64,000 nucleotides of DNA, taken from positions 3,534,001-3,598,000 of the forward strand of contig CATNEN010000037.1 of assembly GCA_950097015.1 (NCBI GenBank). Direction: 5' to 3'. Position numbers and translations under genes: made by a program. The stretch comes from Macrostomum hystrix. Lineage: Eukaryota > Animalia > Platyhelminthes. Positions 1 to 64,000 of the stretch are shown here, piece by piece. Positions within the stretch are counted from its first letter, which is position 1. Each line of letters opens with the position of its first letter. The notes below the pieces were generated by a model. It worked only from the letters and a program-made list of their open reading frames with translations. It ran no database searches and had not been told where the DNA came from.

Positions 1-2435
1 AATTCCCAACTTGTCAATCACTTTCTGTAGGGAGAAGGCGAGGTTTCGCGCGTGTCAGTCACTCGGGTCAAGGGCGGGTTGGTTGAGGCAGGGTGAAAAA
101 GGGAAGTGATTGAAAATCTAACAAATGCTAACGCCTGAAAGTTTTGTTAAAAATCGACCATTTTTACGAGCCTAGACCTGAGCCTGAAAGCTGAAGCACT
201 CTGCAAGCTCGGGTTATCTTATTCTTAAATACCGACTATGCCAGAAAGGTTTGCACTCAAGTAGGAAGGTTGTCATTTCAAAAAGACGAAGGTGATAGTT
301 TAAAATAACTTTTTAACTAATGATTTGATAATATATTACACCTGGCCCAGTTAAGCCAGATGTGCAGCCGACAGCACAGCCGCAACTATTGCGCGGCGCA
401 TCTGAAGGCTGCGTACAGGAAGCTGTCAACACCTACCCTGAATTACCCCAGCTGATGCGGGTACCCAGTTAACCAAACCCTACTCTACCCCAGTGGGAGG
501 GGCTGGTCAAACTGTCAAAATTGTCACACTGTCAAATAGCAATCAGCTGGGTAAACTGAAGCTAGGCTAATTTTAAGCGTATTGCTAAAGGACACAAACA
601 GTTTCAGTGGAAAATGGGCATCGAACCCCAGACCTTTCAAGTCATGATTCCGACGCTCTGCAACCATTTTCAACTGAAAAGGTAGTTTGTCTGCTCTGCT
701 ATTTGAAATGTCGTCCATTTACCAGAGTGTCGGCTCAGAGTGAGCCCTGAAGCCAAAAGTTGTAGGCTGGAATTATACCAGCTCAATAAATCCATTAAAA
801 AGTAAATGCTGCTACTTCACTTAATGTATTTTATTAGGGGTGGAGGGTAAATCTGACAGTGAGCACGTGTGCTCACGACTTGGCCATAGCAACTAATGTA
901 AAACACAGCAGGTTTTCAATGCTTTCATTCGCATTTGAAGACAATATGAATTATAGCGATAGACACTGCGGCACGCAAACTCAAACTTAAGTCTTCTAAC
1001 AAGTAATTTTCGCTGTCTCTTCAGTTGTCGCCTCGCCTACCCTAATGAAATCTACGCGTCAGATAATAACAATTAAATTTTACTGCCTCGACTCCTTCGC
1101 TGTGTTTTTTCTTGCTCAATTTTTATTTCACGCGCGCATCACACAGAAGGCCGCTGGGTCGGCCTTGTGTTCTCACAAAAGCTAGCGATGCTGTTGTAAT
1201 GCTGTTGAGCAATGACTGTTAAGCAATGTCAAAGACATCGATGCCTTTGCTAGAGTGAGCTAACACAAGAAGCAGTAAAATCATATTTCTGGCGTGTTAT
1301 TCTGGGCCAGTGCAACTCATTTTTTTTTACTTTTTTTCTTGCTCTATAAGAAATGTCTTCTCTTGCACTCCAGTCTGTTTAGAGTCTATCTACTCAACAC
1401 TCTTTAAAGTGTCAGTCTCACTTGAACAGATCCTGGAAGAGATTTCTTTCGTTTCCAGGTGTTAACGAAAAGCCATTGCTGCTGCTGTTTCAAGCTTGAA
1501 GCGGTTTTTGAAATACGAGGAGGTTGGAAATATTTTTCTTATTCCAGGAAACGCAAATTTAAAATGCACAATTTCTGCAGGTATTATCTCGTGACAGTTT
1601 TTGTGAGCCAAAAAATAGTTTATGGTTCAAATTATGGCCCAGAAAACGGATGGAAGCAAAAAGCAAAGAAAAACAGCAGCTTCTGTGGCAATGTCTGCCT
1701 GGTGCAACACTCAGGCCACAATTTACATAAAGTCTAATTTCTGGTATAGCTGCTTTTCTAAGCAAATCAGCATTTTAACCAGTACCAGGGCCTACCTCAC
1801 CTTAAGAATCCCAAGAGGGAGGGGCAAAAACCTCGGGCTGTGGGTTAGGGGATGTGGAATCTAGGATCTAGGAAAGGGGAAAGAGGATATAGCAGGAACA
1901 GCCTTAGTGGAAGGAATGCAGGAGTGACGCAACTGACAGGCCAGCAGACATTTTTTAAAGATGATAAAAAACTAAATGCGCGCTCGACCAGGTGTTCAGG
2001 GCTTTTATCTCGCCTAAGCTATCCCGCTCATCTTTTACCTGGTCAATGGCATCCATGCGCCTACTTGAACATAGATTAAATTGTTAGAGTATGAACCAGA
2101 ATGATTGAATAGGACGTTGCCGGCAGATCAGTTTGAAAAAATAGATGAAACAGTTTTGAAGGCCTGTCAAAACAATATCCAACTGAAGATGGCTAAACTG
2201 CGACCTATCATCAAATAATTATCACTGCATGATGCTACCTATGAACAAAGAGAAGGATTCCAGAAGAGTTTTAACAAACCTAAGTAGCCTAAGACATCCA
2301 GTTACATGAACAGATTGTTCAAACTATCCATACCTTCCTGAAAACGCGATATGAATAACGAAATATGAATAACCTTAGAACTTCAGGTACTCATATTAAA
2401 GCAGTTAGCTTTACTGTCAAATCCATTGCTGTGAC

Positions 2436-2704
2436 ACTGCTCTTCCCCTGGTGTCACTCTGCTCTTCCCCTGGTGTCACTCTGCTCTTCCCCTGGTGTCA
2501 CTCTGCTCTTCCCCTGGTGTCACTCTGCTCTTCCCCTGGTGTCACTCTGCTCCTCCCCTGGTGTCACTCTGCTCTTCCCCTGGTGTCACTCTGCTCTTCC
2601 CCTGGTGTCACTCTGCTCTTCCCCTGGTGTCACTCTGCTCTTCCCCTGGTGTCACTCTGCTCTTCCCCTGGTGTCACTCTGCTCTTCCCCTGGTGTCACT
2701 CTGC
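2436..2704. repeat. 22-bp minisatellite, about 12 copies
   Basis: Unit CTCTGCTCTTCCCCTGGTGTCA. Confidence 0.95.
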
Positions 2705-3094
2705 CCCAGGTTTCACACGGCTCTTTGTGTGTTAAGCTATATAAATGTCTTCAAGTATTCACTGCTCGAGTGAAAGCCAGCTAGCCAGCCACAATGAGAA
2801 ACTTTTTCCGTAAAAAAGGAGGCCCGGTGAAAAAGGCAGTCAAAGTCCAACAAAGACCATTCTGTATGCGGGCTTCAGAGTGAGTCGTTTATCAAGGCAT
2901 AAAAAATATGGCGCTCGCGTGTCAACAATGGACAAAAGAATGGCAAAATTTTAGTTGCAGAAGCGAAAGCTCTCACTGAATTGAATGCGAGTGTGAATTA
3001 GATTTGAATTAAAGCAGCCGCGACTGAAGATGGTGCTGCCCCAGCCTCACACTAGCCCAGGCAGCCTAGGATGGTATTAACAAGATTAGCGGAG

Positions 3095-3336
3095 TTAAAA
3101 AAGCAAAAAAGAGAAAATGAATGAGCGGGTGGGTATTGCACTGGACTGGCACACACAGCGGATGCTAGACCAGTCAGTGCTAGCTACTATTGTAGGGCTT
3201 TGGCGCTCTTGTTGAGTTGCAGGGAAACTTTTCCGGCTTCCCCCCGCCTCACCGCCACCAGCTCGCCTCAATTCAGGACTTTCTGCTCCCGGGTCTGTCT
3301 CTGTCTGTCTGTCTGTCTCTTTTTCCTTTGTATAGT
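3095..3336 (-). CDS. Candidate terminal exon of the IgSF gene (hydrophilic stalk plus short hydrophobic tail)
   Basis: ttgcag| phase 1 acceptor opens 80 codons, YTKEKETD...SSAIPTRSFIFSFLLF*. Phase matches the Ig exon donor. Polypyrimidine tract is poor and no homology was recognised. Confidence 0.2.
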
Positions 3337-3540
3337 CTGCAACTTAATGATTTACCTTTGTACTCATTAAGTTAGCACAGTTCTCTGACAAGCTTTAGCA
3401 GCTTATGTTAAATCAAGCCCGCATTAACTTCGTGTAGAATGTGAAAAACGTGACCAGTGGCTGCACATGAGCATCAGATGATGAAGCTTCAGGAGAAATA
3501 AAAAGGTCCATGTGATATGCTCCAGGCAGATAATTGGGCT

Positions 3541-3903
3541 CCAGGTGAGATGATTTCGCTTCAGATGAGATGATTTTGCTCTAGGTAAGATGGTTGAGCT
3601 TCAGGTGAGATGGTTGAGTTCCAGGTGAGATGGTTGAGCTCCAGGTGAGATGGTTGAGCTCCAGGTGAGATGGTTGAGCTCCAGGTGAGATGGTTGAGCT
3701 CCAGGTGAGATGGTTGAGCTCCAGGTGAGATGGTTGAGCTCCAGGTGAGATGGTTGAGCTCCAGGTGAGATGGTTGAGCTCCAGGTGAGATGGTTGAGCT
3801 CCAGGTGAGATGGTTGAGCTCCAGGTGAGATGGTTGAGCTCCAGGTGAGATGGTTGAGCTCCAGGTGAGATGGTTGAGCTCCAGGTGAGATGGTTGAGCT
3901 CCA
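3541..3903. repeat. 20-bp minisatellite
   Basis: Unit CCAGGTGAGATGGTTGAGCT, degenerate on the left edge. Confidence 0.95.
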
Positions 3904-4832
3904 TGTAAGATCACAAGGCTCCTACGAGATATTTGAGCACCTAATCACTGAGCTTATTTGAGCAGTCGATTCGATTCACGAGCTGCGGTATCGAGTGTGC
4001 CACGCAGAGTACACGTGCTTTAGCTAGCATCTCAGATGCTAAGACAGTTTCCACCATGCCCGCTCACTCATAGTTGTTTGTTAGACCAGTCTCGGCGAGC
4101 ATCTGTCGCTAGATATTTTTTGGTTCCCATTTGCTAATCTCATATTCTCTCTGTGTGTGCATTCATCTTCTAAGCAGTTTCCTTAGCTAACCAATTTGCA
4201 GAACTCGCTGAGTCATTTAGGTTAGCTGGATTCAAAAGAAACAGCTACCAGATCTATGCATATTCAAAACTATGAAAACTGCAACTATATCACTAAATGG
4301 GATAGAGAAAAAGTTTTTAATCCTTTTTACCTACTTAAGCAAGATACCCCACAACAGTTAAGCATTTTTTGCCCTAAGACAGTAGAGAACATGCTACAAA
4401 GGGAACATAAGACAGAGAAACGAGAGAAAGTAATTTCCTGTCCATTCCTCATTTTTGCTCGGCATTCTATAGACAAAAAGGGGAAGCTCAGCATTGAGCA
4501 GCGCAGCTTTCTAGGAAACACTTACTCATCCCGCGAGTTTTTTTCTAGCAGGTGTGAAGTTTTGCCCTTCCCTACATCGCCAGCCCCTAGGTGGCGGAGA
4601 CCCAACTAAATCTGCGACTGCAAAAAGGCCAACTCAAATTATTCATTCAGTCGCGTTTTTTTACCTCCACGTGAGTCTATGCTCACAGTGACTTCTGCTC
4701 ACAAATAGTGGTCGCTAAAGAGGCCTTTTGAATATTCTTTGCGTTCTAGCCTGTCCACTGATAGTCTCTCATTGTGGCCTCTTCTCATGTAGTCTTCTCA
4801 TGGCCCCTTTTCACGGCTCCCCCCATGGTCTC

Positions 4833-5376
4833 ACCTCATGGCTTCCCCTCATTTTCTCTGATCTCATAGCTTCCCCTCATTTTCTCTGATCTCATAGCTT
4901 CCCCTCATTTTCTCTGATCTCATAGCTTCCCCTCATTTTCTCTGATCTCATAGCTTCCCCTCATTGTCTCTAATCTCATGGTTTCCCTTCATTTTCTCTA
5001 ATCTCACGGCTTCCCTTCATATTATCTAATCTCATGGCTTCCCCTCATTTTCTCTAATCTCACGGCTTCCCTTCATTTTCTCTAATCTCACGGCTTCCCT
5101 TCATTTTATCTAATCTCATGGCTTCCCCTCATTGTCTCTAATCTCATGGTTTCCCTTCATTTTCTCTAATCTCACGGCTTCCCTTCATATTATCTAATCT
5201 CATGGCTTCCCACCATTTTCTCTAATCTCACGGCTTCCCTTCATTTTCTCTAATCTCATGGCTTCCCACCATTTTCTCTAATCTCATGGCTTCCCCTCAT
5301 TTTATCTAATCTCACGGCTTCCCTTCATTTTCTCTAATCTCATGGCTTCCCCTCATTTTCTCTAATCTCATGGCTT
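4833..5376. repeat. 28-bp minisatellite
   Basis: Unit ATCTCATRGCTTCCCYTCATTTTCTCTR. Confidence 0.95.
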
Positions 5377-6920
5377 TCCCCTAGAAAAATTATCTTTTTC
5401 AGCACATCTAAGCCAGCCAAAAAAGGCATTCTTCCTATCCCCATTCACGGCAGTCTGCTGTTTGTTATTCAACCGCCATTGTCCTCTCTCTCCCCATTGT
5501 CTGCACCTGCAGTTCCTTCTATTTGAGAATGTCCCGATCGCTGGCAGGAGCATCTCGGTTTCAGAGAACGCCGCCGCATATTCCACCTGCCCCCCTCAAG
5601 AGGGCAGGACAAGAATGGGCAAAATATATTCTTCCTGACTGGGACGGAGACACAAATTACTTGAAGGCAGGCCAGACACGTGCCAGCCGACGCTGTACAG
5701 TTTTTTGTTAAAAAGAAAACATAAAAATTATTTTCTTCTCGGCAACCGCATGCCGCATATGAGGAGAACGAGGGGTAGGAGAGCACGCTGCTATGAGAGC
5801 ACCGGCTTGTAGGCCCTACTATGCGTACACCGACAATCGACATCTTCAGCTGTAGAAGAAGTGGTTGTCAAAGAGCCGCCAAAGACCAGAAAAGGCGTCA
5901 CGAGTGCCTTCACAGAACAAGCACTCATGTTGAGAAAGAAAATGGGAAATTATGCGAGACCCTCCACAATGCCTAGCTGAGTTCCCTTTATTTTCCTACA
6001 GGGTGCGACAAACTAGTGACTTTTGATTGACCTCCAGGACCTCGAAACTTCAGCTCAGATCGAATCCTCCCCAAACATTTCGCAGGTGGAAACAGGCTGG
6101 AGGGACATTGGGCGCGGCGGAGGAAAATGAATCTAGCTGAATCCACTAGGGTGGGCATTATTGCCCCAAAATCTCTCCCCATCCTCCTACATCCCAACAA
6201 CAGCTGACTCCTCCCCTAAGGCGTGGACTGCTCAGGTTGGGGGTTGCTCAAACTGCAATCATCGATTTAGTTGAGACACACGTGAATACTCAGGCTCATT
6301 GCTTGTTTTTGCTTGTATAATCGGGGGGGGAGGGTTGGTCGCACAGTTTCCGGTTTGCATTTTGTGGATCGGTTTCGCGTAGACAACGCAAACTTTATTT
6401 TGCTTCTATCCTCCTCTTTCTTTGCGTAGCCAGTCCATGTATTCCTTAAACAATGAGTTTCTACCTTGGAGTTTAAACTATCTTACTCCTAAGCAGAGCA
6501 TCAATGAGGGCGTTTGTCATGTAATAGCACCAATGGTGGTATAGCGGGGGCGAATCGACAGATGGATCGTAGCTCAAGCGGATAACATTGTCTCTCCACA
6601 ATAAATGTAAAAAACACATTACAAGCTCATGGAGTGCGCCGTAATAAACACAACCTCCAAGTTTAATTAGGATCATAAAGGTGAAATTTAGATAGCCTAG
6701 GTTTGCTTTGTTTAACTTTTGTTCAGCATCGCGAAACAAAAAAACAGAATTGAACCTTCCAGAAGCAATCACGGCCTTAACTTTACAATGCCGAGCCATT
6801 TTCTGGACAATGGCAATGAGATTATGAGAATTATGCGGGGACTGTCATATACTGCTCATTTATCCATGATAATTCTTTGAGGTTTTTGTTCTATTAGCAT
6901 ACTCAATAATGAGTCATATA

Positions 6921-7535
6921 GTCATGACATACCAGATGAGGTTATGACATACCAGATGAGGTTATGACATACCAGATGAGGTTATGACATACCAGATGAG
7001 GTTATGACATACCAGATGAGGTTATGACATACCAGATGAGGTTATGACATACCAGATGAGGTTATGACATACCAGATGAGGTTATGACATACCAGATGAG
7101 GTTATGACATACCAGATGAGGTTATGACATACCAGATGAGGTTATGACATACCAGATGAGGTTATGACATACCAGATGAGGTTATGACATACCAGATGAG
7201 GTTATGACATACCAGATGAGGTTATGACATACCAGATGAGGTTATGACATACCAGATGAGGTTATGACATACCAGATGAGGTTATGACATACCAGATGAG
7301 GTTATGACATACCAGATGAGGTAATGAAATCCCAGACGAGGTAATGAAATGCCAGATGAGGTCATGAAATACCAGATGAGGTCATGAAATGCCAGATGAG
7401 TTCATGAAATACCAGATGAGGTCATGAAATACCAGATGAGGTCATGAAATGCCAGATGAGTTCATGAAATACCAGATGAGGTCGTGAAATGCCGGATGAG
7501 ATCATGAAATACCAGATGAGGTCATGAAATTCCGG
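6921..7535. repeat. 20-bp minisatellite, perfect core with degenerate right end
   Basis: Unit GTTATGACATACCAGATGAG, perfect to about 7320. Confidence 0.95.
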
Positions 7536-8562
7536 ATAAGATCAAGTCGTCATGTGAAATAATGTAAAATGTTGTGATAGAAAATCAGAAAATGTTCTAA
7601 AGGCCTGAATCAATCGTGTCAAATTGCTTAGCAGAAGTTTCAATTTACCATTTTTACCATTCTGTTGTTTAGTCCCTGAGGTCACAATTTTATCAACTTT
7701 CAATATACAGGACACAGATTTGTTTAACTAACTGTTTCTACTTTTGGCTAACAAAAACTGATCCCAACTCAAAACTAACACAGGTCTAAAAACAGCGTGT
7801 ACGTGAGTGGGCCTATAGACCTGTGCTCAGACTTATAGTCGCCTGGATACAAGCAAAACCTAGCGGCAGAGGGGGCTCAGTCACCTAGATCAAACCAGGA
7901 GTATGCAAACAAAGCCGTTTTTTAAAACAAAAATGGTGCTTAGCTACGGAATCCTAGTTTCAATCAAACTTATGTAAGGTAGGTAGGTCTCAGGCTTTGG
8001 AGAAGTTTTTAATCAATTTTAAGTAGCACACAATCAGCTACTGCGTGATTTGCCTATCAAAATAGAAACCTAACAGAACAATAAAGAAAAATTTAGTTTC
8101 TAACCGGATGACGTTAGGAAAATGCCAACTTTTATCAACATTGAAAACTAAGAAAATAGGCTGTCACACCCGATGGTCCTGAAGTCAGTCAGTCAATCTG
8201 AGGCATGCTTTATGGCACCAGGCTGTACATTCCAGTCCATTGCACAGCGAAAATAACTGAATCGGTAGGTTAAGGTTTATTTTTCCTAAACTTTCTATGG
8301 AACAAGCGCTGAGAAACGGGTATAGGATGGGATGAAAGGCCAAATGGGGGATGTTAACAAAAGAAAGTGACCATCCAAGCAGAGCGCTTGACCCCAAACT
8401 CGAAAGCGGAATATTGTGCTGCAGATTGACAGTTGCTGGGGGGATTCATTTTCGCCCAATATGACAGTGGCAGCTGCAGCTAAAGCTCTGTTGCTTACAG
8501 CTTTTGCTGAGCGCGACTGAAAGAAGCTTTTATGCGTAACATTGCGCAACATCTAGAGAGGC

Positions 8563-9184
8563 AGAGGGTGAGAGGAGGCAGTGGGTGAGAGGAGGCAGAG
8601 GGTGAGAGGAGGCAGTGGGTGAGAGGAGGCAGAGGGTTAGAGGAGGCAGAGGGTGAGAGGAGGCAGAGGGTGAGAGGAGGCAGAGGGTGAGAGAAGGCAG
8701 AGGGTTAGAGGAGGCAGAGGGTGAGAGGAGGCAGAGGGTTAGAGGAGGCAGAGGGTTAGAGGAGGCAGAGGGTTAGAGGAGGCAGAGGGTGAGAGGAGGC
8801 AGAGGGTGAGAGGAGGCAGTGGGTGAGAGGAGGCAGAGGGTGAGAGAAGGCAGAGGGTGAGAGGAGGCAGAGGGTGAGAGGAGGCAGAGGATTAGAGGAG
8901 GCAGAGGGTGAGAGGAGGCAGAGGGTTAGAGGAGGCAGAGGGTTAGAGGAGGCAGAGGGTTAGAGGAGGCAGAGGGTGAGAGGAGGCAGAGGGTGAGAGG
9001 AGGCAGAGGGTGAGAGAAGGCAGAGGGTGAGAGGAGGCAGAGGGTGAGAGGAGGCAGAGGGTTAGAGGAGGCAGAGGGTTAGAGGAGGCAGAGGGTTAGA
9101 GGAGGCAGAGGGTTAGAGGAGGCAGAGGGTGAGAGGAGGTTGAGGGTTAGAGGAGGCAGAGGGTTAGAGGAGGCAGAGGGTGAG
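8563..9184. repeat. 17-bp purine-rich minisatellite
   Basis: Unit GAGGAGGCAGAGGGT(G/T)A. Confidence 0.95.
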
Positions 9185-10282
9185 TGAATGAATTGTGTAG
9201 ATGGGGGTAGAGGGGAGACGAGGGAGAGAGGAAGAGGAAGAATAGGGGAGGTGGGAGAGGAGGGAGACGGAGAGTGGAGAGGCAGAAAGTAGAAAAACGA
9301 TCGGAGAGTTATGAGCAAAGGAGGTAGGTAGAGTCTGTGTGACATTGTTGAGTGCAATATATGTGACCGAGTGAGTAAAAAAGTAGAATAGTGGAGTCTT
9401 CATGAGTCTAGCCGGAGAAAACGGAGAGTGAGAGCAATTAGCAGCCAATATTAAAATTAAAAAAAGGTATATTGGAAGCACAAAATGGAATTAAAAAGGC
9501 AGTTCAGAAGGTCCCACAGAGTATTAGATTGAATTTTTCTTTTACCAGCAAGAATAGATTTTACTCGCAAAAGCAGTTACTCGGGATGCAGTTTTCGGAG
9601 GGCCAGAAAAAATCCTATTCAAAAAAACGGCTGCCGCCGCCCTGCATAGAAGACAATGCTAATGCAATCGGGTCCTCGAGTGATCATCGCCTGGGGTTGG
9701 GAATCGGTATCGTCTATGGACTAAGGGAAGGAAGGCTCGGATGGGAAAGAATCCCACGCGGAGGCAGTTTGTGTGGGGGAGTATTAGTGGGAGAGTAACT
9801 GCCACAACAGATGGCGGCTTCTAGAGGAAAAGCCTTCTGTGCCTCCTTCATATCCTCAAATATAGCGTTGAGAAAAAATGTTGAAGCACTCCTTCTAGCT
9901 TCTATTTTCGTTGGGAATTTGCCTTGGCTTGGGGATGAGAGAAAGTGGTAGGCAGCGGTGTTGTGTGTTTTCTAGAAAGCTGCAGTAATCAACCTAAATA
10001 AGGGTGAGTTACGCACGCTGTCAATGCTTTTTTGTTAATAATTCTCACTCACTCTCGCATCAACTACCCGCTCTGCACTGCAGCAAGCTTATCTTGTTTA
10101 GATCGCTTGAAATAGATTTACTGTGTAATGTAGCTTCACTGAAGCATGCTAAATTACTTTATATTACTCAGCATTCACCAAAGAATGTTTGCTGAACGCA
10201 ATAAGCTCATAAAAGGTACAAATATAAGTTCCCCCACTAGAATATTATGGCATAAAATGGCGTAGCCTGATTAAAAGATACA

Positions 10283-10448
10283 AAATGGCACTTTCTACTG
10301 CCTGATTGAGACACACGAAATGGCACTTTCTACTGCCTGATTGAGACACACGAAATGGCACTTTCTACTGCCTGATTGAGACAAAATATGGCACTTTCTT
10401 CTGCCTGATTGAGACACACGAAATGGCACTTTTAACAGTCTGATTAAG
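10283..10448. repeat. 35-bp tandem repeat, 4-5 copies
   Basis: Unit AAATGGCACTTTCTACTGCCTGATTGAGACACACG. Confidence 0.9.
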
Positions 10449-10570
10449 GTGCTTCTCACGTCTTTTTTAAGGAAAAGGAAGTAAAAATGAAAGCTAATTT
10501 GTAGTTGCTTCCGCTACCTAGACAGTTTCTCAACCTAGAGGCATACCGAACATTCCCCCCAGCAACTCAC

Positions 10571-10915
10571 AGATCACAACCAGCCGAATGCCCTCCTTGG
10601 CATCAAGCTGGTCAATGAAGGCATTGCATTCGTAATAACCGTCCTGCGATTTGGCCACCCGGGCCAGGCTGAGGGTGCCATTGGCCGACACCGCCAGGTT
10701 GGTCCAGTTGTGGAAGCTGGGCTCGATGGCGCAGGTGGCCGTGTCCCAGTGGCAGCGGGCCAGGAGGGCTCGGTCCGGGCCACCTGGCAAGCTGGAGTAG
10801 TACCAGAAGACATAGTGCGGGTTCTTCGAGACGTTGCAGTGTAGCAGCAGCTGGTACAACTCGGGCACGAATCGGCCGGAATTCGATGCGAGCGATACGG
10901 ACAGGGCATCGGCAG
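10571..10915 (-). CDS. Internal exon encoding one immunoglobulin (I/V-set-like) domain of an IgSF cell-surface protein
   Basis: Acceptor ccgcgcgcag|ct, donor atct|gtgagt; 345 nt, phase 1-1. Translation xADALSVSL...LLLHCNVSKNPHYVFWY...NGTLSLARVAKSQDGYYECNA...GIRLVVI has the Ig C...W...L.I....D.G.Y.C pattern. Confidence 0.85.
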
Positions 10916-11024
10916 CTGCGCGCGGAGGAAATGGGGAATTTTTTTGCTAGCATAGGATAACGGAATGTGTGCCATCTATGGATCGATAAGAGTAGGAACC
11001 AAGGCCTCAGGAAGTATAGGATCT

Positions 11025-11600
11025 ATGGATAAGGAAATGTGGCATCTAGGGGTCAAGAAACATGGCATCTAGGGGTCAAGAAGCATGGCATCTAGGGGTC
11101 AAGAAGCATGGTATCTAGGGGTCAAGAAACATGGTATCTAGGGGTCAAGAAACATGGTATCTAGGGGTCAAGAAACATGGCATCTAGGGGTCAAGAAGCA
11201 TGGCATCTAGGGGTCAAGAAGCATGGCATCTCGGGGTCAAGAAACATGGTATCTAGGGGTCAAGAAACATGGCATCTAGGGGTCAAGAAACATGGCATCT
11301 AGGGGTCAAGAAACATGGTATCTAGGGGTCAAGAAACATGGCATCTAGGGGTCAAGAAGCATGGCATCTCGGGGTCAAGAAACATGGCATCTAGGGTCAA
11401 GAAGCATGGTATCTAGGGGTCAAGAAGCATGGCATCTAGGGTCAAGAAGCATGGCATCTAGGGGTCATGAAACATGGCATCTAGGGGTCATGAAACATGG
11501 CATCTAGGGGTCATGAAACATGGCATCTAGGGGTCATGAAACATGGCATCTAGGGGTCAAGAAGCATGGTATCTAGGGGTCAAGAAATATAGTTTCTAGG
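11025..11600. repeat. 23-bp minisatellite
   Basis: Unit CATGGCATCTAGGGGTCAAGAA(A/G). Confidence 0.95.
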
Positions 11601-13884
11601 AATCAGGAAATTAGCAATCTAGGAATCGAGATATCGAGATACCTCGATCGAATCGAGAAATGTGGGATCTGTAGATAATTAATTGTGAGATTTAAGGGTC
11701 AAGAAATTGGAATCTTGGAGTAAAGAAATGTCGGAGTTATGAAATGTGGGATCTAGAGACAAAAATTGGAATCTGGATATCAATAATTTAGGTATCTAGG
11801 TATTAATAAATATAGAATCTAAAACTTCGAGAAACTTGATATCTGATCCAAAAAGAAATGCGGAATGTTGCAATTCGTACGCCTTGCTTGTTGCAGGTCC
11901 AGGAGCTAAGAGAGGTGCAATTCATTCCCAACCTATAAAGAAGCAAACTACAAACACACCAAAGCATAGGTCGGTGAATATCAGGTAATTGCACTCCTCT
12001 ACATACTCTTAGAAAATTTCCAGTTGGTTTATTGGGAATAACAGCTCAAACCAAGCGACATACCGCAGAGAGGGAGGTCGGTGCAGGAGTGAATTGGCAG
12101 TGTCAAATTACCTGACCTATCAGCCGCCCCCACCCAAACCTCACAGCTGCTTGAGATGGAAAGACTTGAATTCACGCGGGGTTAGCCATAGCGGAGTGGG
12201 GGATATTGTATTTCAAAGTGTCCAGAAGCAGATTGCTCCACCCTCTGTGCTCACACTGCCACTGGAAAATAAATTTCTGAAGTGGCATCAATATTTGAAA
12301 GATCATTAAGGATCATTTAATCAATGCTTGACCAATCTATTAGACAGAGAGGAGCACAGGTACAACAAAAATGCCTCTACCTAAAAAATCGATCATCAGA
12401 TCAGAACTTGATGGAGTGGCAAAAGATTTGTGACAATCATCGCCTCCAGTGTGATTCGTTAGACTGACAACGCAAGAAGCCGTGTAAAATTAAACAAGCA
12501 ACAGGGGGCAAAAAAGCAAATCTGTATCGGGTCTGTTCCCACGGAATGAAGCCCTAAAATGTGAGGGAATCAATTGATCAATGAATTCATTCACAAATTG
12601 CTAAGCTTGCATTAGGAACTAGCAAGTTAGGAATCGTCAGTATGCGAAGGCTGACGGAGAGAAGAAAATAAAGATCTAGAAACAGATCATACAGAAGAGA
12701 GTAACATGGATGTTTAAGAGGAGAAAGAAGAGGAACGACAGAGAAATAGATAGAACTGAGAACTGAGAACTGAAGCGAAAAGGGAAAGAGACGAGAGAAG
12801 AAAGAAAGAAGAGAGAAGATGGAAGAGGAGACAAGGTAAAGGAAGAGAGGAGAGAGAACAGAGAGGAGAAAATGAAAAAACAAGAGAGGTTGGCTGGCAG
12901 GAAATTCAGAGAATATTTAGTCGAATTCAGTAAAAAATGTGCACTGGTGTAGGTGGGCAAAGTAGGACAAAAGCAAAATAGTAAAAACTTTAAATTACAG
13001 AATAAGCTAGCTTTTTTCAACAATTTTCAAAGCCCTCCAAATTTCAGTGCTACAAATTGTGCCAATAGCGACAAAATTAGCAAAAACTAGATTCAACTGG
13101 GAACAGCTTGTATCCAACACATTGGTTCAGAGGCCGCAGCACAAGCAAGCGGAAGGCGGGGCCATATATTCTTATATTTTTTTCCTTCACGGCCGATTTA
13201 ACCCGCACTCCCCCGATCACCGAACTTGTGTCCCGCGATTAATAAAGGAGAATCAAATCCCCTCTAATCTTCTTTTTTCCTTGGTGGTTGAATTCTGTCT
13301 CATTGTAACCACTTCTTCTCGTGTTTGGACTCCGCCCCGGCGCAACCCACCAACCGGAGTTTGGCCTCGCCTCCCCTTTCACCTCTCTCACGGCTCTTCA
13401 TTCAATTCCCGCCTATTTGAAGGCCCGGAGGGAAAATAAGACTATCAATGCAGTAGAGAGACACTATCGTGAGACAAACAAGCAATCTATATTAGTATGT
13501 GTATCGACGGGTGGGTGGCACGGTTGGTGCTCCGCTTGCGAAATGCGGGCACGCAGAACACTTTTTTGTGTCAATTTGCACTGACGTCACCTCTCCTCCA
13601 TGCCACTACGGCCCAACTGCCGAGAATGTGGAGACAGCTCTCAATGCGCAGGAGTTTGCCTCTTCAACATCCAAAAGTGGCATTTCAACAGCTCTCGCTG
13701 TCTCTCTGACACAGGCAAAATTCCGCACTGCCCGTTCCCAAGCTCGCCTATGCAGAATTCAAAGAAGGCGATCGATTTCCGTACAGCTTTCCTGCTGACA
13801 AAAGGCATATAGTGCCCGATTTTCCTCCCAGACATAAAGCCACTAAAACTGTGGACTCGCAAAAGGCCAAGAAACTCCAATGCT

Positions 13885-14770
13885 AACAAGACCAAGACAC
13901 AAACTAACCACGAAACAAGACCAAAACACAAAACTAACCACGAACCAAGACAAAGAAACAAACTAACCACGAACCACGACCAAGAAACGAAGTAACCACG
14001 AAGCAAGACCAAGAAACAAACTAACCACGAACCAAGACAAAGAAACAACCTAACCACGAACCACGACCAAGAAACGAAGTAACCACGAAGCAAGACCAAG
14101 AAACAAACTAACCACGAACCCCGAACCAAGACCAACACACATAAATAACCACGAACCAAGACCAATACACATAAATAACCACGAACCTAGATCAAGACAC
14201 ATAAATAACCACGAACCAAGATCAAGACACAACTAACCACGAACCAAGATCAAGACACAACTAACCACGAACCAAGATCAAGACACAGAACTAACCACGA
14301 ATCAAGACCAAGAAACAACTAACCACGAACCACGAACCAAGATCAAGACACAAACTAACCACGAACCAAGATCAAGACACAAACTAACCACGAACCAAGA
14401 TCAAGACACGAACCAAGATCAAGACACAAATAACCACGAACCAAGATCAAGACACAAACTAACCACGAACCAAGATCAAGACACAAACTAACCACGAACC
14501 AAGATCAAGACACAAACTAACCACGAACCAAGATCAAGACACAAACTAACCACGAACCAAGATCAAGACACGAACCAAGATCAAGACACAAATAACCACG
14601 AACCAAGATCAAGACACAAACTAACCACGAACCAAGATCAAGACACAAACTAACCACGAACCAAGATCAAGACACAACTAACCACGAACCAAGATCGAGA
14701 CACAGAACTAACCACGAACCAAGATCAGGACACAGAACTAACCATAAACCAGGATATTAACCACGAACTA
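13885..14770. repeat. About 29-bp AC-rich minisatellite
   Basis: Unit AACTAACCACGAACCAAGATCAAGACACA with variants. Confidence 0.93.
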
Positions 14771-15924
14771 CGAAACGAAACCAACAATGAATCAGGAACC
14801 TATAGGAGACTTACTGATCGTGGTTTAGTGTTCAATACACATGTGTAGGGAGTGTAGCAGTTATACAGCTAATGCAACTTAGGCTTAAATGCTAGAGCAA
14901 ACATTAGCTTTGAATCTGGCTGCTGAAACTCAACCATCATCAAGCATCAGTGCTCGCAGATCCCCATGTCGATATCCCAAACCCACCCAGCACCCCTGTT
15001 TCAACATGCCAAACTTTCAGCCTTGACCAATTGAAACTACACACGGCCCGATATGGTATACACGAGACCATGCATTCTCTGGTCTAAAATTGATCAAAGA
15101 ATGGGAAATGTGTTTTTTCTTTAGTTGGCTTGTTGAACACTATATGTTGTAGTTATGCCCACACTTTGATATACTGTATAAATTCTTTCAGGATTAGAAA
15201 ATTAGAAGAAAAAAATAGAAACTAAACTCACTTTAAGATTCTAAGTGCTAACCTTTCGTTCAGAAGTCAAAACAATAGTTTACGCTGCAGCGAAAACCCA
15301 GTTAGCTAGTTGTCATGGCAGCGACATCTTGTTATTTTCATTGGACTTACCCTGGATATATATTTATATATACATAGTAGATTCTGGGTCAATGAACGAA
15401 CTCGAAGGGAAATGACATCCACGAGAGTATAGAAATAGATCTAGCTGAATGAATAGCAGAAATATAACAAGGAATTTCTTGTCTTTGCGTGCCAGCCCAG
15501 ACACAGCGACTCACTCAAGCATGGATGGAAACCAGAGCTTGTGATTGCAATGCGGGATTTCTCAATCGAGTTATAAGTAGAGGAAGAGAATGTAATCACC
15601 ACATAAATAGGGGAGAACAGCTATTTTAGCCCATATTACCTGCCTCGGGAAATAAGGTGGCAAGTGTAAGAGATGTTAGGAATTTAGGAAATTCATGACA
15701 ACAATTAATTACTATGTTTGAATGTTACATCACTCGGTACTTCAGTTAGTAAGATAATACTACATGTATGTTTGACACTTGAAGATTCAAATATAAACAG
15801 GAATTAAATGAGGTAGAATTGGATATGATCAGTCAAAATTAAAAGCACGAAAATCAGCAGGATTAATAAAAAAATTAAATAAATCAGAGAATAGTGGACA
15901 AGGAAAATAATTTGTATATAGCCG

Positions 15925-16712
15925 AGAAGAGAGTGGAGTGGGTGAGAAGAGAGTATGGTGGGTGAGAGGACAGTGGAGTGGAGTAGGTGAGAAGAGAGTA
16001 TGGTGGGTGAGAGCACAGTGAAGTGGATTGGGTTAGAAGAGAGTATGGTGGGTGAGAGGACAGTGGAGTGGAGCGGGTGAGAAGAGAGTATGGTGGGTGA
16101 GAGGAGAGTGGCTAAAGAGGAGAGTGCGATGGAATGAGTAAGAGGAGAGTGGCGTGGGTAAGAAAAGAGTGGAGTGGGTAAGAGGAGAGTGGAGTGGGTA
16201 AGAGGAGAGTGGCGTGGGTAAGAAAAGAGTGGAGTGGGTAAGAGGAGAGTGGCGTGGGTAAGAAAAGAGTGGAGTGGGTAATAGGAGAGTGGAGTGGGTA
16301 AGAGGAGAGTGGAGTGGGTAAGAGGAGAGTGGAGTGGGTAAGAGAGAGTGGAGTGGGTAAGAGGAGAGTGGAGTGGGTAAGAAAAGAGTGGAGTGGGTAA
16401 GAGGAGAGTGGGATGGAACGGGTGAGATGAGAGTGGAGTGAGTGAGAAGAGAGTATGGTGGGTGAGAGCACATTGAAGTGGATTGGGTGAGAAGAGAATA
16501 TGGTGGGTGAGAGGACAGTGGAGTGGATTGGGTGAGAAGAGAGTATGGTGGGTGAGAGGACAGTGGAGTGGATTGGGTGAAAAGAGAGTATGGTGGGTGA
16601 GAGGACAGTGGAGTGGAGCGGGTGAGAAGAGAGTATGGTGGGTGAGAGGACAGTGGAGTGGAGCGGGTGAGAAGAGAGTATGGTGGGTGAGAAGACAGTG
16701 GAGTGGGGTGTG
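15925..16712. repeat. Composite 45-bp / 20-bp G-rich minisatellite
   Basis: 45-bp GAGAAGAGAGTATGGTGGGTGAGAGGACAGTGGAGTGGAGCGGGT on the flanks, 20-bp GAGTGGAGTGGGTAAGAGGA in the middle. Confidence 0.9.
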
Positions 16713-16750
16713 AGAAGAATCGGAAAACGCAAGCAACGGTTTGGCAGCAC

Positions 16751-16829
16751 ATTTGCCTAAAAATGAAGAAGTGAGGAGAACAAAATTTAGCAGAAGAGAG
16801 TGACAGTGCCTACTCTGCTGTGACTGCAT
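16751..16829 (-). CDS. Candidate signal-peptide first exon of the IgSF gene
   Basis: ATG at 16829 gives MQSQQSRHCHSLLLNFVLLTSSFLGK plus 1 nt (phase 1). Joined to the Ig exon it reads ...FLGKSADA/LSV, an A-x-A cleavage motif. The donor GTGCTG is weak. Confidence 0.3.
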
Positions 16830-18448
16830 GGCTACCTTGTCTAGCCAAACCCTGGCCTAAAGCTTAAGTGGATTTCTCTGTCCTGTGCCTGGAGCATGCA
16901 TGACCCGTCCATGGACACGCATGCGGGAGGTAGGTGCATGGTATTAGGCGAATAGAATCAGGGGCTGGATTTGCCTTCAACATTTCTACATACAGGACGA
17001 TTTGTTAGTCGAACAGAACTGGCAGCTGCAGCTGCGGGCTACAAATAAACAGAAGACTATATTACGAGTAGATACTGGAGGAACCTAAAGCTGAAAATTG
17101 TGTATATAAATTTAGGTAATTTGCCAAGGCTTTGGCTCGGGAAAATCTGAAAAACTGGTCAAGAACGAGATGTGCTAATAGAGTATAAGCATGCCAAGAG
17201 AATGTGGAGGACCACCAGAGGTGAACATCACTGGGGAGTCATTAAAAACAAGCGAAAATTACTGTGACCATGCTGCAGCATGGGTGGCAAAGACAGTCTG
17301 GTTGCCAGTTGCCACTAAATTAGCGATTCAAGTGCTGAAGTGGGTCGGGTCAGGCAGCAAAGAATCCTACGTCTTAGAGACAATGCCACTTAGCCATGAG
17401 AGAAGGCAGATAAAAACCAAACAAATGAGCAAAAAATGCATGCGGAGAGCCTGCATGTTGAGCACTTGGTGTGCTAAGAAGAAGTGAAACTCTGAGTGAA
17501 AGCAAATGCTTTTAACCAGGTAAAGTCCCACTTACATTTGCAGTTGTAGCAGCTCACAATTACAGTAAACAGTAGTGCCAATCTGCATCTCAGAAGCCGA
17601 GTCGTCTTTGTCGATGCTGACGAAGCCAACAACGAATAGGCTGATGATGTTGACATTGTTATTCTGCTGCCCTGTTGTTCTTTAACTTCAATCTGTTTTG
17701 CTCCATCAAGAGATGGATAAAAACAGCCTTCCAAATTAACTTAAGATTAAACGCCCGCCTTCCAGTCGATTTTTTCTTTATCGTGTTCAAATAAAGACAG
17801 TTTGTCCACTGAACGAGAACGCGATACACTGGCGCAGGCTCTTTTCGTCCGATAGATAGGCCGATCGTTTTGAGTTTAGTTTTTTCAAAGGTTTTGATGC
17901 CTTCATTATAAGTTCAGGATTCAAACAGCGATGTGTTAAACTTAAAGCGAAGGCTGTGGAACGGCCTTGGGAGGGGCCTCGGCCAATTAGGCGATGTGGT
18001 TATTTCATTGGTTCCGGAGAATTTTCGGCTAGCAAAGCATTGGGGTGGCGGGTGAACTGGGGTGGTGGATTGGGGTAGACTTGGAATGAGAGGTGTGGGC
18101 CCCGTTCGGCTTGTATGTGAAAAGCTTAGGGGCCCCAAATTATCTTACCCTGCGTATTTAAATTTGCGCTCGGAATGTTAAGATACAAAGAGTTATTCTT
18201 ATAAATTAACAATTCACTGAGCTTGTTGATCTTCTTGACTCGTGTTCATCTCGACTCCTTTCCGTGGTCTCATAAACCTTTACTTCTTCAACTTATTTCA
18301 GTGTCCTATTGTTTGCAATAAAATTTTGAATAGCTTTTTTCTGTATCTGTTATATGGTTAGAAATGGAGATTCTAGCCCTCATTTTCGCCCTCATGAGAA
18401 AATGTCTGACAGAATGGCAGAATGAGCTCATTTTTCGTTTTTTCTTTC

Positions 18449-18463
18449 GTTAGCCAGAGCAAC
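18449..18463 (+). promoter_or_regulatory. Candidate RFX X-box upstream of the TTLL10-like gene
   Basis: GTTAGC-CAG-AGCAAC versus consensus GTNRCC-N0-3-RGYAAC (1 mismatch), about 700 bp upstream of the putative ATG. Confidence 0.25.
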
Positions 18464-19143
18464 GCTAACACTATTCTCTCTTATTTCTCTACAAGCGGGG
18501 CTTGTGGCAAGTGCATTAATCCTGCACTGGGGACCACACACACTGTAGCCTCTGTAGGACTGTACAAAAAATTAGTAGAGGTTGAACTTTACGAATAAAA
18601 GCATCAATACGTCTGGTACCTTTTTCAACGTATAAATCAATACTATACTATGTTAAATACATTTATGGTGAGTATAGATTGAGCACACCTTAACCACGAT
18701 CGGACTTACGAGTATAATATGATACTCTGGCCTGGAATCCCTGATGAAGCAGCTGACACTTCTCTTCTATACAACTAACAGCGACTGCGGCGGCGGCGGC
18801 GGCGGCAGCACAAACAGGAAGTTGAAAAAGAATCAACTTCTCAGTGTAGACTAGCGCATTTATCCGGTGTGTTTTAAAAGTACTTTAGTCTGCTGCGTGT
18901 AACAATAAAACTGCAAAATTTTCTAAGGCATAAATGGGAAGGATGCTAGAGATTGAGCATCCCACTGAGAGATTGAGCCACTGAGCCGGAACAATTCAAC
19001 TATCCGGCTCTACACTATGAATTTTTGCTCAGACCTCTATGGCTGAGACCCTCTGCAGTTTGATTGAACAGGACCACTTTGTGTGAATTGAGCATTCTGA
19101 GGATGCAGATCGGATCAACTCTCTATCGTTTCCGAGACTTAAC

Positions 19144-19276
19144 ATGACTTCACATAGACTTCACAAATTAGCCGCTTGCATGGCTCCAGCAATGAAATTA
19201 CTAAAGATTTTCAAAAACTTGACTAAAATACGGCAGCAGGCGGCTGGCCCGACGCGATTTGTCGCTGTGAAGACAC
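19144..19276 (+). CDS. Putative first coding exon of the TTLL10-like gene
   Basis: ATG 19144, MTSHRLHKLAACMAPAMKLLKIFKNLTKIRQQAAGPTRFVAVKT plus 1 nt, donor c|gtacgt. Phase 1 matches the downstream acceptors. Confidence 0.5.
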
Positions 19277-19311
19277 GTACGTCTCTATATTTGGCTGCTC
19301 CAGAAATGAGA

Positions 19312-20092
19312 GGCAGACATGAGACATGGGAAAGTTAAGACAGGGGAGAAATAAGACAATGTAAAGAGGTGAGACAAGGTAGTGATGTGACAGGGTAGAG
19401 ATGAGACATGAGAGAGATAATTCACAAGAGAGATGATACACAAGAGAGATGATACACAAGATACATGGTACACAAGAGAGATGATACACAAGAGAGATGA
19501 TACACAAGATAGATGATACACAAGATACATGGTACACAAGAGAGATGATACACAAGAGAGATGATACACAAGAGACATGATACACAAGCTACATGGTACA
19601 CAAGAGAGATGATACACAAGATAAATGAGACACAAGAGAGATGATATACAAGATAAATGAGACACAAGAGAGATGATACACAAGATAAATGAGACACAAG
19701 AGAGATGATACACAAGAGACATGATACACAAGAGAGATGATACACAAGAGAGATGATACACAAGAGACATGATACAAAAGCTACATGGTACACAAGAGAG
19801 ATGATACACAAGATAAATGATACACAAGAGAGATGATACACAAGAGACATGATACACAAGAGAGATGATACACAAGAGACATGATGCACAAGATAAATAA
19901 GACACAAGAGAGATGATACACAATATACATTTTACACAACAGAGATGATACAAAAGAGACATGAGACACGAGAGAGTTGATACACAAGAGACATGATACA
20001 AAAGAGACATGAGACACGAGAGAGATGAGACGGGGAGAGATGAGACAGGGTAGGAATGAGACGGGAGGGATGAGACAGGGGGATGAGACACC
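19312..20092. repeat. 16-bp minisatellite in TTLL intron 1
   Basis: Unit GATACACAAGAGAGAT and variants. Confidence 0.93.
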
Positions 20093-20289
20093 ATATAGAT
20101 AAGAAATTGTCTGATTAGAAAAAATAGCTTGTCATGTGCAAGTACTAATACTTTTTCTTTCGCTTACAAGTAGTATGATGCACATATTTTCAGTCGCTTT
20201 AGCTTCATCTTTTATTTTTTTAATTCCCAGTTGTTATTAACTTTTTAAGCTTTCGTTGCTTTGATTTAATTATTATTTTTATTTCACAG

Positions 20290-20352
20290 CCGAAGCCAAC
20301 GGAAGAACATGCAGCGACTACAATGAAGCCTTGAAGCTGGCGAGCCATGGCG
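20290..20352 (+). CDS. Putative second exon of the TTLL10-like gene (3' boundary uncertain)
   Basis: Strong acceptor tattatttttatttcacag|cc. Only the phase 1 frame stays open (PEANGRTCSDYNEALKLASHG...). A phase 1 donor g|gtagct lies at 20353; the frame otherwise runs to TGA at 20439-20441. Confidence 0.45.
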
Positions 20353-20439
20353 GTAGCTTGAAGTCGCCCAACAATAAATCTATGTCGTCTAACTATGTTC
20401 CTGAGAAGCCAAGCAAGTCAACCAAATTCGACTTTGTTT

Positions 20440-22720
20440 GATATCGGTTAATTGGGATTTCGGCTATATCGGTTAATTGGGATTTCGGTTAATTGGGATT
20501 TCGGCTATATCGGTTAATTGGGATATCGGCTATATCGGTTAATTGGGATATCGGCTATATCGGTTAATTGAGATATCGGCTATATCGGTTAATTGGGATA
20601 TCGGCTATAACGGTTAATTGAGATATCGGCTATAACGGTTAATTGGGATATCGGCTATATCGGTTAATTGAGATATCGGCTATATCGGTTAATTGGGATA
20701 TCGGCTATATCGGTTAATTGAGATATCGGCTATAACGGTTAATTGGGATATCGGCTATAACGGTTAATTGGGATATCGGCTATAACGGTTAATTGAGATA
20801 TCGGCTATATCGGTTAATTGGGATATCGGCTATATCGGTTAATTGAGATATCGGCTATAACGGTTAATTGGGATATCGGCTATAACGGTTAATTGAGATA
20901 TCGGCTATATCGGTTAATTGGGATTTCGGCTATATCGGTTAATTGGGATTTCGGCTATATCGGTTAATTGGGATTTCGGCTATATCGGTTAATTGGGATA
21001 TCGGCTATATCGGTTAATTGGGATTTCGGCTATATCGGTTAATTGGGATTTCGGCTATATCGGTTAATTGGGATATCGGCTATAACGGTTAATTGGGATA
21101 TCGGCTATATCGGTTAATTGGGATATCGGCTATAACGGTTAATTGGGATTTCGGCTATATCGGTTAATTGGGATATCGGCTATATCGGTTAATTGAGATA
21201 TCGGCTATAACGGTTAATTGAGATATCGGCTATATCGGTTAATTGAGATATCGGCTATATCGGTTAATTGAGATATCGGCTATATCGGTTAATTGGGATA
21301 TCGGCTATATCGGTTAATTGAGATATCGGCTATAACGGTTAATTGGGATTTCGGCTATATCGGTTAATTGGGATTTCGGTTAATTGGGATTTCGGCTATA
21401 TCGGTTAATTAAGATTTCGGTTAATTGGGATTTCGGCTATATCGGTTAATTGGGATTTCGGCTATATCGGTTAATTGGGATATCGGCTATAACGGTTAAT
21501 TGGGATATCGGCTATATCGGTTAATTGGGATATCGGCTATATCGGTTAATTGGGATATCGGCTATATCGGTTAATTGGGATATCGGCTATATCGGTTAAT
21601 TGAGATATCGGCTATAACGGTTAATTGAGATATCGGCTATATCGGTTAATTGAGATATCGGCTATAACGGTTAATTGAGATATCGGCTATATCGGTTAAT
21701 TGGGATTTCGGCTATAACGGTTAATTGGGATTTCGGCTATATCGGTTAATTGGGATTTTGGCTATATCGGTTAATTGGGATATCGGCTATATCGGTTAAT
21801 TGGGATATCGGCTATATCGGTTAATTGGGATATCGGCTATATCGGTTAATTGGGATTTCGGCTATATCGGTTAATTGGGATATCGGCTATATCGGTTAAT
21901 TGGGATTTCGGCTATATCGGTTAATTGGGATATCGGCTATATCGGTTAATTGGGATTTCGGCTATAACGGTTAATTGGGATTTCGGCTATAACGGTTAAT
22001 TGGGATTTCGGCTATAACGGTTAATTGGGATTTAGGCTATATCGGTTAATTGGGATTTCGGCTATAACGGTTAATTGGGATTTCGGCTATATCGGTTAAT
22101 TGAGATATCGGCTATAACGGTTAATTGGGATTTCGGCTATAACGGTTAATTGGGATTTCGGCTATAACGGTTAATTGGGATTTCGGCTATAACGGTTAAT
22201 TGGGATTTCGGCTATAACGGTTAATTGGGATTTCGGCTATATCGGTTAATTGGGATTTCGGCTATAACGGTTAATTGGGATTTCGGCTATATCGGTTAAT
22301 TGGGATTTCGGTTAATTGGGATTTCGGCTATATCGGTTAATTGGGATTTCGGTTAATTGGGATTTCGGCTATATCGGTTAATTGGGATTTCGGTTAATTG
22401 GGATTTCGGCTATATCGGTTAATTGGGATTTCGGCTATATCGGTTAATTGGGATATCGGCTATAACGGTTAATTGGGATATCGGCTATATCGGTTAATTG
22501 GGATTTCGGCTATATCGGTTAATTGGGATTTCGGTTAATTGGGATTTCGGCTATATCGGTTAATTGGGATTTCGGTTAATTGGGATTTCGGCTATATCGG
22601 TTAATTGGGATTTCGGCTATATCGGTTAATTGGGATTTCGGCTATATCGGTTAATTGGGATATCGGCTATATCGGTTAATTGGGATATCGGCTATATCGG
22701 TTAATTGGGATTTCGGTTAA
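20440..22720. repeat. 25-bp minisatellite (left part of a 4.1-kb array)
   Basis: Unit GGGATWTCGGCTATAWCGGTTAATT with occasional 16-bp deletion units. Confidence 0.97.
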
Positions 22721-24530
22721 TTGGGATTTCGGTTAATTGGGATTTCGGCTAATTGGGATTTCGGCTAATTGGGATTTTGGCTAATTGGGATATCGGCTAA
22801 TTGGGATTTCGGCTAATTGGGATATCGGCTAATTGGGATTTCGGCTAATTAGGATTTCAGCTAATTGGGATATCGGCTAATTGGGATTTCAGCTAATTGG
22901 GATATCGGCTAGTTGGGATTTAGGCTAGTTTGGATTTAGGATAGTTGGGATTTGGGCTAGTTGAGATTTAGGCTAGTTGGGATTTCGGCTAGTTTGGATT
23001 TAGGATAGTTGGGATTTGGGCTAGTTGGGATTTAGGTTAGTTTGGATTTAGGCTAGTTTGGATTTAGGCTAGTTGGGATTTGGGCTAATTGGGATTTAGG
23101 CTAGTTGGGATTTAGGCTAGTTGGGATTTAGGCTAGTTGGGATTTGGGCTAGTTGGGATTTAGGCTGATTGGGATTTAGGCTAGTTGGGATTTAGGCTAG
23201 TTGGGATTTAGGCTAGTTGGGATTTAGGCTAGTTGGGATTTAGGCTAGTTGGGATTTAGGCTAGTTGGGATTTAGGCTAGTTGGGATTTGGGCTAATTGG
23301 GATTTAGGCTAGTTGGGATTTAGGCTAGTTGGGATTTAGGCTAGTTGGGATTTAGGCTAGTTGGGATTTCGGCTAGTTGGGATTTAGGCTAGTTAGGATT
23401 TGGGCTAATTGGGATTTAGGCTAGTTTGGATTTAGGATAGTTGGGATTTGGGCTAGTTGAGATTTAGGCTAGTTGGGATTTCGGCTAGTTTGGATTTAGG
23501 ATAGTTGGGATTTAGGTTAGTTTGGATTTAGGATAGTTGGGATTTAGGCTAGTTGGGATTTAGGCTAGTTGGGATTTAGGCTAGTTGGGATTTGGGCTAA
23601 TTGGGATTTAGGCTAGTTGGGATTTAGGCTAGTTGGGATTTAGGCTAGTTGGGATTTAGGCTAGTTGGGATTTCGGCTAGTTGGGATTTAGGCTAGTTAG
23701 GATTTGGGCTAATTGGGATTTAGGCTAGTTTGGATTTAGGATAGTTGGGATTTGGGCTAGTTGAGATTTAGGCTAGTTGGGATTTCGGCTAGTTTGGATT
23801 TAGGATAGTTGGGATTTGGGCTAGTTGGGATTTAGGTTAGTTTGGATTTAGGATAGTTGGGATTTGGGCTAATTGGGATTTAGGCTAGTTGGGATTTAGG
23901 CTAGTTTGGATTTAGGATAGTTGGGATTTGGGCTAATTGGGATTTAGGCTAGTTGGGATTTAGGCTAGTTGGGATTTAGGCTAGTTGGGATTTAGGCTAG
24001 TTGGGATTTCGGCTAGTTGGGATTTAGGCTAGTTAGGATTTGGGCTAATTGGGATTTAGGCTAGTTTGGATTTAGGATAGTTGGGATTTGGGCTAGTTGA
24101 GATTTAGGCTAGTTGGGATTTCGGCTAGTTTGGATTTAGGATAGTTGGGATTTGGGCTAGTTGGGATTTAGGTTAGTTTGGATTTAGGATAGTTGGGATT
24201 TGGGCTAATTGGGATTTAGGCTAGTTGGGATTTAGGCTAGTTTGGATTTAGGATAGTTGGGATTTGGGCTAGTTGGGATTTAGGCTAGTTGGGATTTCGG
24301 CTAGTTGGGATTTCGGCTAGTTGGGATTTAGGCTAGTTTGGATTTAGGATAGTTGGGATTTGGGCTAGTTGGGATTTAGGCTAGTTGGGATTTGGGCTAA
24401 TTGGGATTTAGTCTAGTTGGGATTTAGGCTAGTTTGGATTTAGGATAGTTTGCATTTGGGCTATAGTTGGGATTTCGGCTAGTTGGGATTTCGGCTAGTT
24501 GGGATTTCGGCTAGTTGGGATTTCGGCTAT
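22721..24530. repeat. 16-bp minisatellite (right part of the same array) with higher-order blocks
   Basis: Unit GGGATTTAGGCTAGTT and variants. Confidence 0.97.
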
Positions 24531-24722
24531 TCGTTATTTCAGGATTTAGGCTATAGTGAAAAAGGATTTTAAGCGACTTTGACGAAATAGGGTTTAAACG
24601 AATTGTGATTCAAGATCTTGACACTTGATGATTATCACGCCTTCAAAAATAGCACATTTCGAAGAAACATTGAGGTTTCACTTGGCTCTCAATGTTGTGC
24701 TCTATCCTTGCTCCTTTCGCAG

Positions 24723-26098
24723 GGAAATCAGATGCAGACAGATTTAAGCAGACAGAACAGCACAGTCTGAAAGTCATTCCAATTAAGAACAACTCGCTTT
24801 ACGATATCGGCCTGGTCACTGAGAAGCTCAACAAATTCCCTGTTATAAAAATCCGCCGGGAGGGCAAGTACTATGTGAGCTCGAAGAACGTACTGCACGA
24901 ACCCCACCCCAAGTTCAGGCGGGACAGCAATGGAATCGTGATACCGACTATTAACAAAGAATTTCTAAATCCTATAGAAAGCATTGTCAGCAGGTTCTGC
25001 GAAGACGTATTGTGCATTAGCCGGGCGAAAGAGTTGTCACTGAATTCACAGGGCGAGCGACACCTGATCTGGGTGGGTGCTATGAAGGCCAAGCAGATTA
25101 TCAACCGTCTTACTGGTAATGGCTGCTTTATTGTTAACCGGTTTCCGGGCGATATATTCCTGAAAGACAAGCAAGTGATGGGCGTCACACTGAGGCGGTA
25201 CATGTTGGAGCGCCACAATTATTGTCTGAAAAAGTGTGGCTCACACTTAGATTACGACGGTCCGGAGACTTATCGCATCTGTTCGCATATGGTGGGATCC
25301 ATGCAAACTGACAAGGAAGGCTGCAAAAGCCAAGCGTGTTTCAACTATCGCAAGACACTGTGCAAGCACATGGATATCTTCATACCAGAGGTACAAAGCT
25401 TCTCTTCGTACAATGCGCTGCAGCTATTTTCAAACCGGCTTGATGGTGAATTGAAGGGCCAGTTGTTTGTTTGCAAACCTGCGTACCTCACTAAAGGTAG
25501 GGGCTTTCAATTCTTTCACAGAAGTGAAGAGTTTCAAAAGTTCTACCACATGACCTTGGGCAAGGAAACGTCACGGCACGACTTTCTTGTCCAGCGCATG
25601 ATCGATGAACCATACCTGTTCGATGGGTACAAAGTAGACATCAGAGCATTCTTGCTCATCGTTACGCTGCGCAACCGGCGTGTCGTGGCCTTTTTGAACC
25701 CGGGCTTCTGTCGCATAGCCTCGGTAAAGTACGAGTCTTTCACAGAATCTGAAGACAACAATGGCAACACGGATGCACAGACAATAAATAAAATGCGCCA
25801 GCAAGAAGCCGATGCTCTCGATGCTAAGATGCAGATGCTTGTCTGTTCGTACCAGTCACAGAAGGAGAAGGCCGACAGGGCCATGCGGATTAGCGAGAGC
25901 CACCTGCTCACTGTCAGTGAAGACCGGTCCAAGAAGCTCGAGGAAGTGTTTGGCCCTGATTCTCTGTTGGCTACCATCAAGGATCAGATCACGCACATTG
26001 GTATACGTATAGCTACTGCCATCGAGAATAAGATCTGGGACGCCTACGGATGCTATCAGATTTTCGGAATGGACTTTTCCGTGGATCAGAACGATAAG
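24723..26098 (+). CDS. TTLL10: Main exon of a tubulin-tyrosine-ligase-like (TTL/TTLL ATP-grasp) protein, TTLL10-like
   Basis: Acceptor gctcctttcgcag|gg, donor aag|gtaaga. Motifs NRFPG..KD, VCKP....GRG, VQRMI.EPYLFDGYKVDIR, G..R.AS.KY and YQIFGMDF.VD match the TTL family. Confidence 0.85.
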
Positions 26099-26169
26099 GT
26101 AAGACTTTACAGGTATGATTCACGAGCCGCAACACACCAAATGCAGTGAGCTCTTTCGAATGTCCTTAG

Positions 26170-26394
26170 GTGTGGCTTCTAGATGTGAACAGCCATGCAA
26201 TGAATGAAGTAGACATACTAAGCCCCACTCAACGCGCTGTCGTTCCCGCCGTGATTATGGAGTCGCTGGGCCTGGTGATGGAGTGCATGTTCAAGTCCAG
26301 CAAAGGCCTGCGGTTGCGCAAATCTCCTTATAATGAGTTTGAGGAGACTGGCCTTCTGTTTCAGCAGAACTTCGACTTCGTGTTCTCCACGCTG
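26170..26394 (+). CDS. TTLL10: TTLL10-like exon carrying the WLL(E/D)VN motif and C-terminal helix
   Basis: Follows a 71-nt intron (ccttag|gtg). VWLLDVNSH...AVVPAVIMESLGLVMECMFKSSKG resembles my recollection of TTLL10 VWLLE.NSNP...EVIPGVVIETLDLVLETFRKSLRG. Donor ctg|gtgggt, phase 0; alternatively reads through to TAA at 26403. Confidence 0.8.
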
Positions 26395-26496
26395 GTGGGT
26401 TAAATCTCATTTGTACTTTTAATTGAATACACACACCCACTCGATCCATCTAATAGTCTCATCTGCTTCCCATACTGGTCTTCTGATATCATCCAC

Positions 26497-27087
26497 TCAT
26501 AGCCTCTACCCTCTTCCCATAGCCTCCATCCCCTTCCCATAGCCTCTACTCCCCTTCCCATAGCCTCTACTCCCCTTCCCATAGCCTCTACTGTCTTCCC
26601 ATACCTCTACTCCCCTTCCCATAACCTCTACTGTCTTCCCATAGCCTCTAATCCCCTTCCCATAGCCTCTACTCCCCTTCCCATAGCCTCTACTCCCCTT
26701 CCCATAGCCTCTACTCCCCTTCCCATAGCCTCTACTCCCCTTCCCATAGCCTCTACTCCCCTTCCCATAGCCTCTACTCCCCTTCCCATAACCTCTAATC
26801 CCCTTCCCATAACCTCTACTGTCTTCCCATAGCCTCTACTCCCCTTCCCATAGCCTCTACTCCCCTTCCCATAGCCTCTACTCCCCTTCCCATAGCCTCT
26901 ACTCCTCTTCCCATAGCCTCTACTCCCCTTCCCATAACCTCTAATCCCCTTCCCATAACCTCTACTGTCTTCCCATAGCCTCTACTCCCCTTCCCATAGC
27001 CTCTACTCCCCTTCCCATAGCCTCTACTCCCCTTCCCATAGCCTCTACTCCCCTTCCCATAGCCTCTACTCCCCTTCCCATAGCCTC
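26497..27087. repeat. 21-bp minisatellite in the last TTLL intron
   Basis: Unit CCATAGCCTCTACTCCCCTTC. Confidence 0.95.
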
Positions 27088-27138
27088 CCATACTCTTCCA
27101 TTTCCTTTACAATCTTTCAACACCCTCTTTGGCATCAG

Positions 27139-27375
27139 GTGAAGCGCAGAAGCGACTATGTTCAGCCCAGGCAGCCGGTAGCCAAACCGATGCCATTCTA
27201 TCATCGCGTCGAACTGGTTGAGCACATGATCACACAGATAGAGGCTAGGCGTAGGGCTCAAAAAGAAGTTACAGAAAGGATCCTTGCGGAGAGGGCCGAG
27301 GAAAGAAGGAAAAGGAAATCAAGCCCGCATGCGAGTCATGACAGTCGCCGCCCAGCTTTTAAACCTGCACTCTGA
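27139..27375 (+). CDS. Probable terminal exon of the TTLL10-like gene (basic coiled-coil tail)
   Basis: Acceptor ctctttggcatcag|gtg, phase 0, matches the preceding donor; 78 codons VKRRSD...EARRRAQKEVTERILAERAEERRKRK...PAL*. Confidence 0.65.
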   Translation: MKRRSDYVQPRQPVAKPMPFYHRVELVEHMITQIEARRRAQKEVTERILAERAEERRKRKSSPHASHDSRRPAFKPAL

Positions 27376-27786
27376 AGAACCCTCTTTCAGTTTCGTTCTG
27401 GCTTGCTTTGCAGCTATTTTATTCGTTTAGTTGAAAGTAAAACAATTGCTTTAAGTTTTGATATACAGATCTCTTGACAAAAAGCGCGAACTTAAACTGT
27501 TTCACAGTCGCGAATTTTGCGACGAGAGCAGTGTGAAAAGAAAATTGCAGACTTTTTCTTAATTCAGTCGTTCTCTGTTGTCTGTACAATCGTTAAAAAC
27601 GGAAACAAAATAATTTCTCTATCGGACAGGTGGCTTCAAGAGCTCGCTCGACAAGATGGACAATACTAACTACAGTATACTACTGTAAATAGTGTGCATG
27701 CAATTCTAGGAATGCCTTACAAAAAATCTCACCTTGAGTCTCAATGCCCTGTTCTCCACGTCAAGTCTCTTATTCTAGCTTTCCCC

Positions 27787-28460
27787 TGTCTCTCTTCCCG
27801 TCTCTTCTCATCTCTCCCCAGTCTCTTCTCATCTCTCCCCCGTCTCTTCTCATCTCTCCCCTGTCTCTTCTCATCTCTCCCCCGTCTCTTCTCATCTCTC
27901 CCCCCGTCTCTTCTCATCTCTCCCCCGTCTCTTCCCATCTCTCCCCCGTCTCTTCTCGTCTCTCCCCCCGTCTCTTTTCATCTCTCCCCTGTCTCTTCTC
28001 ATCTCTCCCCTGTCTCTTCTCATCTCTCCCCCGTCTCTTCTCGTCTCTCCCCCGTCTCTTTTCATCTCTCCCCTGTCTCTTCTCATCTCTCCCCTGTCTC
28101 TTCTCATCTCTCCCCCGTCTCTTCTCGTCTCTCCCCCGTCTCTTTTCATCTCTCCCCTGTCTCTTCTCATCTCTCCCCTGTCTCTTCTCATCTCTCCCCA
28201 GTCTCTTCTCATCTCTCCCCCGTCTCTTCTCATCTCTCCCCCGTCTCTTCTCATTTCTCCCCCGTCTCTTCCTATCTCTCCCCCGTCTCTTCCCATCTCT
28301 CCCCCATCTCTTCTTATCTCTCCCCCGTCTCTTCTCATCTCTCCCCTGTCTCTTCTCATCTCTCCCCAGTCTCTTCCCATCTCTCCCCCGTCCCTTCCCA
28401 TCTCTCCCCCGTCTCTTCCCATCTCTCCCCTCTCACTTCCCATCTCTCCTCTCTCTCTTC
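27787..28460. repeat. 21-bp pyrimidine-rich minisatellite
   Basis: Unit GTCTCTTCTCATCTCTCCCCY. Confidence 0.95.
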
Positions 28461-28760
28461 CCTGTCTCTTTCTTTTCACATCCTAAGCGGTATGAGCGGT
28501 CAAAAGAAGCTACTGGCGAAGTCGACAATTAGATTAGAAAAACTCCTACTGTGTATATTTTTGTCGTACTGAACGTTGCATCACGCAATTTCTATTGTGC
28601 TATATAGATAAGAAAGTTGAATTTTTCTTTGAAGTGAAGCCTTTTCATTAAAGTATTTATCAAACTATGATTTTTAAAGCATTTTTTTGTTGAATTCAGG
28701 TCAAACTTGAAGATGTTTCAGACTAAAAAAGAGATTGTCTGATAAAAATTGGTCGCCAGT

Positions 28761-29095
28761 CCACTTTGTCTCTGATTGGCTGCACCACACCAACACAGCA
28801 GTGCTAGCACCTCCCCACTCCACTTTGTCTCTGATTGGCTGCACCACACCAACACAGCAGCTCTATCGTCACCCCATTCTACTCCGTCTTTTATAATGGT
28901 TGCGCAACACAAACATAGCAGCTCTAGCACCTCGTCACTCCACCCTGCCTCTGATTGGCTACACTACACCAACACAGCAGCTCTAGCGCCTCCCCACTCC
29001 ACCCGCCTCTAATTGGTTACGGCACACCAACACAGCATGGAATCGGATATATTACACCTCCTCACTCCCCTAGTACGCAGACTCTGATTGGCTTC
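28761..29095. repeat. Degenerate 59-bp tandem repeat, most copies carrying a CCAAT box
   Basis: Unit about CCACTTTGTCTCTGATTGGCTGCACCACACCAACACAGCAG...; ATTGG at 28775, 28834, 28954, 29012 and 29087. Confidence 0.8.
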
Positions 29096-30497
29096 ACAAA
29101 AGTAGACAGCAGCACTTGCGCCTCCCAACTCCTCATAATCTGGCATTTTTCGCACACAGAAAAAGATCTACAGCTGTAACTGTAGTTAAAAGTCCATTAG
29201 TTGATGCTCTGTTATCAATAGTATTTTTTGCTGCGAACGCAGCGCTATTTTCATCATTGCTCGGATGTGTCAGAGTTTAATGGGCAAATAGACGTAGCCT
29301 TCTATTTTTAGGCTAATCTAAATAGTCTTAAATTACTACAGTCGCTTTCATGCCAAATTTAGACGATCGTTTCACGCATAGTTTTACACATTTTGATCTC
29401 GGCTCTATGTGAGAATTGTGAAAATTAGACAATATAGAATAATACTCGTAGACTGTATGAAAAATATCTCTTTCTTTCAGCACAATGTTTGACGCAATCG
29501 CTTCTAAAAGCAATTCGCACATTGAGACAGAAAATATAGAATTTATTTTATGAGTTAATTTCGTAGTCCAGCCGAGGGAATCACACAGATCGGTATGAAC
29601 CAACAAGTGCACATATTTTTGAAGCACTGCATGACGCATGATAAACGTTTTGATAAAAAAGCAGACATGGATCGCTCGTACTAAAAGTATCCAATCTAAC
29701 ATTTCAAGGCCAATGAATTCGATTACATAAATTTTAGACATCTAAAAATGTGATTTTGATTCGACATATTGTGTATCCAAGCGCCTTTGTGTATTCAATT
29801 TAGTCCCAGGATTTAGTCAGAAGAGTCGCTTTAGAGACAAGCGGCTTGAATTGCACAAAATTTGACGCCGCTCGCTCTTATCGTACGGAGTGTTTGCCAG
29901 GCTTTTATCGAAGATTCCCAGGTATTTTCCGGTGTGACCAAGGGTAAGTTTGAAGTTGGAGACTAGAGGAAGTTCTGCTGCCTGATGCGACTGTTTTCAG
30001 TGGAATATCAATAAAATACTCGCGTCCCATGCGTAAGCTTTTATCGAGTTTGAGTGCTTTTCATCGTTCCTCTCTCAATGCACTTTTCATTTTTCTTTTA
30101 ATGGCGGATTCCGCGTCAGAGATCAAAGTTAGAGAATAGGCGGTATTGCTGCTTCTCATCAAGGAATTCTTGACACAGAAAACCCAGCAGTCAACTTTGC
30201 TGGAAATCCATCTATTTTTAGAAAATATAAAGGGGGAACCCTATAGCCACCTCAAGCCGAGCACGTGACTTGCCTGACATCAGCCAATGAAAAGCGCCCA
30301 GCTAGTAATTCATTAAAAAATGAATGTTGCGTGATTAATATTTCAAAACAAACACATTATTTAAAGTCCGAATGATCTTATAAATAAAATGGAAATGAAA
30401 TCGTCAGTCTATGTCAATCTGAAAATTTAAGAAAAGGAAAACTCCTTGCTAAATCTACAGTAATGAAAATCTTCGGAGACACTTCGCTATGATTTCA

Positions 30498-31856
30498 TCA
30501 CACAGAGGTGAGGCGAAGGCTGACCCGACAGTCACAGGGGGTGCATTGTTTGGAACCGCCGGCGGTGCTCCATCGCTGCTCACCGATGGGACTCAGTCGC
30601 CTCAGCGGCTGCAGCTCCTCGGCAGCGCCAACAATTTCGTCGCTGTCATCAAAATTTCCAACGCCAATTTCTAGCGGCGTCGCCGTCCTCGGCGGCTGCG
30701 GCGGCGTCAGCGGCGGAGTCACGGGCAGCGGGCGGCGCTCCGGTCGGAACTGGTACTGCGCCACAGCCTTCCCATTGCTGGCGGGCGCGGCGCAGCAGAC
30801 GAACAGCTTCCGCTGCAGCTCCTGACGGAAGCGACGGCCGAGCACAAAGTAGAAGATCCAGTTCGTGGCGTTGTTGGTGTACATGAGAATGGCGAAAACT
30901 CGCTCGGCGATTTTCAGCGCTGCAGCTCGTCCGTGACCGCCGCGCTGCAGATCGCTGCGTCGCTCCGTGGCGTAGATAAGGTAGAGCTCGTAGGGAAGGG
31001 CGAACAGCAAGAAGGTGGAGTTCATGCCGATCAAGGCGATGGAGATTCGCCGCTGCTGATGGCTCAGCCTGGCTACGTCACTAGGAAAAGTGCGCTTGAA
31101 GCGGTGCAGGCTGTACATGATGCCGGCGCTGCTGACGGCCAGGCAGACGGCCGGCAGGAACACGCGCAGCACCAGAGTGCTGTAGAAATAGTACGGCGAC
31201 TTCCACTTCTGGGCGCAGACGCCGCCGCCTCCGCCGTTCGCGCTGCCGTTGCTGTTGGACTCGTTTGCGCCAAGATTTCTTTCGTAGTACTTGACGGAGC
31301 TGGTGACCGCGGCCACCGCCATGGCCATCGGGATGGTCAGCGTCACCGCCAGGGCGCGCTTTGACGCGGCGTAGTTCAACTGACGTCGGCACGCCAGCGG
31401 CAGGACGGCGCTCAAGCAGCGGGTGAGGCTGATTCCGACCTGGACCCAGCTGGATGCGATCAGGCCGTAGTACTGCAGCATGGTCAGGCCGTAGCACGCT
31501 GGCGCGCTCCAGCTTCTGGGGTCGTAGCTGCCAGTAGCGGCTGACGGAGATAACTCGGCTCTGACAATGGCACGCACAATATTCAAGTACATGATTGGCA
31601 GGCCGACAGACATGACGCACAGGTCAGTGAGGCTGAGGGCAATGAACCATGGCCTGGCCTCCTTCTGGGTGCTGCCGCGGCGCAGCAGGACGGTGACGCA
31701 GACCGCAGTGCCAGCACAGCCGGACACATACAGCAGGGGTACCAGCCAGGCGAACAGGTATTTGTACACGGCGGCGAGTAGTTCAAGAGCAGCCGCTTCG
31801 CTTGCGGCGTCGGCTGTTGCCGAGTGGTCGGTTGCGTTCGGGTTGCTGTTAGGCAT
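30498..31856 (-). CDS. Intronless class A (rhodopsin-like) GPCR, FMRFamide/peptide-receptor-like orphan
   Basis: 452-aa ORF from ATG with 7 hydrophobic segments; LSLTD (TM2), Cys at the top of TM3 and in ECL2, S.W.QVGISLTRC..AV.PL (TM3), FLP (TM5), FALP (TM6), NNATNWIFY...RRFRQEL (TM7/H8). Confidence 0.92.
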   Translation of the reverse strand: MPNSNPNATDHSATADAASEAAALELLAAVYKYLFAWLVPLLYVSGCAGTAVCVTVLLRRGSTQKEARPWFIALSLTDLCVMSVGLPIMYLNIVRAIVRAELSPSAATGSYDPRSWSAPACYGLTMLQYYGLIASSWVQVGISLTRCLSAVLPLACRRQLNYAASKRALAVTLTIPMAMAVAAVTSSVKYYERNLGANESNSNGSANGGGGGVCAQKWKSPYYFYSTLVLRVFLPAVCLAVSSAGIMYSLHRFKRTFPSDVARLSHQQRRISIALIGMNSTFLLFALPYELYLIYATERRSDLQRGGHGRAAALKIAERVFAILMYTNNATNWIFYFVLGRRFRQELQRKLFVCCAAPASNGKAVAQYQFRPERRPLPVTPPLTPPQPPRTATPLEIGVGNFDDSDEIVGAAEELQPLRRLSPIGEQRWSTAGGSKQCTPCDCRVSLRLTSV

Positions 31857-32141
31857 TGCTCACTGGGGGCACCGATTGTTGAGCAAATTTTCTGCATTCT
31901 CTCTTGGGTTTTAAGTTTCTCGGGATGAGGCCTGTGTGTGCTTGATCGGATTCGCCCAGTCATGCTGATCCAATCTCCTTCATCAGATCCCAAACCCCCC
32001 GCCTCACGCTGCCCAGATTGGGATTTGTTCCCCTCAGGGATTTTCAAAGTTTTCAGCCTGATTCGCCAGATTCATTCTTGTTGTCTTCATAGCTTCTTTA
32101 ATAGCTGGTTTAGTTTATTCATAATCCATTTACTTTTTGTA

Positions 32142-34800
32142 CTCGTAGCTAGACTATTAGCTGGAATCGTTGCTAGGCTATTAGAGGGAATCACAGATAA
32201 TATATAAATAAGTTATATATTATCTGTGGAGGGAATCGTTGCTAGGCTATTAGAGGGAATCGTTGCTAGGTTATTAGAGGGAATCGTAGCTAGGCTATTA
32301 GAGGGAATCGTAGCTAGGCTATTAGAGGGAATCGTAGCTAGACTATTAGAGGGAATCGTAGCTAGGCTATTAGAGTGAATCGTAGCTAGGCTATTAGAGG
32401 GAATCACAGATAATATATAAATAAGTTATATATTATCTGTGGAGGGAATCGTTGCTAGGCTATTAGAGGGAATCGTTGCTAGGTTATTAGAGGGAATCGT
32501 TGCTAGGCTATTAGAGGGAATCGTAGCTAGGCTATTAGAGGGAATCGTAGCTAGACTATTAGAGGGAATCGTTGCTAGGCTATTAGAGGGAATCGTAGCT
32601 AGGCTATTAGAGGGAATCACAGATAATATATAAATAAGTTATATATTATCTGTGGAGGGAATCGTTGCTAGGCTATTAGAGGGAATCGTTGCTAGGCTAT
32701 TAGAGGAAATCACAGATTATATATAAATAAGTTATATATTATATGTGGAGGGAATCGTTGCTAGGCTATTAGAGGGAATCGTAGCTAGGCTATTAGAGGG
32801 AATCATAGCTAGGCTATTAGAGGGAATCGTAGCTAGACTATTAGAGGGAATCGTAGCTAGACTATTAGAGGGAATCGTTGCTAGGCTATTAGAGGGAATC
32901 GTAGCTAGGCTATTAGAGGGAATCGTAGCTAGACTATTAGAGGGAATCGTAGCTAGGCTATTAGAGGGAATCGTAGCTAGGCTATTAGAGGGAATCACAG
33001 ATAATATATAAATAAGTTATATATTATCTGTGGAGGGAATCGTTGCTAGGCTATTAGAGGGAATCGTTGCTAGGTTATTAGAGGGAATCGTAGCTAGGCT
33101 ATTAGAGGGAATCGTTGCTAGGCTATTAGAGGGAATCGTAGCTAGGCTATTAGAGGGAATCGTTGCTAGGCTATTAGAGGAAATCACAGATTATATATAA
33201 ATAAGTTATATATTATATGTGGAGGGAATCGTTGCTAGGCTATTAGAGGGAATCGTTGCTAGGCTATTAGAGGGAATCGTAGCTAGGCTATTAGAGGGAA
33301 TCACAGATAATATATAAATAAGTTATATATTATCTGTGGAGGGAATCGTTGCTAGGCTATTAGAGGGAATCGTAGCTAGGCTATTAGAGGGAATCACAGA
33401 TAATATATAAATAAGTTATATATTATCTGTGGAGGGAATCGTTGCTAGGCTATTAGAGGGAATCGTTGCTAGGCTATTAGAGGAAATCACAGATTATATA
33501 TAAATAAGTTATATATTATATGTGGAGGGAATCGTTGCTAGGCTATTAGAGGGAATCGTAGCTAGGCTATTAGAGGGAATCATAGCTAGGCTATTAGAGG
33601 GAATCGTAGCTAGACTATTAGAGGGAATCGTAGCTAGACTATTAGAGGGAATCGTTGCTAGGCTATTAGAGGGAATCGTAGCTAGGCTATTAGAGGGAAT
33701 CGTAGCTAGACTATTAGAGGGAATCGTAGCTAGGCTATTAGAGGGAATCGTAGCTAGGCTATTAGAGGGAATCACAGATAATATATAAATAAGTTATATA
33801 TTATCTGTGGAGGGAATCGTTGCTAGGCTATTAGAGGGAATCGTTGCTAGGTTATTAGAGGGAATCGTAGCTAGGCTATTAGAGGGAATCGTTGCTAGGT
33901 TATTAGAGGGAATCGTAGCTAGGCTATTAGAGGGAATCGTTGCTAGGCTATTAGAGGGAATCACAGATAATATATAAATAAGTTATATATTATCTGTGAG
34001 AGGGAATCGTTGCTAGGCTATTAGAGGGAATCGTTGCTAGGCTATTAGAGGGAATCGTAGCTAGGCTATTAGAGGGAATCGTAGCTAGGCTATTAGAGGG
34101 AATCGTAGCTAGACTATTAGAGGGAATCGTAGCTAGGCTATTAGAGGGAATCACAGATAATATATAAATAAGTTATATATTATCTGTGGAGGGAATCGTT
34201 GCTAGGCTATTAGAGGGAATCGTTGCTAGGCTATTAGAGGGAATCGTAGCTAGACTATTAGAGGGAATCGTAGCTAGACTATTAGAGGGAATCGTAGCTA
34301 GACTATTAGAGGGAATCGTTGCTAGGCTATTAGAGGGAATCGTAGCTAGGCTATTAGAGGGAATCGTAGCTAGACTATTAGAGGGAATCGTAGCTAGACT
34401 ATTAGAGAGAATCGTAGCTAGACTATTAGAGGGAATCGTTGCTAGGCTATTAGAGGGAATCGTAGCTAGGCTATTAGAGGGAATCGTAGCTAGGCTATTA
34501 GAGGGAATCACAGATAATATATAAATAAGTTATATATTATCTGTGGAGGGAATCGTTGCTAGGCTATTAGAGGGAATCGTAGCTAGACTATTAGAGGGAA
34601 TCGTAGCTAGACTATTAGAGGGAATCGTAGCTAGACTATTAGAGGGAATCGTTGCTAGGCTATTAGAGGGAATCGTAGCTAGGCTATTAGAAGGAATCGT
34701 AGCTAGGCTATTAGAGGGAATCGTAGCTAAACTATTAGCTGGAATCGTAGCTAGACTATTAGAGGGAATCGTTGCTAGGCTATTAGAGGGAATCGTAGCG
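32142..34800. repeat. 24-bp minisatellite punctuated by 13 copies of a 37-bp AT-rich hairpin
   Basis: Unit GAGGGAATCGT(A/T)GCTAG(G/A)CTATTA. Hairpin CACAGATAATATATAA-ATAAG-TTATATATTATCTGTG at 32192, 32405, 32618, 32711, 32996, 33185, 33302, 33395, 33488, 33773, 33962, 34152 and 34509. Confidence 0.97.
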
Positions 34801-35613
34801 TAGCGTTAGAGTAGCGTAGAGTATCGTAGCGTAGCATAGAGTAACTATGCTATAGTAAATTGATAGCTGACATGTAGACAGTACACCCCCTACCCATGGC
34901 CTGTCACCGTGTCTACCGTGTATCCATGCCATGTCATGCATAAATGGTTACAAGATACGCTCGTATCGGATTGATCTAATACGTTAGGAGGTGGTTGGCC
35001 CTATTCGTTCGTTTTTCTAGACTTTTTTCTATAGTTCCCTAAGTGACTTTTCGGCATGTCCCGGAGGGGGCGGACACCAATGGCTTGATTTAATTTGGCT
35101 AGCTAATTCTAGCTAATCAATTCCTTGCACTTTTATTCAGATCTCTCTCTCTGTCTCACGTCGAGCATTTTATAATAAGTAGTCAGAATCTTATAATAAA
35201 TATGGTTAGTAAATAAAAAGTAATATTAAAGATACTATAAACATTAGGTATAATTCCGACTTAGTTTTTTATTAGTCAGCGAAATTCAGCTGCAAAGGAA
35301 TCCAGAAAAGTCCCCCTTACCCGTGTTGGGAGAAAAGTCCCTAGATCACCTGATGCATAGATCTCTGTCTAGCGTAGCCTGCCCAAGCTGAATAAAGTAA
35401 TTAGAGAGAAGGCAGGAACTGAAAGCAATGCCGTTGTTAATAACTTTGCACCAAGCTCAAGCCGAATGAGAAGGTCCTGCAAAGTAGAAAAATTAATCTT
35501 CAGGAAAGTCTGATAAAAATCAAAGAATTCATCCCCAATCTGTCTTCGAATCCTACCAGGGGTTATATGGCATCTCCTCAGTCATTTGCGTTCTTTGTTT
35601 TAGTCTCTTTAGT

Positions 35614-37341
35614 CTCATCTTCCCTGGTCCTATCTTCCCTGGTCCTATCTTCCCTTGTCCTCATCTTCCCTTGTCCTCATCTTCCCTTGTCCTCATCTTC
35701 CCTAGTCCTATCTTCACTGGTCCTCATCTTCACTGGTCCTCATCTTCCTTGGTCCTCATCTTCCCTTGTCCTCATCTTCCCTTGTCCTCATCTTCCCTTG
35801 TCCTCATCTTCCCTGGTCCTATCTTCACTGGTCCTCATCTTCACTGGTCCTATCTTCACTGGTCCTCATCTTCCCTTGTCCTCATCTTCTCTTGTCCTCA
35901 TCTTCCTTGGTCCTCATCTTCCCTGGTCCTATCTTCACTGGTCCTCATCTTCACTGGTCCTATCTTCCCTGGTCCTCATCTTCCCTTGTCCTCATCTTCC
36001 TTGGTCCTCATCTTCCCTTGTCCTCATCTTCCCTTGTCCTCATCTTCTCTTGTCCTCATCTTCCCTTGTCCTCATCTTCCCTTGTCCTCATCTTCCCTTG
36101 TCCTCATCTTCTCTTGTCCTCATCTTCCCTTGTCCTCATCTTCCCTTGTCCTCATCTTCCCTGGTCCTATCTTCCCTGGTCCTCATCTTCCCTGGTCCCA
36201 TCTTCCCTGGTCCTCATCTTCCCTGGTCCTATCTTCCCTGGTCCCATCTTCCCTTGTCCTCATCTTCCCTGGTCCTATCTTCCCTGGTCCTCATCTTCCC
36301 TGGTCCTATCTTCCCTGGTCCCATCTTCCCTGGTCCTATCTTCCCTGGTCCTATCTTCCCTGGCCCTATCTTCCCTGGTCCTATCTTCCCTGGTCCTATC
36401 TTCCCTGGTCCTATCTTCCGTAGTCCTATCTTCCGTAGTCCTATCTTCCCTGGTCCTATCTTCCCTGGTCCTATCTTGCCTGGTCCTATCTTCCCTGGTC
36501 CTATCTTCCCTGGTCCTATCTTCCCTGGTCCTATCTTCCGTAGTCCTATCTTCCCTGGTCCTATCTTCCGTAGTCCTATCTTCCCTGGTCCTATCTTCCC
36601 TGGTCCTATCTTCCCTGGTCCTATCTTCCCTGGTCCTATCTTCCCTGGTCCTATCTTCCCTGGTCCTATCTTCCGTAGTCCTATCTTCCCTGGTCCTATC
36701 TTCCCTGGTCCTATCTTCCCTGGTCCTATCTTCCCTGGTCCTATCTTCCCTGGTCCTATCTTCCCTGGTCCTATCTTCCCTGGTCCTATCTTCCCTGGTC
36801 CTATCTTCCCTGGTCCTATCTTCCCTGGTCCTATCTTCCCTGGTCCTATCTTCCCTGGTCCTATCTTCCCTGGTCCTATCTTCCCTGGTCCTATCTTCCG
36901 TAGTCCTATCTTCCCTGGTCCTATCTTCCCTGGTCCTATCTTCCCTGGTCCTATCTTCCCTGGCCCTATCTTCCCTGGTCCTATCTTCCCTGGTCCTATC
37001 TTCCCTGGTCCTATCTTCCCTGGTCCTATCTTCCCTGGTCCTATCTTCCCTGGTCCTATCTTCCCTGGTCCTATCTTCCCTGGTCCTATCTTCCCTGGTC
37101 CTATCTTCCCTGGTCCTATCTTCCCTGGTCCTATCTTCCGTAGTCCTATCTTCCCTGGTCCTATCTTCCCTGGTCCTATCTTCCCTGGTCCTACCTTCCC
37201 TGGTCCTATCTTCCCTGGTCCTATCTTCCGTAGTCCTATCTTCCCTGGCCCTATCTTCCCTGGTCCTATCTTCCCTGGTCCTATCTTCCCTGGTCCTATC
37301 TTCCCTGGTCCTATCTTGCCTGGTCCTATCTTGCCTGGTCC
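35614..37341. repeat. 15/16-bp pyrimidine-rich minisatellite
   Basis: Mixed TCCTCATCTTCCCTTG / TCCTATCTTCCCTGG on the left, pure 15-mer on the right. Confidence 0.97.
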
Positions 37342-38076
37342 ATTCATATATCTTATCATGGCTTCCTTTTCAGCTTCAGTGCTTTCTTCATTAACTGTTG
37401 GGTGTTAGAGGAATGCTAGAATAAATATCTGCTTAATCTGACCAAACGGCATCGTAGAATGCAGCCAACCAATTTTCTAAGAAATCAATGAATTAAAAGC
37501 TAAAAGCAAAAGTCCATGCTTAGGCCAGGCGGTCTGCAGTGATGGACAGCGTGGCGCAGGTGCACAAACAAACACGCGAGTGGTTTCTGGGAGGCCGGCC
37601 AACAAAAAGCATGGCCAATACAGGCAAAAGTCATCCCAGTGCTGGTACAGCTCTTATTGGCCTTTCTATAGTTCCTTCTTGGGAGAGGAAATTGCTTCAA
37701 GTCGCCCCCCAATCGACCGGCTCCCTCAAGGACGACCCCGCCTGATAATAATATCCCCGCTCGGCTGTTGACAGCGGATACGTATTGGAGCATCTATTGG
37801 ATAACCGAGTTTGTTGTCAGGGGAGAAATTCAATTTAGTCTCCTGCAGCCCCATATGTATCATTTAGGTAAAGCAAATTGGCAAGAAACTAAAGTCAGCC
37901 TTCATAAATTTCAGTCTTCAGTATTTGTTTGTGGCTGCCAACCAGGATTGCGAAAAGCTGCTTTGAACTTTTAGCATTCATTTTAATAGAATACCGTTTT
38001 AATTTAACTTAAGATATTTGCTGAAAAAAATTGAGCGTAAAAGTACAAAGACAAAATATTTCACGACAAATATTCA

Positions 38077-38880
38077 GGTCCTCATCTTCCCTAGTCCTCA
38101 TCTTCCCTGGTCATCATCTTCTCTGGTCCTCATCTTCACTGGTCCTCATCTTCCCTAGTCCTCATCTTCTCTTGTCCTCATCTTCCCTTGTCCTCATCTT
38201 CCCTGGTCCTATCTTCCCTGGTCCTATCTTCCCTGGTCCTCATCTTCCCTTGTCCTCATCTTCTCTGGTCCTCATCTTCTCTGGTCCTATCTTCCCTGGT
38301 CCTCATCTTCTCTGGTCCTCATCTTCCCTGGTAGTCATCTTCCCTAGTCCTCATCTTCTCTTGTCCTCATCTTCCTTGGTCTTCATCTTCCCTTGTCCTC
38401 ATCTTCCCTGGTCCTATCTTCCCTGGTCCTATCTTCCCTGGTCCTCATCTTCCCTAGTCCTCATCTTCTCTTGTCCTCATCTTCCCTGGTCCTATCTTCC
38501 CTGGTCCTCATCTTCCCTTGTCCTCATCTTCCCTTGTCCTCATCTTCCCTGGTCCTCATCTTCCCTTGTCCTCATCTTCCCTTGTCCTCATCTTCCCTTG
38601 TCCTCATCTTCCCTTGTCCTCATCTTCCCTTGTCCTCATCTTCCCTTGTCCTCATCTTCCCTGGTCCTCATCTTCCCTTGTCCTCATCTTCCCTTGTCCT
38701 CATCTTCCCTTGTCCTCATCTTCCCTGGTCCTCATCTTCCCTGGTCCTATCTTCCCTAGTCCTCATCTTCACTGGTCCTCATCGTCCCTAGTCCTCATCT
38801 TCCCTTGTCCTCATCTTCCCTGATCCTCATCTTCCCTTGTCCTCATCTTCTCTGGTCCTCATCTTCCCTGGTCCTCATCC
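38077..38880. repeat. Second array of the same 15/16-bp family
   Basis: Unit TCCTCATCTTCCCT(T/G)G. Confidence 0.95.
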
Positions 38881-39297
38881 ATCTTCCTTACTCTACATCG
38901 AGGCAGTCGGAATGTAAGAAAATAGTACTTCATGGCAATATTCAGATTGAATCTAGCAGTCGTGCGAGCCCAAGCAATCGCAGTCCTCTCACCTGAGCTG
39001 CAGCCATCGAAGACTCCTCACTGCAAACAGAATAGTTGCAGGAAACTCAAGCCAACAGACTCATCGCTGCTCATCCGTCACTGCTAATCCTTCTTCTACT
39101 TCCTCAGTCCACAGCCAACCCTTTGCCAGCTCTGTGCATTCACTCCAGCCTAGATTTTTTCCCAGTGAGTAAGGGACCAATCGATTGCTCAGAATAAAAA
39201 TATTTCCTGACATATTTTGTGAAAGAATGATATTTTGTGACACAACATTGAGTCTAGATTGTTTGCTGTAATTTTGTAGATTTTTCTAGACATACTC

Positions 39298-39646
39298 GTC
39301 ATTCTTGTCATTCTTGTCATTCTTGTCATTCTTGTCATTCATTTCATTCTTGTCATTCTTGTCATTCTTGTCATTCTTGTCATTCTTGTCATTCTTGTCA
39401 TCCTTGCCATTCTTGTCATTCTTGTCATTCATTTCATTCTTGTCATTCTTGTCATTCTTGTCATTCTTGTCATTCTTGTCATTCTTGTCATTCTTGTCAT
39501 TCATGTCATTCTTGCCATTCTTGTCATTCTTGTCATTCTTGTCATTCTTGTCATCCTTGCCATTCTTGTCATTCTTGTCATTCTTGTCATTCTTGTCATT
39601 CATTTCATTCTTGTCATTCTTGTCATTCTTGTCATTCTTGCCATCA
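39298..39646. repeat. 9-bp tandem repeat
   Basis: Unit CATTCTTGT. Confidence 0.95.
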
Positions 39647-41339
39647 TTGTAAATTTTGTCAATTTCGAGATGTTTTTTTAAATTGACGCTACTATTAGTA
39701 GAGTAGTGAAGCTTTGAACGTATATGAGAAATAATTACCCTTTTAACATAGTGAAGAATTATATTTATGCAGCACTATAAATCAATGATTATTGCCAGAG
39801 CTGTTTAACCAAAGGCGGCATCGAAAGCCAGACAACTCAGATACAAAGCAGAGAAAATGACCAAAGAAATTTTCTTTAATGTGAAAGCAAAACAGAAGAC
39901 AAATTTACGCCAAATTTAACAAACGAATTTCACAAAGGCGAAATCACGTGGCGGGGCAAGCTAGGCGTGCATTTGGTAAGAAAGCTTTGAATAAAATATT
40001 AAATGAGGAATACACAAGGAGCTGGACACCGAAGGTGTTGCCTCTCTTCCCCATGCTTTGCTGTGTTTTTGGGACACAAATAGAAATCGTGTTGCACACA
40101 GGGAAGAACGATGATGAGGCTTAGTTGAGAACGTTAGCAATTCATAGTCGGGGCCCAGTTGAGCATAGTTGAGCACACGCTAGGATGAGTTTGGGCCATC
40201 TCTAGCCCACCCCGTCTGTCTCATGCTCCTTGGTCTGTTCTCAGCAACATCCCTCGGTGTTCAAGCGTGAACTAGGGCAAGGTGTCACCCGATAGCTGAA
40301 GCCAATTTTGGAGACCATTCCGAATGCTGAGAGCTATCATTGCCAGCACTGCCGAGTCTGAAGCTGATAATTACCCTTCTGTGGTTTGTTTATCAACAAA
40401 CAAACTAAAAATGTCCTTAGTAGATTTTTTCCTGACTAGATTTCGAGTTCAACTGCAAACAATGGAAACTTGTTTGTTATCGAAAGAAAATTAAACACAC
40501 AAAATTACTCGTAAAACGAAATCATTTTTCCAGGAGTTCAATGAAATTATAAGAGACCTACCCAAACCTCAACCCTAGCTGGTGTTGGTAGAAATTCTAA
40601 AGTTGGGTACTGAAGTACTCATAACATATGGGTGAGCTGGGTGACCAAACCAAAGCAAGGCGAAAGCATTCTATTTATATATATAGCCGATTCGATTAAA
40701 AAGTTTATACAAATCGTTCTGTTAGTCTATCAAAGTGTCCCAGCTGACACCTCCAATTGTTCATTCTCCGTCCGGTAATGTTCTTCCAAATAAGAACAGC
40801 AACATTAGCATTTGGAGAAGCAGCAGCAGCAGCAGCAGCAGCAGCAGTTATACAAGTTCCTGCAATTGAATTACCTCAACATGAATGCTACTCCCAGTAT
40901 TCCCAGACGATCTCGCAAAGTCGTATTTCGGGACTGTCGGAATTAATCTAATTTGAGATAGCCATTTTTTCTTATCTGTCGCAGATTTTAATACGCTGAG
41001 ATAAGACCCGAAGGCGACATGAGCAGAAAGCAAAGTTGCGCAACTCAGAGACTGGTTCAAAGTATTTCCCATTTTCCTGGAAAAAGTGCACGCCTGGTTG
41101 ATCATCTTTATTAACCCGGCATTCTAAGAAACACAAACTGCTTATATTGCTATTGAGAAGCAGGAATAGCAGTTTGATGGTTTGTGACAGCCAATCATTG
41201 ATGGAGACACGAATGGACAGAGAGAGAGCTTGACCCGTGTGTTATATGGGCTGGTTTAGGCAAACAGAGCTAAGAAATCGCCTCTAGGAGGGTAGCATCA
41301 GTTCAGCACAGGCCGATACAAACAATCCAAGAAAAAGAA

Positions 41340-41645
41340 ATGAAATTAGTAAGTTCCGACACTGTCTCTGTTGGGGCATTCTCACAAACTGCTCACTGGT
41401 GTCTAACTCTACTACTGGCTGCTAGTCTAGCCTTTCTGACATCGCGTCACATTGTGATGGACGCTACACTTCAAGCTTTAGCTGATTCGCTAGGAGCTGT
41501 CAACACCACTTCGAAGTTGGGCATTAAAGTTGGCGAATATTCTTCGGTTGAGGAAAAACGGGACCTGCGGCTGTTGCGACGTCTGCGGCGTAGGAGCCCG
41601 ACTGGTGACGACTCGCGCTGGCTTGAAGCCGTCAGCAGGTTCAGG
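41340..41645 (+). CDS. Short membrane-anchored collagen, exon 1 (signal anchor, amphipathic linker, furin site RRLRRR)
   Basis: ATG 41340, hydrophobic HWCLTLLLAASLAFLTS, polybasic LRRLRRRS, donor agg|gtgagg, phase 0. Confidence 0.7.
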
Positions 41646-41682
41646 GTGAGGCTGTAAGATAAATGCATCTCAGTCTCTCTGA

Positions 41683-42770
41683 TGCTTTACTGCTCACTGT
41701 CTCTGAGGCTTTCTACTGTTCACAGTCGGCTTTCCACTGTTCTCAGTCTCTGAGGCTCTCTACTGTTCACTGTCTCTGAGGCTCTCTACTGTTCACTGTC
41801 TCTGAGGCTCTCTACTGCTCACTGTCTCTGAGGCTTTCTACTGTTCACAGTCGGCTTTCCACTGTTCTCAGTCTCTGAGGCTCTCTACTGTTCACTGTCT
41901 CTGATGCTTTACTGCTCACTGTCTCTGAGGCTCTCTACTGTTCACAGTCGGCTTTCCACTGTTCACAGTCTCTGAGGCTCTCTACTGTTCACAGTCGGCT
42001 TTCCACTGTTCTCAGTCTATGAGGCTCTCTACTGTTCACAGTCGGCTTTCCACTGTTCTCAGTCTCTGAGGCTTTCTACTGTTCACAGTCGGCTTTCCAC
42101 TGTTCTCAGTCTCTGAGGCTCTCTACTGTTCACTGTCTCTGAGGCTCTCTACTGTTCACTGTCTCTGAGGCTCTCTACTGCTCACTGTCTCTGAGGCTTT
42201 CTACTGTTCACAGTCGGCTTTCCACTGTTCTCAGTCTCTGAGGCTCTCTACTGTTCACTGTCTCTGATGCTTTACTGCTCACTGTCTCTGAGGCTCTCTA
42301 CTGTTCACAGTCGGCTTTCCACTGTTCACAGTCTCTGAGGCTCTCTACTGTTCACAGTCGGCTTTCCACTGTTCTCAGTCTCTGAGGCTTTCTACTGTTC
42401 ACAGTCGGCTTTCCACTGTTCTCAGTCTCTGAGGCTCTCTACTGTTCACTGTCTCTGAGGCTTTCTACTGTTCACAGTCGGCTTTCCACTGTTCACAGTC
42501 TCTGAGGCTCTCTACTGTTCACAGTCGGCTTTCCACTGTTCTCAGTCTCTGAGGCTCTCTACTGTTCACTGTCTCTGAGGCTTTCTACTGTTCACAGTCG
42601 GCTTTCCACTGTTCTCAGTCTCTGAGGCTCTCTACTGTTCACTGTCTCTGAGGCTCTCTACTGCTCACTGTCTCTGAGGCTTTCTACTGTTCACAGTCGG
42701 CTTTCCACTGTTCACAGTCTCTGAGGCTCTCTACTGCTCACAGCCTCTGAGGCTCTCTTAGGCTCTCTAC
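41683..42770. repeat. Composite 26-bp + 21-bp (47-bp) minisatellite in collagen intron 1
   Basis: CTCTGAGGCTCTCTACTGTTCACWGT and CGGCTTTCCACTGTTCWCAGT subunits. Confidence 0.93.
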
Positions 42771-43224
42771 CCCTGAGCTCTTTATATGTAAACTGAAGCT
42801 TAAAATGTTCGAGAAATTATAAGCCAATGCAGAAAATCCGAAAGATTTTTGTCGCAAAAAATTATGTTATTTAAACTTCGAGATAGGAATTCGCAATAAT
42901 CTAGTGCAAATTTTGAAAACTTTTGGGATCTAAGTGTTACGCAATCCGTTTTAGGAATCGTACGCTTTAGTAGTCAGTTCTTGGCAGCTCCGATAGACTG
43001 CTGCGGCAGTTTTGGTCACTCCTGATTGATTGATTCATTCATAAAACATTTTTCAAGCCTAAATGCTATAAAATCTTGGATTTGGATATGGATAGGTTTA
43101 GACTTCAGGTACATAATTATCATCAAAGATAAGCAGCATGGACTCATAGATAATTATCTTTATAAGATAAGCGGGGCAGGCAGATAATTATCACGGTAGA
43201 TATGCGAACAGGTTGATAATTACA

Positions 43225-43862
43225 CTGATAGATAAGCAGGCAGGTAGATAATTAACACGATAGATATGCGGGCAGGTAGACAATTGCACTGATAGATAAG
43301 CGGGCAGGTAGACAATTGCACTGATAGATAAGCGGGCAGGTAGACAATTGCACTGATAGATAAGCGGGCAGGTAGACAATTGCACTGATAGATAAGCGGG
43401 CAGGTAGACAATTGCACTGATAGATAAGCGGGCAGGTAGACAATTGCACTGATAGATAAGCGGGCAGGTAGACAATTGCACTGATAGATAAGCGGGCAGG
43501 TAGACAATTGCACTGATAGATAAGCGGGCAGGTAGACAATTGCACTGATAGATAAGCGGGCAGGTAGACAATTGCACTGATAGATAAGCGGGCAGGTAGA
43601 CAATTGCACTGATAGATAAGCGGGCAGGTAGACAATTGCACTGATAGATAAGCGGGCAGGTAGACAATTGCACTGATAGATAAGCGGGCAGGTAGACAAT
43701 TGCACTGATAGATAAGCAGGCAGGTAGACAATTGCACTGATAGATAAGCGGGCAGGTAGACAATTGCACTGATAGATAAGCGGGCAGGTAGACAATTGCA
43801 CTGATAGATAAGCAGGCAGGTAGACAATTGCACTGATAGATAAGCGGGCAGGTAGACAATTA
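43225..43862. repeat. 32-bp near-perfect minisatellite, about 19 copies
   Basis: Unit GATAGATAAGCGGGCAGGTAGACAATTGCACT. Confidence 0.97.
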
Positions 43863-44792
43863 TCTTTAAATGTAAGCAAGAAGGTTAAACTTTTTCTATC
43901 GGACATGCAAAGCGCCAAATACATCGTAATTATCCTGAATATGCAGGCGGGTAGATGATTTCAATGGTAGATAAGCGGTAGAACATGGTAGAACACGTAA
44001 TTATCTTGATAGACAAGCAGACAGATCTAGATAACCAGTAAATTAGATTAGAATGCAGGCTCTGTAGGTAGATCAGTAGACAGTCCCCTGCCACCATTTA
44101 GCAAAGCAAACCTCACCTGAAAGCGGGTTAATTTACTTCTTCAACAAATTTTCAACTTGCCTGCTAAAAAATGCCCACCTGGTCGCATCTTCTGAGCCAG
44201 TAAGTGCGTCAAGATTGATTTGGGCGAAGTGCAGCTGGCGGAGCATTCTTAGAATGGGAAGGAAGAACACTTTTAGGCCGAGGAAAAAGAAGCCTAACCA
44301 AATCCATTGTGCTGCAAGCTAATATACAAAGCTTGGCCAGGTGTTGGAGAGCTAATTAAGTATGCGAAGAATAAAGTAGACAGTAAATAGTCATTCCAGA
44401 GGCAAAACTTGCGACTAGAGTGTCACCGGCTGAGGAAGGAAGACCACTTGACAGCTGGGGTGGGTGGCAAAAAAACACACACAACTCGACCAAGCCTATT
44501 CCTCAGTCAATCTGGGCGGGCCGTGGTTGAATGGCCGCTTGGTGCTGGATAATGTGGCAACGGGTACTCTAGAAGCACCATTCAACAGTGCTCATTTTGC
44601 AGCTCTCGCGGCTCTCTTCAGCCTCTTGACTTCTTGACTTGGCTTCTCAAATTCTCCGGCGATGATTGCATGAAAGGATCTGCTGAATATATCTGGGATT
44701 TAGGGAGAATAGGGAGCATACACGGCTGCTATTGCTGGCTAGCTGGGAGAGGTTGCAAAGAAAAATATTACTTTTGCCCTGAACCGTTTCAG

Positions 44793-44877
44793 ATTGCCGA
44801 TCTCAAATCTGTTTGCGTAGCAGTTTCGGAGGCCTGCGCCGCACAGCATCGGGCTCGCAATGCCAGGAATTCCAAGC
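44793..44877 (+). CDS. Short collagen, exon 2 (Cys pair)
   Basis: Acceptor ccgtttcag|att, donor c|gtgagc; IADLKSVCVAVSEACAAQHRARNARNSK. Phase 0 to 1 bridges exons 1 and 3. Confidence 0.6.
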
Positions 44878-45044
44878 GTGAGCTCATTCGGAAAGCGTTT
44901 CTTGGTTTGAGGACTTTAGTTCAAAAACTGCTGCTTTCACATTTACAAAGACGACTATCAAACTATCAAAGCCTTTCTTACCCCTTCAACCCTAGAAAAT
45001 TCTACCTAGCCCTAGAACTATATCTAGACAGTTTAAACTTGCAG

Positions 45045-46090
45045 CATCTCAACCCATCATCCCATCAACCCTACAACCTACCATCAACCCTTCATCCCAT
45101 CAACCCTTCAACCCATCAACCCTACAACCTACCATCAACCCATCATCCCATCAACCCTACAACCTACCATCAACCCATCATCCCATCAACCCTTCAACCC
45201 ATCAACCCTACAACCTACCATCAACCCATCATCCCATCAACCCTTCAACCCATCAACCCTACAACCTACCATCAACCCTTCAACCCATCAACCCTACAAC
45301 CTACCATCAACCCTTCATCCCATCAACCCTACAACCTACCATCAACCCTTCATCCCATCAACCCTACAACCCTTCAACCCATCAACCCTACAACCTACCA
45401 TCAACCCTTCAACCCATCAACCCTACAACCTACCATCAACCCTTCATCCCATCAACCCTACAACCCTTCAACCCATCAACCCATCAACCCATCAACCCAT
45501 CAACCCTTCAACCCATCAACCCTTCAACCTATCAATCCATCAATCCTTCAACCCATCAACCCTTCAATCCATCAACCTTTCATCCCATCAACCCATCAAC
45601 CCTTCAACCCACCAAGCTTTCAACCCTTCAACCTATCAACCCATCAACACTTCAACCTATCAACCCTTCATCCCATCAACCCTTCAACCTATCAACCCAT
45701 CAACACTTCAACCTATCAACCCATCAACACTTCAACCTATCAACCCTTCATCCCATCAACCCTTCAACCTATCAACCCTTCAACATATCAACCCTTCAAC
45801 CTATCAACCCATCAACCCTGCAATCCATCAATCCTTCAACCCATCAACCCTTCAATCCATCAACCCTACAATCCATCAACCCTTCAATCAACCCTTCATC
45901 CCATAAACCCATCAACCCTTCAACCCACCAAGCTTTCAACCCTTCAACCCTTCAAGCCTTCAACCCTTCAAGCCTACAAGTCTAAAAAAATTGACCCTTT
46001 AATTGTTCAATCATTCCATCCTTCAACCCTTCAACCCTTCAACCCTTCAAAGCTTGAACCCTTGAACAATTGAACCCTTCAACCCTTCAA
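45045..46090. repeat. Degenerate 8-bp C/A-rich repeat (collagen intron 2)
   Basis: CCATCAAC / CCTTCAAC units. Confidence 0.9.
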
Positions 46091-46180
46091 CCAGAAAGCA
46101 TAAACTTAAGCCTAACACCAGAAAATATGACGAAAGCAGCCTTCAAAACAAAAACTACTACATTTTATCTTCCGACTCAG

Positions 46181-46345
46181 GCACCACTGAGCAGTCAGTC
46201 GGCTTCGGCGGACCCAAAGGCGACAAAGGCGACAAAGGCGACATGGGCGAACGCGGCCTGCTGGGGCCAATCGGACTGCCCGGCAAGATGGGACCGCCCG
46301 GTGTGCAGGGCCCGAAGGGCGAACCCGGAGACTCCTTCCGACCAA
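46181..46345 (+). CDS. Short collagen, exon 3 (14 Gly-X-Y triplets)
   Basis: Acceptor ttttatcttccgactcag|gc, donor a|gtgaga; [42 protein letters not shown]; 165 nt, phase 1-1. Confidence 0.9.
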
Positions 46346-46454
46346 GTGAGAAAACCGAGTAGCTGCTTAGCTTCAGTGCCGGAAACTCTCAGGCATTCGA
46401 ACCACTAACCCATCGATCAACCACCAAAGTATTTAAGTCCTAAAGCCTTTAAGG

Positions 46455-46965
46455 CCTAAACCCTTCAACCCTTCAGCCATTCAACCATTTAACCACTCAA
46501 CCCTTCAACCCTTCAACCCCTTCAACCCCTTCAACCCCTTCAACCCCTTCAGCCCTTAAACCCCTTCAACCCTTCAACCCAAAACCCTTCAACCCCTAAA
46601 CCTTCAACCCTTAACCCTTTAAACCTACCCCTTCAACCCCTAAACCCTTTAACGCTAAACCCTTCAACCCCGTCAACCCTTCAACCCAGTCAACCCCTTC
46701 AACCCCTTCAGCCCTTGAACCCCTTGAACCCTTCAACCCCTTCTATCCTTCAACCCTTTAACCCCTTCAACCCCTAAACGTTCAACCCTAAACCCTTTAA
46801 CCCTAACCCTTCAACCCGTAAGCACTTCAACGCTAAACCCTTCAACCCCTAAACCCTTCAACCCATTCAACCCCTTGACTCCTCAACCCCTAAACCCTTC
46901 GACCTACACACTTCAACCCCTAAACCATTCAACCCCTAAAACCATACGATCCGTAAAACCTTCAA
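46455..46965. repeat. Degenerate 8-9-bp repeat of the same family (collagen intron 3)
   Basis: CCCTTCAAC units. Confidence 0.88.
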
Positions 46966-47087
46966 CCCCTCCATCCCATAACCTTCAAAAGCAAAGCCTC
47001 AATACTCCAATCCTTAAATCTGAGAGCCCTCCTTGGTTTAGCGCCGCAGTTAATTCATTCAAAGCTTGCAACCCGAAACAATCACAG

Positions 47088-47213
47088 GCAGCATGAGGTG
47101 CCGAGTTGACTACCAGGGCGAAACAGCGTGCAGCTACACAGATTCCAATAACAATTTGATCAACATGCGAAGCAGGGGCTCCAAGCAATGGCAACCTGAA
47201 CCCTGGTGCCCCT
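47088..47213 (+). CDS. Short collagen, exon 4 (non-collagenous Cys-containing interruption)
   Basis: cacag|gc ... t|gtgagc; 126 nt, phase 1-1; SSMRCRVDYQGETACSY...QPEPWCP, giving CPC directly before the next triplets. Confidence 0.65.
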
Positions 47214-47239
47214 GTGAGCTTCTGACTGAAAATTGCTTG

Positions 47240-47488
47240 TTCTCTTAGGTTGGGTTTAGTGTGGATTGGGGTTGGGGTGGATTGGGGTAGGAGTGGATTG
47301 GGGTTGGAGTTGATTGGGGTAGGAGTGGATTGGGGTTGGAGTTGATTGGGGTTGGAGTGGATTGGGGTTAGAGTGGATTGGGTTTGGAGTGGATTTGGGT
47401 TGGAGCGGATTTGGTTTGGAGTGGATTGGGGTTGGAGTGGATTTGGGTTGGAGCGGATTTGGTTTGGAGTGGATTGGGGTTGAAGTGG
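47240..47488. repeat. 16-bp G/T-rich repeat (collagen intron 4)
   Basis: Unit TGGATTGGGGTTGGAG. Confidence 0.92.
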
Positions 47489-47548
47489 ACATGTAAGGGC
47501 ATGGAAAAGTGTTATTTGTTAAAATAAGTCACCTCAAAATAACTTCAG

Positions 47549-47638
47549 GCCAGAAAGGCGATCCGGGTGAGCGCGGTTTGGTGGGCCTGCGTGGCGAAAA
47601 AGGTGAGCCCGGAGTGTGCAGCAGGCCCTGCTTTACAG
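47549..47638 (+). CDS. Short collagen, exon 5 (7 Gly-X-Y triplets)
   Basis: cttcag|gc ... g|gtgagc; QKGDPGERGLVGLRGEKGEPGVCSRPCFT; 90 nt, phase 1-1. Confidence 0.88.
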
Positions 47639-47734
47639 GTGAGCAATTATCTGCTTTTGATTAGGTTCAGTTCGGGAATTAGCGAGCAATATTGTGATAT
47701 CCCTAAAGTGGTGTATCTATGGTCCAGTATCAAG

Positions 47735-48262
47735 GATCCCTAGTGACAATGATCCCTGGTGTCTATGAATCCGTAGTGACAATGATCCCTAGTGTCTATG
47801 ATCCCTAGCGACAATGATCCCTACTGTCTATGATCCCTACTATCTATGATCCCTAGCGACAATGATCCCTAGCGACAATGATCCCTAGCGACAATGATCC
47901 CTTGCGACAATGATCCCTACTGTCTATGATCCCTAGTGTCTATGATCCCTATTGTCTATGATCCCTACTGTCTATGATCCCTACTGTCTATGATCCCTAC
48001 TATCTATGATCCCTACTGTCTATGATCCCTACAATCTATGATCCCTACTATCTATGATCCCTACTATCTATGATCCCTACTATCTATGATCCCTACTATC
48101 TATGATCCCTACTATCTATGATCCCTACTATCTATGATCCCTACTATCTATGATCCCTACTGTCTATGATCCCTACTATCTATGATCCCTAGCGACAATG
48201 ATCCCTACTGTCTATGATCCCTAGTGTCTATGAACCCTAGTGTCTATGATCCCTATTGTCTA
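47735..48262. repeat. 16-bp minisatellite (collagen intron 5)
   Basis: Unit CTATGATCCCTACTRT, with a CAATGATCCCTAGCGA variant. Confidence 0.93.
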
Positions 48263-48347
48263 TGAGCTCTAAAGTTTATGAGCTTAAACATATTTCGGAG
48301 AAAATATTTCTGTCAGAAAAAAACTTTTCTGCTTTTATTTCCCTCAG

Positions 48348-48469
48348 AACCTTCGACCAGCAAAAGCAATGGATCAGCACGAATAGCACCCAGCAATGTC
48401 TGCCTGTTGCTGCAAATTGCACTGCTGGCACTGGGAGGCATTTGTGGCCGTTTCTTAGCTTTTGCCTGA
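48348..48469 (+). CDS. Short collagen, terminal exon 6 (GPI-signal-like hydrophobic tail)
   Basis: Strong acceptor cttttatttccctcag|aa, phase 1; EPSTSKSNGSARIAPSNVCLLLQIALLALGGICGRFLAFA*. Confidence 0.72.
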
Positions 48470-48947
48470 CAATCTCGCGATTGTTAAAGTTAGCCGTTGA
48501 AACAAGCAAGTTTGCAAGGAACGTCTAATATTTTTCCGACAATTTTATACATTTTAAACATTCTTACTACTTAATCTACTTAGGAAGTAGCACAGTAGAA
48601 TTTGATGCACATTAATTTTTTATAGCATATTCGCTTAATGCTCATTAAATATTTTGTCATTTTTCATTCATTTTTTCTAATTTTAGATGACATGGAATAT
48701 CATATATTCCATCTAACTAACGCGTTAATCGATAACTAATAATCCTATATAACTAGAGCACAATACATGCATATAAACACAATAATACGTATGGAACATA
48801 AAAACTGGGTAATTGAAGATCAAATAATCTGTTTGATAACTTAAACGATCATTTCACATACTATTTGTGTATTTAAGCTTGAATGGATTTGGTTGGCTTA
48901 AAAAATGAAGTCGAACCGAAATATATTTTATTTCTTTCGAATTGAAT

Positions 48948-49651
48948 TGAATCTTGGAAGGTACCATGGACAATTGGAACTTTCGAATTAAATCTTGGAA
49001 AGTACCATAGACAATGCGAACTTTCGAATTGAATCTTGGAAAGTACCATAGACAATGCGAACTTTCGAATTGAATCTTGGAAAGTACCATAGGCAATGCG
49101 AACTTTCGAATTGAATCTTGGAAAGTACCATAGACAATTTGAACTTTTGAATTGAATCTTGGAAAGTACCATAGACAATTGGAACTTTTGAATTTAATCT
49201 TGGAAAGTACCATAGACAATTGGAACTTTCGAATTAAATCTTGGAAAGTACCATAGACAATGGAAAATTTCGAATTAAATCTTGGAAAGTACCATAGACA
49301 ATGCGAACTTTCGAATTGAATCTTGGAAAGTACCATAGACAATGCGAACTTTCGAATTGAATCTTGGAAAGTACCATAGACAATGCGAACTTTCGAATTG
49401 AATCTTGGAAAGTACCATAGACAATGCGAACTTTCGAATTGAATCTTGGAAAGTACCATAGACAATGCGAGCTTTTGAATTGAATCTTGGAAAGTACCAC
49501 TGACAATTGGAACTTTCGAATTTAATCTTGGAAAGTACCATAGACAATTGGAACTTTTGAATTTAATCTTGGAAAGTCCCTAGACAATAGGAAAGTCCAT
49601 GGACAACCATAGACAATTGGAACTTTCAAATTGAATCTTGGAAAGTACCAT
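48948..49651. repeat. 41-bp minisatellite, about 17 copies
   Basis: Unit GAATCTTGGAAAGTACCATAGACAATGCGAACTTTCGAATT. Confidence 0.95.
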
Positions 49652-50206
49652 AGATCGGACTGGATCTAGAAAATTGCTGCCCGACATAATCCCTTTAAAG
49701 ATAAGAAGATTCCCAACTGTTGCTACTAAAGTCATTTTCTTGGGCTGGGACAACAGGTTTAGGAAACATCCGATCGTATAAAAAAACATGCACTTTAACT
49801 TTGTACACCTAAACAGCCAGTGTCTCTGCACATCTATGTGTAGGATAGCACAAGTCCGAGACGTGGGGCTAAATATTGCCGCGGGGAAAACTAATGCCTG
49901 GCTGGCCGACTAACAAACCAGACAGGGGGATACACAAAATTCTATCCCCTTCTGCAGAAGCAAAGAGTAGCACTTGCAGAAGCACACCGACCCCCAATTG
50001 CAGGCAAACTTATATTACGGCCTTCATAAATTTGGAAAGGCTGCAGTTATATTAAAAACTTCATATTGCGCAATTATTGTTAATTGTCTCATACTGGTAA
50101 TAGTCTATTACAATCAGAATCCTACTTTAAATGCGCTATTAATTTTCGAAAATCAACTATTTATACTAGTAAAATCAAACAGTAAAATTTTTGTAACTTT
50201 GCAGAA

Positions 50207-50398
50207 CTGTGTCAATCCTTCCATCAGGCACTCCGCCAGTCACTCTCTGTCAATCCTTCCACCAGGCACTTCGCCAGTCACTCTCTGTCAATCCTTCCAC
50301 CAGGCACTTCGCCAGTCACTCTCTGTCAATCCTTCCATCAGGCACTCCGCCAGTCACTCTCTGTCAATCCTACCATCAGGCACAACCGCCAGTCACTC
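50207..50398. repeat. 38-bp repeat, 5 copies, abutting the DEG/ENaC stop codon
   Basis: Unit CTGTCAATCCTTCCAYCAGGCACTYCGCCAGTCACTCT. Confidence 0.9.
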
Positions 50399-50401
50399 AG
50401 C

Positions 50402-51041
50402 CTAATCCGCCAGTCCACCATCGTCCAGTTCTTCAGCTTCTCCATCAGACATCGCCGGAGGCCCAGCCTCCTCCGCGGCCGCCGCAGTCGCTGATGCCCC
50501 CGCAGCGGCTGTCAGGACGCCCGGTTCATCGCCGCTGGTCGCCTGACCGTGGCGCCGGCAGCCGAGCAACCTTCCAGCCAGATAGTAGGCAAACTCCAGC
50601 ATCTCGACAGACGTAATGACAGTCAGGCCGCCCCATAGCGAGAAGGAGCCGCCAATCTGCGAGATCAACGCCTCCAGCGTGATCTGCAGCTTCTCCTTGG
50701 TGACAGTTCGGGACAGGTCGGGCCGAAACACGCGCAGCCTGAGAAAATTATCCCTAATTAGATTGCCCTCCTCCGACTGCAACAGGTCGGCGGCGGCAGC
50801 AACATTGCCACTGCGAATGAGACTCTCCGAGCGGCTGTAGACGCTGAACTTGCCAGCCAGCATGGAGTTGTTTCTCACTCGCAGCCGGTAGAAGTCCAGC
50901 TCGTTTGTCTTCGGCGGCCACAGGGACTGGTAGGCGGTGGTTTTGAAGCCCAACGAATAGCAGGAGGCCGGACAGGTCGAGTCTGACTCGCTTGACATCA
51001 GATTGCGCGGGTCCAGCTCCTGCTTCGAGGCGCAGTCGTAG
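50402..51041 (-). CDS. DEG/ENaC channel subunit, exon 2 (end of thumb, TM2, C-tail)
   Basis: Acceptor cccacgcag|c, phase 2 match; CPASC, SLWP, LISQIGGSFSLWGGLTVITSVEMLEF; TAG at 50402-50404. Total protein 596 aa. Confidence 0.93.
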
Positions 51042-51050
51042 CTGCGTGGG

Positions 51051-52095
51051 AGAATGGATTGCTAGCCTGACCTCAAAGTGAATGGATTGCTAGTCTGACC
51101 TCAAAGTGAATGGATTGCTAGCCTGACCCCACAGTGAATGGATTCCTAGCCTGACCTCACAGTGAATGGATTGCTAGCCTGACCTCACAGTGAATGGATT
51201 GCTAGCCTGACCTCGAAGTCAATGCATTGCTATCCTGACCTCACGGTGAATAGTTTGCTAGCCTGACCTCAAAGTGAATGGATTGCTAGCCTGACCTCAC
51301 GGTGAATGGTTTGCTAGCCTGACCTCACGGTGAATGGATTGCTAGCCTGACCCCACAGTGAATGGATTCCTAGTCTGACCTCACGGTGAATGGATTGCTA
51401 GCCTGACCCCACAGTGAATGGATTCCTAGCCTGACCTCACAGTGAATGGATTGCTAGCCTGACCTCAAAGTGAATGGATTGCTAGCCTGACCTCACAGTG
51501 AATGGATTGCTAGCCTGACCTGGCAGTGAATGGATTGCTAGCCTGACCTCAAAGTCAATGCATTGCTAGCCTGACCTCACGGTAAATGGTTTGCTAGCCT
51601 GACCTCACGGTGAATGGTTTGCTAGCCTGACCTCACGGTGAATGGATTGCTAGCCTGACCTCACAGTGAAAGGATTGCTAGCCTGACCTCACGGTGAATG
51701 GTTTACTAGCCTGACCTCACGGTGAATGGTTTGCTAGCCTGACCTCACGGTGAATGGTTTACTAGCCTGACCTCACAGTGAATCGATTGCTAGCCTGACC
51801 TCACAGTGAAAGGATTGCTAGCCTGACGTCACAGTGAATGGATTGCTAGCCTGACCCCACAGTGAATGGATTCCTAGCCTGATCCCACAGTGAATGGATT
51901 GCTAGCCTGACCTCACAGTGAATGGATTGCTAGCCTGACCTCACAGTGAATGGATTGCTAGCCTGACCTCACAGTGAAAGGATTGCTAGCCTGACCTCAC
52001 AGTGAATGGATTGCTAGCCTGACCCCACAGTGAATGGATTGCTAGCCTGACCTCACAGTGAATGGATTGCTAGCCTGACCTCACAGTGAAAGGAT
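51051..52095. repeat. 28-bp minisatellite in the DEG/ENaC intron, about 37 copies
   Basis: Unit TGAATGGATTGCTAGCCTGACCTCACAG. Confidence 0.97.
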
Positions 52096-52747
52096 TAGAT
52101 TAAATGTGTTTTTGTTCGCTATGAAAGATGCCACAGGCCATGTTCCTTGTTAGCCTGGTCAAATATGCCCTTTTATCTCCCATCTTAGCAAAGCCGATGC
52201 CAGCTCGCTAGACTCAGCTCGAAGAGGTCTCAAATTTCTTCAATTTGCCTAAATCCTCCCAGTTCTTGTCGTATTCCTATTTTTTATGTTTTTTTATCCC
52301 AGCATCTCAGCAGTAGATCCTCAAGCTGTACAGTCTGACTCCTAGTGCAGCAAGTGGCTTTGGCTAACTAGTCAAACCAGATCTCTTGCGTGTCTTGCTT
52401 GAATTTCGCTGTCAGATAAAATAATGACCCTTTCCGCTCTTCGCAATATTTAAAAACGAAGCAATTCGTTTAGGGAATTTTTGCGAATTTTAATGGCTCT
52501 GGATAAACTGTTGCTAGCTAATTGCCCTAATGTGATCCGCGAGTACTACAGGCAGTTATGCTCAGTTCATTGAACTCAGTCCGAGTTCATTGCGAGTTCT
52601 ACTGATAATCCGGAGGCCCTGATAATCTGGAGTCCCTGATAATCCAAGATGCCCTGATAAGCCGATACCCTGATAATATTTTAACAGTATTTTTTAAGCA
52701 AATTTCGCAATTTTCCGAGTCTAAAAGCAATAGAAATTCGAACTCAC

Positions 52748-53898
52748 CTGGTGAAGAAAGCGTCGAAATCGAGCGAGTTGTTGCCCACCTTGCCGCAGAA
52801 TGGAACCTGGCTGAGCTCGGCCGTCAGTGGAAAGTCCGGATCAACGCATTTGCAGTGACGCCTAATTGAGTTCTGCACCTCCAGCTGACGGCAGGTGAGA
52901 CTGTCGTACGCGAACCTCCTACTCCGACCCCCCCTGACATCGCCGCCTCCGCCGCCTCCGTGGCCAATGTACAGGTCGATGTGCTGCCTGTCCGTGCAGT
53001 TCTCCTTCGGCGATTGTTTGTACTTTTCCACCGAGCGCGCTTCAACCAGCTCGATGACGCTCTTGGTGCCCGGTAGGACGTGAATGCCCAGCTGGCTGAT
53101 GCGCGGGTAGGTGCCGGCCGGGTGGACCAGAACGTGCGCGCCGATGCTGTCGTCCAAGTCGAAAAGCGTCGATGTGTCGTTGCATAGGTTGGCCTGCTGA
53201 CAGCTGAACATCTGCTCAGTATCCAGGTAGAGATCCATCTCTAGCGCGTGGGTGGTGTTGGCAATGTCTGGCGCCGGTGTCAGCATGAAGCAGGTGAAGA
53301 ACTGCGGGTTCGGTATCAGCAGGACGTCGCCGCTCAGATTGCAGCCGCGCTGCTGCATCTTGGAGTCAGTGACGTGGGTGAAATTGCAGGTGCCGTTTAG
53401 TACAAAGTCGTGAAAGGCTAGGCCGATCCGACGCACCGTGTTGACGCCCCAGTTCTGGTACAGGAAGGACTTGTCGGACAACGCCTTGAAGCTGCTGGAA
53501 TAGTTAGCGTAGCCCTTGAGCTGGGCCAGCATGTGCAGCAGGCGGATGTCCGTGACGTTTTTGCCAGTCCTGCTGCCGAATCGGCTAATCATGTCCGTGG
53601 AGAAGGGCTGCAGGTTGCAGACGGTCACGGATGGGAATGGAACCCTGTCTGAGTAGTGCTCAGTTGTGACCTCGAGCACGGTCTGGTAGAGCCGGTAGGT
53701 GTTGACCAGGCGCACGGTGAAGAACAGGCTGACGCCAAGGAAGCCGGACACGGACACCAGCCAGACCAGCTTCCAGCAGGCGCTGCGGCAGCGCAGGATG
53801 CGGGGCACTCCGCGCACCGAGGACAGCAGGCAGAAGCGGATTATCTCGTCAGATACTGACGTCGGGTGACTCGAGCGCTGCATCAGATCGCGACCCAT
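52748..53898 (-). CDS. DEG/ENaC (ASIC/FaNaC superfamily) channel subunit, exon 1
   Basis: ATG 53898 with an in-frame stop upstream; pre-TM1 SSVRGVPRI, TM1 KLVWLVSVSGFLGVSLFF, FPSVTVCNLQP, CF.L, G..V.VH....YP, Cys-rich thumb; donor ag|gtgagt, phase 2. Confidence 0.93.
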
Positions 53899-53967
53899 GA
53901 CTGCTGCTGCTCCTCTAGCTTTTTGTGTTGTGCATGTGGATCATTTCTGTTTTTTGTCGTTAACGCT

Positions 53968-54345
53968 ACTGCTGCTGTTGCTTCTGTAGATGCAGCTGCT
54001 GTTGCTTCTGTAGATGCAGCTGCTGTTGCTTCTGTAAATGCAGCTGCTGTTGCTTCTGTAAATGCAGCTGCTGTTGCTTCTGTAGATGCAGCTGCTGTTG
54101 CTTCTGTAAATGCAGCTGCTGTTGCTTCTGTAGATGCAGCTGCTGTTGCTTCTGTAGATGCAGCTGCTGTTGCTTCTGTAAATGCAGCTGCTGTTGCTTC
54201 TGTAAATGCAGCTGCTGTTGCTTCTGTAGATGCAGCTGCTGTTGCTTCTGTAAATGCAGCTGCTGTTGCTTCTGTAGATGCAGCTGCTGTTGCTTCTGTA
54301 GATGTAGCTGCTGTTGCTTCTGTAGATGCAGCTGCTGTTGCTTCT
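53968..54345. repeat. 24-bp minisatellite just upstream of the DEG/ENaC ATG
   Basis: Unit GTARATGCAGCTGCTGTTGCTTCT. Confidence 0.95.
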
Positions 54346-55009
54346 TTGGCTGTTGTTTTTATTGCTGCTGCTGCTGCTACCACTATTTTTAAGTTATTGT
54401 AACTTCTACTAGCAGGATTTCTTGTCTACTCCTGCTGCCGCCGCTTTTTTAATTTAAAACGTTTTGCTCTTCCACTCGACAATGATTTCTCCCCCATTGC
54501 TCTCCTCCCCTCTCTGCCCCTATGCCATCAGAGCAGCCAATCACAGAAGCAATTCGTTCTTCCATGAGGCTGTATAATGTAGCGGGGGTGAGACGGGGGA
54601 CATGGCCGTCACAGACACGCCCTCGGTAGCAGTAGCAGTGCAACATCTGTTAGTGACTGTGGGAAATATGCCTCAGTATTCACTGTCTGTTCTGTCCCTC
54701 GCCAAGGAAATGAATCTTATTTTGCTTCCTTCTGCGTGCTACTTCTGCAACTGTTCGTTGATTCGCATTTGAAATTCTATTCCTATTTTTCTTTCTGACG
54801 CACGCGATTTGGGCGGTTCACTGCGGTTTGTTTAGTCAAGACTTAGACTTAATTAATTGGCGATGTACGAGCTCGTAGCTAGCACTGGGCTTTGCAATTT
54901 CTCTGAAGATGGTAAAGCATACATTAATATTACAGATTGATAGCGATTGGGATAATCCGAAGGCTAAACAACAAACAGGCATCTGAGTAAAAGGAAAGGG
55001 GCCTTAGGA

Positions 55010-55325
55010 AAATGGATTGAGATCTAGGGACTGATTTTGAGAGCTAGGGAACAGGAATTGAGATATGGGGAACAGGGATTGGATCTAGGGAACAGGGATT
55101 GAGATCTAGGGAACAGGGATTGGATCTAGGGAACAGGGATTGGATCTAGGGAATGTGGACTGAGATCTAAGGAATAGGAATTGAGATTCAGGGAACAGGG
55201 ATCTAGGGAATGGAGATCGAGATCTTGGGAAGATGAATTAAGATCTAGGGATGGGGATTGAAGTCTAGGGAACAGAAACTGAGATCTAGTGAACTGATTA
55301 AAAAAAGTATTTGGATCTAGGGAAA
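55010..55325. repeat. Degenerate 21-22-bp repeat
   Basis: GATCTAGGGAACAGGGATTG(A/G)-like units. Confidence 0.75.
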
Positions 55326-55866
55326 CAGACTGGGTACCAAATAAAAATTATTTGGGATCAAGGAAATGGAGCAGGGAACTGGGGAATAGGAATAGGAAAA
55401 TAGGGGAAACGAAACTAGAATTATGGAAAAGAGATAATGAATAAAAAAGAGAATACGTGATGTGAAAGAGAAGTATTTCTACAGATATTTAAATTATGAC
55501 ATAAAATCTAAGTCATTTGCAGTCAACTCTGCTGCAAAAAGCAAGAGTTGCACCGATTAACTAAAATGAATTGGTCCACATGGTACTTAAAGAATGTTTG
55601 TCACGCAATTTAAATTTGTGACTCATCTGTTATCTTGCCCAGTAAAGCTTTTTTGAGCTAGTCACCTATCCAGAGTGTACTTGTAGTTTAATCAGTAGTT
55701 TAATCAATTTAACTTTTGTCTATATTCTTTGAACTGTTGCAACTAGCGTTAAAAACGTTTGTTTAAAATGATGCAGGCTATATACTCGAATTATATATAG
55801 AGTTGTATGTGTAGAATGCTAACTATTGTATTCATCTGATCTGATTTTTTGCAAGTCTTAGATAAG

Positions 55867-56615
55867 GGCGAGGCGTCTCCTGAAGAACCGGGGAAAGAGA
55901 GAGAGGCGTCTCCTGAAGAACCGGGGAAAGAGAGAGAGGCGTCTCCTGAAGAACCGGGGAAAGAGAGAGAGGCGTCTCCTGAAGAACCGAGGAGAAAGAG
56001 AGAGGCGTCTCCTGAAGAACCGGGGAAAGAGAGAGGCGTCTCCTGGAGAACCGGGGAAAGAGAGAGAGGCGTCTCCTGAAGAACCGGGGAAAGAGAGTGA
56101 GGCGTCTCCTGAAGAACCGGGGAAAGAGAGAGAGGCGTCTCCTGAAGAACCGGGGAAAGAGAGTGAGGCGTCTCCTGAAGAACCGGGGAAAGAGAGAGAG
56201 GCGTCTCCTGAAGAACCGGGGAAAGAGAGAGAGGCGTCTCCTGAAGAACCGGGGAAAGAGAGAGAGGCGTCTCCTGAAGAACCGAGGAGAAAGAGAGAGG
56301 CGTCTCCTGAAGAACCGGGGAAAGAGAGAGGCGTCTCCTGGAGAACCGGGGAAAGAGAGAGAGGCGTCTCCTGAAGAACCGGGGAAAGAGAGTGAGGCGT
56401 CTCCTGAAGAACCGGGGAAAGAGAGAGAGGCGTCTCCTGAAGAACCGGGGAAAGAGAGTGAGGCGTCTCCTGAAGAACCGGGGAAAGAGAGAGAGGCGTC
56501 TCCTGAAGAACCGGGGAAAGAGAGAGAGGCGTCTCCTGAAGAACCGGGGAAAGAGAGAGAGGCGTCTCCTGAAGAACCGGGGAAAGAGAGAGAGGCGTCT
56601 CCTGAAGAACCGGGG
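55867..56615. repeat. 33-bp (occasionally 31-bp) minisatellite
   Basis: Unit GAGGCGTCTCCTGAAGAACCGGGGAAAGAGAGA. Confidence 0.95.
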
Positions 56616-56677
56616 GAGAGTGTGTGGGCTGTAGTCTATTATCAGTTAATCAGAGTAAGTTAGGATTCAAGTCCTTT

Positions 56678-57017
56678 TCAGTTGGCGTAGAAGACCTGTT
56701 GAGTGTGCACGAAAGTCACTATAACGCCGATCGCCGCGATTGGCCGTCCGTGTTGAGCAACCGTGTTGCCGATGTCGCCTCCACCATTCCTTGAAGCGGT
56801 TTCAGTTTCAGCAGACAAGACTGACGGAATGCGAGGCGCGTTCACCATCCGCAAACTGCTTTCAGCGCCAGTGACTCTGGCTAACGCGGAGGTGGAGCGC
56901 GGCGGCGGCGGCGGCGGCAGCGGCGGCTGCGGAGGCGACGGTGGCGGCTGCGGCGGCTCGGCATAGTTCCAGCCCAGTTGCTGCTCAGATTCCGTCCGGT
57001 CTAGAGCAGTGTACGCG
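56678..57017 (-). CDS. Pro/Gln-rich orphan protein, terminal exon 4
   Basis: Follows a 79-nt intron, acceptor cattttcag|c, phase 2; AYTALDR...PPQPPLPPPPPPR...VFYAN*; GC-rich, coding-like composition. Confidence 0.65.
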
Positions 57018-57096
57018 CTGAAAATGATAGGCCAAGATTGAACTGTCAATTTGACAGATAAACGAGTGTTTGAGAAATTGTTTGAGTCGGCTGTAC

Positions 57097-57232
57097 CTAA
57101 AGTCCTGACTGTTGAGCCATTCTTGTGTTCGCATGGAAGACCAGCCTCTGTTTGACTCCGGCGCGCCGGTCCTCGCTTCTAGATGTCCGTCAAATGATTG
57201 CGTCATCAGGATTGGCTGCGGCTGCGGGCCGG
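57097..57232 (-). CDS. Pro/Gln-rich orphan protein, exon 3
   Basis: gtcag|cc ... ag|gtacag; 136 nt, phase 1 to 2; GPQPILMTQSFDGHLEART...QEWLNSQDF. Confidence 0.6.
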
Positions 57233-57235
57233 CTG

Positions 57236-57567
57236 ACCGCCTGTCAGGTGGGTGAGTAGGGATTGCATCAGGTGTGACAGACGGCCTGTCAGGTGGGTGA
57301 GTAGGGATTGCATCAGGTGTGACAGACCGCCTGTCAGGTGGGTGATTAGGGATTGCATCAGGTGTGACAGACCGCATGTCAGGTGGGTGAGTAGGAACTG
57401 CATCAGGTGTGACAGACGGCCTGTCAGGTGGGTGAGTAGGGATTGCATCAGGTGTGACAGACCGCCTGTCAGGTGGGTGAGTAGGAATTGCATCAGATGT
57501 GACAGACCGCCTGTCAGGTGGGTGAGTAGTAATTGCATCAGGTGTGACAGACCGCCTGTCAGGTGGG
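57236..57567. repeat. 45-bp minisatellite, about 7 copies, in orphan gene intron 2
   Basis: Unit GCCTGTCAGGTGGGTGAGTAGGGATTGCATCAGGTGTGACAGACC, with internal CTGTCA/TGACAG inverted repeat. Confidence 0.95.
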
Positions 57568-57998
57568 TAGATATGGGTCACCGGGTGTGTATTCTCGCAC
57601 GAAGGGCCTAAATTATAGGTAAATACTTATAGTTTCATTAAGCACAAAATGTATTTCTGCTACTTTATAACAGCAGTTTAGATGCACCCACAGCTACCCC
57701 AGTCCAGTAACCGGCACACCAAATACAGTATTGGCCTGAGATAGAAAATTTAAACAGATAACAATAGCCTAAAAAATGTGAGCTGACTCACTCCACTAGG
57801 CAAGTTGAGGACGCAGGGACTGCTAATTTGAGTAGTTTCATTATTAGTTGCAAGTTCGGCTGTCATTGAAATTAATGCTTGCACTTACAATCCTGCGACA
57901 GTCAGTTACAAAATAAATCTATCACCAGCTTACTCATACTCACCCAGTCTGGATTTTCAATTGCTTTAAATCTTTGGTGGATTGGGCCTTCTTAATAC

Positions 57999-58046
57999 CA
58001 GCCCTGCTCCAATTCTGGTCGCCAATCTCCGTCATTCTTCTCTGGT

Positions 58047-58090
<44 letters not shown>

Positions 58091-58207
58091 TGGGGCGGTG
58101 GTGGTTGCAGCAGAGTTTGAAGTCCTGTAGCTCGACTATCAGGGCCGACACTCCGTCGCTGCTGCTGCTGCTGCTGCTGCTGCTTTTTGCGAGGCCGGCT
58201 TGATCGT
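57999..58207 (-). CDS. Pro/Gln-rich orphan protein, exon 2 (Q8, P14)
   Basis: Branch-like ctaat upstream of aaag|a, donor g|gtatta; 209 nt, phase 2 to 1, open frame RSSRPRKKQ8RR...P14HQRRMTEIGDQNWSRA. Confidence 0.55.
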
Positions 58208-58239
58208 CTTTGATGCGGCGAATTAGGGCACAGTTATTG

Positions 58240-59940
58240 AGACTGAGAAACTGAGAGAGACTGAGAGACTGAGAGACTGAGAGAGACTGAGAAACTGAGA
58301 GACTGAGAAACTGAGAGACTGAGAAACTGAGAGACTCAGAAACTGAGAGAGACTGAGAGAAACTGAGAAACTGAGAGACTGAGAGAGACTGAGAAACTGA
58401 GAGACTGAGAGACTGAGAGAGACTGAGAAACTGAGAGACTCAGAAACTGAGAGAGACTGAGAAACTGAGAGACTGAGAAACTGAGAGAGACTAAGAGAAA
58501 CTGAGAAACTGAGAGACTGAGAGAGACTGAGAAACTGAGAGAAACTGAGAGACTGAGAAACTGAGAGAGACTGAGAAACTGAGAGACTGAGAAACTGAGA
58601 GAAACTGAGAGACTGAGAGAGACTGAGAAACTGAGAGACTGAGAAACTGAGAGAGACTGAGAGAAACTGAGAAACTGAGAGACTGAGAAACTGAGAGAGA
58701 CTGAGAAACTGAGAGACTCAGAAACTGAGAGAGACTGAGAAACTGAGAGACTGAGAAACTGAGAGACTGAGAAACTGAGAGACTGAGAAACTGAGAGACT
58801 GAGAAACTGAGAGACTGAGAAACTGAGAGAGACTGAGAAACTGAGAGACTGAGAGACTGAGAGAGACTGAGAAACTGAGAGACTCAGAAACTGAGAGAGA
58901 CTGAGAAACTGAGAGACTGAGAAACTGAGAGAGACTAAGAGAAACTGAGAAACTGAGAGACTGAGAGAGACTGAGAAACTGAGAGAAACTGAGAGACTGA
59001 GAAACTGAGAGAGACTGAGAAACTGAGAGACTGAGAAACTGAGAGAAACTGAGAGACTGAGAGAGACTGAGAAACTGAGAGACTGAGAAACTGAGAGAGA
59101 CTGAGAGAAACTGAGAAACTGAGAGACTGAGAAACTGAGAGAGACTGAGAGAAACTGAGAAACTGAGAGACTGAGAAACTGAGAGAAACTGAGAAACTGA
59201 GAGACTGAGAAACTGAGAGAGACTGAGAAACTGAGAGACTCAGAAACTGAGAGAGACTGAGAAACTGAGAGACTGAGAAACTGAGAGACTGAGAAACTGA
59301 GAGACTGAGAAACTGAGAGACTGAGAAACTGAGAGAGACTGAGAAACTGAGAGACTGAGAGACTGAGAGAGACTGAGAAACTGAGAGACTCAGAAACTGA
59401 GAGAGACTGAGAAACTGAGAGACTGAGAAACTGAGAGAGACTAAGAGAAACTGAGAAACTGAGAGACTGAGAGAGACTGAGAAACTGAGAGAAACTGAGA
59501 GACTGAGAAACTGAGAGAGACTGAGAAACTGAGAGACTGAGAAACTGAGAGAAACTGAGAGACTGAGAGAGACTGAGAAACTGAGAGAGACTGAGAGAAA
59601 CTGAGAAACTGAGAGACTGAGAAACTGAGAGAGACTGAGAAACTGAGAGACTCAGAAACTGAGAGAGACTGAGAAACTGAGAGACTGAGAAACTGAGAGA
59701 CTGAGAAACTGAGAGACTGAGAAACTGAGAGAGACTGAGAAACTGAGAGACTGAGAAACTGAGAGAGACTGAGAGACCGAGAGAGACTGAGAAACTGAGA
59801 GAGACTGAGAAACTGAGAGACTGAGAGAGACTGAGAAACTGAGAGAGACTGAGAAACTGAGAGAGACTGAGAGACTGAGAGACTGAGAGACTGAGAGACC
59901 GAGAGAGACTGAGAAACTGGGAGAGACTGAGAAACTGAGA
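58240..59940. repeat. 8/10-bp based array (ACTGAGAA/ACTGAGAG) with higher-order blocks, orphan gene intron 1
   Basis: (ACTGAGAA ACTGAGAG)n with AG insertions. Confidence 0.97.
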
Positions 59941-59980
59941 ACCAAAAGGGGGAAGGAAGGCTGGTTAAGAGGTTGCTCAC

Positions 59981-60048
59981 CTGGGCTCCAAATTCACCAA
60001 ATCCATCAAGTTGCCCATGGTCCGACCAATGATCGGATGGCAGTCCAT
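59981..60048 (-). CDS. Pro/Gln-rich orphan protein, putative exon 1
   Basis: ATG 60048, [22 protein letters not shown] plus 2 nt, strong donor ag|gtgagc. Further upstream exons are possible. Confidence 0.5.
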
Positions 60049-61287
60049 GGCTGCTTGGCCAGTGGTCAAGTTATTGTTTTAACTCTATGAAGTAGGAGCT
60101 GCGACTGCTCAGATAGTTTAAGAATTTGTCCTGGGGCCGTTCATAAGCATTGAGCTATCTTTAGAAACATGAGTAAAGCTTTTCATTCCTGTTCCTTATG
60201 AGCAAAAGTAGGTATACTATAGTGTGCTACAACAATCTCTTCTTTCTCTGTCTGAAATTATCTTACTATTCGTCAGCTCTTGGGGTCAGTTGTTGCATAC
60301 AGGTAAAAAAATGGCAGCCCACGCAAATATTTTGAGCTAAACACAGCGAACTTTTGTGGCATACATACCTGCACCATGGCATGTATTGAATGCGCCAGAT
60401 CTTTCATGATTAGGTAGGTACAAGCTAGTATTTGTAAATTTTAAGTCAAGTACATTATTGCCATGTTTTCATTGTACTCTTACGAGCGCACCTTTCCTTC
60501 AGTATAGATGTAAATCTAAAATAAAATGGGACTTCTAATGTATAGATACTGGTCGTAGTCTGTCAATTTAATGTTCTGCTTAAAGTTCGAAAACTTATTT
60601 CGGGGCTAAATTAAATTATGGGGAAGCATGAACTTGAAAGTGTGAACTTTTCCAGACCACATTTTTTTCTATACATTTGAAATAAAAATAATTACTTTTT
60701 TCTGTATGCTTTCTTTGTACTTCATCCATTAATATCGAGACCTGTAGCGTTGGTTTAAATCCTCTGTGAATTATGCTTCATACGAGCTCGTACTTATGAG
60801 GTCGTATTTATATCTGACATGCGAATACGGATATATGCGCAGATATGGGTTCGAAAATTTCTAAAATTTCTGGATTCTAAAATTCAGTGGGCACGTAATT
60901 TGTTGGGGGACCAGTTTCTTGTCTGGCTTTTCTGGTTGGCATTGGCAAATGAGAAGAAACTAGGATTCTCCGCCGGAAAGTTCCAACTAACTCGGAGTTC
61001 TAGTTTTAATTTTAGTTTAAACAAAGCTTAGCTTTAAGAACAAAGAATAAAGCTTAAATAGTAACTGATTGTCAAAATTTTTCATAAAGTTTTTATTATT
61101 ATTCCTGTTTGCTTAATAAAGAGCACAGGTTTTCTGAAAATAACGGGATCTATGCAAACAAGTATGTTTAAACCGAAGAAGAAAACTTATTTCAGCTTTA
61201 ATATTTATTTTAAGTTAAAATTACCTTTAAAATTAGCTTTTTACCGCTTTTTACAAAAAATAGAAAACAGAATACTGAACTGAAGAA

Positions 61288-61334
61288 ATGGAATATGTTG
61301 GCAGCTCTTATGAAGGCGATGTAAAGAATGAAAG
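61288..61334 (+). CDS. MORN5: MORN repeat-containing protein 5, exon 1
   Basis: MEYVGSSYEGDVKNE(R) matches the MORN5 N-terminus (MEYTGS.Y.G...GR). Donor is ag|GCaagt (GC-AG), phase 2. Confidence 0.85.
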
Positions 61335-62028
61335 GCAAGTACTTCTCTTTTCTTTGACTTGTTTGGGTGTGCCCTCACTTTACGTCTAAAATGTAGTTTT
61401 GTAAAGAAAAGTACACATTCGTGAAACAGTATAATATTTTTTTGATAACGCCTAACGCGATCTGCCTTTGTATATTATGTTCATACTACAAATGAATACA
61501 TACAGTCAGTATACAGTGAATATTAAACAAAAATTACACCATCTCTTTTTGTGTATTTTTTGTAAGTGGTAAAAATCATGAGGTGATAGAAGTCTTAAAC
61601 TTGAGAAGCAATAAATTAAATTGAGTGATTAAAGTTTCATTTATAGAGGTGCAAAAAATACTTGCTTTAAAAAACAAGATTTTTCATAAACTATTTTACT
61701 AATGGTGCAGAGTTTAGCTGTATTCTTACAATGCTTAAAATAAAAATCATCAAAAATCGCGTGACAAAAAAAGTCTTTTTTAAAAGCATTGTATTCAACT
61801 ATATTTTGTATAATTTAACTTTTATAACGCTTTGAAAATACTTAAAACGTGGAATTTTTTTTTCGCGTAATAATATTTGTGATGCGCCTCTATTAATTGT
61901 CTGATAATTTGCTCACTATCATATTTTAATGAGTTTTTTAGTGTTCAGATATGAAGTATTTATCCAAGTCTTAGTAATTCTGATAGTGCAAAATGGACTT
62001 TATACAAAACATTAACAGAAACAATTAA

Positions 62029-62301
<273 letters not shown>

Positions 62302-62507
62302 TAGCATTCTAACAATGAATGGCATGGTATATTATATAAATTGGCTCACCTAACTCACTTCCCCTCTTATCTATTCTGACGCCAAACTCCCAAACTCCTC
62401 CTTATCGATACACATATCGCACTACCCCAACCCAATAAATACAGCCACCAATCAATCCCATTCAATCACACTCCTTATCAATATCGAACAGCTACCTCAC
62501 TCCCTAA

Positions 62508-63998
<1,491 letters not shown>

Positions 63999-64000
63999 AT

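Follow-up and report, generated by a model that had tools for sequence, protein, structure and literature searches.

The closest described relative of the locus reported here is the P element of Drosophila melanogaster, whose transposase has the domain order THAP, split RNase H and GTP-binding insert and cuts at the element tip on one strand and 17 nt inside on the other, leaving 17-nt 3' tails on the donor (PMC7776569). In excision junctions of the Drosophila P element, a templated insert stands between remnants of the two ends, each of up to 17 nt, and a target copy lies on either outer side (PMC2895639, Table 1). In assays, zebrafish THAP9 also excises the Drosophila P element, with larger flanking deletions than the Drosophila enzyme, and no mention of 17-nt scars was found in the paper on zebrafish Pdre2 and THAP9 (PMC10983969). 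Tandem repeats that derive from transposons, a further type of object with which our locus invites comparison, are the subject of a review (PMC9659126).

The locus lies on contig 37 of the flatworm Macrostomum hystrix, in a stretch of 64,000 nucleotides (positions 1-64000, hereafter the window); the genome searched is a 220-Mb assembly in 42 contigs. Here a minisatellite with a 24-bp unit is interrupted 13 times by a 37-bp hairpin. We read this hairpin, with a probability of roughly 90%, as the excision scar of a P-superfamily transposon that was left in one 24-bp unit and later multiplied to 13 copies as the array copied itself. The array, its scars and a duplicated block are as follows, in window coordinates:

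32143..34799, plus strand: 24-bp minisatellite of about 86 units with 13 interrupting, scar-bearing units (TRF, unit map)
32184..32236, plus strand: scar 1 with its duplication (target copy 32184-32191, footprint 32192-32228, target copy 32229-32236)
32405..32441, plus strand: scar 2, exact (palindrome search)
32618..32654, plus strand: scar 3, exact (palindrome search)
32711..32747, plus strand: scar 4, variant with two arm changes and one in the left 8-mer (palindrome search, unit map)
32996..33032, plus strand: scar 5, exact (palindrome search)
33185..33221, plus strand: scar 6, variant sharing the three linked changes of scar 4 (palindrome search, unit map)
33302..33338, plus strand: scar 7, exact (palindrome search)
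33395..33431, plus strand: scar 8, exact (palindrome search)
33488..33524, plus strand: scar 9, variant, again with the three linked changes of scar 4 (palindrome search, unit map)
33773..33809, plus strand: scar 10, exact (palindrome search)
33962..33998, plus strand: scar 11, exact, then one extra A before the right 8-mer (palindrome search, unit map)
34152..34188, plus strand: scar 12, exact (palindrome search)
34509..34545, plus strand: scar 13, exact (palindrome search)
32562..34115, plus strand: two tandem copies of a 777-bp block, each with 23 units and 5 scars (unit map, alignment)

A pattern search of the window for the 16-5-16 palindrome returned 13 matches between 32192 and 34545, all on the plus strand, and the chance expectation from 100 dinucleotide-preserving shuffles is 0. 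The unit-by-unit parse places 7, 7, 2, 10, 6, 3, 2, 2, 10, 6, 6 and 13 units between successive hairpins and reproduces exactly the positions and spacings of all 13 given in a first-pass annotation of this DNA. The perfect 16-bp arms described there are found in 10 of the 13, whereas the other three (32711, 33185 and 33488) carry two identical arm changes that hit different pairs and weaken the stem; DNA folding gives -12.0 kcal/mol for the perfect hairpin and -6.0 kcal/mol for the variant. Compensatory changes were looked for in both arms of the three variant hairpins and not found. The same annotation had every hairpin sitting between identical 8-mers, which holds for nine of the ten exact hairpins, flanked on both sides by GAGGGAAT. 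The copy at 33962 has one additional A ahead of its right 8-mer, the only blemish among the exact copies, and in all three variants the left 8-mer is GAGGAAAT, one change away.

That the 8-mers represent a target duplication can be judged within the array itself. GAGGGAAT occurs once in every normal 24-bp unit and twice in every hairpin unit, where its copies flank 37 inserted bases, such that hairpin units exceed normal ones by 45 bp, made up of the 8-bp duplication and the insert. Because the normal unit contains a single 8-mer, the neighbouring units are in effect empty sites and the duplication in the hairpin units is real. All 83 of the 83 genome matches to a pair of units lie at this one locus, and no 24-mer array free of scars was found elsewhere in the genome; the array being unique to the locus, there is no external copy of the empty site and the neighbouring units serve in its place. 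In the unit map an identical unit variant comes after every hairpin.

The ends of the hairpin are by no means private to the array. A genome-wide search with the 16-nt arm, allowing up to one mismatch, gave 72 forward and 76 reverse matches, the reversed control yielding 4 of each, and many of the arm matches form facing pairs. Ten longer pairs were extracted for element analysis, with lengths of 172, 194, 334, 1150, 1313, 1961, 2782, 3642, 3755 and 5131 bp. The arm sequence bounds both ends in 10 of 10, and each element is flanked by an 8-bp target duplication specific to its site (nine perfect, one with a single mismatch). The terminal inverted repeat is 31 bp long, matches at 30 of its 31 positions and has the hairpin arm as its tip. 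The idea of an excision footprint stood or fell with longer elements carrying these termini, and with ten of them found it survived. Elements and scars together account for 37 independent genomic sites at which the two 8-bp flanks match. A purely local palindromic duplication was rejected on the grounds that the same ends recur at these 37 unrelated sites; to this reading, as to the hAT and Helitron readings considered below, we attach practically no weight. The 37 duplications reveal a palindromic target preference, G T.... A C (43-44/76 after symmetrising), with which the window target GAGGGAAT agrees only partly. The copies are 96-100% alike and their target duplications are intact, from which it follows that the family moved recently. 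The forms of 194, 334, 1150, 1313, 1961 and 2782 bp are internal-deletion derivatives, and their breakpoints are scattered, at element positions of about 196, 418, 607 and 1095 among others.

Two of the ten inserts have unrelated interiors, namely L031 (contig 14: 821903-827033, 5131 bp) and L040 (contig 38: 2341498-2341669, 172 bp). Both retain just 17-23 nt or so of the family ends, but the 8-bp duplications around them are perfect. Either the filler captured in a scar may be very long here, or two end stubs may have mobilised the foreign DNA that lies between them.

The copies of 3.6-3.8 kb contain a long reading frame in which Pfam recognises THAP, RNase H and GTP-binding insert domains, all above cut-off. 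The THAP domain (PF05485) covers residues 17-101 in L033, L032 and L035 with E-values of 1.8e-9 to 3.7e-9; the TNP-like RNase H N-terminal domain (PF21787) scores about 2e-22 to 6e-22 and is followed by the predicted TNP-like GTP-binding insert (PF21788, E 2e-25), at full length in L035. The next frame (L033:981-1763, minus strand) has sub-threshold matches, in the expected order, to PF21789, the RNase H C-terminal piece (E 0.031), and to PF22824, the THAP9 C-terminal domain (E 0.077). Residues 190-552 match the solved Drosophila P transposase 6P5A with an E-value of 2.8e-23. This arrangement of domains is the one published for P transposase (PMC7776569), and the family is predicted to encode a P-type transposase in which a THAP domain precedes an RNase H fold that a GTP-binding insert splits. 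Identity among the three coding copies is about 99%, and in this assembly every one has a private lesion: a 2-bp insertion within the frame on contig 38, a 117-bp deletion inside the GTP-binding insert on contig 1, and a 965-bp deletion that removes the 3' part on contig 2.

The elements bear directly on two origins that the first-pass annotation had kept as alternatives. hAT elements make 8-bp duplications too, but the transposase of the elements with these ends is of the P type: the Pfam matches of the coding copies are P-type domains only, with no hAT domain (BED finger, hAT dimerisation) among them, and a hAT origin was rejected. A Helitron end had been suggested by a CTAG downstream of the hairpin. 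Helitrons, which carry a 3' hairpin ahead of a CTRR end, have neither inverted repeats nor target duplications. Here the elements have both, a 31-bp inverted repeat and 8-bp duplications, and the unit map places CTAG in every 24-bp unit of the array, with the result that this origin was likewise rejected.

P-superfamily transposases are numerous and diverse in this genome, where the TNP-like RNase H N-terminal domain is matched at least 92 times, in many cases within long open frames. A second P family, 3.18 kb in length, has inverted repeats of about 130 bp and 8-bp duplications (L061-L063; contig 33: 1347980-1351165), with further copies on contigs 3, 31, 1 and 38. The tip of these repeats, CATGGATGAATAAT, is similar to that of the fly P element, and the family's domain matches fall in open frames of 573 and 333 aa. 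At least six copies have identical match scores and the three that were compared directly are 99.8-99.9% identical; this family looks recently active. It has scars of its own at L066:1501-1553 and L067:1501-1555, each between matching 8-bp duplications and each retaining about 14-20 nt per end plus AT-rich filler.

Returning to the family whose ends occur in the window, about 28 of the 37 sites are occupied by short scars of 33-99 bp at unrelated loci, each with its own 8-bp duplication. Leaving aside point changes, these scars retain about 15-19 nt of each end (mostly 16-18) and never more of the 31-bp repeat; exact 12-nt tips are retained in 18 scars outside the window. An identical 35-bp scar, 17 + 18 nt, is present at five loci, exactly at four of them and with a point change at the fifth; a sixth scar of 35 bp departs from it by a change near one tip. 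The base at the centre of the 35-bp scars agrees in every case with element position 18. This recurrent form suggests that 18 nt are retained on one side. The inner cut is read from repaired products, in which 17 and 18 nt are inseparable. The fillers of longer scars are AT-rich and assembled from pieces of the element end. Two complex scars (L057:301-430 and L003:1501-1565) have the appearance of multi-step templated repair: in one, an end part plus filler is repeated two or three times, and in the other a partial target plus end copy is duplicated within the scar.

The same set of scars allows two further readings to be weighed. In the first, the short forms would have been made in place by internal deletion, through replication slippage or aborted gap repair, rather than by excision with staggered tails and joining. 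The family certainly yields deleted copies (the six listed above, from 194 to 2782 bp), and repair at the Drosophila P element also combines template copying with end joining (PMC2895639). But the true derivatives break at scattered positions, whereas the roughly 28 short forms break at 15-19 nt on both sides; with deletion breakpoints so scattered, a scar limit near 17-18 nt speaks for an inner cut that is fixed in this family too. Deletion in place is accordingly improbable as the source of the short forms.

The second takes up the micro-MITE half of the first-pass annotation's proposal: the palindrome of 35-37 bp would itself be a tiny mobile element that had moved as such both to the array and to the other sites. 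The recurrence of one 35-bp form at five loci, with a different 8-bp duplication at each, fits such an element, but this form is simply the product of joining both tails with no loss, and the sharp limit at about 17-19 nt fits a fixed cut followed by repair. Moreover, the 31-bp repeat of the Drosophila P element contains the transposase binding sites (PMC7776569), which would be missing from a unit with 17 nt per end. Most sites have a filler of their own, and that of the window is unique; the 37-bp form seen there is confined to the array, other genomic sites having different fillers. We consider a micro-MITE very improbable, and excision of a full element followed by repair is the reading with which we proceed.

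Set against the full element, the window scar joins 16 nt from one end to 17-18 nt from the other through 3-4 filler bases, which amends the 16 + 5 + 16 structure of the first-pass annotation; that description stands for the palindrome as such. In scar 1 the 16 nt come from the left end and the 17-18 nt from the right end, both belonging to the 31-bp inverted repeat. The filler is common to all 13 copies and absent from the rest of the genome. Together with the three linked changes of the variants, this unique shared filler implies one insertion and one excision, followed by copying in the array. The two copies of the 777-bp block are identical at 754 of 777 bases (97%), and such a duplication means that scars were copied jointly with their adjoining units; the first two scar periods (213 bp) agree at 210 of 213 bases. 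Both main claims of the first-pass annotation are therefore borne out: that of a P-superfamily excision footprint by the longer elements with the same termini, their 8-bp duplications, the P-type transposase and the independent scars, and that of amplification along with the array by the unique common filler, the linked changes and the block duplication.

The sequence of events can be envisaged as follows. A P-superfamily transposon would have entered one 24-bp unit once, duplicating the 8-bp target GAGGGAAT. Like that of the Drosophila P element, its transposase probably makes a staggered cut, at the tip on one strand and about 17-18 nt further in on the other, which would leave each flank with a 3' tail of element sequence. 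The two tails would then have been sealed by end joining with 3-4 filler bases; as the element has inverted repeats at its ends, the joined product reads as a near-perfect palindrome of 37 bp, with a target copy on either side. Finally, unequal exchange or replication slippage may have copied the scar unit and blocks of neighbours until 13 copies were reached. The model starts from what is observed (common termini, target duplications, transposase type, independent scars, unique filler, block duplication), while we infer where the inner cut falls, by which pathway the break was repaired and how the array was amplified. The element copy is no longer in the array, and its insertion there is accordingly read from the scar. 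The array itself predates the scar and is not transposon-derived; it captured only the 45-bp scar and carries it as a marker of higher-order blocks.

Could the palindrome have driven the amplification that preserved it? With 16-bp arms and an AT-rich composition it can form a cruciform or hairpin, and it may promote replication stalling and unequal exchange and thereby block duplications. The 13 scars lie within 2.4 kb and a scar-to-scar spacing of 2-3 units is seen five times; the junction of the 777-bp duplication sits at a scar unit. In one assembly this pattern of spacings and junction is not separable from chance. An active role of this kind is doubtful.

The surroundings of the array are rich in repeats of other types. 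Tandem repeats make up 43% of the window, in 39 separate arrays with unrelated units and periods of 8-59 bp that follow each other about every 1-2 kb, and no related sequence was found among the spacers between the window's arrays. A rhodopsin-family receptor gene of 452 aa is encoded in a single frame on the minus strand (30498-31856; PF00001, E 7e-11). Its start codon is about 290 bp from the start of the array, so that the array lies upstream of the gene. In the fly, gene starts are favoured sites of P elements.

The scar records an ordinary event that has become unusually readable, owing to its clear preservation and amplification inside a minisatellite. A P-type excision scar is a known kind of object, while its source family was not found described in the literature searched; a full-text literature search of incomplete coverage found no paper on P-type elements or scars in Macrostomum. 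The roughly 30 natural scars that stop at 15-19 nt of the 31-bp repeat point to a long staggered cut that is conserved outside insects. On this indirect evidence, the long stagger and the repeat length of 31 bp would be old features of the superfamily and not peculiarities of the fly. Having moved recently, the P family is a candidate endogenous mobile element for flatworm study. The scar is also a built-in marker of which blocks were duplicated and in what order, and as such useful for studies of minisatellite growth.

In comparison with known systems, the flatworm family shares with the Drosophila melanogaster P element an N-terminal THAP domain and an RNase H fold predicted to be split by a GTP-binding insert, as well as the 31-bp terminal inverted repeat and the 8-bp target duplication; both also prefer palindromic targets and have non-autonomous copies with internal deletions (PMC7776569). 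The likeness extends to the junctions, which have about 17 nt of each end and AT-rich templated filler at the donor site (PMC2895639). The two differ in their tips (CACAG in the flatworm, CATGATG in the fly) and in length, the flatworm element measuring 3.76 kb and the fly element 2.9 kb; the flatworm family has its own preferred target, G T.... A C. Outside insects, a P-superfamily system is likewise found in zebrafish (Pdre2/THAP9), which has a THAP9-like transposase and target duplications of 8 bp, but the inverted repeats of Pdre2 are no longer than 12-13 bp (PMC10983969), and the flatworm genome is set apart by the many natural scars preserved in it. With transposon-derived tandem repeats, lastly, the locus shares the propagation of a transposon piece as part of a tandem array, whereas in the window the array came first and carries only a captured scar.

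Follow-up and report, generated by a model that had tools for sequence, protein, structure and literature searches.

A six-exon gene on the forward strand of the 64-kb window (the whole stretch of DNA from a macrostomid-type flatworm that was analyzed, to which all positions refer) most likely encodes, as judged from its predicted protein, a lineage-restricted surface collagen that is processed by a convertase and held by its C-terminus. Taken jointly, the propositions that this is a real protein-coding gene, that its product is a short (297-residue), lineage-restricted collagen-like cell-surface protein, and that this protein lives the life proposed below have, in our estimate, slightly less than an even chance of being correct. 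A more far-reaching and rather doubtful proposal is that it may be the first animal collagen whose C-terminus tethers it to the cell surface, by means of either a GPI anchor or a stub type I span, and that it is made as a pro-form from which a furin-type convertase removes the N-terminal anchor or pro-region. In the literature surveyed, the combined layout of N-terminal entry segment, cutting site and lipid-anchor-type tail is described for no animal collagen.

Gene model and locus

At positions 41340–48469 (+), six exons of 306, 85, 165, 126, 90 and 122 nt join with consistent phases (0, 1, 1, 1, 1) into an 894-nt frame of 297 codons plus a stop. The splice signals are uniform, with CAG at each acceptor and GTGAG at each donor, and recomputation of the joins, all of which have canonical signals, bore out the six-exon model proposed in the initial annotation. 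The model is self-consistent in its exon structure, and its splicing is predicted. Exon 1 (41340–41645; residues 1–102) opens with the start codon, 69 nt downstream of an in-frame stop (41271), and encodes a hydrophobic segment, an N-glycosylation sequon (NTT, residue 55), a polybasic site, and the start of a putative W-L-x3-S-R helix, ending at the donor GTGAGG at 41646. Exon 2 (44793–44877; residues 103–130, then base 1 of codon 131) contains the remainder of this helix, with Cys110 and Cys117, followed by the dibasic K130-R131. The next three exons are all of phase 1-1: exon 3 (46181–46345) encodes the first collagen block (COL1), exon 4 (47088–47213) a non-collagen linker, in which Cys190, Cys200 and Cys226 are complete and the Cys228 codon is represented by its first base, and exon 5 (47549–47638) the second block (COL2). 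Skipping of exon 4 would preserve the frame. Exon 6 (48348–48469) provides a Ser/Thr-rich stalk, candidate omega residues, a spacer, a hydrophobic tail and the stop codon (48467–48469); an ATTAAA read from the sequence at 48644–48649 (+), 175 nt past the stop, is a possible polyadenylation signal.

Intron 1 harbors two minisatellites, one at 41676–42758 (26-nt unit, ~45 copies) and one at 43165–43861 (32-nt unit, 22 copies). The 26-nt unit contains CTGAGGCT, which differs by one base from the true donor GTGAGGCT. Downstream, 1.9 kb of AT-rich, repeat-filled DNA separates the exon 6 stop from a convergent ASC gene ending at ~50402, which lies so near that an olfactomedin exon, or any other globular one, would not fit in between. 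In the open segments of at least 35 residues on the + strand between the stop and the ASC gene, Pfam detects neither an olfactomedin nor an Ig domain, nor any other. The ASC gene has the same splice style as our model, and its two exons are confirmed by a single Pfam model running across the intron.

In five of the six exons, among them exon 1 and exon 4 (0.06 versus −0.56 and −0.68 in the other frames), the model frame has the highest codon-usage score, and compared with random 894-nt windows the whole model ranks near the 99th percentile. The codon scores are weakest and GC3 is lowest in exons 1 and 6 (GC3 0.48 and 0.46, well under the 0.77 of neighboring genes), which counts against the model and would suit an unlikely alternative in which the collagen exons are genuine, an end exon or both are misattached, and the product is a short secreted collagen-like protein whose membrane signals at both ends are a modelling artefact. 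Such a protein could end by retention of intron 5, where read-through past the exon 5 donor meets a stop after 8 codons, or could begin in an unseen upstream or trans-spliced first exon, for which AG sites between the upstream stop and the ATG could serve as acceptors. It would also fit with no RNA run being listed for the locus, although this blank is weak evidence because the exons were diluted in a 7.7-kb query. However, exon 1 is the sole ATG-started, hydrophobic, phase-0 and GTRAG-ended candidate in the 12.9 kb scanned upstream of exon 2, and the only one that supplies the ER-entry signal that a collagen needs. The exon 6 acceptor at 48348 has the best pyrimidine tract (18/20) in 2.7 kb, among the phase-1 acceptors up to 50400 that yield at least 25 residues, and the frame it opens closes in a coherent signal; alternative phase-1 last exons and reading frames gave no Pfam match, olfactomedin included. 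Finally, the GC content drops sharply from 0.51 in exon 6 to 0.29 after the stop codon, and this shift occurs there rather than at the exon 5 donor.

The N-terminal half and the collagen blocks

By rule-based reading, the N-terminus has an ER-entry signal with the hydrophobic core WCLTLLLAASLAFL (residues 20–33; 41397–41438, +), which may serve as a signal peptide, with a possible cleavage point behind A31, or as a signal anchor of type II. The mean Kyte-Doolittle value is 2.22 over these 14 residues and 1.25–1.63 in 19-residue windows. Of the signal anchor claimed in the initial annotation, the hydrophobic segment is present, whereas the anchor is not established: because the core is just 14 residues long and A-S-L-A|F fits the −3/−1 rule of signal peptidase, a cleaved signal peptide followed by a propeptide is about as likely. 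Single-sequence AF2 of exon 1 (mean pLDDT 66) gives helices at residues 12–56, 70–85 and 91–101, and places the hydrophobic segment, with low confidence, inside the first and longest of these.

The annotated RRLRRR site is present at residues 80–85 of the joined model (41577–41594, +), 52 residues before COL1. It contains R-L-R-R, in keeping with the furin-type R-X-[KR]-R, while the KR at 130–131 lies about 6–7 residues before COL1. The joined model likewise contains the annotated motif W94-L-x3-S-R-x9-C110-x6-C117, which spans the exon 1/2 junction and has its two cysteines in heptad spacing; its W...SR...C-x6-C pattern may resemble a Cys motif that precedes the collagen region of colmedins, as the initial annotation suggests.

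COL1 (residues 138–182; 46201–46335, +) comprises 15 Gly-X-Y triplets, or the 14 first annotated when GFG is not counted, and has four charge pairs, three K-G-D and one K-G-E. COL2 (residues 231–251; 47557–47619, +) comprises seven. Both blocks are bracketed by cysteines, as described initially, with knots at CPC 226–228 and C251-x3-C255, the latter at the end of COL2; the linker between the blocks has 48 residues and four cysteines, and exon 4 gave no Pfam or Atlas match. The Pfam Collagen model (PF01391) scores 34.1 bits in exon 3, above its cut-off of 27.2, and 20.5 bits in exon 5, below it; membership in the collagen superfamily on account of Gly-X-Y repeats thus comes from exon 3, and a trimeric triple helix is predicted. 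On the + strand of the window, COL1 and COL2 are the only non-repeat runs of at least four triplets apart from that at 9236. The latter is a chance run of four triplets. The blocks are short and proline-poor, with prolines in 9 of the 44 X/Y positions, which counts against the model. The two blocks share G-D-x-G-E-R-G-L-x-G, and the codon differences within it are mostly synonymous, which hints at constraint at the protein level.

Exon 1 found no relative among 1.84 billion representative proteins, only one spurious repeat protein, and exon-wise searches of the word index, Atlas, PDB and metagenomes were all blank. These blanks carry little weight, because a neighboring Pfam-confirmed GPCR used as a control was also without matches at E ≤ 1e-10 and absent from the record. 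An unexpressed or decaying gene copy, or a partly chance frame devoid of function, would explain why neither a homologue nor an RNA run was found, as well as the location in minisatellite-rich DNA. We consider this very improbable, since the equally blank GPCR deprives the first of these points of most of its weight, the 894-nt frame is intact over six pieces with canonical signals throughout, and 22 Gly-X-Y triplets run without interruption within their blocks alongside an orderly placement of cysteines.

The C-terminal tail and the proposed life of the protein

The chain ends in S-K-S-N-G-S-A, R-I-A-P-S-N and then 23 residues (V275–A297; 48398–48466, +) that run to the stop, with a mean Kyte-Doolittle value of 2.1 including one Q and one R. 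GPI signals combine small residues at omega and omega+2, a polar spacer of 5–10 residues, and a terminal hydrophobic stretch without a hydrophilic tail. Here, S264, N265 and G266 (48365–48373, +) are candidate omega residues, for which omega+2 is G, S or A, small in each case; the spacer is 6–8 residues long and there is no hydrophilic end. By a rule-of-thumb check rather than a trained predictor, the C-terminus shows the tripartite architecture typical of GPI attachment signals, in agreement with the initial annotation, and attachment of the lipid itself is predicted.

V275–G291 is an apolar run of 17 residues, followed by Arg292 and five more apolar residues, and because this arginine sits six residues from the end, a 17-residue type I span with a stub tail is possible. 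Should the gene model be right and this stretch truly span the membrane, the outcome would be a type I membrane collagen, given signal-peptide cleavage at the N-terminus, or a doubly anchored, tetherin-like one if neither end is removed. The apolar run with its arginine is indeed stop-transfer-like, and the long AF2 helix that includes the N-terminal hydrophobic segment is what a stalked signal anchor would give. Nevertheless, we find a membrane span improbable: five apolar residues past Arg292 make no normal cytosolic tail, a small-residue cluster and a Pro-containing spacer are spaced as a GPI omega site requires, and the membrane collagens covered in a review are all type II (PMC7848082). 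The strong polybasic site further argues for removal of the N-terminus, and cleavage of a signal peptide there would do away with the tetherin-like reading altogether. Of the two topologies put forward initially, a furin-processed GPI collagen fits the sequence anatomy, whereas the double anchor is weakened.

We propose that a furin-processed, GPI-held collagen of this kind would be made as follows. The N-terminal hydrophobic segment would mediate entry into the ER, acting either as a signal peptide that is cleaved or as a temporary type II anchor, and the last 30-odd residues would be exchanged for a lipid anchor at about S264–G266. Three chains would then associate, aided by the membrane tether adjoining the C251/C255 knot and by the short Cys110/Cys117 helix, and two short triple helices of 15 and 7 triplets would fold with the four-cysteine linker between them. 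A furin-type convertase would cut after RRLRRR, and perhaps also after KR131, with loss of the N-terminal pro-region or anchor. The mature product would have ~180 residues per chain and form a collagen rod held on the outer leaflet by its C-terminus, which a GPI-specific phospholipase might release. Its function could be in adhesion or signalling.

If this is true, the polarity of the protein would be opposite to that of all described membrane collagens, with C-to-N zipper folding nucleated at the membrane, release by phospholipase, and a new mode of triple-helix display in which three lipid tails per trimer might target it to rafts. It would also constitute a natural minimal model of membrane-nucleated triple-helix folding, although its value is limited for now by an apparent confinement to one flatworm lineage, by the blank searches for transcripts and relatives, and by both anchors being predictions.

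Comparison with known collagens and collagen-like proteins

In the reviews consulted, membrane collagens and collagen-like membrane proteins are without exception type II, with an N-terminal anchor and shedding by convertases; they have roles at synapses, nodes of Ranvier and hemidesmosomes, and in axon guidance. The MACITs among them (collagens XIII, XXIII and XXV, and C. elegans COL-99) resemble the flatworm protein in their hydrophobic N-terminal segment and in a furin-type site that precedes the collagen domains, here RRLRRR; their folding is aided by a juxtamembrane helix and their ectodomain is shed (PMC7848082). However, they exceed it several-fold in length, contain three to ten collagen domains compared to its 22 triplets in total, and have a true cytosolic domain and a conserved C-terminal sequence. 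The flatworm protein has at most 19 residues ahead of its hydrophobic core, and its C-terminus is hydrophobic and GPI-like. Searches with exon 1 tied it neither to collagens XIII, XXIII, XXV or COL-99 nor to any other protein, and with exons 2 and 4–6 compared to Pfam, the NC1 and C-terminal regions show no homology to those of the MACITs. Colmedins (gliomedin, UNC-122 and COF-2) are type II collagen-like membrane proteins that carry one or two short collagen blocks and are shed by convertases (PMC7848082, PMC4206993). The flatworm protein is not a colmedin, because the defining olfactomedin domain is absent both from the model and from the 1.9 kb before the next gene.

The nearest likeness in overall layout is to nematode cuticle collagens, which have ~300 residues, a membrane segment or signal peptide at the N-terminus, a furin site of the form RxxR, and two unequal collagen blocks flanked by cysteine knots (PMC7852208). 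In the flatworm protein, the order of short and long block is reversed, and nematode cuticle collagens lack its hydrophobic C-terminal tail. It shows no sequence link to that family, and the Col_cuticle_N domain (PF01484) gave no match at E ≤ 1 in exons 1 and 2; flatworms are not known to possess a cuticle.

Ectodysplasin A and class A scavenger receptors are also type II proteins with a short collagen stalk, the former with a furin site as well (PMC7848082). Their chains terminate in globular domains (TNF or SRCR/C-terminal), whereas the flatworm protein has no globular domain. The fungal collagen-like coat protein MCL1 of Metarhizium is the sole pairing of collagen and GPI signal that we know of; as Wang and St Leger reportedly described in 2006, it has a Gly-X-Y region and a C-terminal GPI-type attachment site. 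MCL1 is a fungal cell-wall protein rather than an animal membrane collagen and is unrelated in its sequence context, and the furin pro-region and Cys knots are features of the flatworm protein that it does not share.

Gene structure of the collagen locus

The proposed collagen gene on the forward strand comprises six exons, at 41340-41645, 44793-44877, 46181-46345, 47088-47213, 47549-47638 and 48348-48469, which were joined by script into a frame of 894 nt encoding 297 residues and a stop. In the sequence, read over 41000-49000, its acceptors are all CAG and its donors all GTGAG, the exon phases are 0,1,1,1,1, and an in-frame stop lies 69 nt 5' of the ATG. Within 12.9 kb on the 5' side of exon 2, exon 1 is the sole candidate that starts with ATG, is hydrophobic and ends in phase 0 at a GTRAG donor. 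For the last exon, every phase-1 acceptor from exon 5 to 50400 yielding at least 25 residues was listed, and the one at 48348 (exon 6) has the best pyrimidine tract among them (18/20). With a codon table built from neighbouring genes, the frame of the model scores best in five of the six exons, and, compared with random windows of 894 nt, the whole model ranks at about the 99th percentile; exons 1 and 6 have the lowest scores, with a GC3 of ~0.47 versus 0.77 in the reference genes. Exon 6 has a GC content of 0.51, which drops to 0.29 immediately past the stop, and an ATTAAA hexamer is found 175 nt 3' of the stop. The model is internally coherent, and we consider it quite probable that the gene is real. 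A search for RNA runs with 41200-48900 listed none, but this is weak evidence against expression, because introns make up most of the 7.7-kb query and thin out the words from the exons.

The initial annotation had pointed to an olfactomedin or Ig exon farther downstream as the outcome that would overturn the model. There is no place for such an exon, because the two-exon amiloride-sensitive sodium channel (ASC/DEG-ENaC) gene identified by Pfam on the minus strand (50402-53898) is convergent on the collagen locus and ends at ~50402, and none of the open forward-strand segments of at least 35 aa in the intervening 1.9 kb comes close to a cut-off in Pfam. These segments and the alternative last exons contained no olfactomedin or other globular domain, so that a last exon of this kind was rejected, and by-eye inspection of translations of the unique intron parts and of the upstream sequence revealed no recognisable further domain exons.

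Exons 3-5 are each of phase 1-1, so that exon 4 can be skipped in frame, and such a variant transcript is possible, as is retention of intron 5, in which a stop after 8 further codons would give an unanchored form. Intron 1 contains a 30-nt ATG-started frame that closes at a phase-0 GTAAGT donor (44172-44205); spliced to exon 2, it could in principle yield a form without the ER-entry signal, but it is probably a chance occurrence. A minisatellite in the same intron (41676-42758) has a unit containing CTGAGGCT, which differs by one base from the donor GTGAGGCT.

Protein architecture and predicted processing

All elements of the anatomy listed in the initial annotation are found in the joined model, and that observation stands as sequence anatomy. 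A hydrophobic core (residues 20-33) is followed by RRLRRR (80-85), by W94-L-x3-S-R-x9-C110-x6-C117, which straddles the exon 1/2 junction, and by two runs of Gly-X-Y, COL1 with 15 triplets (138-182, exon 3) and COL2 with seven (231-251, exon 5), the latter bracketed by the cysteine knots CPC (226-228) and C-x3-C (251-255). These two blocks are the only real Gly-X-Y runs on the forward strand of the window. In a Pfam search of each exon, only Collagen was matched even at E <= 1, above the cut-off for exon 3 and below it for exon 5. The four K-G-D/E pairs of COL1 are of a type known to stabilise helices with little proline. The two blocks also have in common the stretch G-D-(M/P)-G-E-R-G-L-(L/V)-G (46237-46269 and 47557-47589), with 8/11 residues identical; the third base differs in six of the eight conserved codons, so that the two stretches resemble each other as protein. 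Integrin-binding collagen motifs have the form GxxGER.

A collagen chain requires entry into the ER, for which residues 20-33 are the sole signal. The initial annotation had read this segment as an N-terminal signal anchor. The hydrophobic segment is indeed present, but a signal peptide that has a long n-region and is cleaved off seems about as likely as an anchor, because the apolar core spans just 14 residues and A-S-L-A|F satisfies the -3/-1 rule. Single-sequence AlphaFold2 modelling of exon 1 gave one helix (residues 12-56, mean pLDDT 66), which slightly favours a stalked anchor. Whichever the mode of ER entry, the strong R-X-R-R site (81-84) would be expected to be cut in the secretory pathway, removing the entire portion before Ser86.

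Residues 94-120 are predicted to be helical at the beginning of the stretch, and one heptad register places I103, L106, C110, V113 and C117 at core positions, making this a short and weak candidate trimerisation helix, potentially with two interchain disulfide rings. The spacing of residues 94-117 equals that of the Cys motif that the initial annotation gives for colmedins (gliomedin, UNC-122 and COF-2), which we treat as a lead only. A neuropeptide precursor was also considered on account of the dibasic sites, but apart from these and the C-x6-C loop nothing supports it and the collagen blocks argue against it, and we rejected this reading. A second dibasic site, KR131, lies six residues ahead of COL1, the position at which the membrane-associated collagens of the MACIT group (XIII, XXIII, XXV and Caenorhabditis elegans COL-99) are cut (PMC7848082).

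Proposed C-terminal anchoring and relationship to known collagens

In the tail of the protein, S-K-S-N-G-S-A is linked by a short spacer that contains Pro to 23 mainly apolar residues, which run up to the stop. As judged from the residue pattern, it fits the classical three-part GPI signal: S264, N265 or G266 could serve as omega site, the omega+2 residue being in each case G, S or A, and the spacer of 6-8 residues leads into a terminal apolar run without a hydrophilic end. The GPI-like signal proposed in the initial annotation has all of its parts on a rule-of-thumb reading. The single blemish is Arg292, which interrupts the apolar run and permits the tail to be read instead as a type I span of 17 residues that is followed by a stub of five. 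By such rules of thumb, it is a fair reading that the lasting membrane link of this collagen, its unusual feature, would lie at the C-terminus. We rate the product as a kind of membrane-associated collagen-like protein; that it is a convertase-processed collagen trimer, lipid-anchored at the C-terminus, is the proposal that we favour and to which, taken over its whole chain of inference, we assign slightly less than an even chance.

To our knowledge, the only nameable pairing of a collagen with a GPI anchor is fungal MCL1, for which literature confirmation covers the collagen-like coat role only, and a full-text literature search for GPI-anchored collagen returned just two irrelevant papers from the 1980s. 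In layout, the nearest match is a nematode cuticle collagen, which is about 300 aa long, has either a membrane segment or a signal peptide, and combines an RxxR site with cysteine knots and a pair of collagen blocks that differ in length (PMC7852208). However, Col_cuticle_N is absent from the model according to Pfam, which led us to reject membership of that family, and cuticle collagens lack the hydrophobic tail. In likely biology, the MACITs and colmedins are nearest. Colmedins are defined by an olfactomedin domain, which the model lacks, and no sequence similarity to MACITs was found with exon 1.

In exon-by-exon searches, the protein is an orphan. Word-index searches found no match for exon 1 (candidates of 56-178 aa) or for exon 2 (candidates of 263-838 aa), the latter embedded in an open 479-aa reference (44634-46070) so that full-length candidates fell in range. 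When exon 1 was compared by full HMMER with 1.84 billion representatives, the one match was a repeat protein aligned via SSFSQT-type repeats, which we dismissed as spurious. There was likewise no match in the ESM Atlas (exons 1 and 4), in the PDB (exon 1) or in a metagenome scan. As a control, the neighbouring 452-aa single-exon rhodopsin-type GPCR (30498-31856, minus strand), confirmed by Pfam 7tm_1 at just 42 bits, was searched in the word-indexed collection and drew no relative at E <= 1e-10, and exact look-ups of its ORF and of the exon-1 ORF found neither on record. Since the control was also blank, close kin of this genome seem to be missing from the collections, and the blank searches argue only weakly for novelty, and just as weakly against the gene.

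Neighbouring genes and repeats

Pfam also identified a tubulin-tyrosine-ligase family ORF (24692-26149) and a MORN-repeat exon (62029-62304), both on the forward strand. In the ASC gene, one Pfam model bridges the intron (profile positions 1-336 and 360-455), and the splice style is that of the collagen gene: the donor is GTGAG, the acceptor is CAG, and minisatellite sequence fills the intron between them. This intron (51048-52745, minus strand), the one seen in the gene, is filled by a ~29-nt minisatellite whose unit has a donor-like copy, GTGAGGTCAGG, as does the array in intron 1 of the collagen gene. Within the collagen gene, introns 2 and 3 (45049-46092 and 46459-46935) carry long tracts in which the 8-nt unit TCAACCC(T/A) is repeated and whose sense strand is rich in C, whereas intron 4 (47250-47489) carries a G-rich 16-nt array, TTGGGGTTGGAGTGGA, a strong strand asymmetry inside one gene. 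Upstream of it, several kilobases of minisatellites (35567-39650) give rise to long stop-free and clearly non-coding frames (for example PGPIF and SSLVL repeats), which swell any ORF list for the window.
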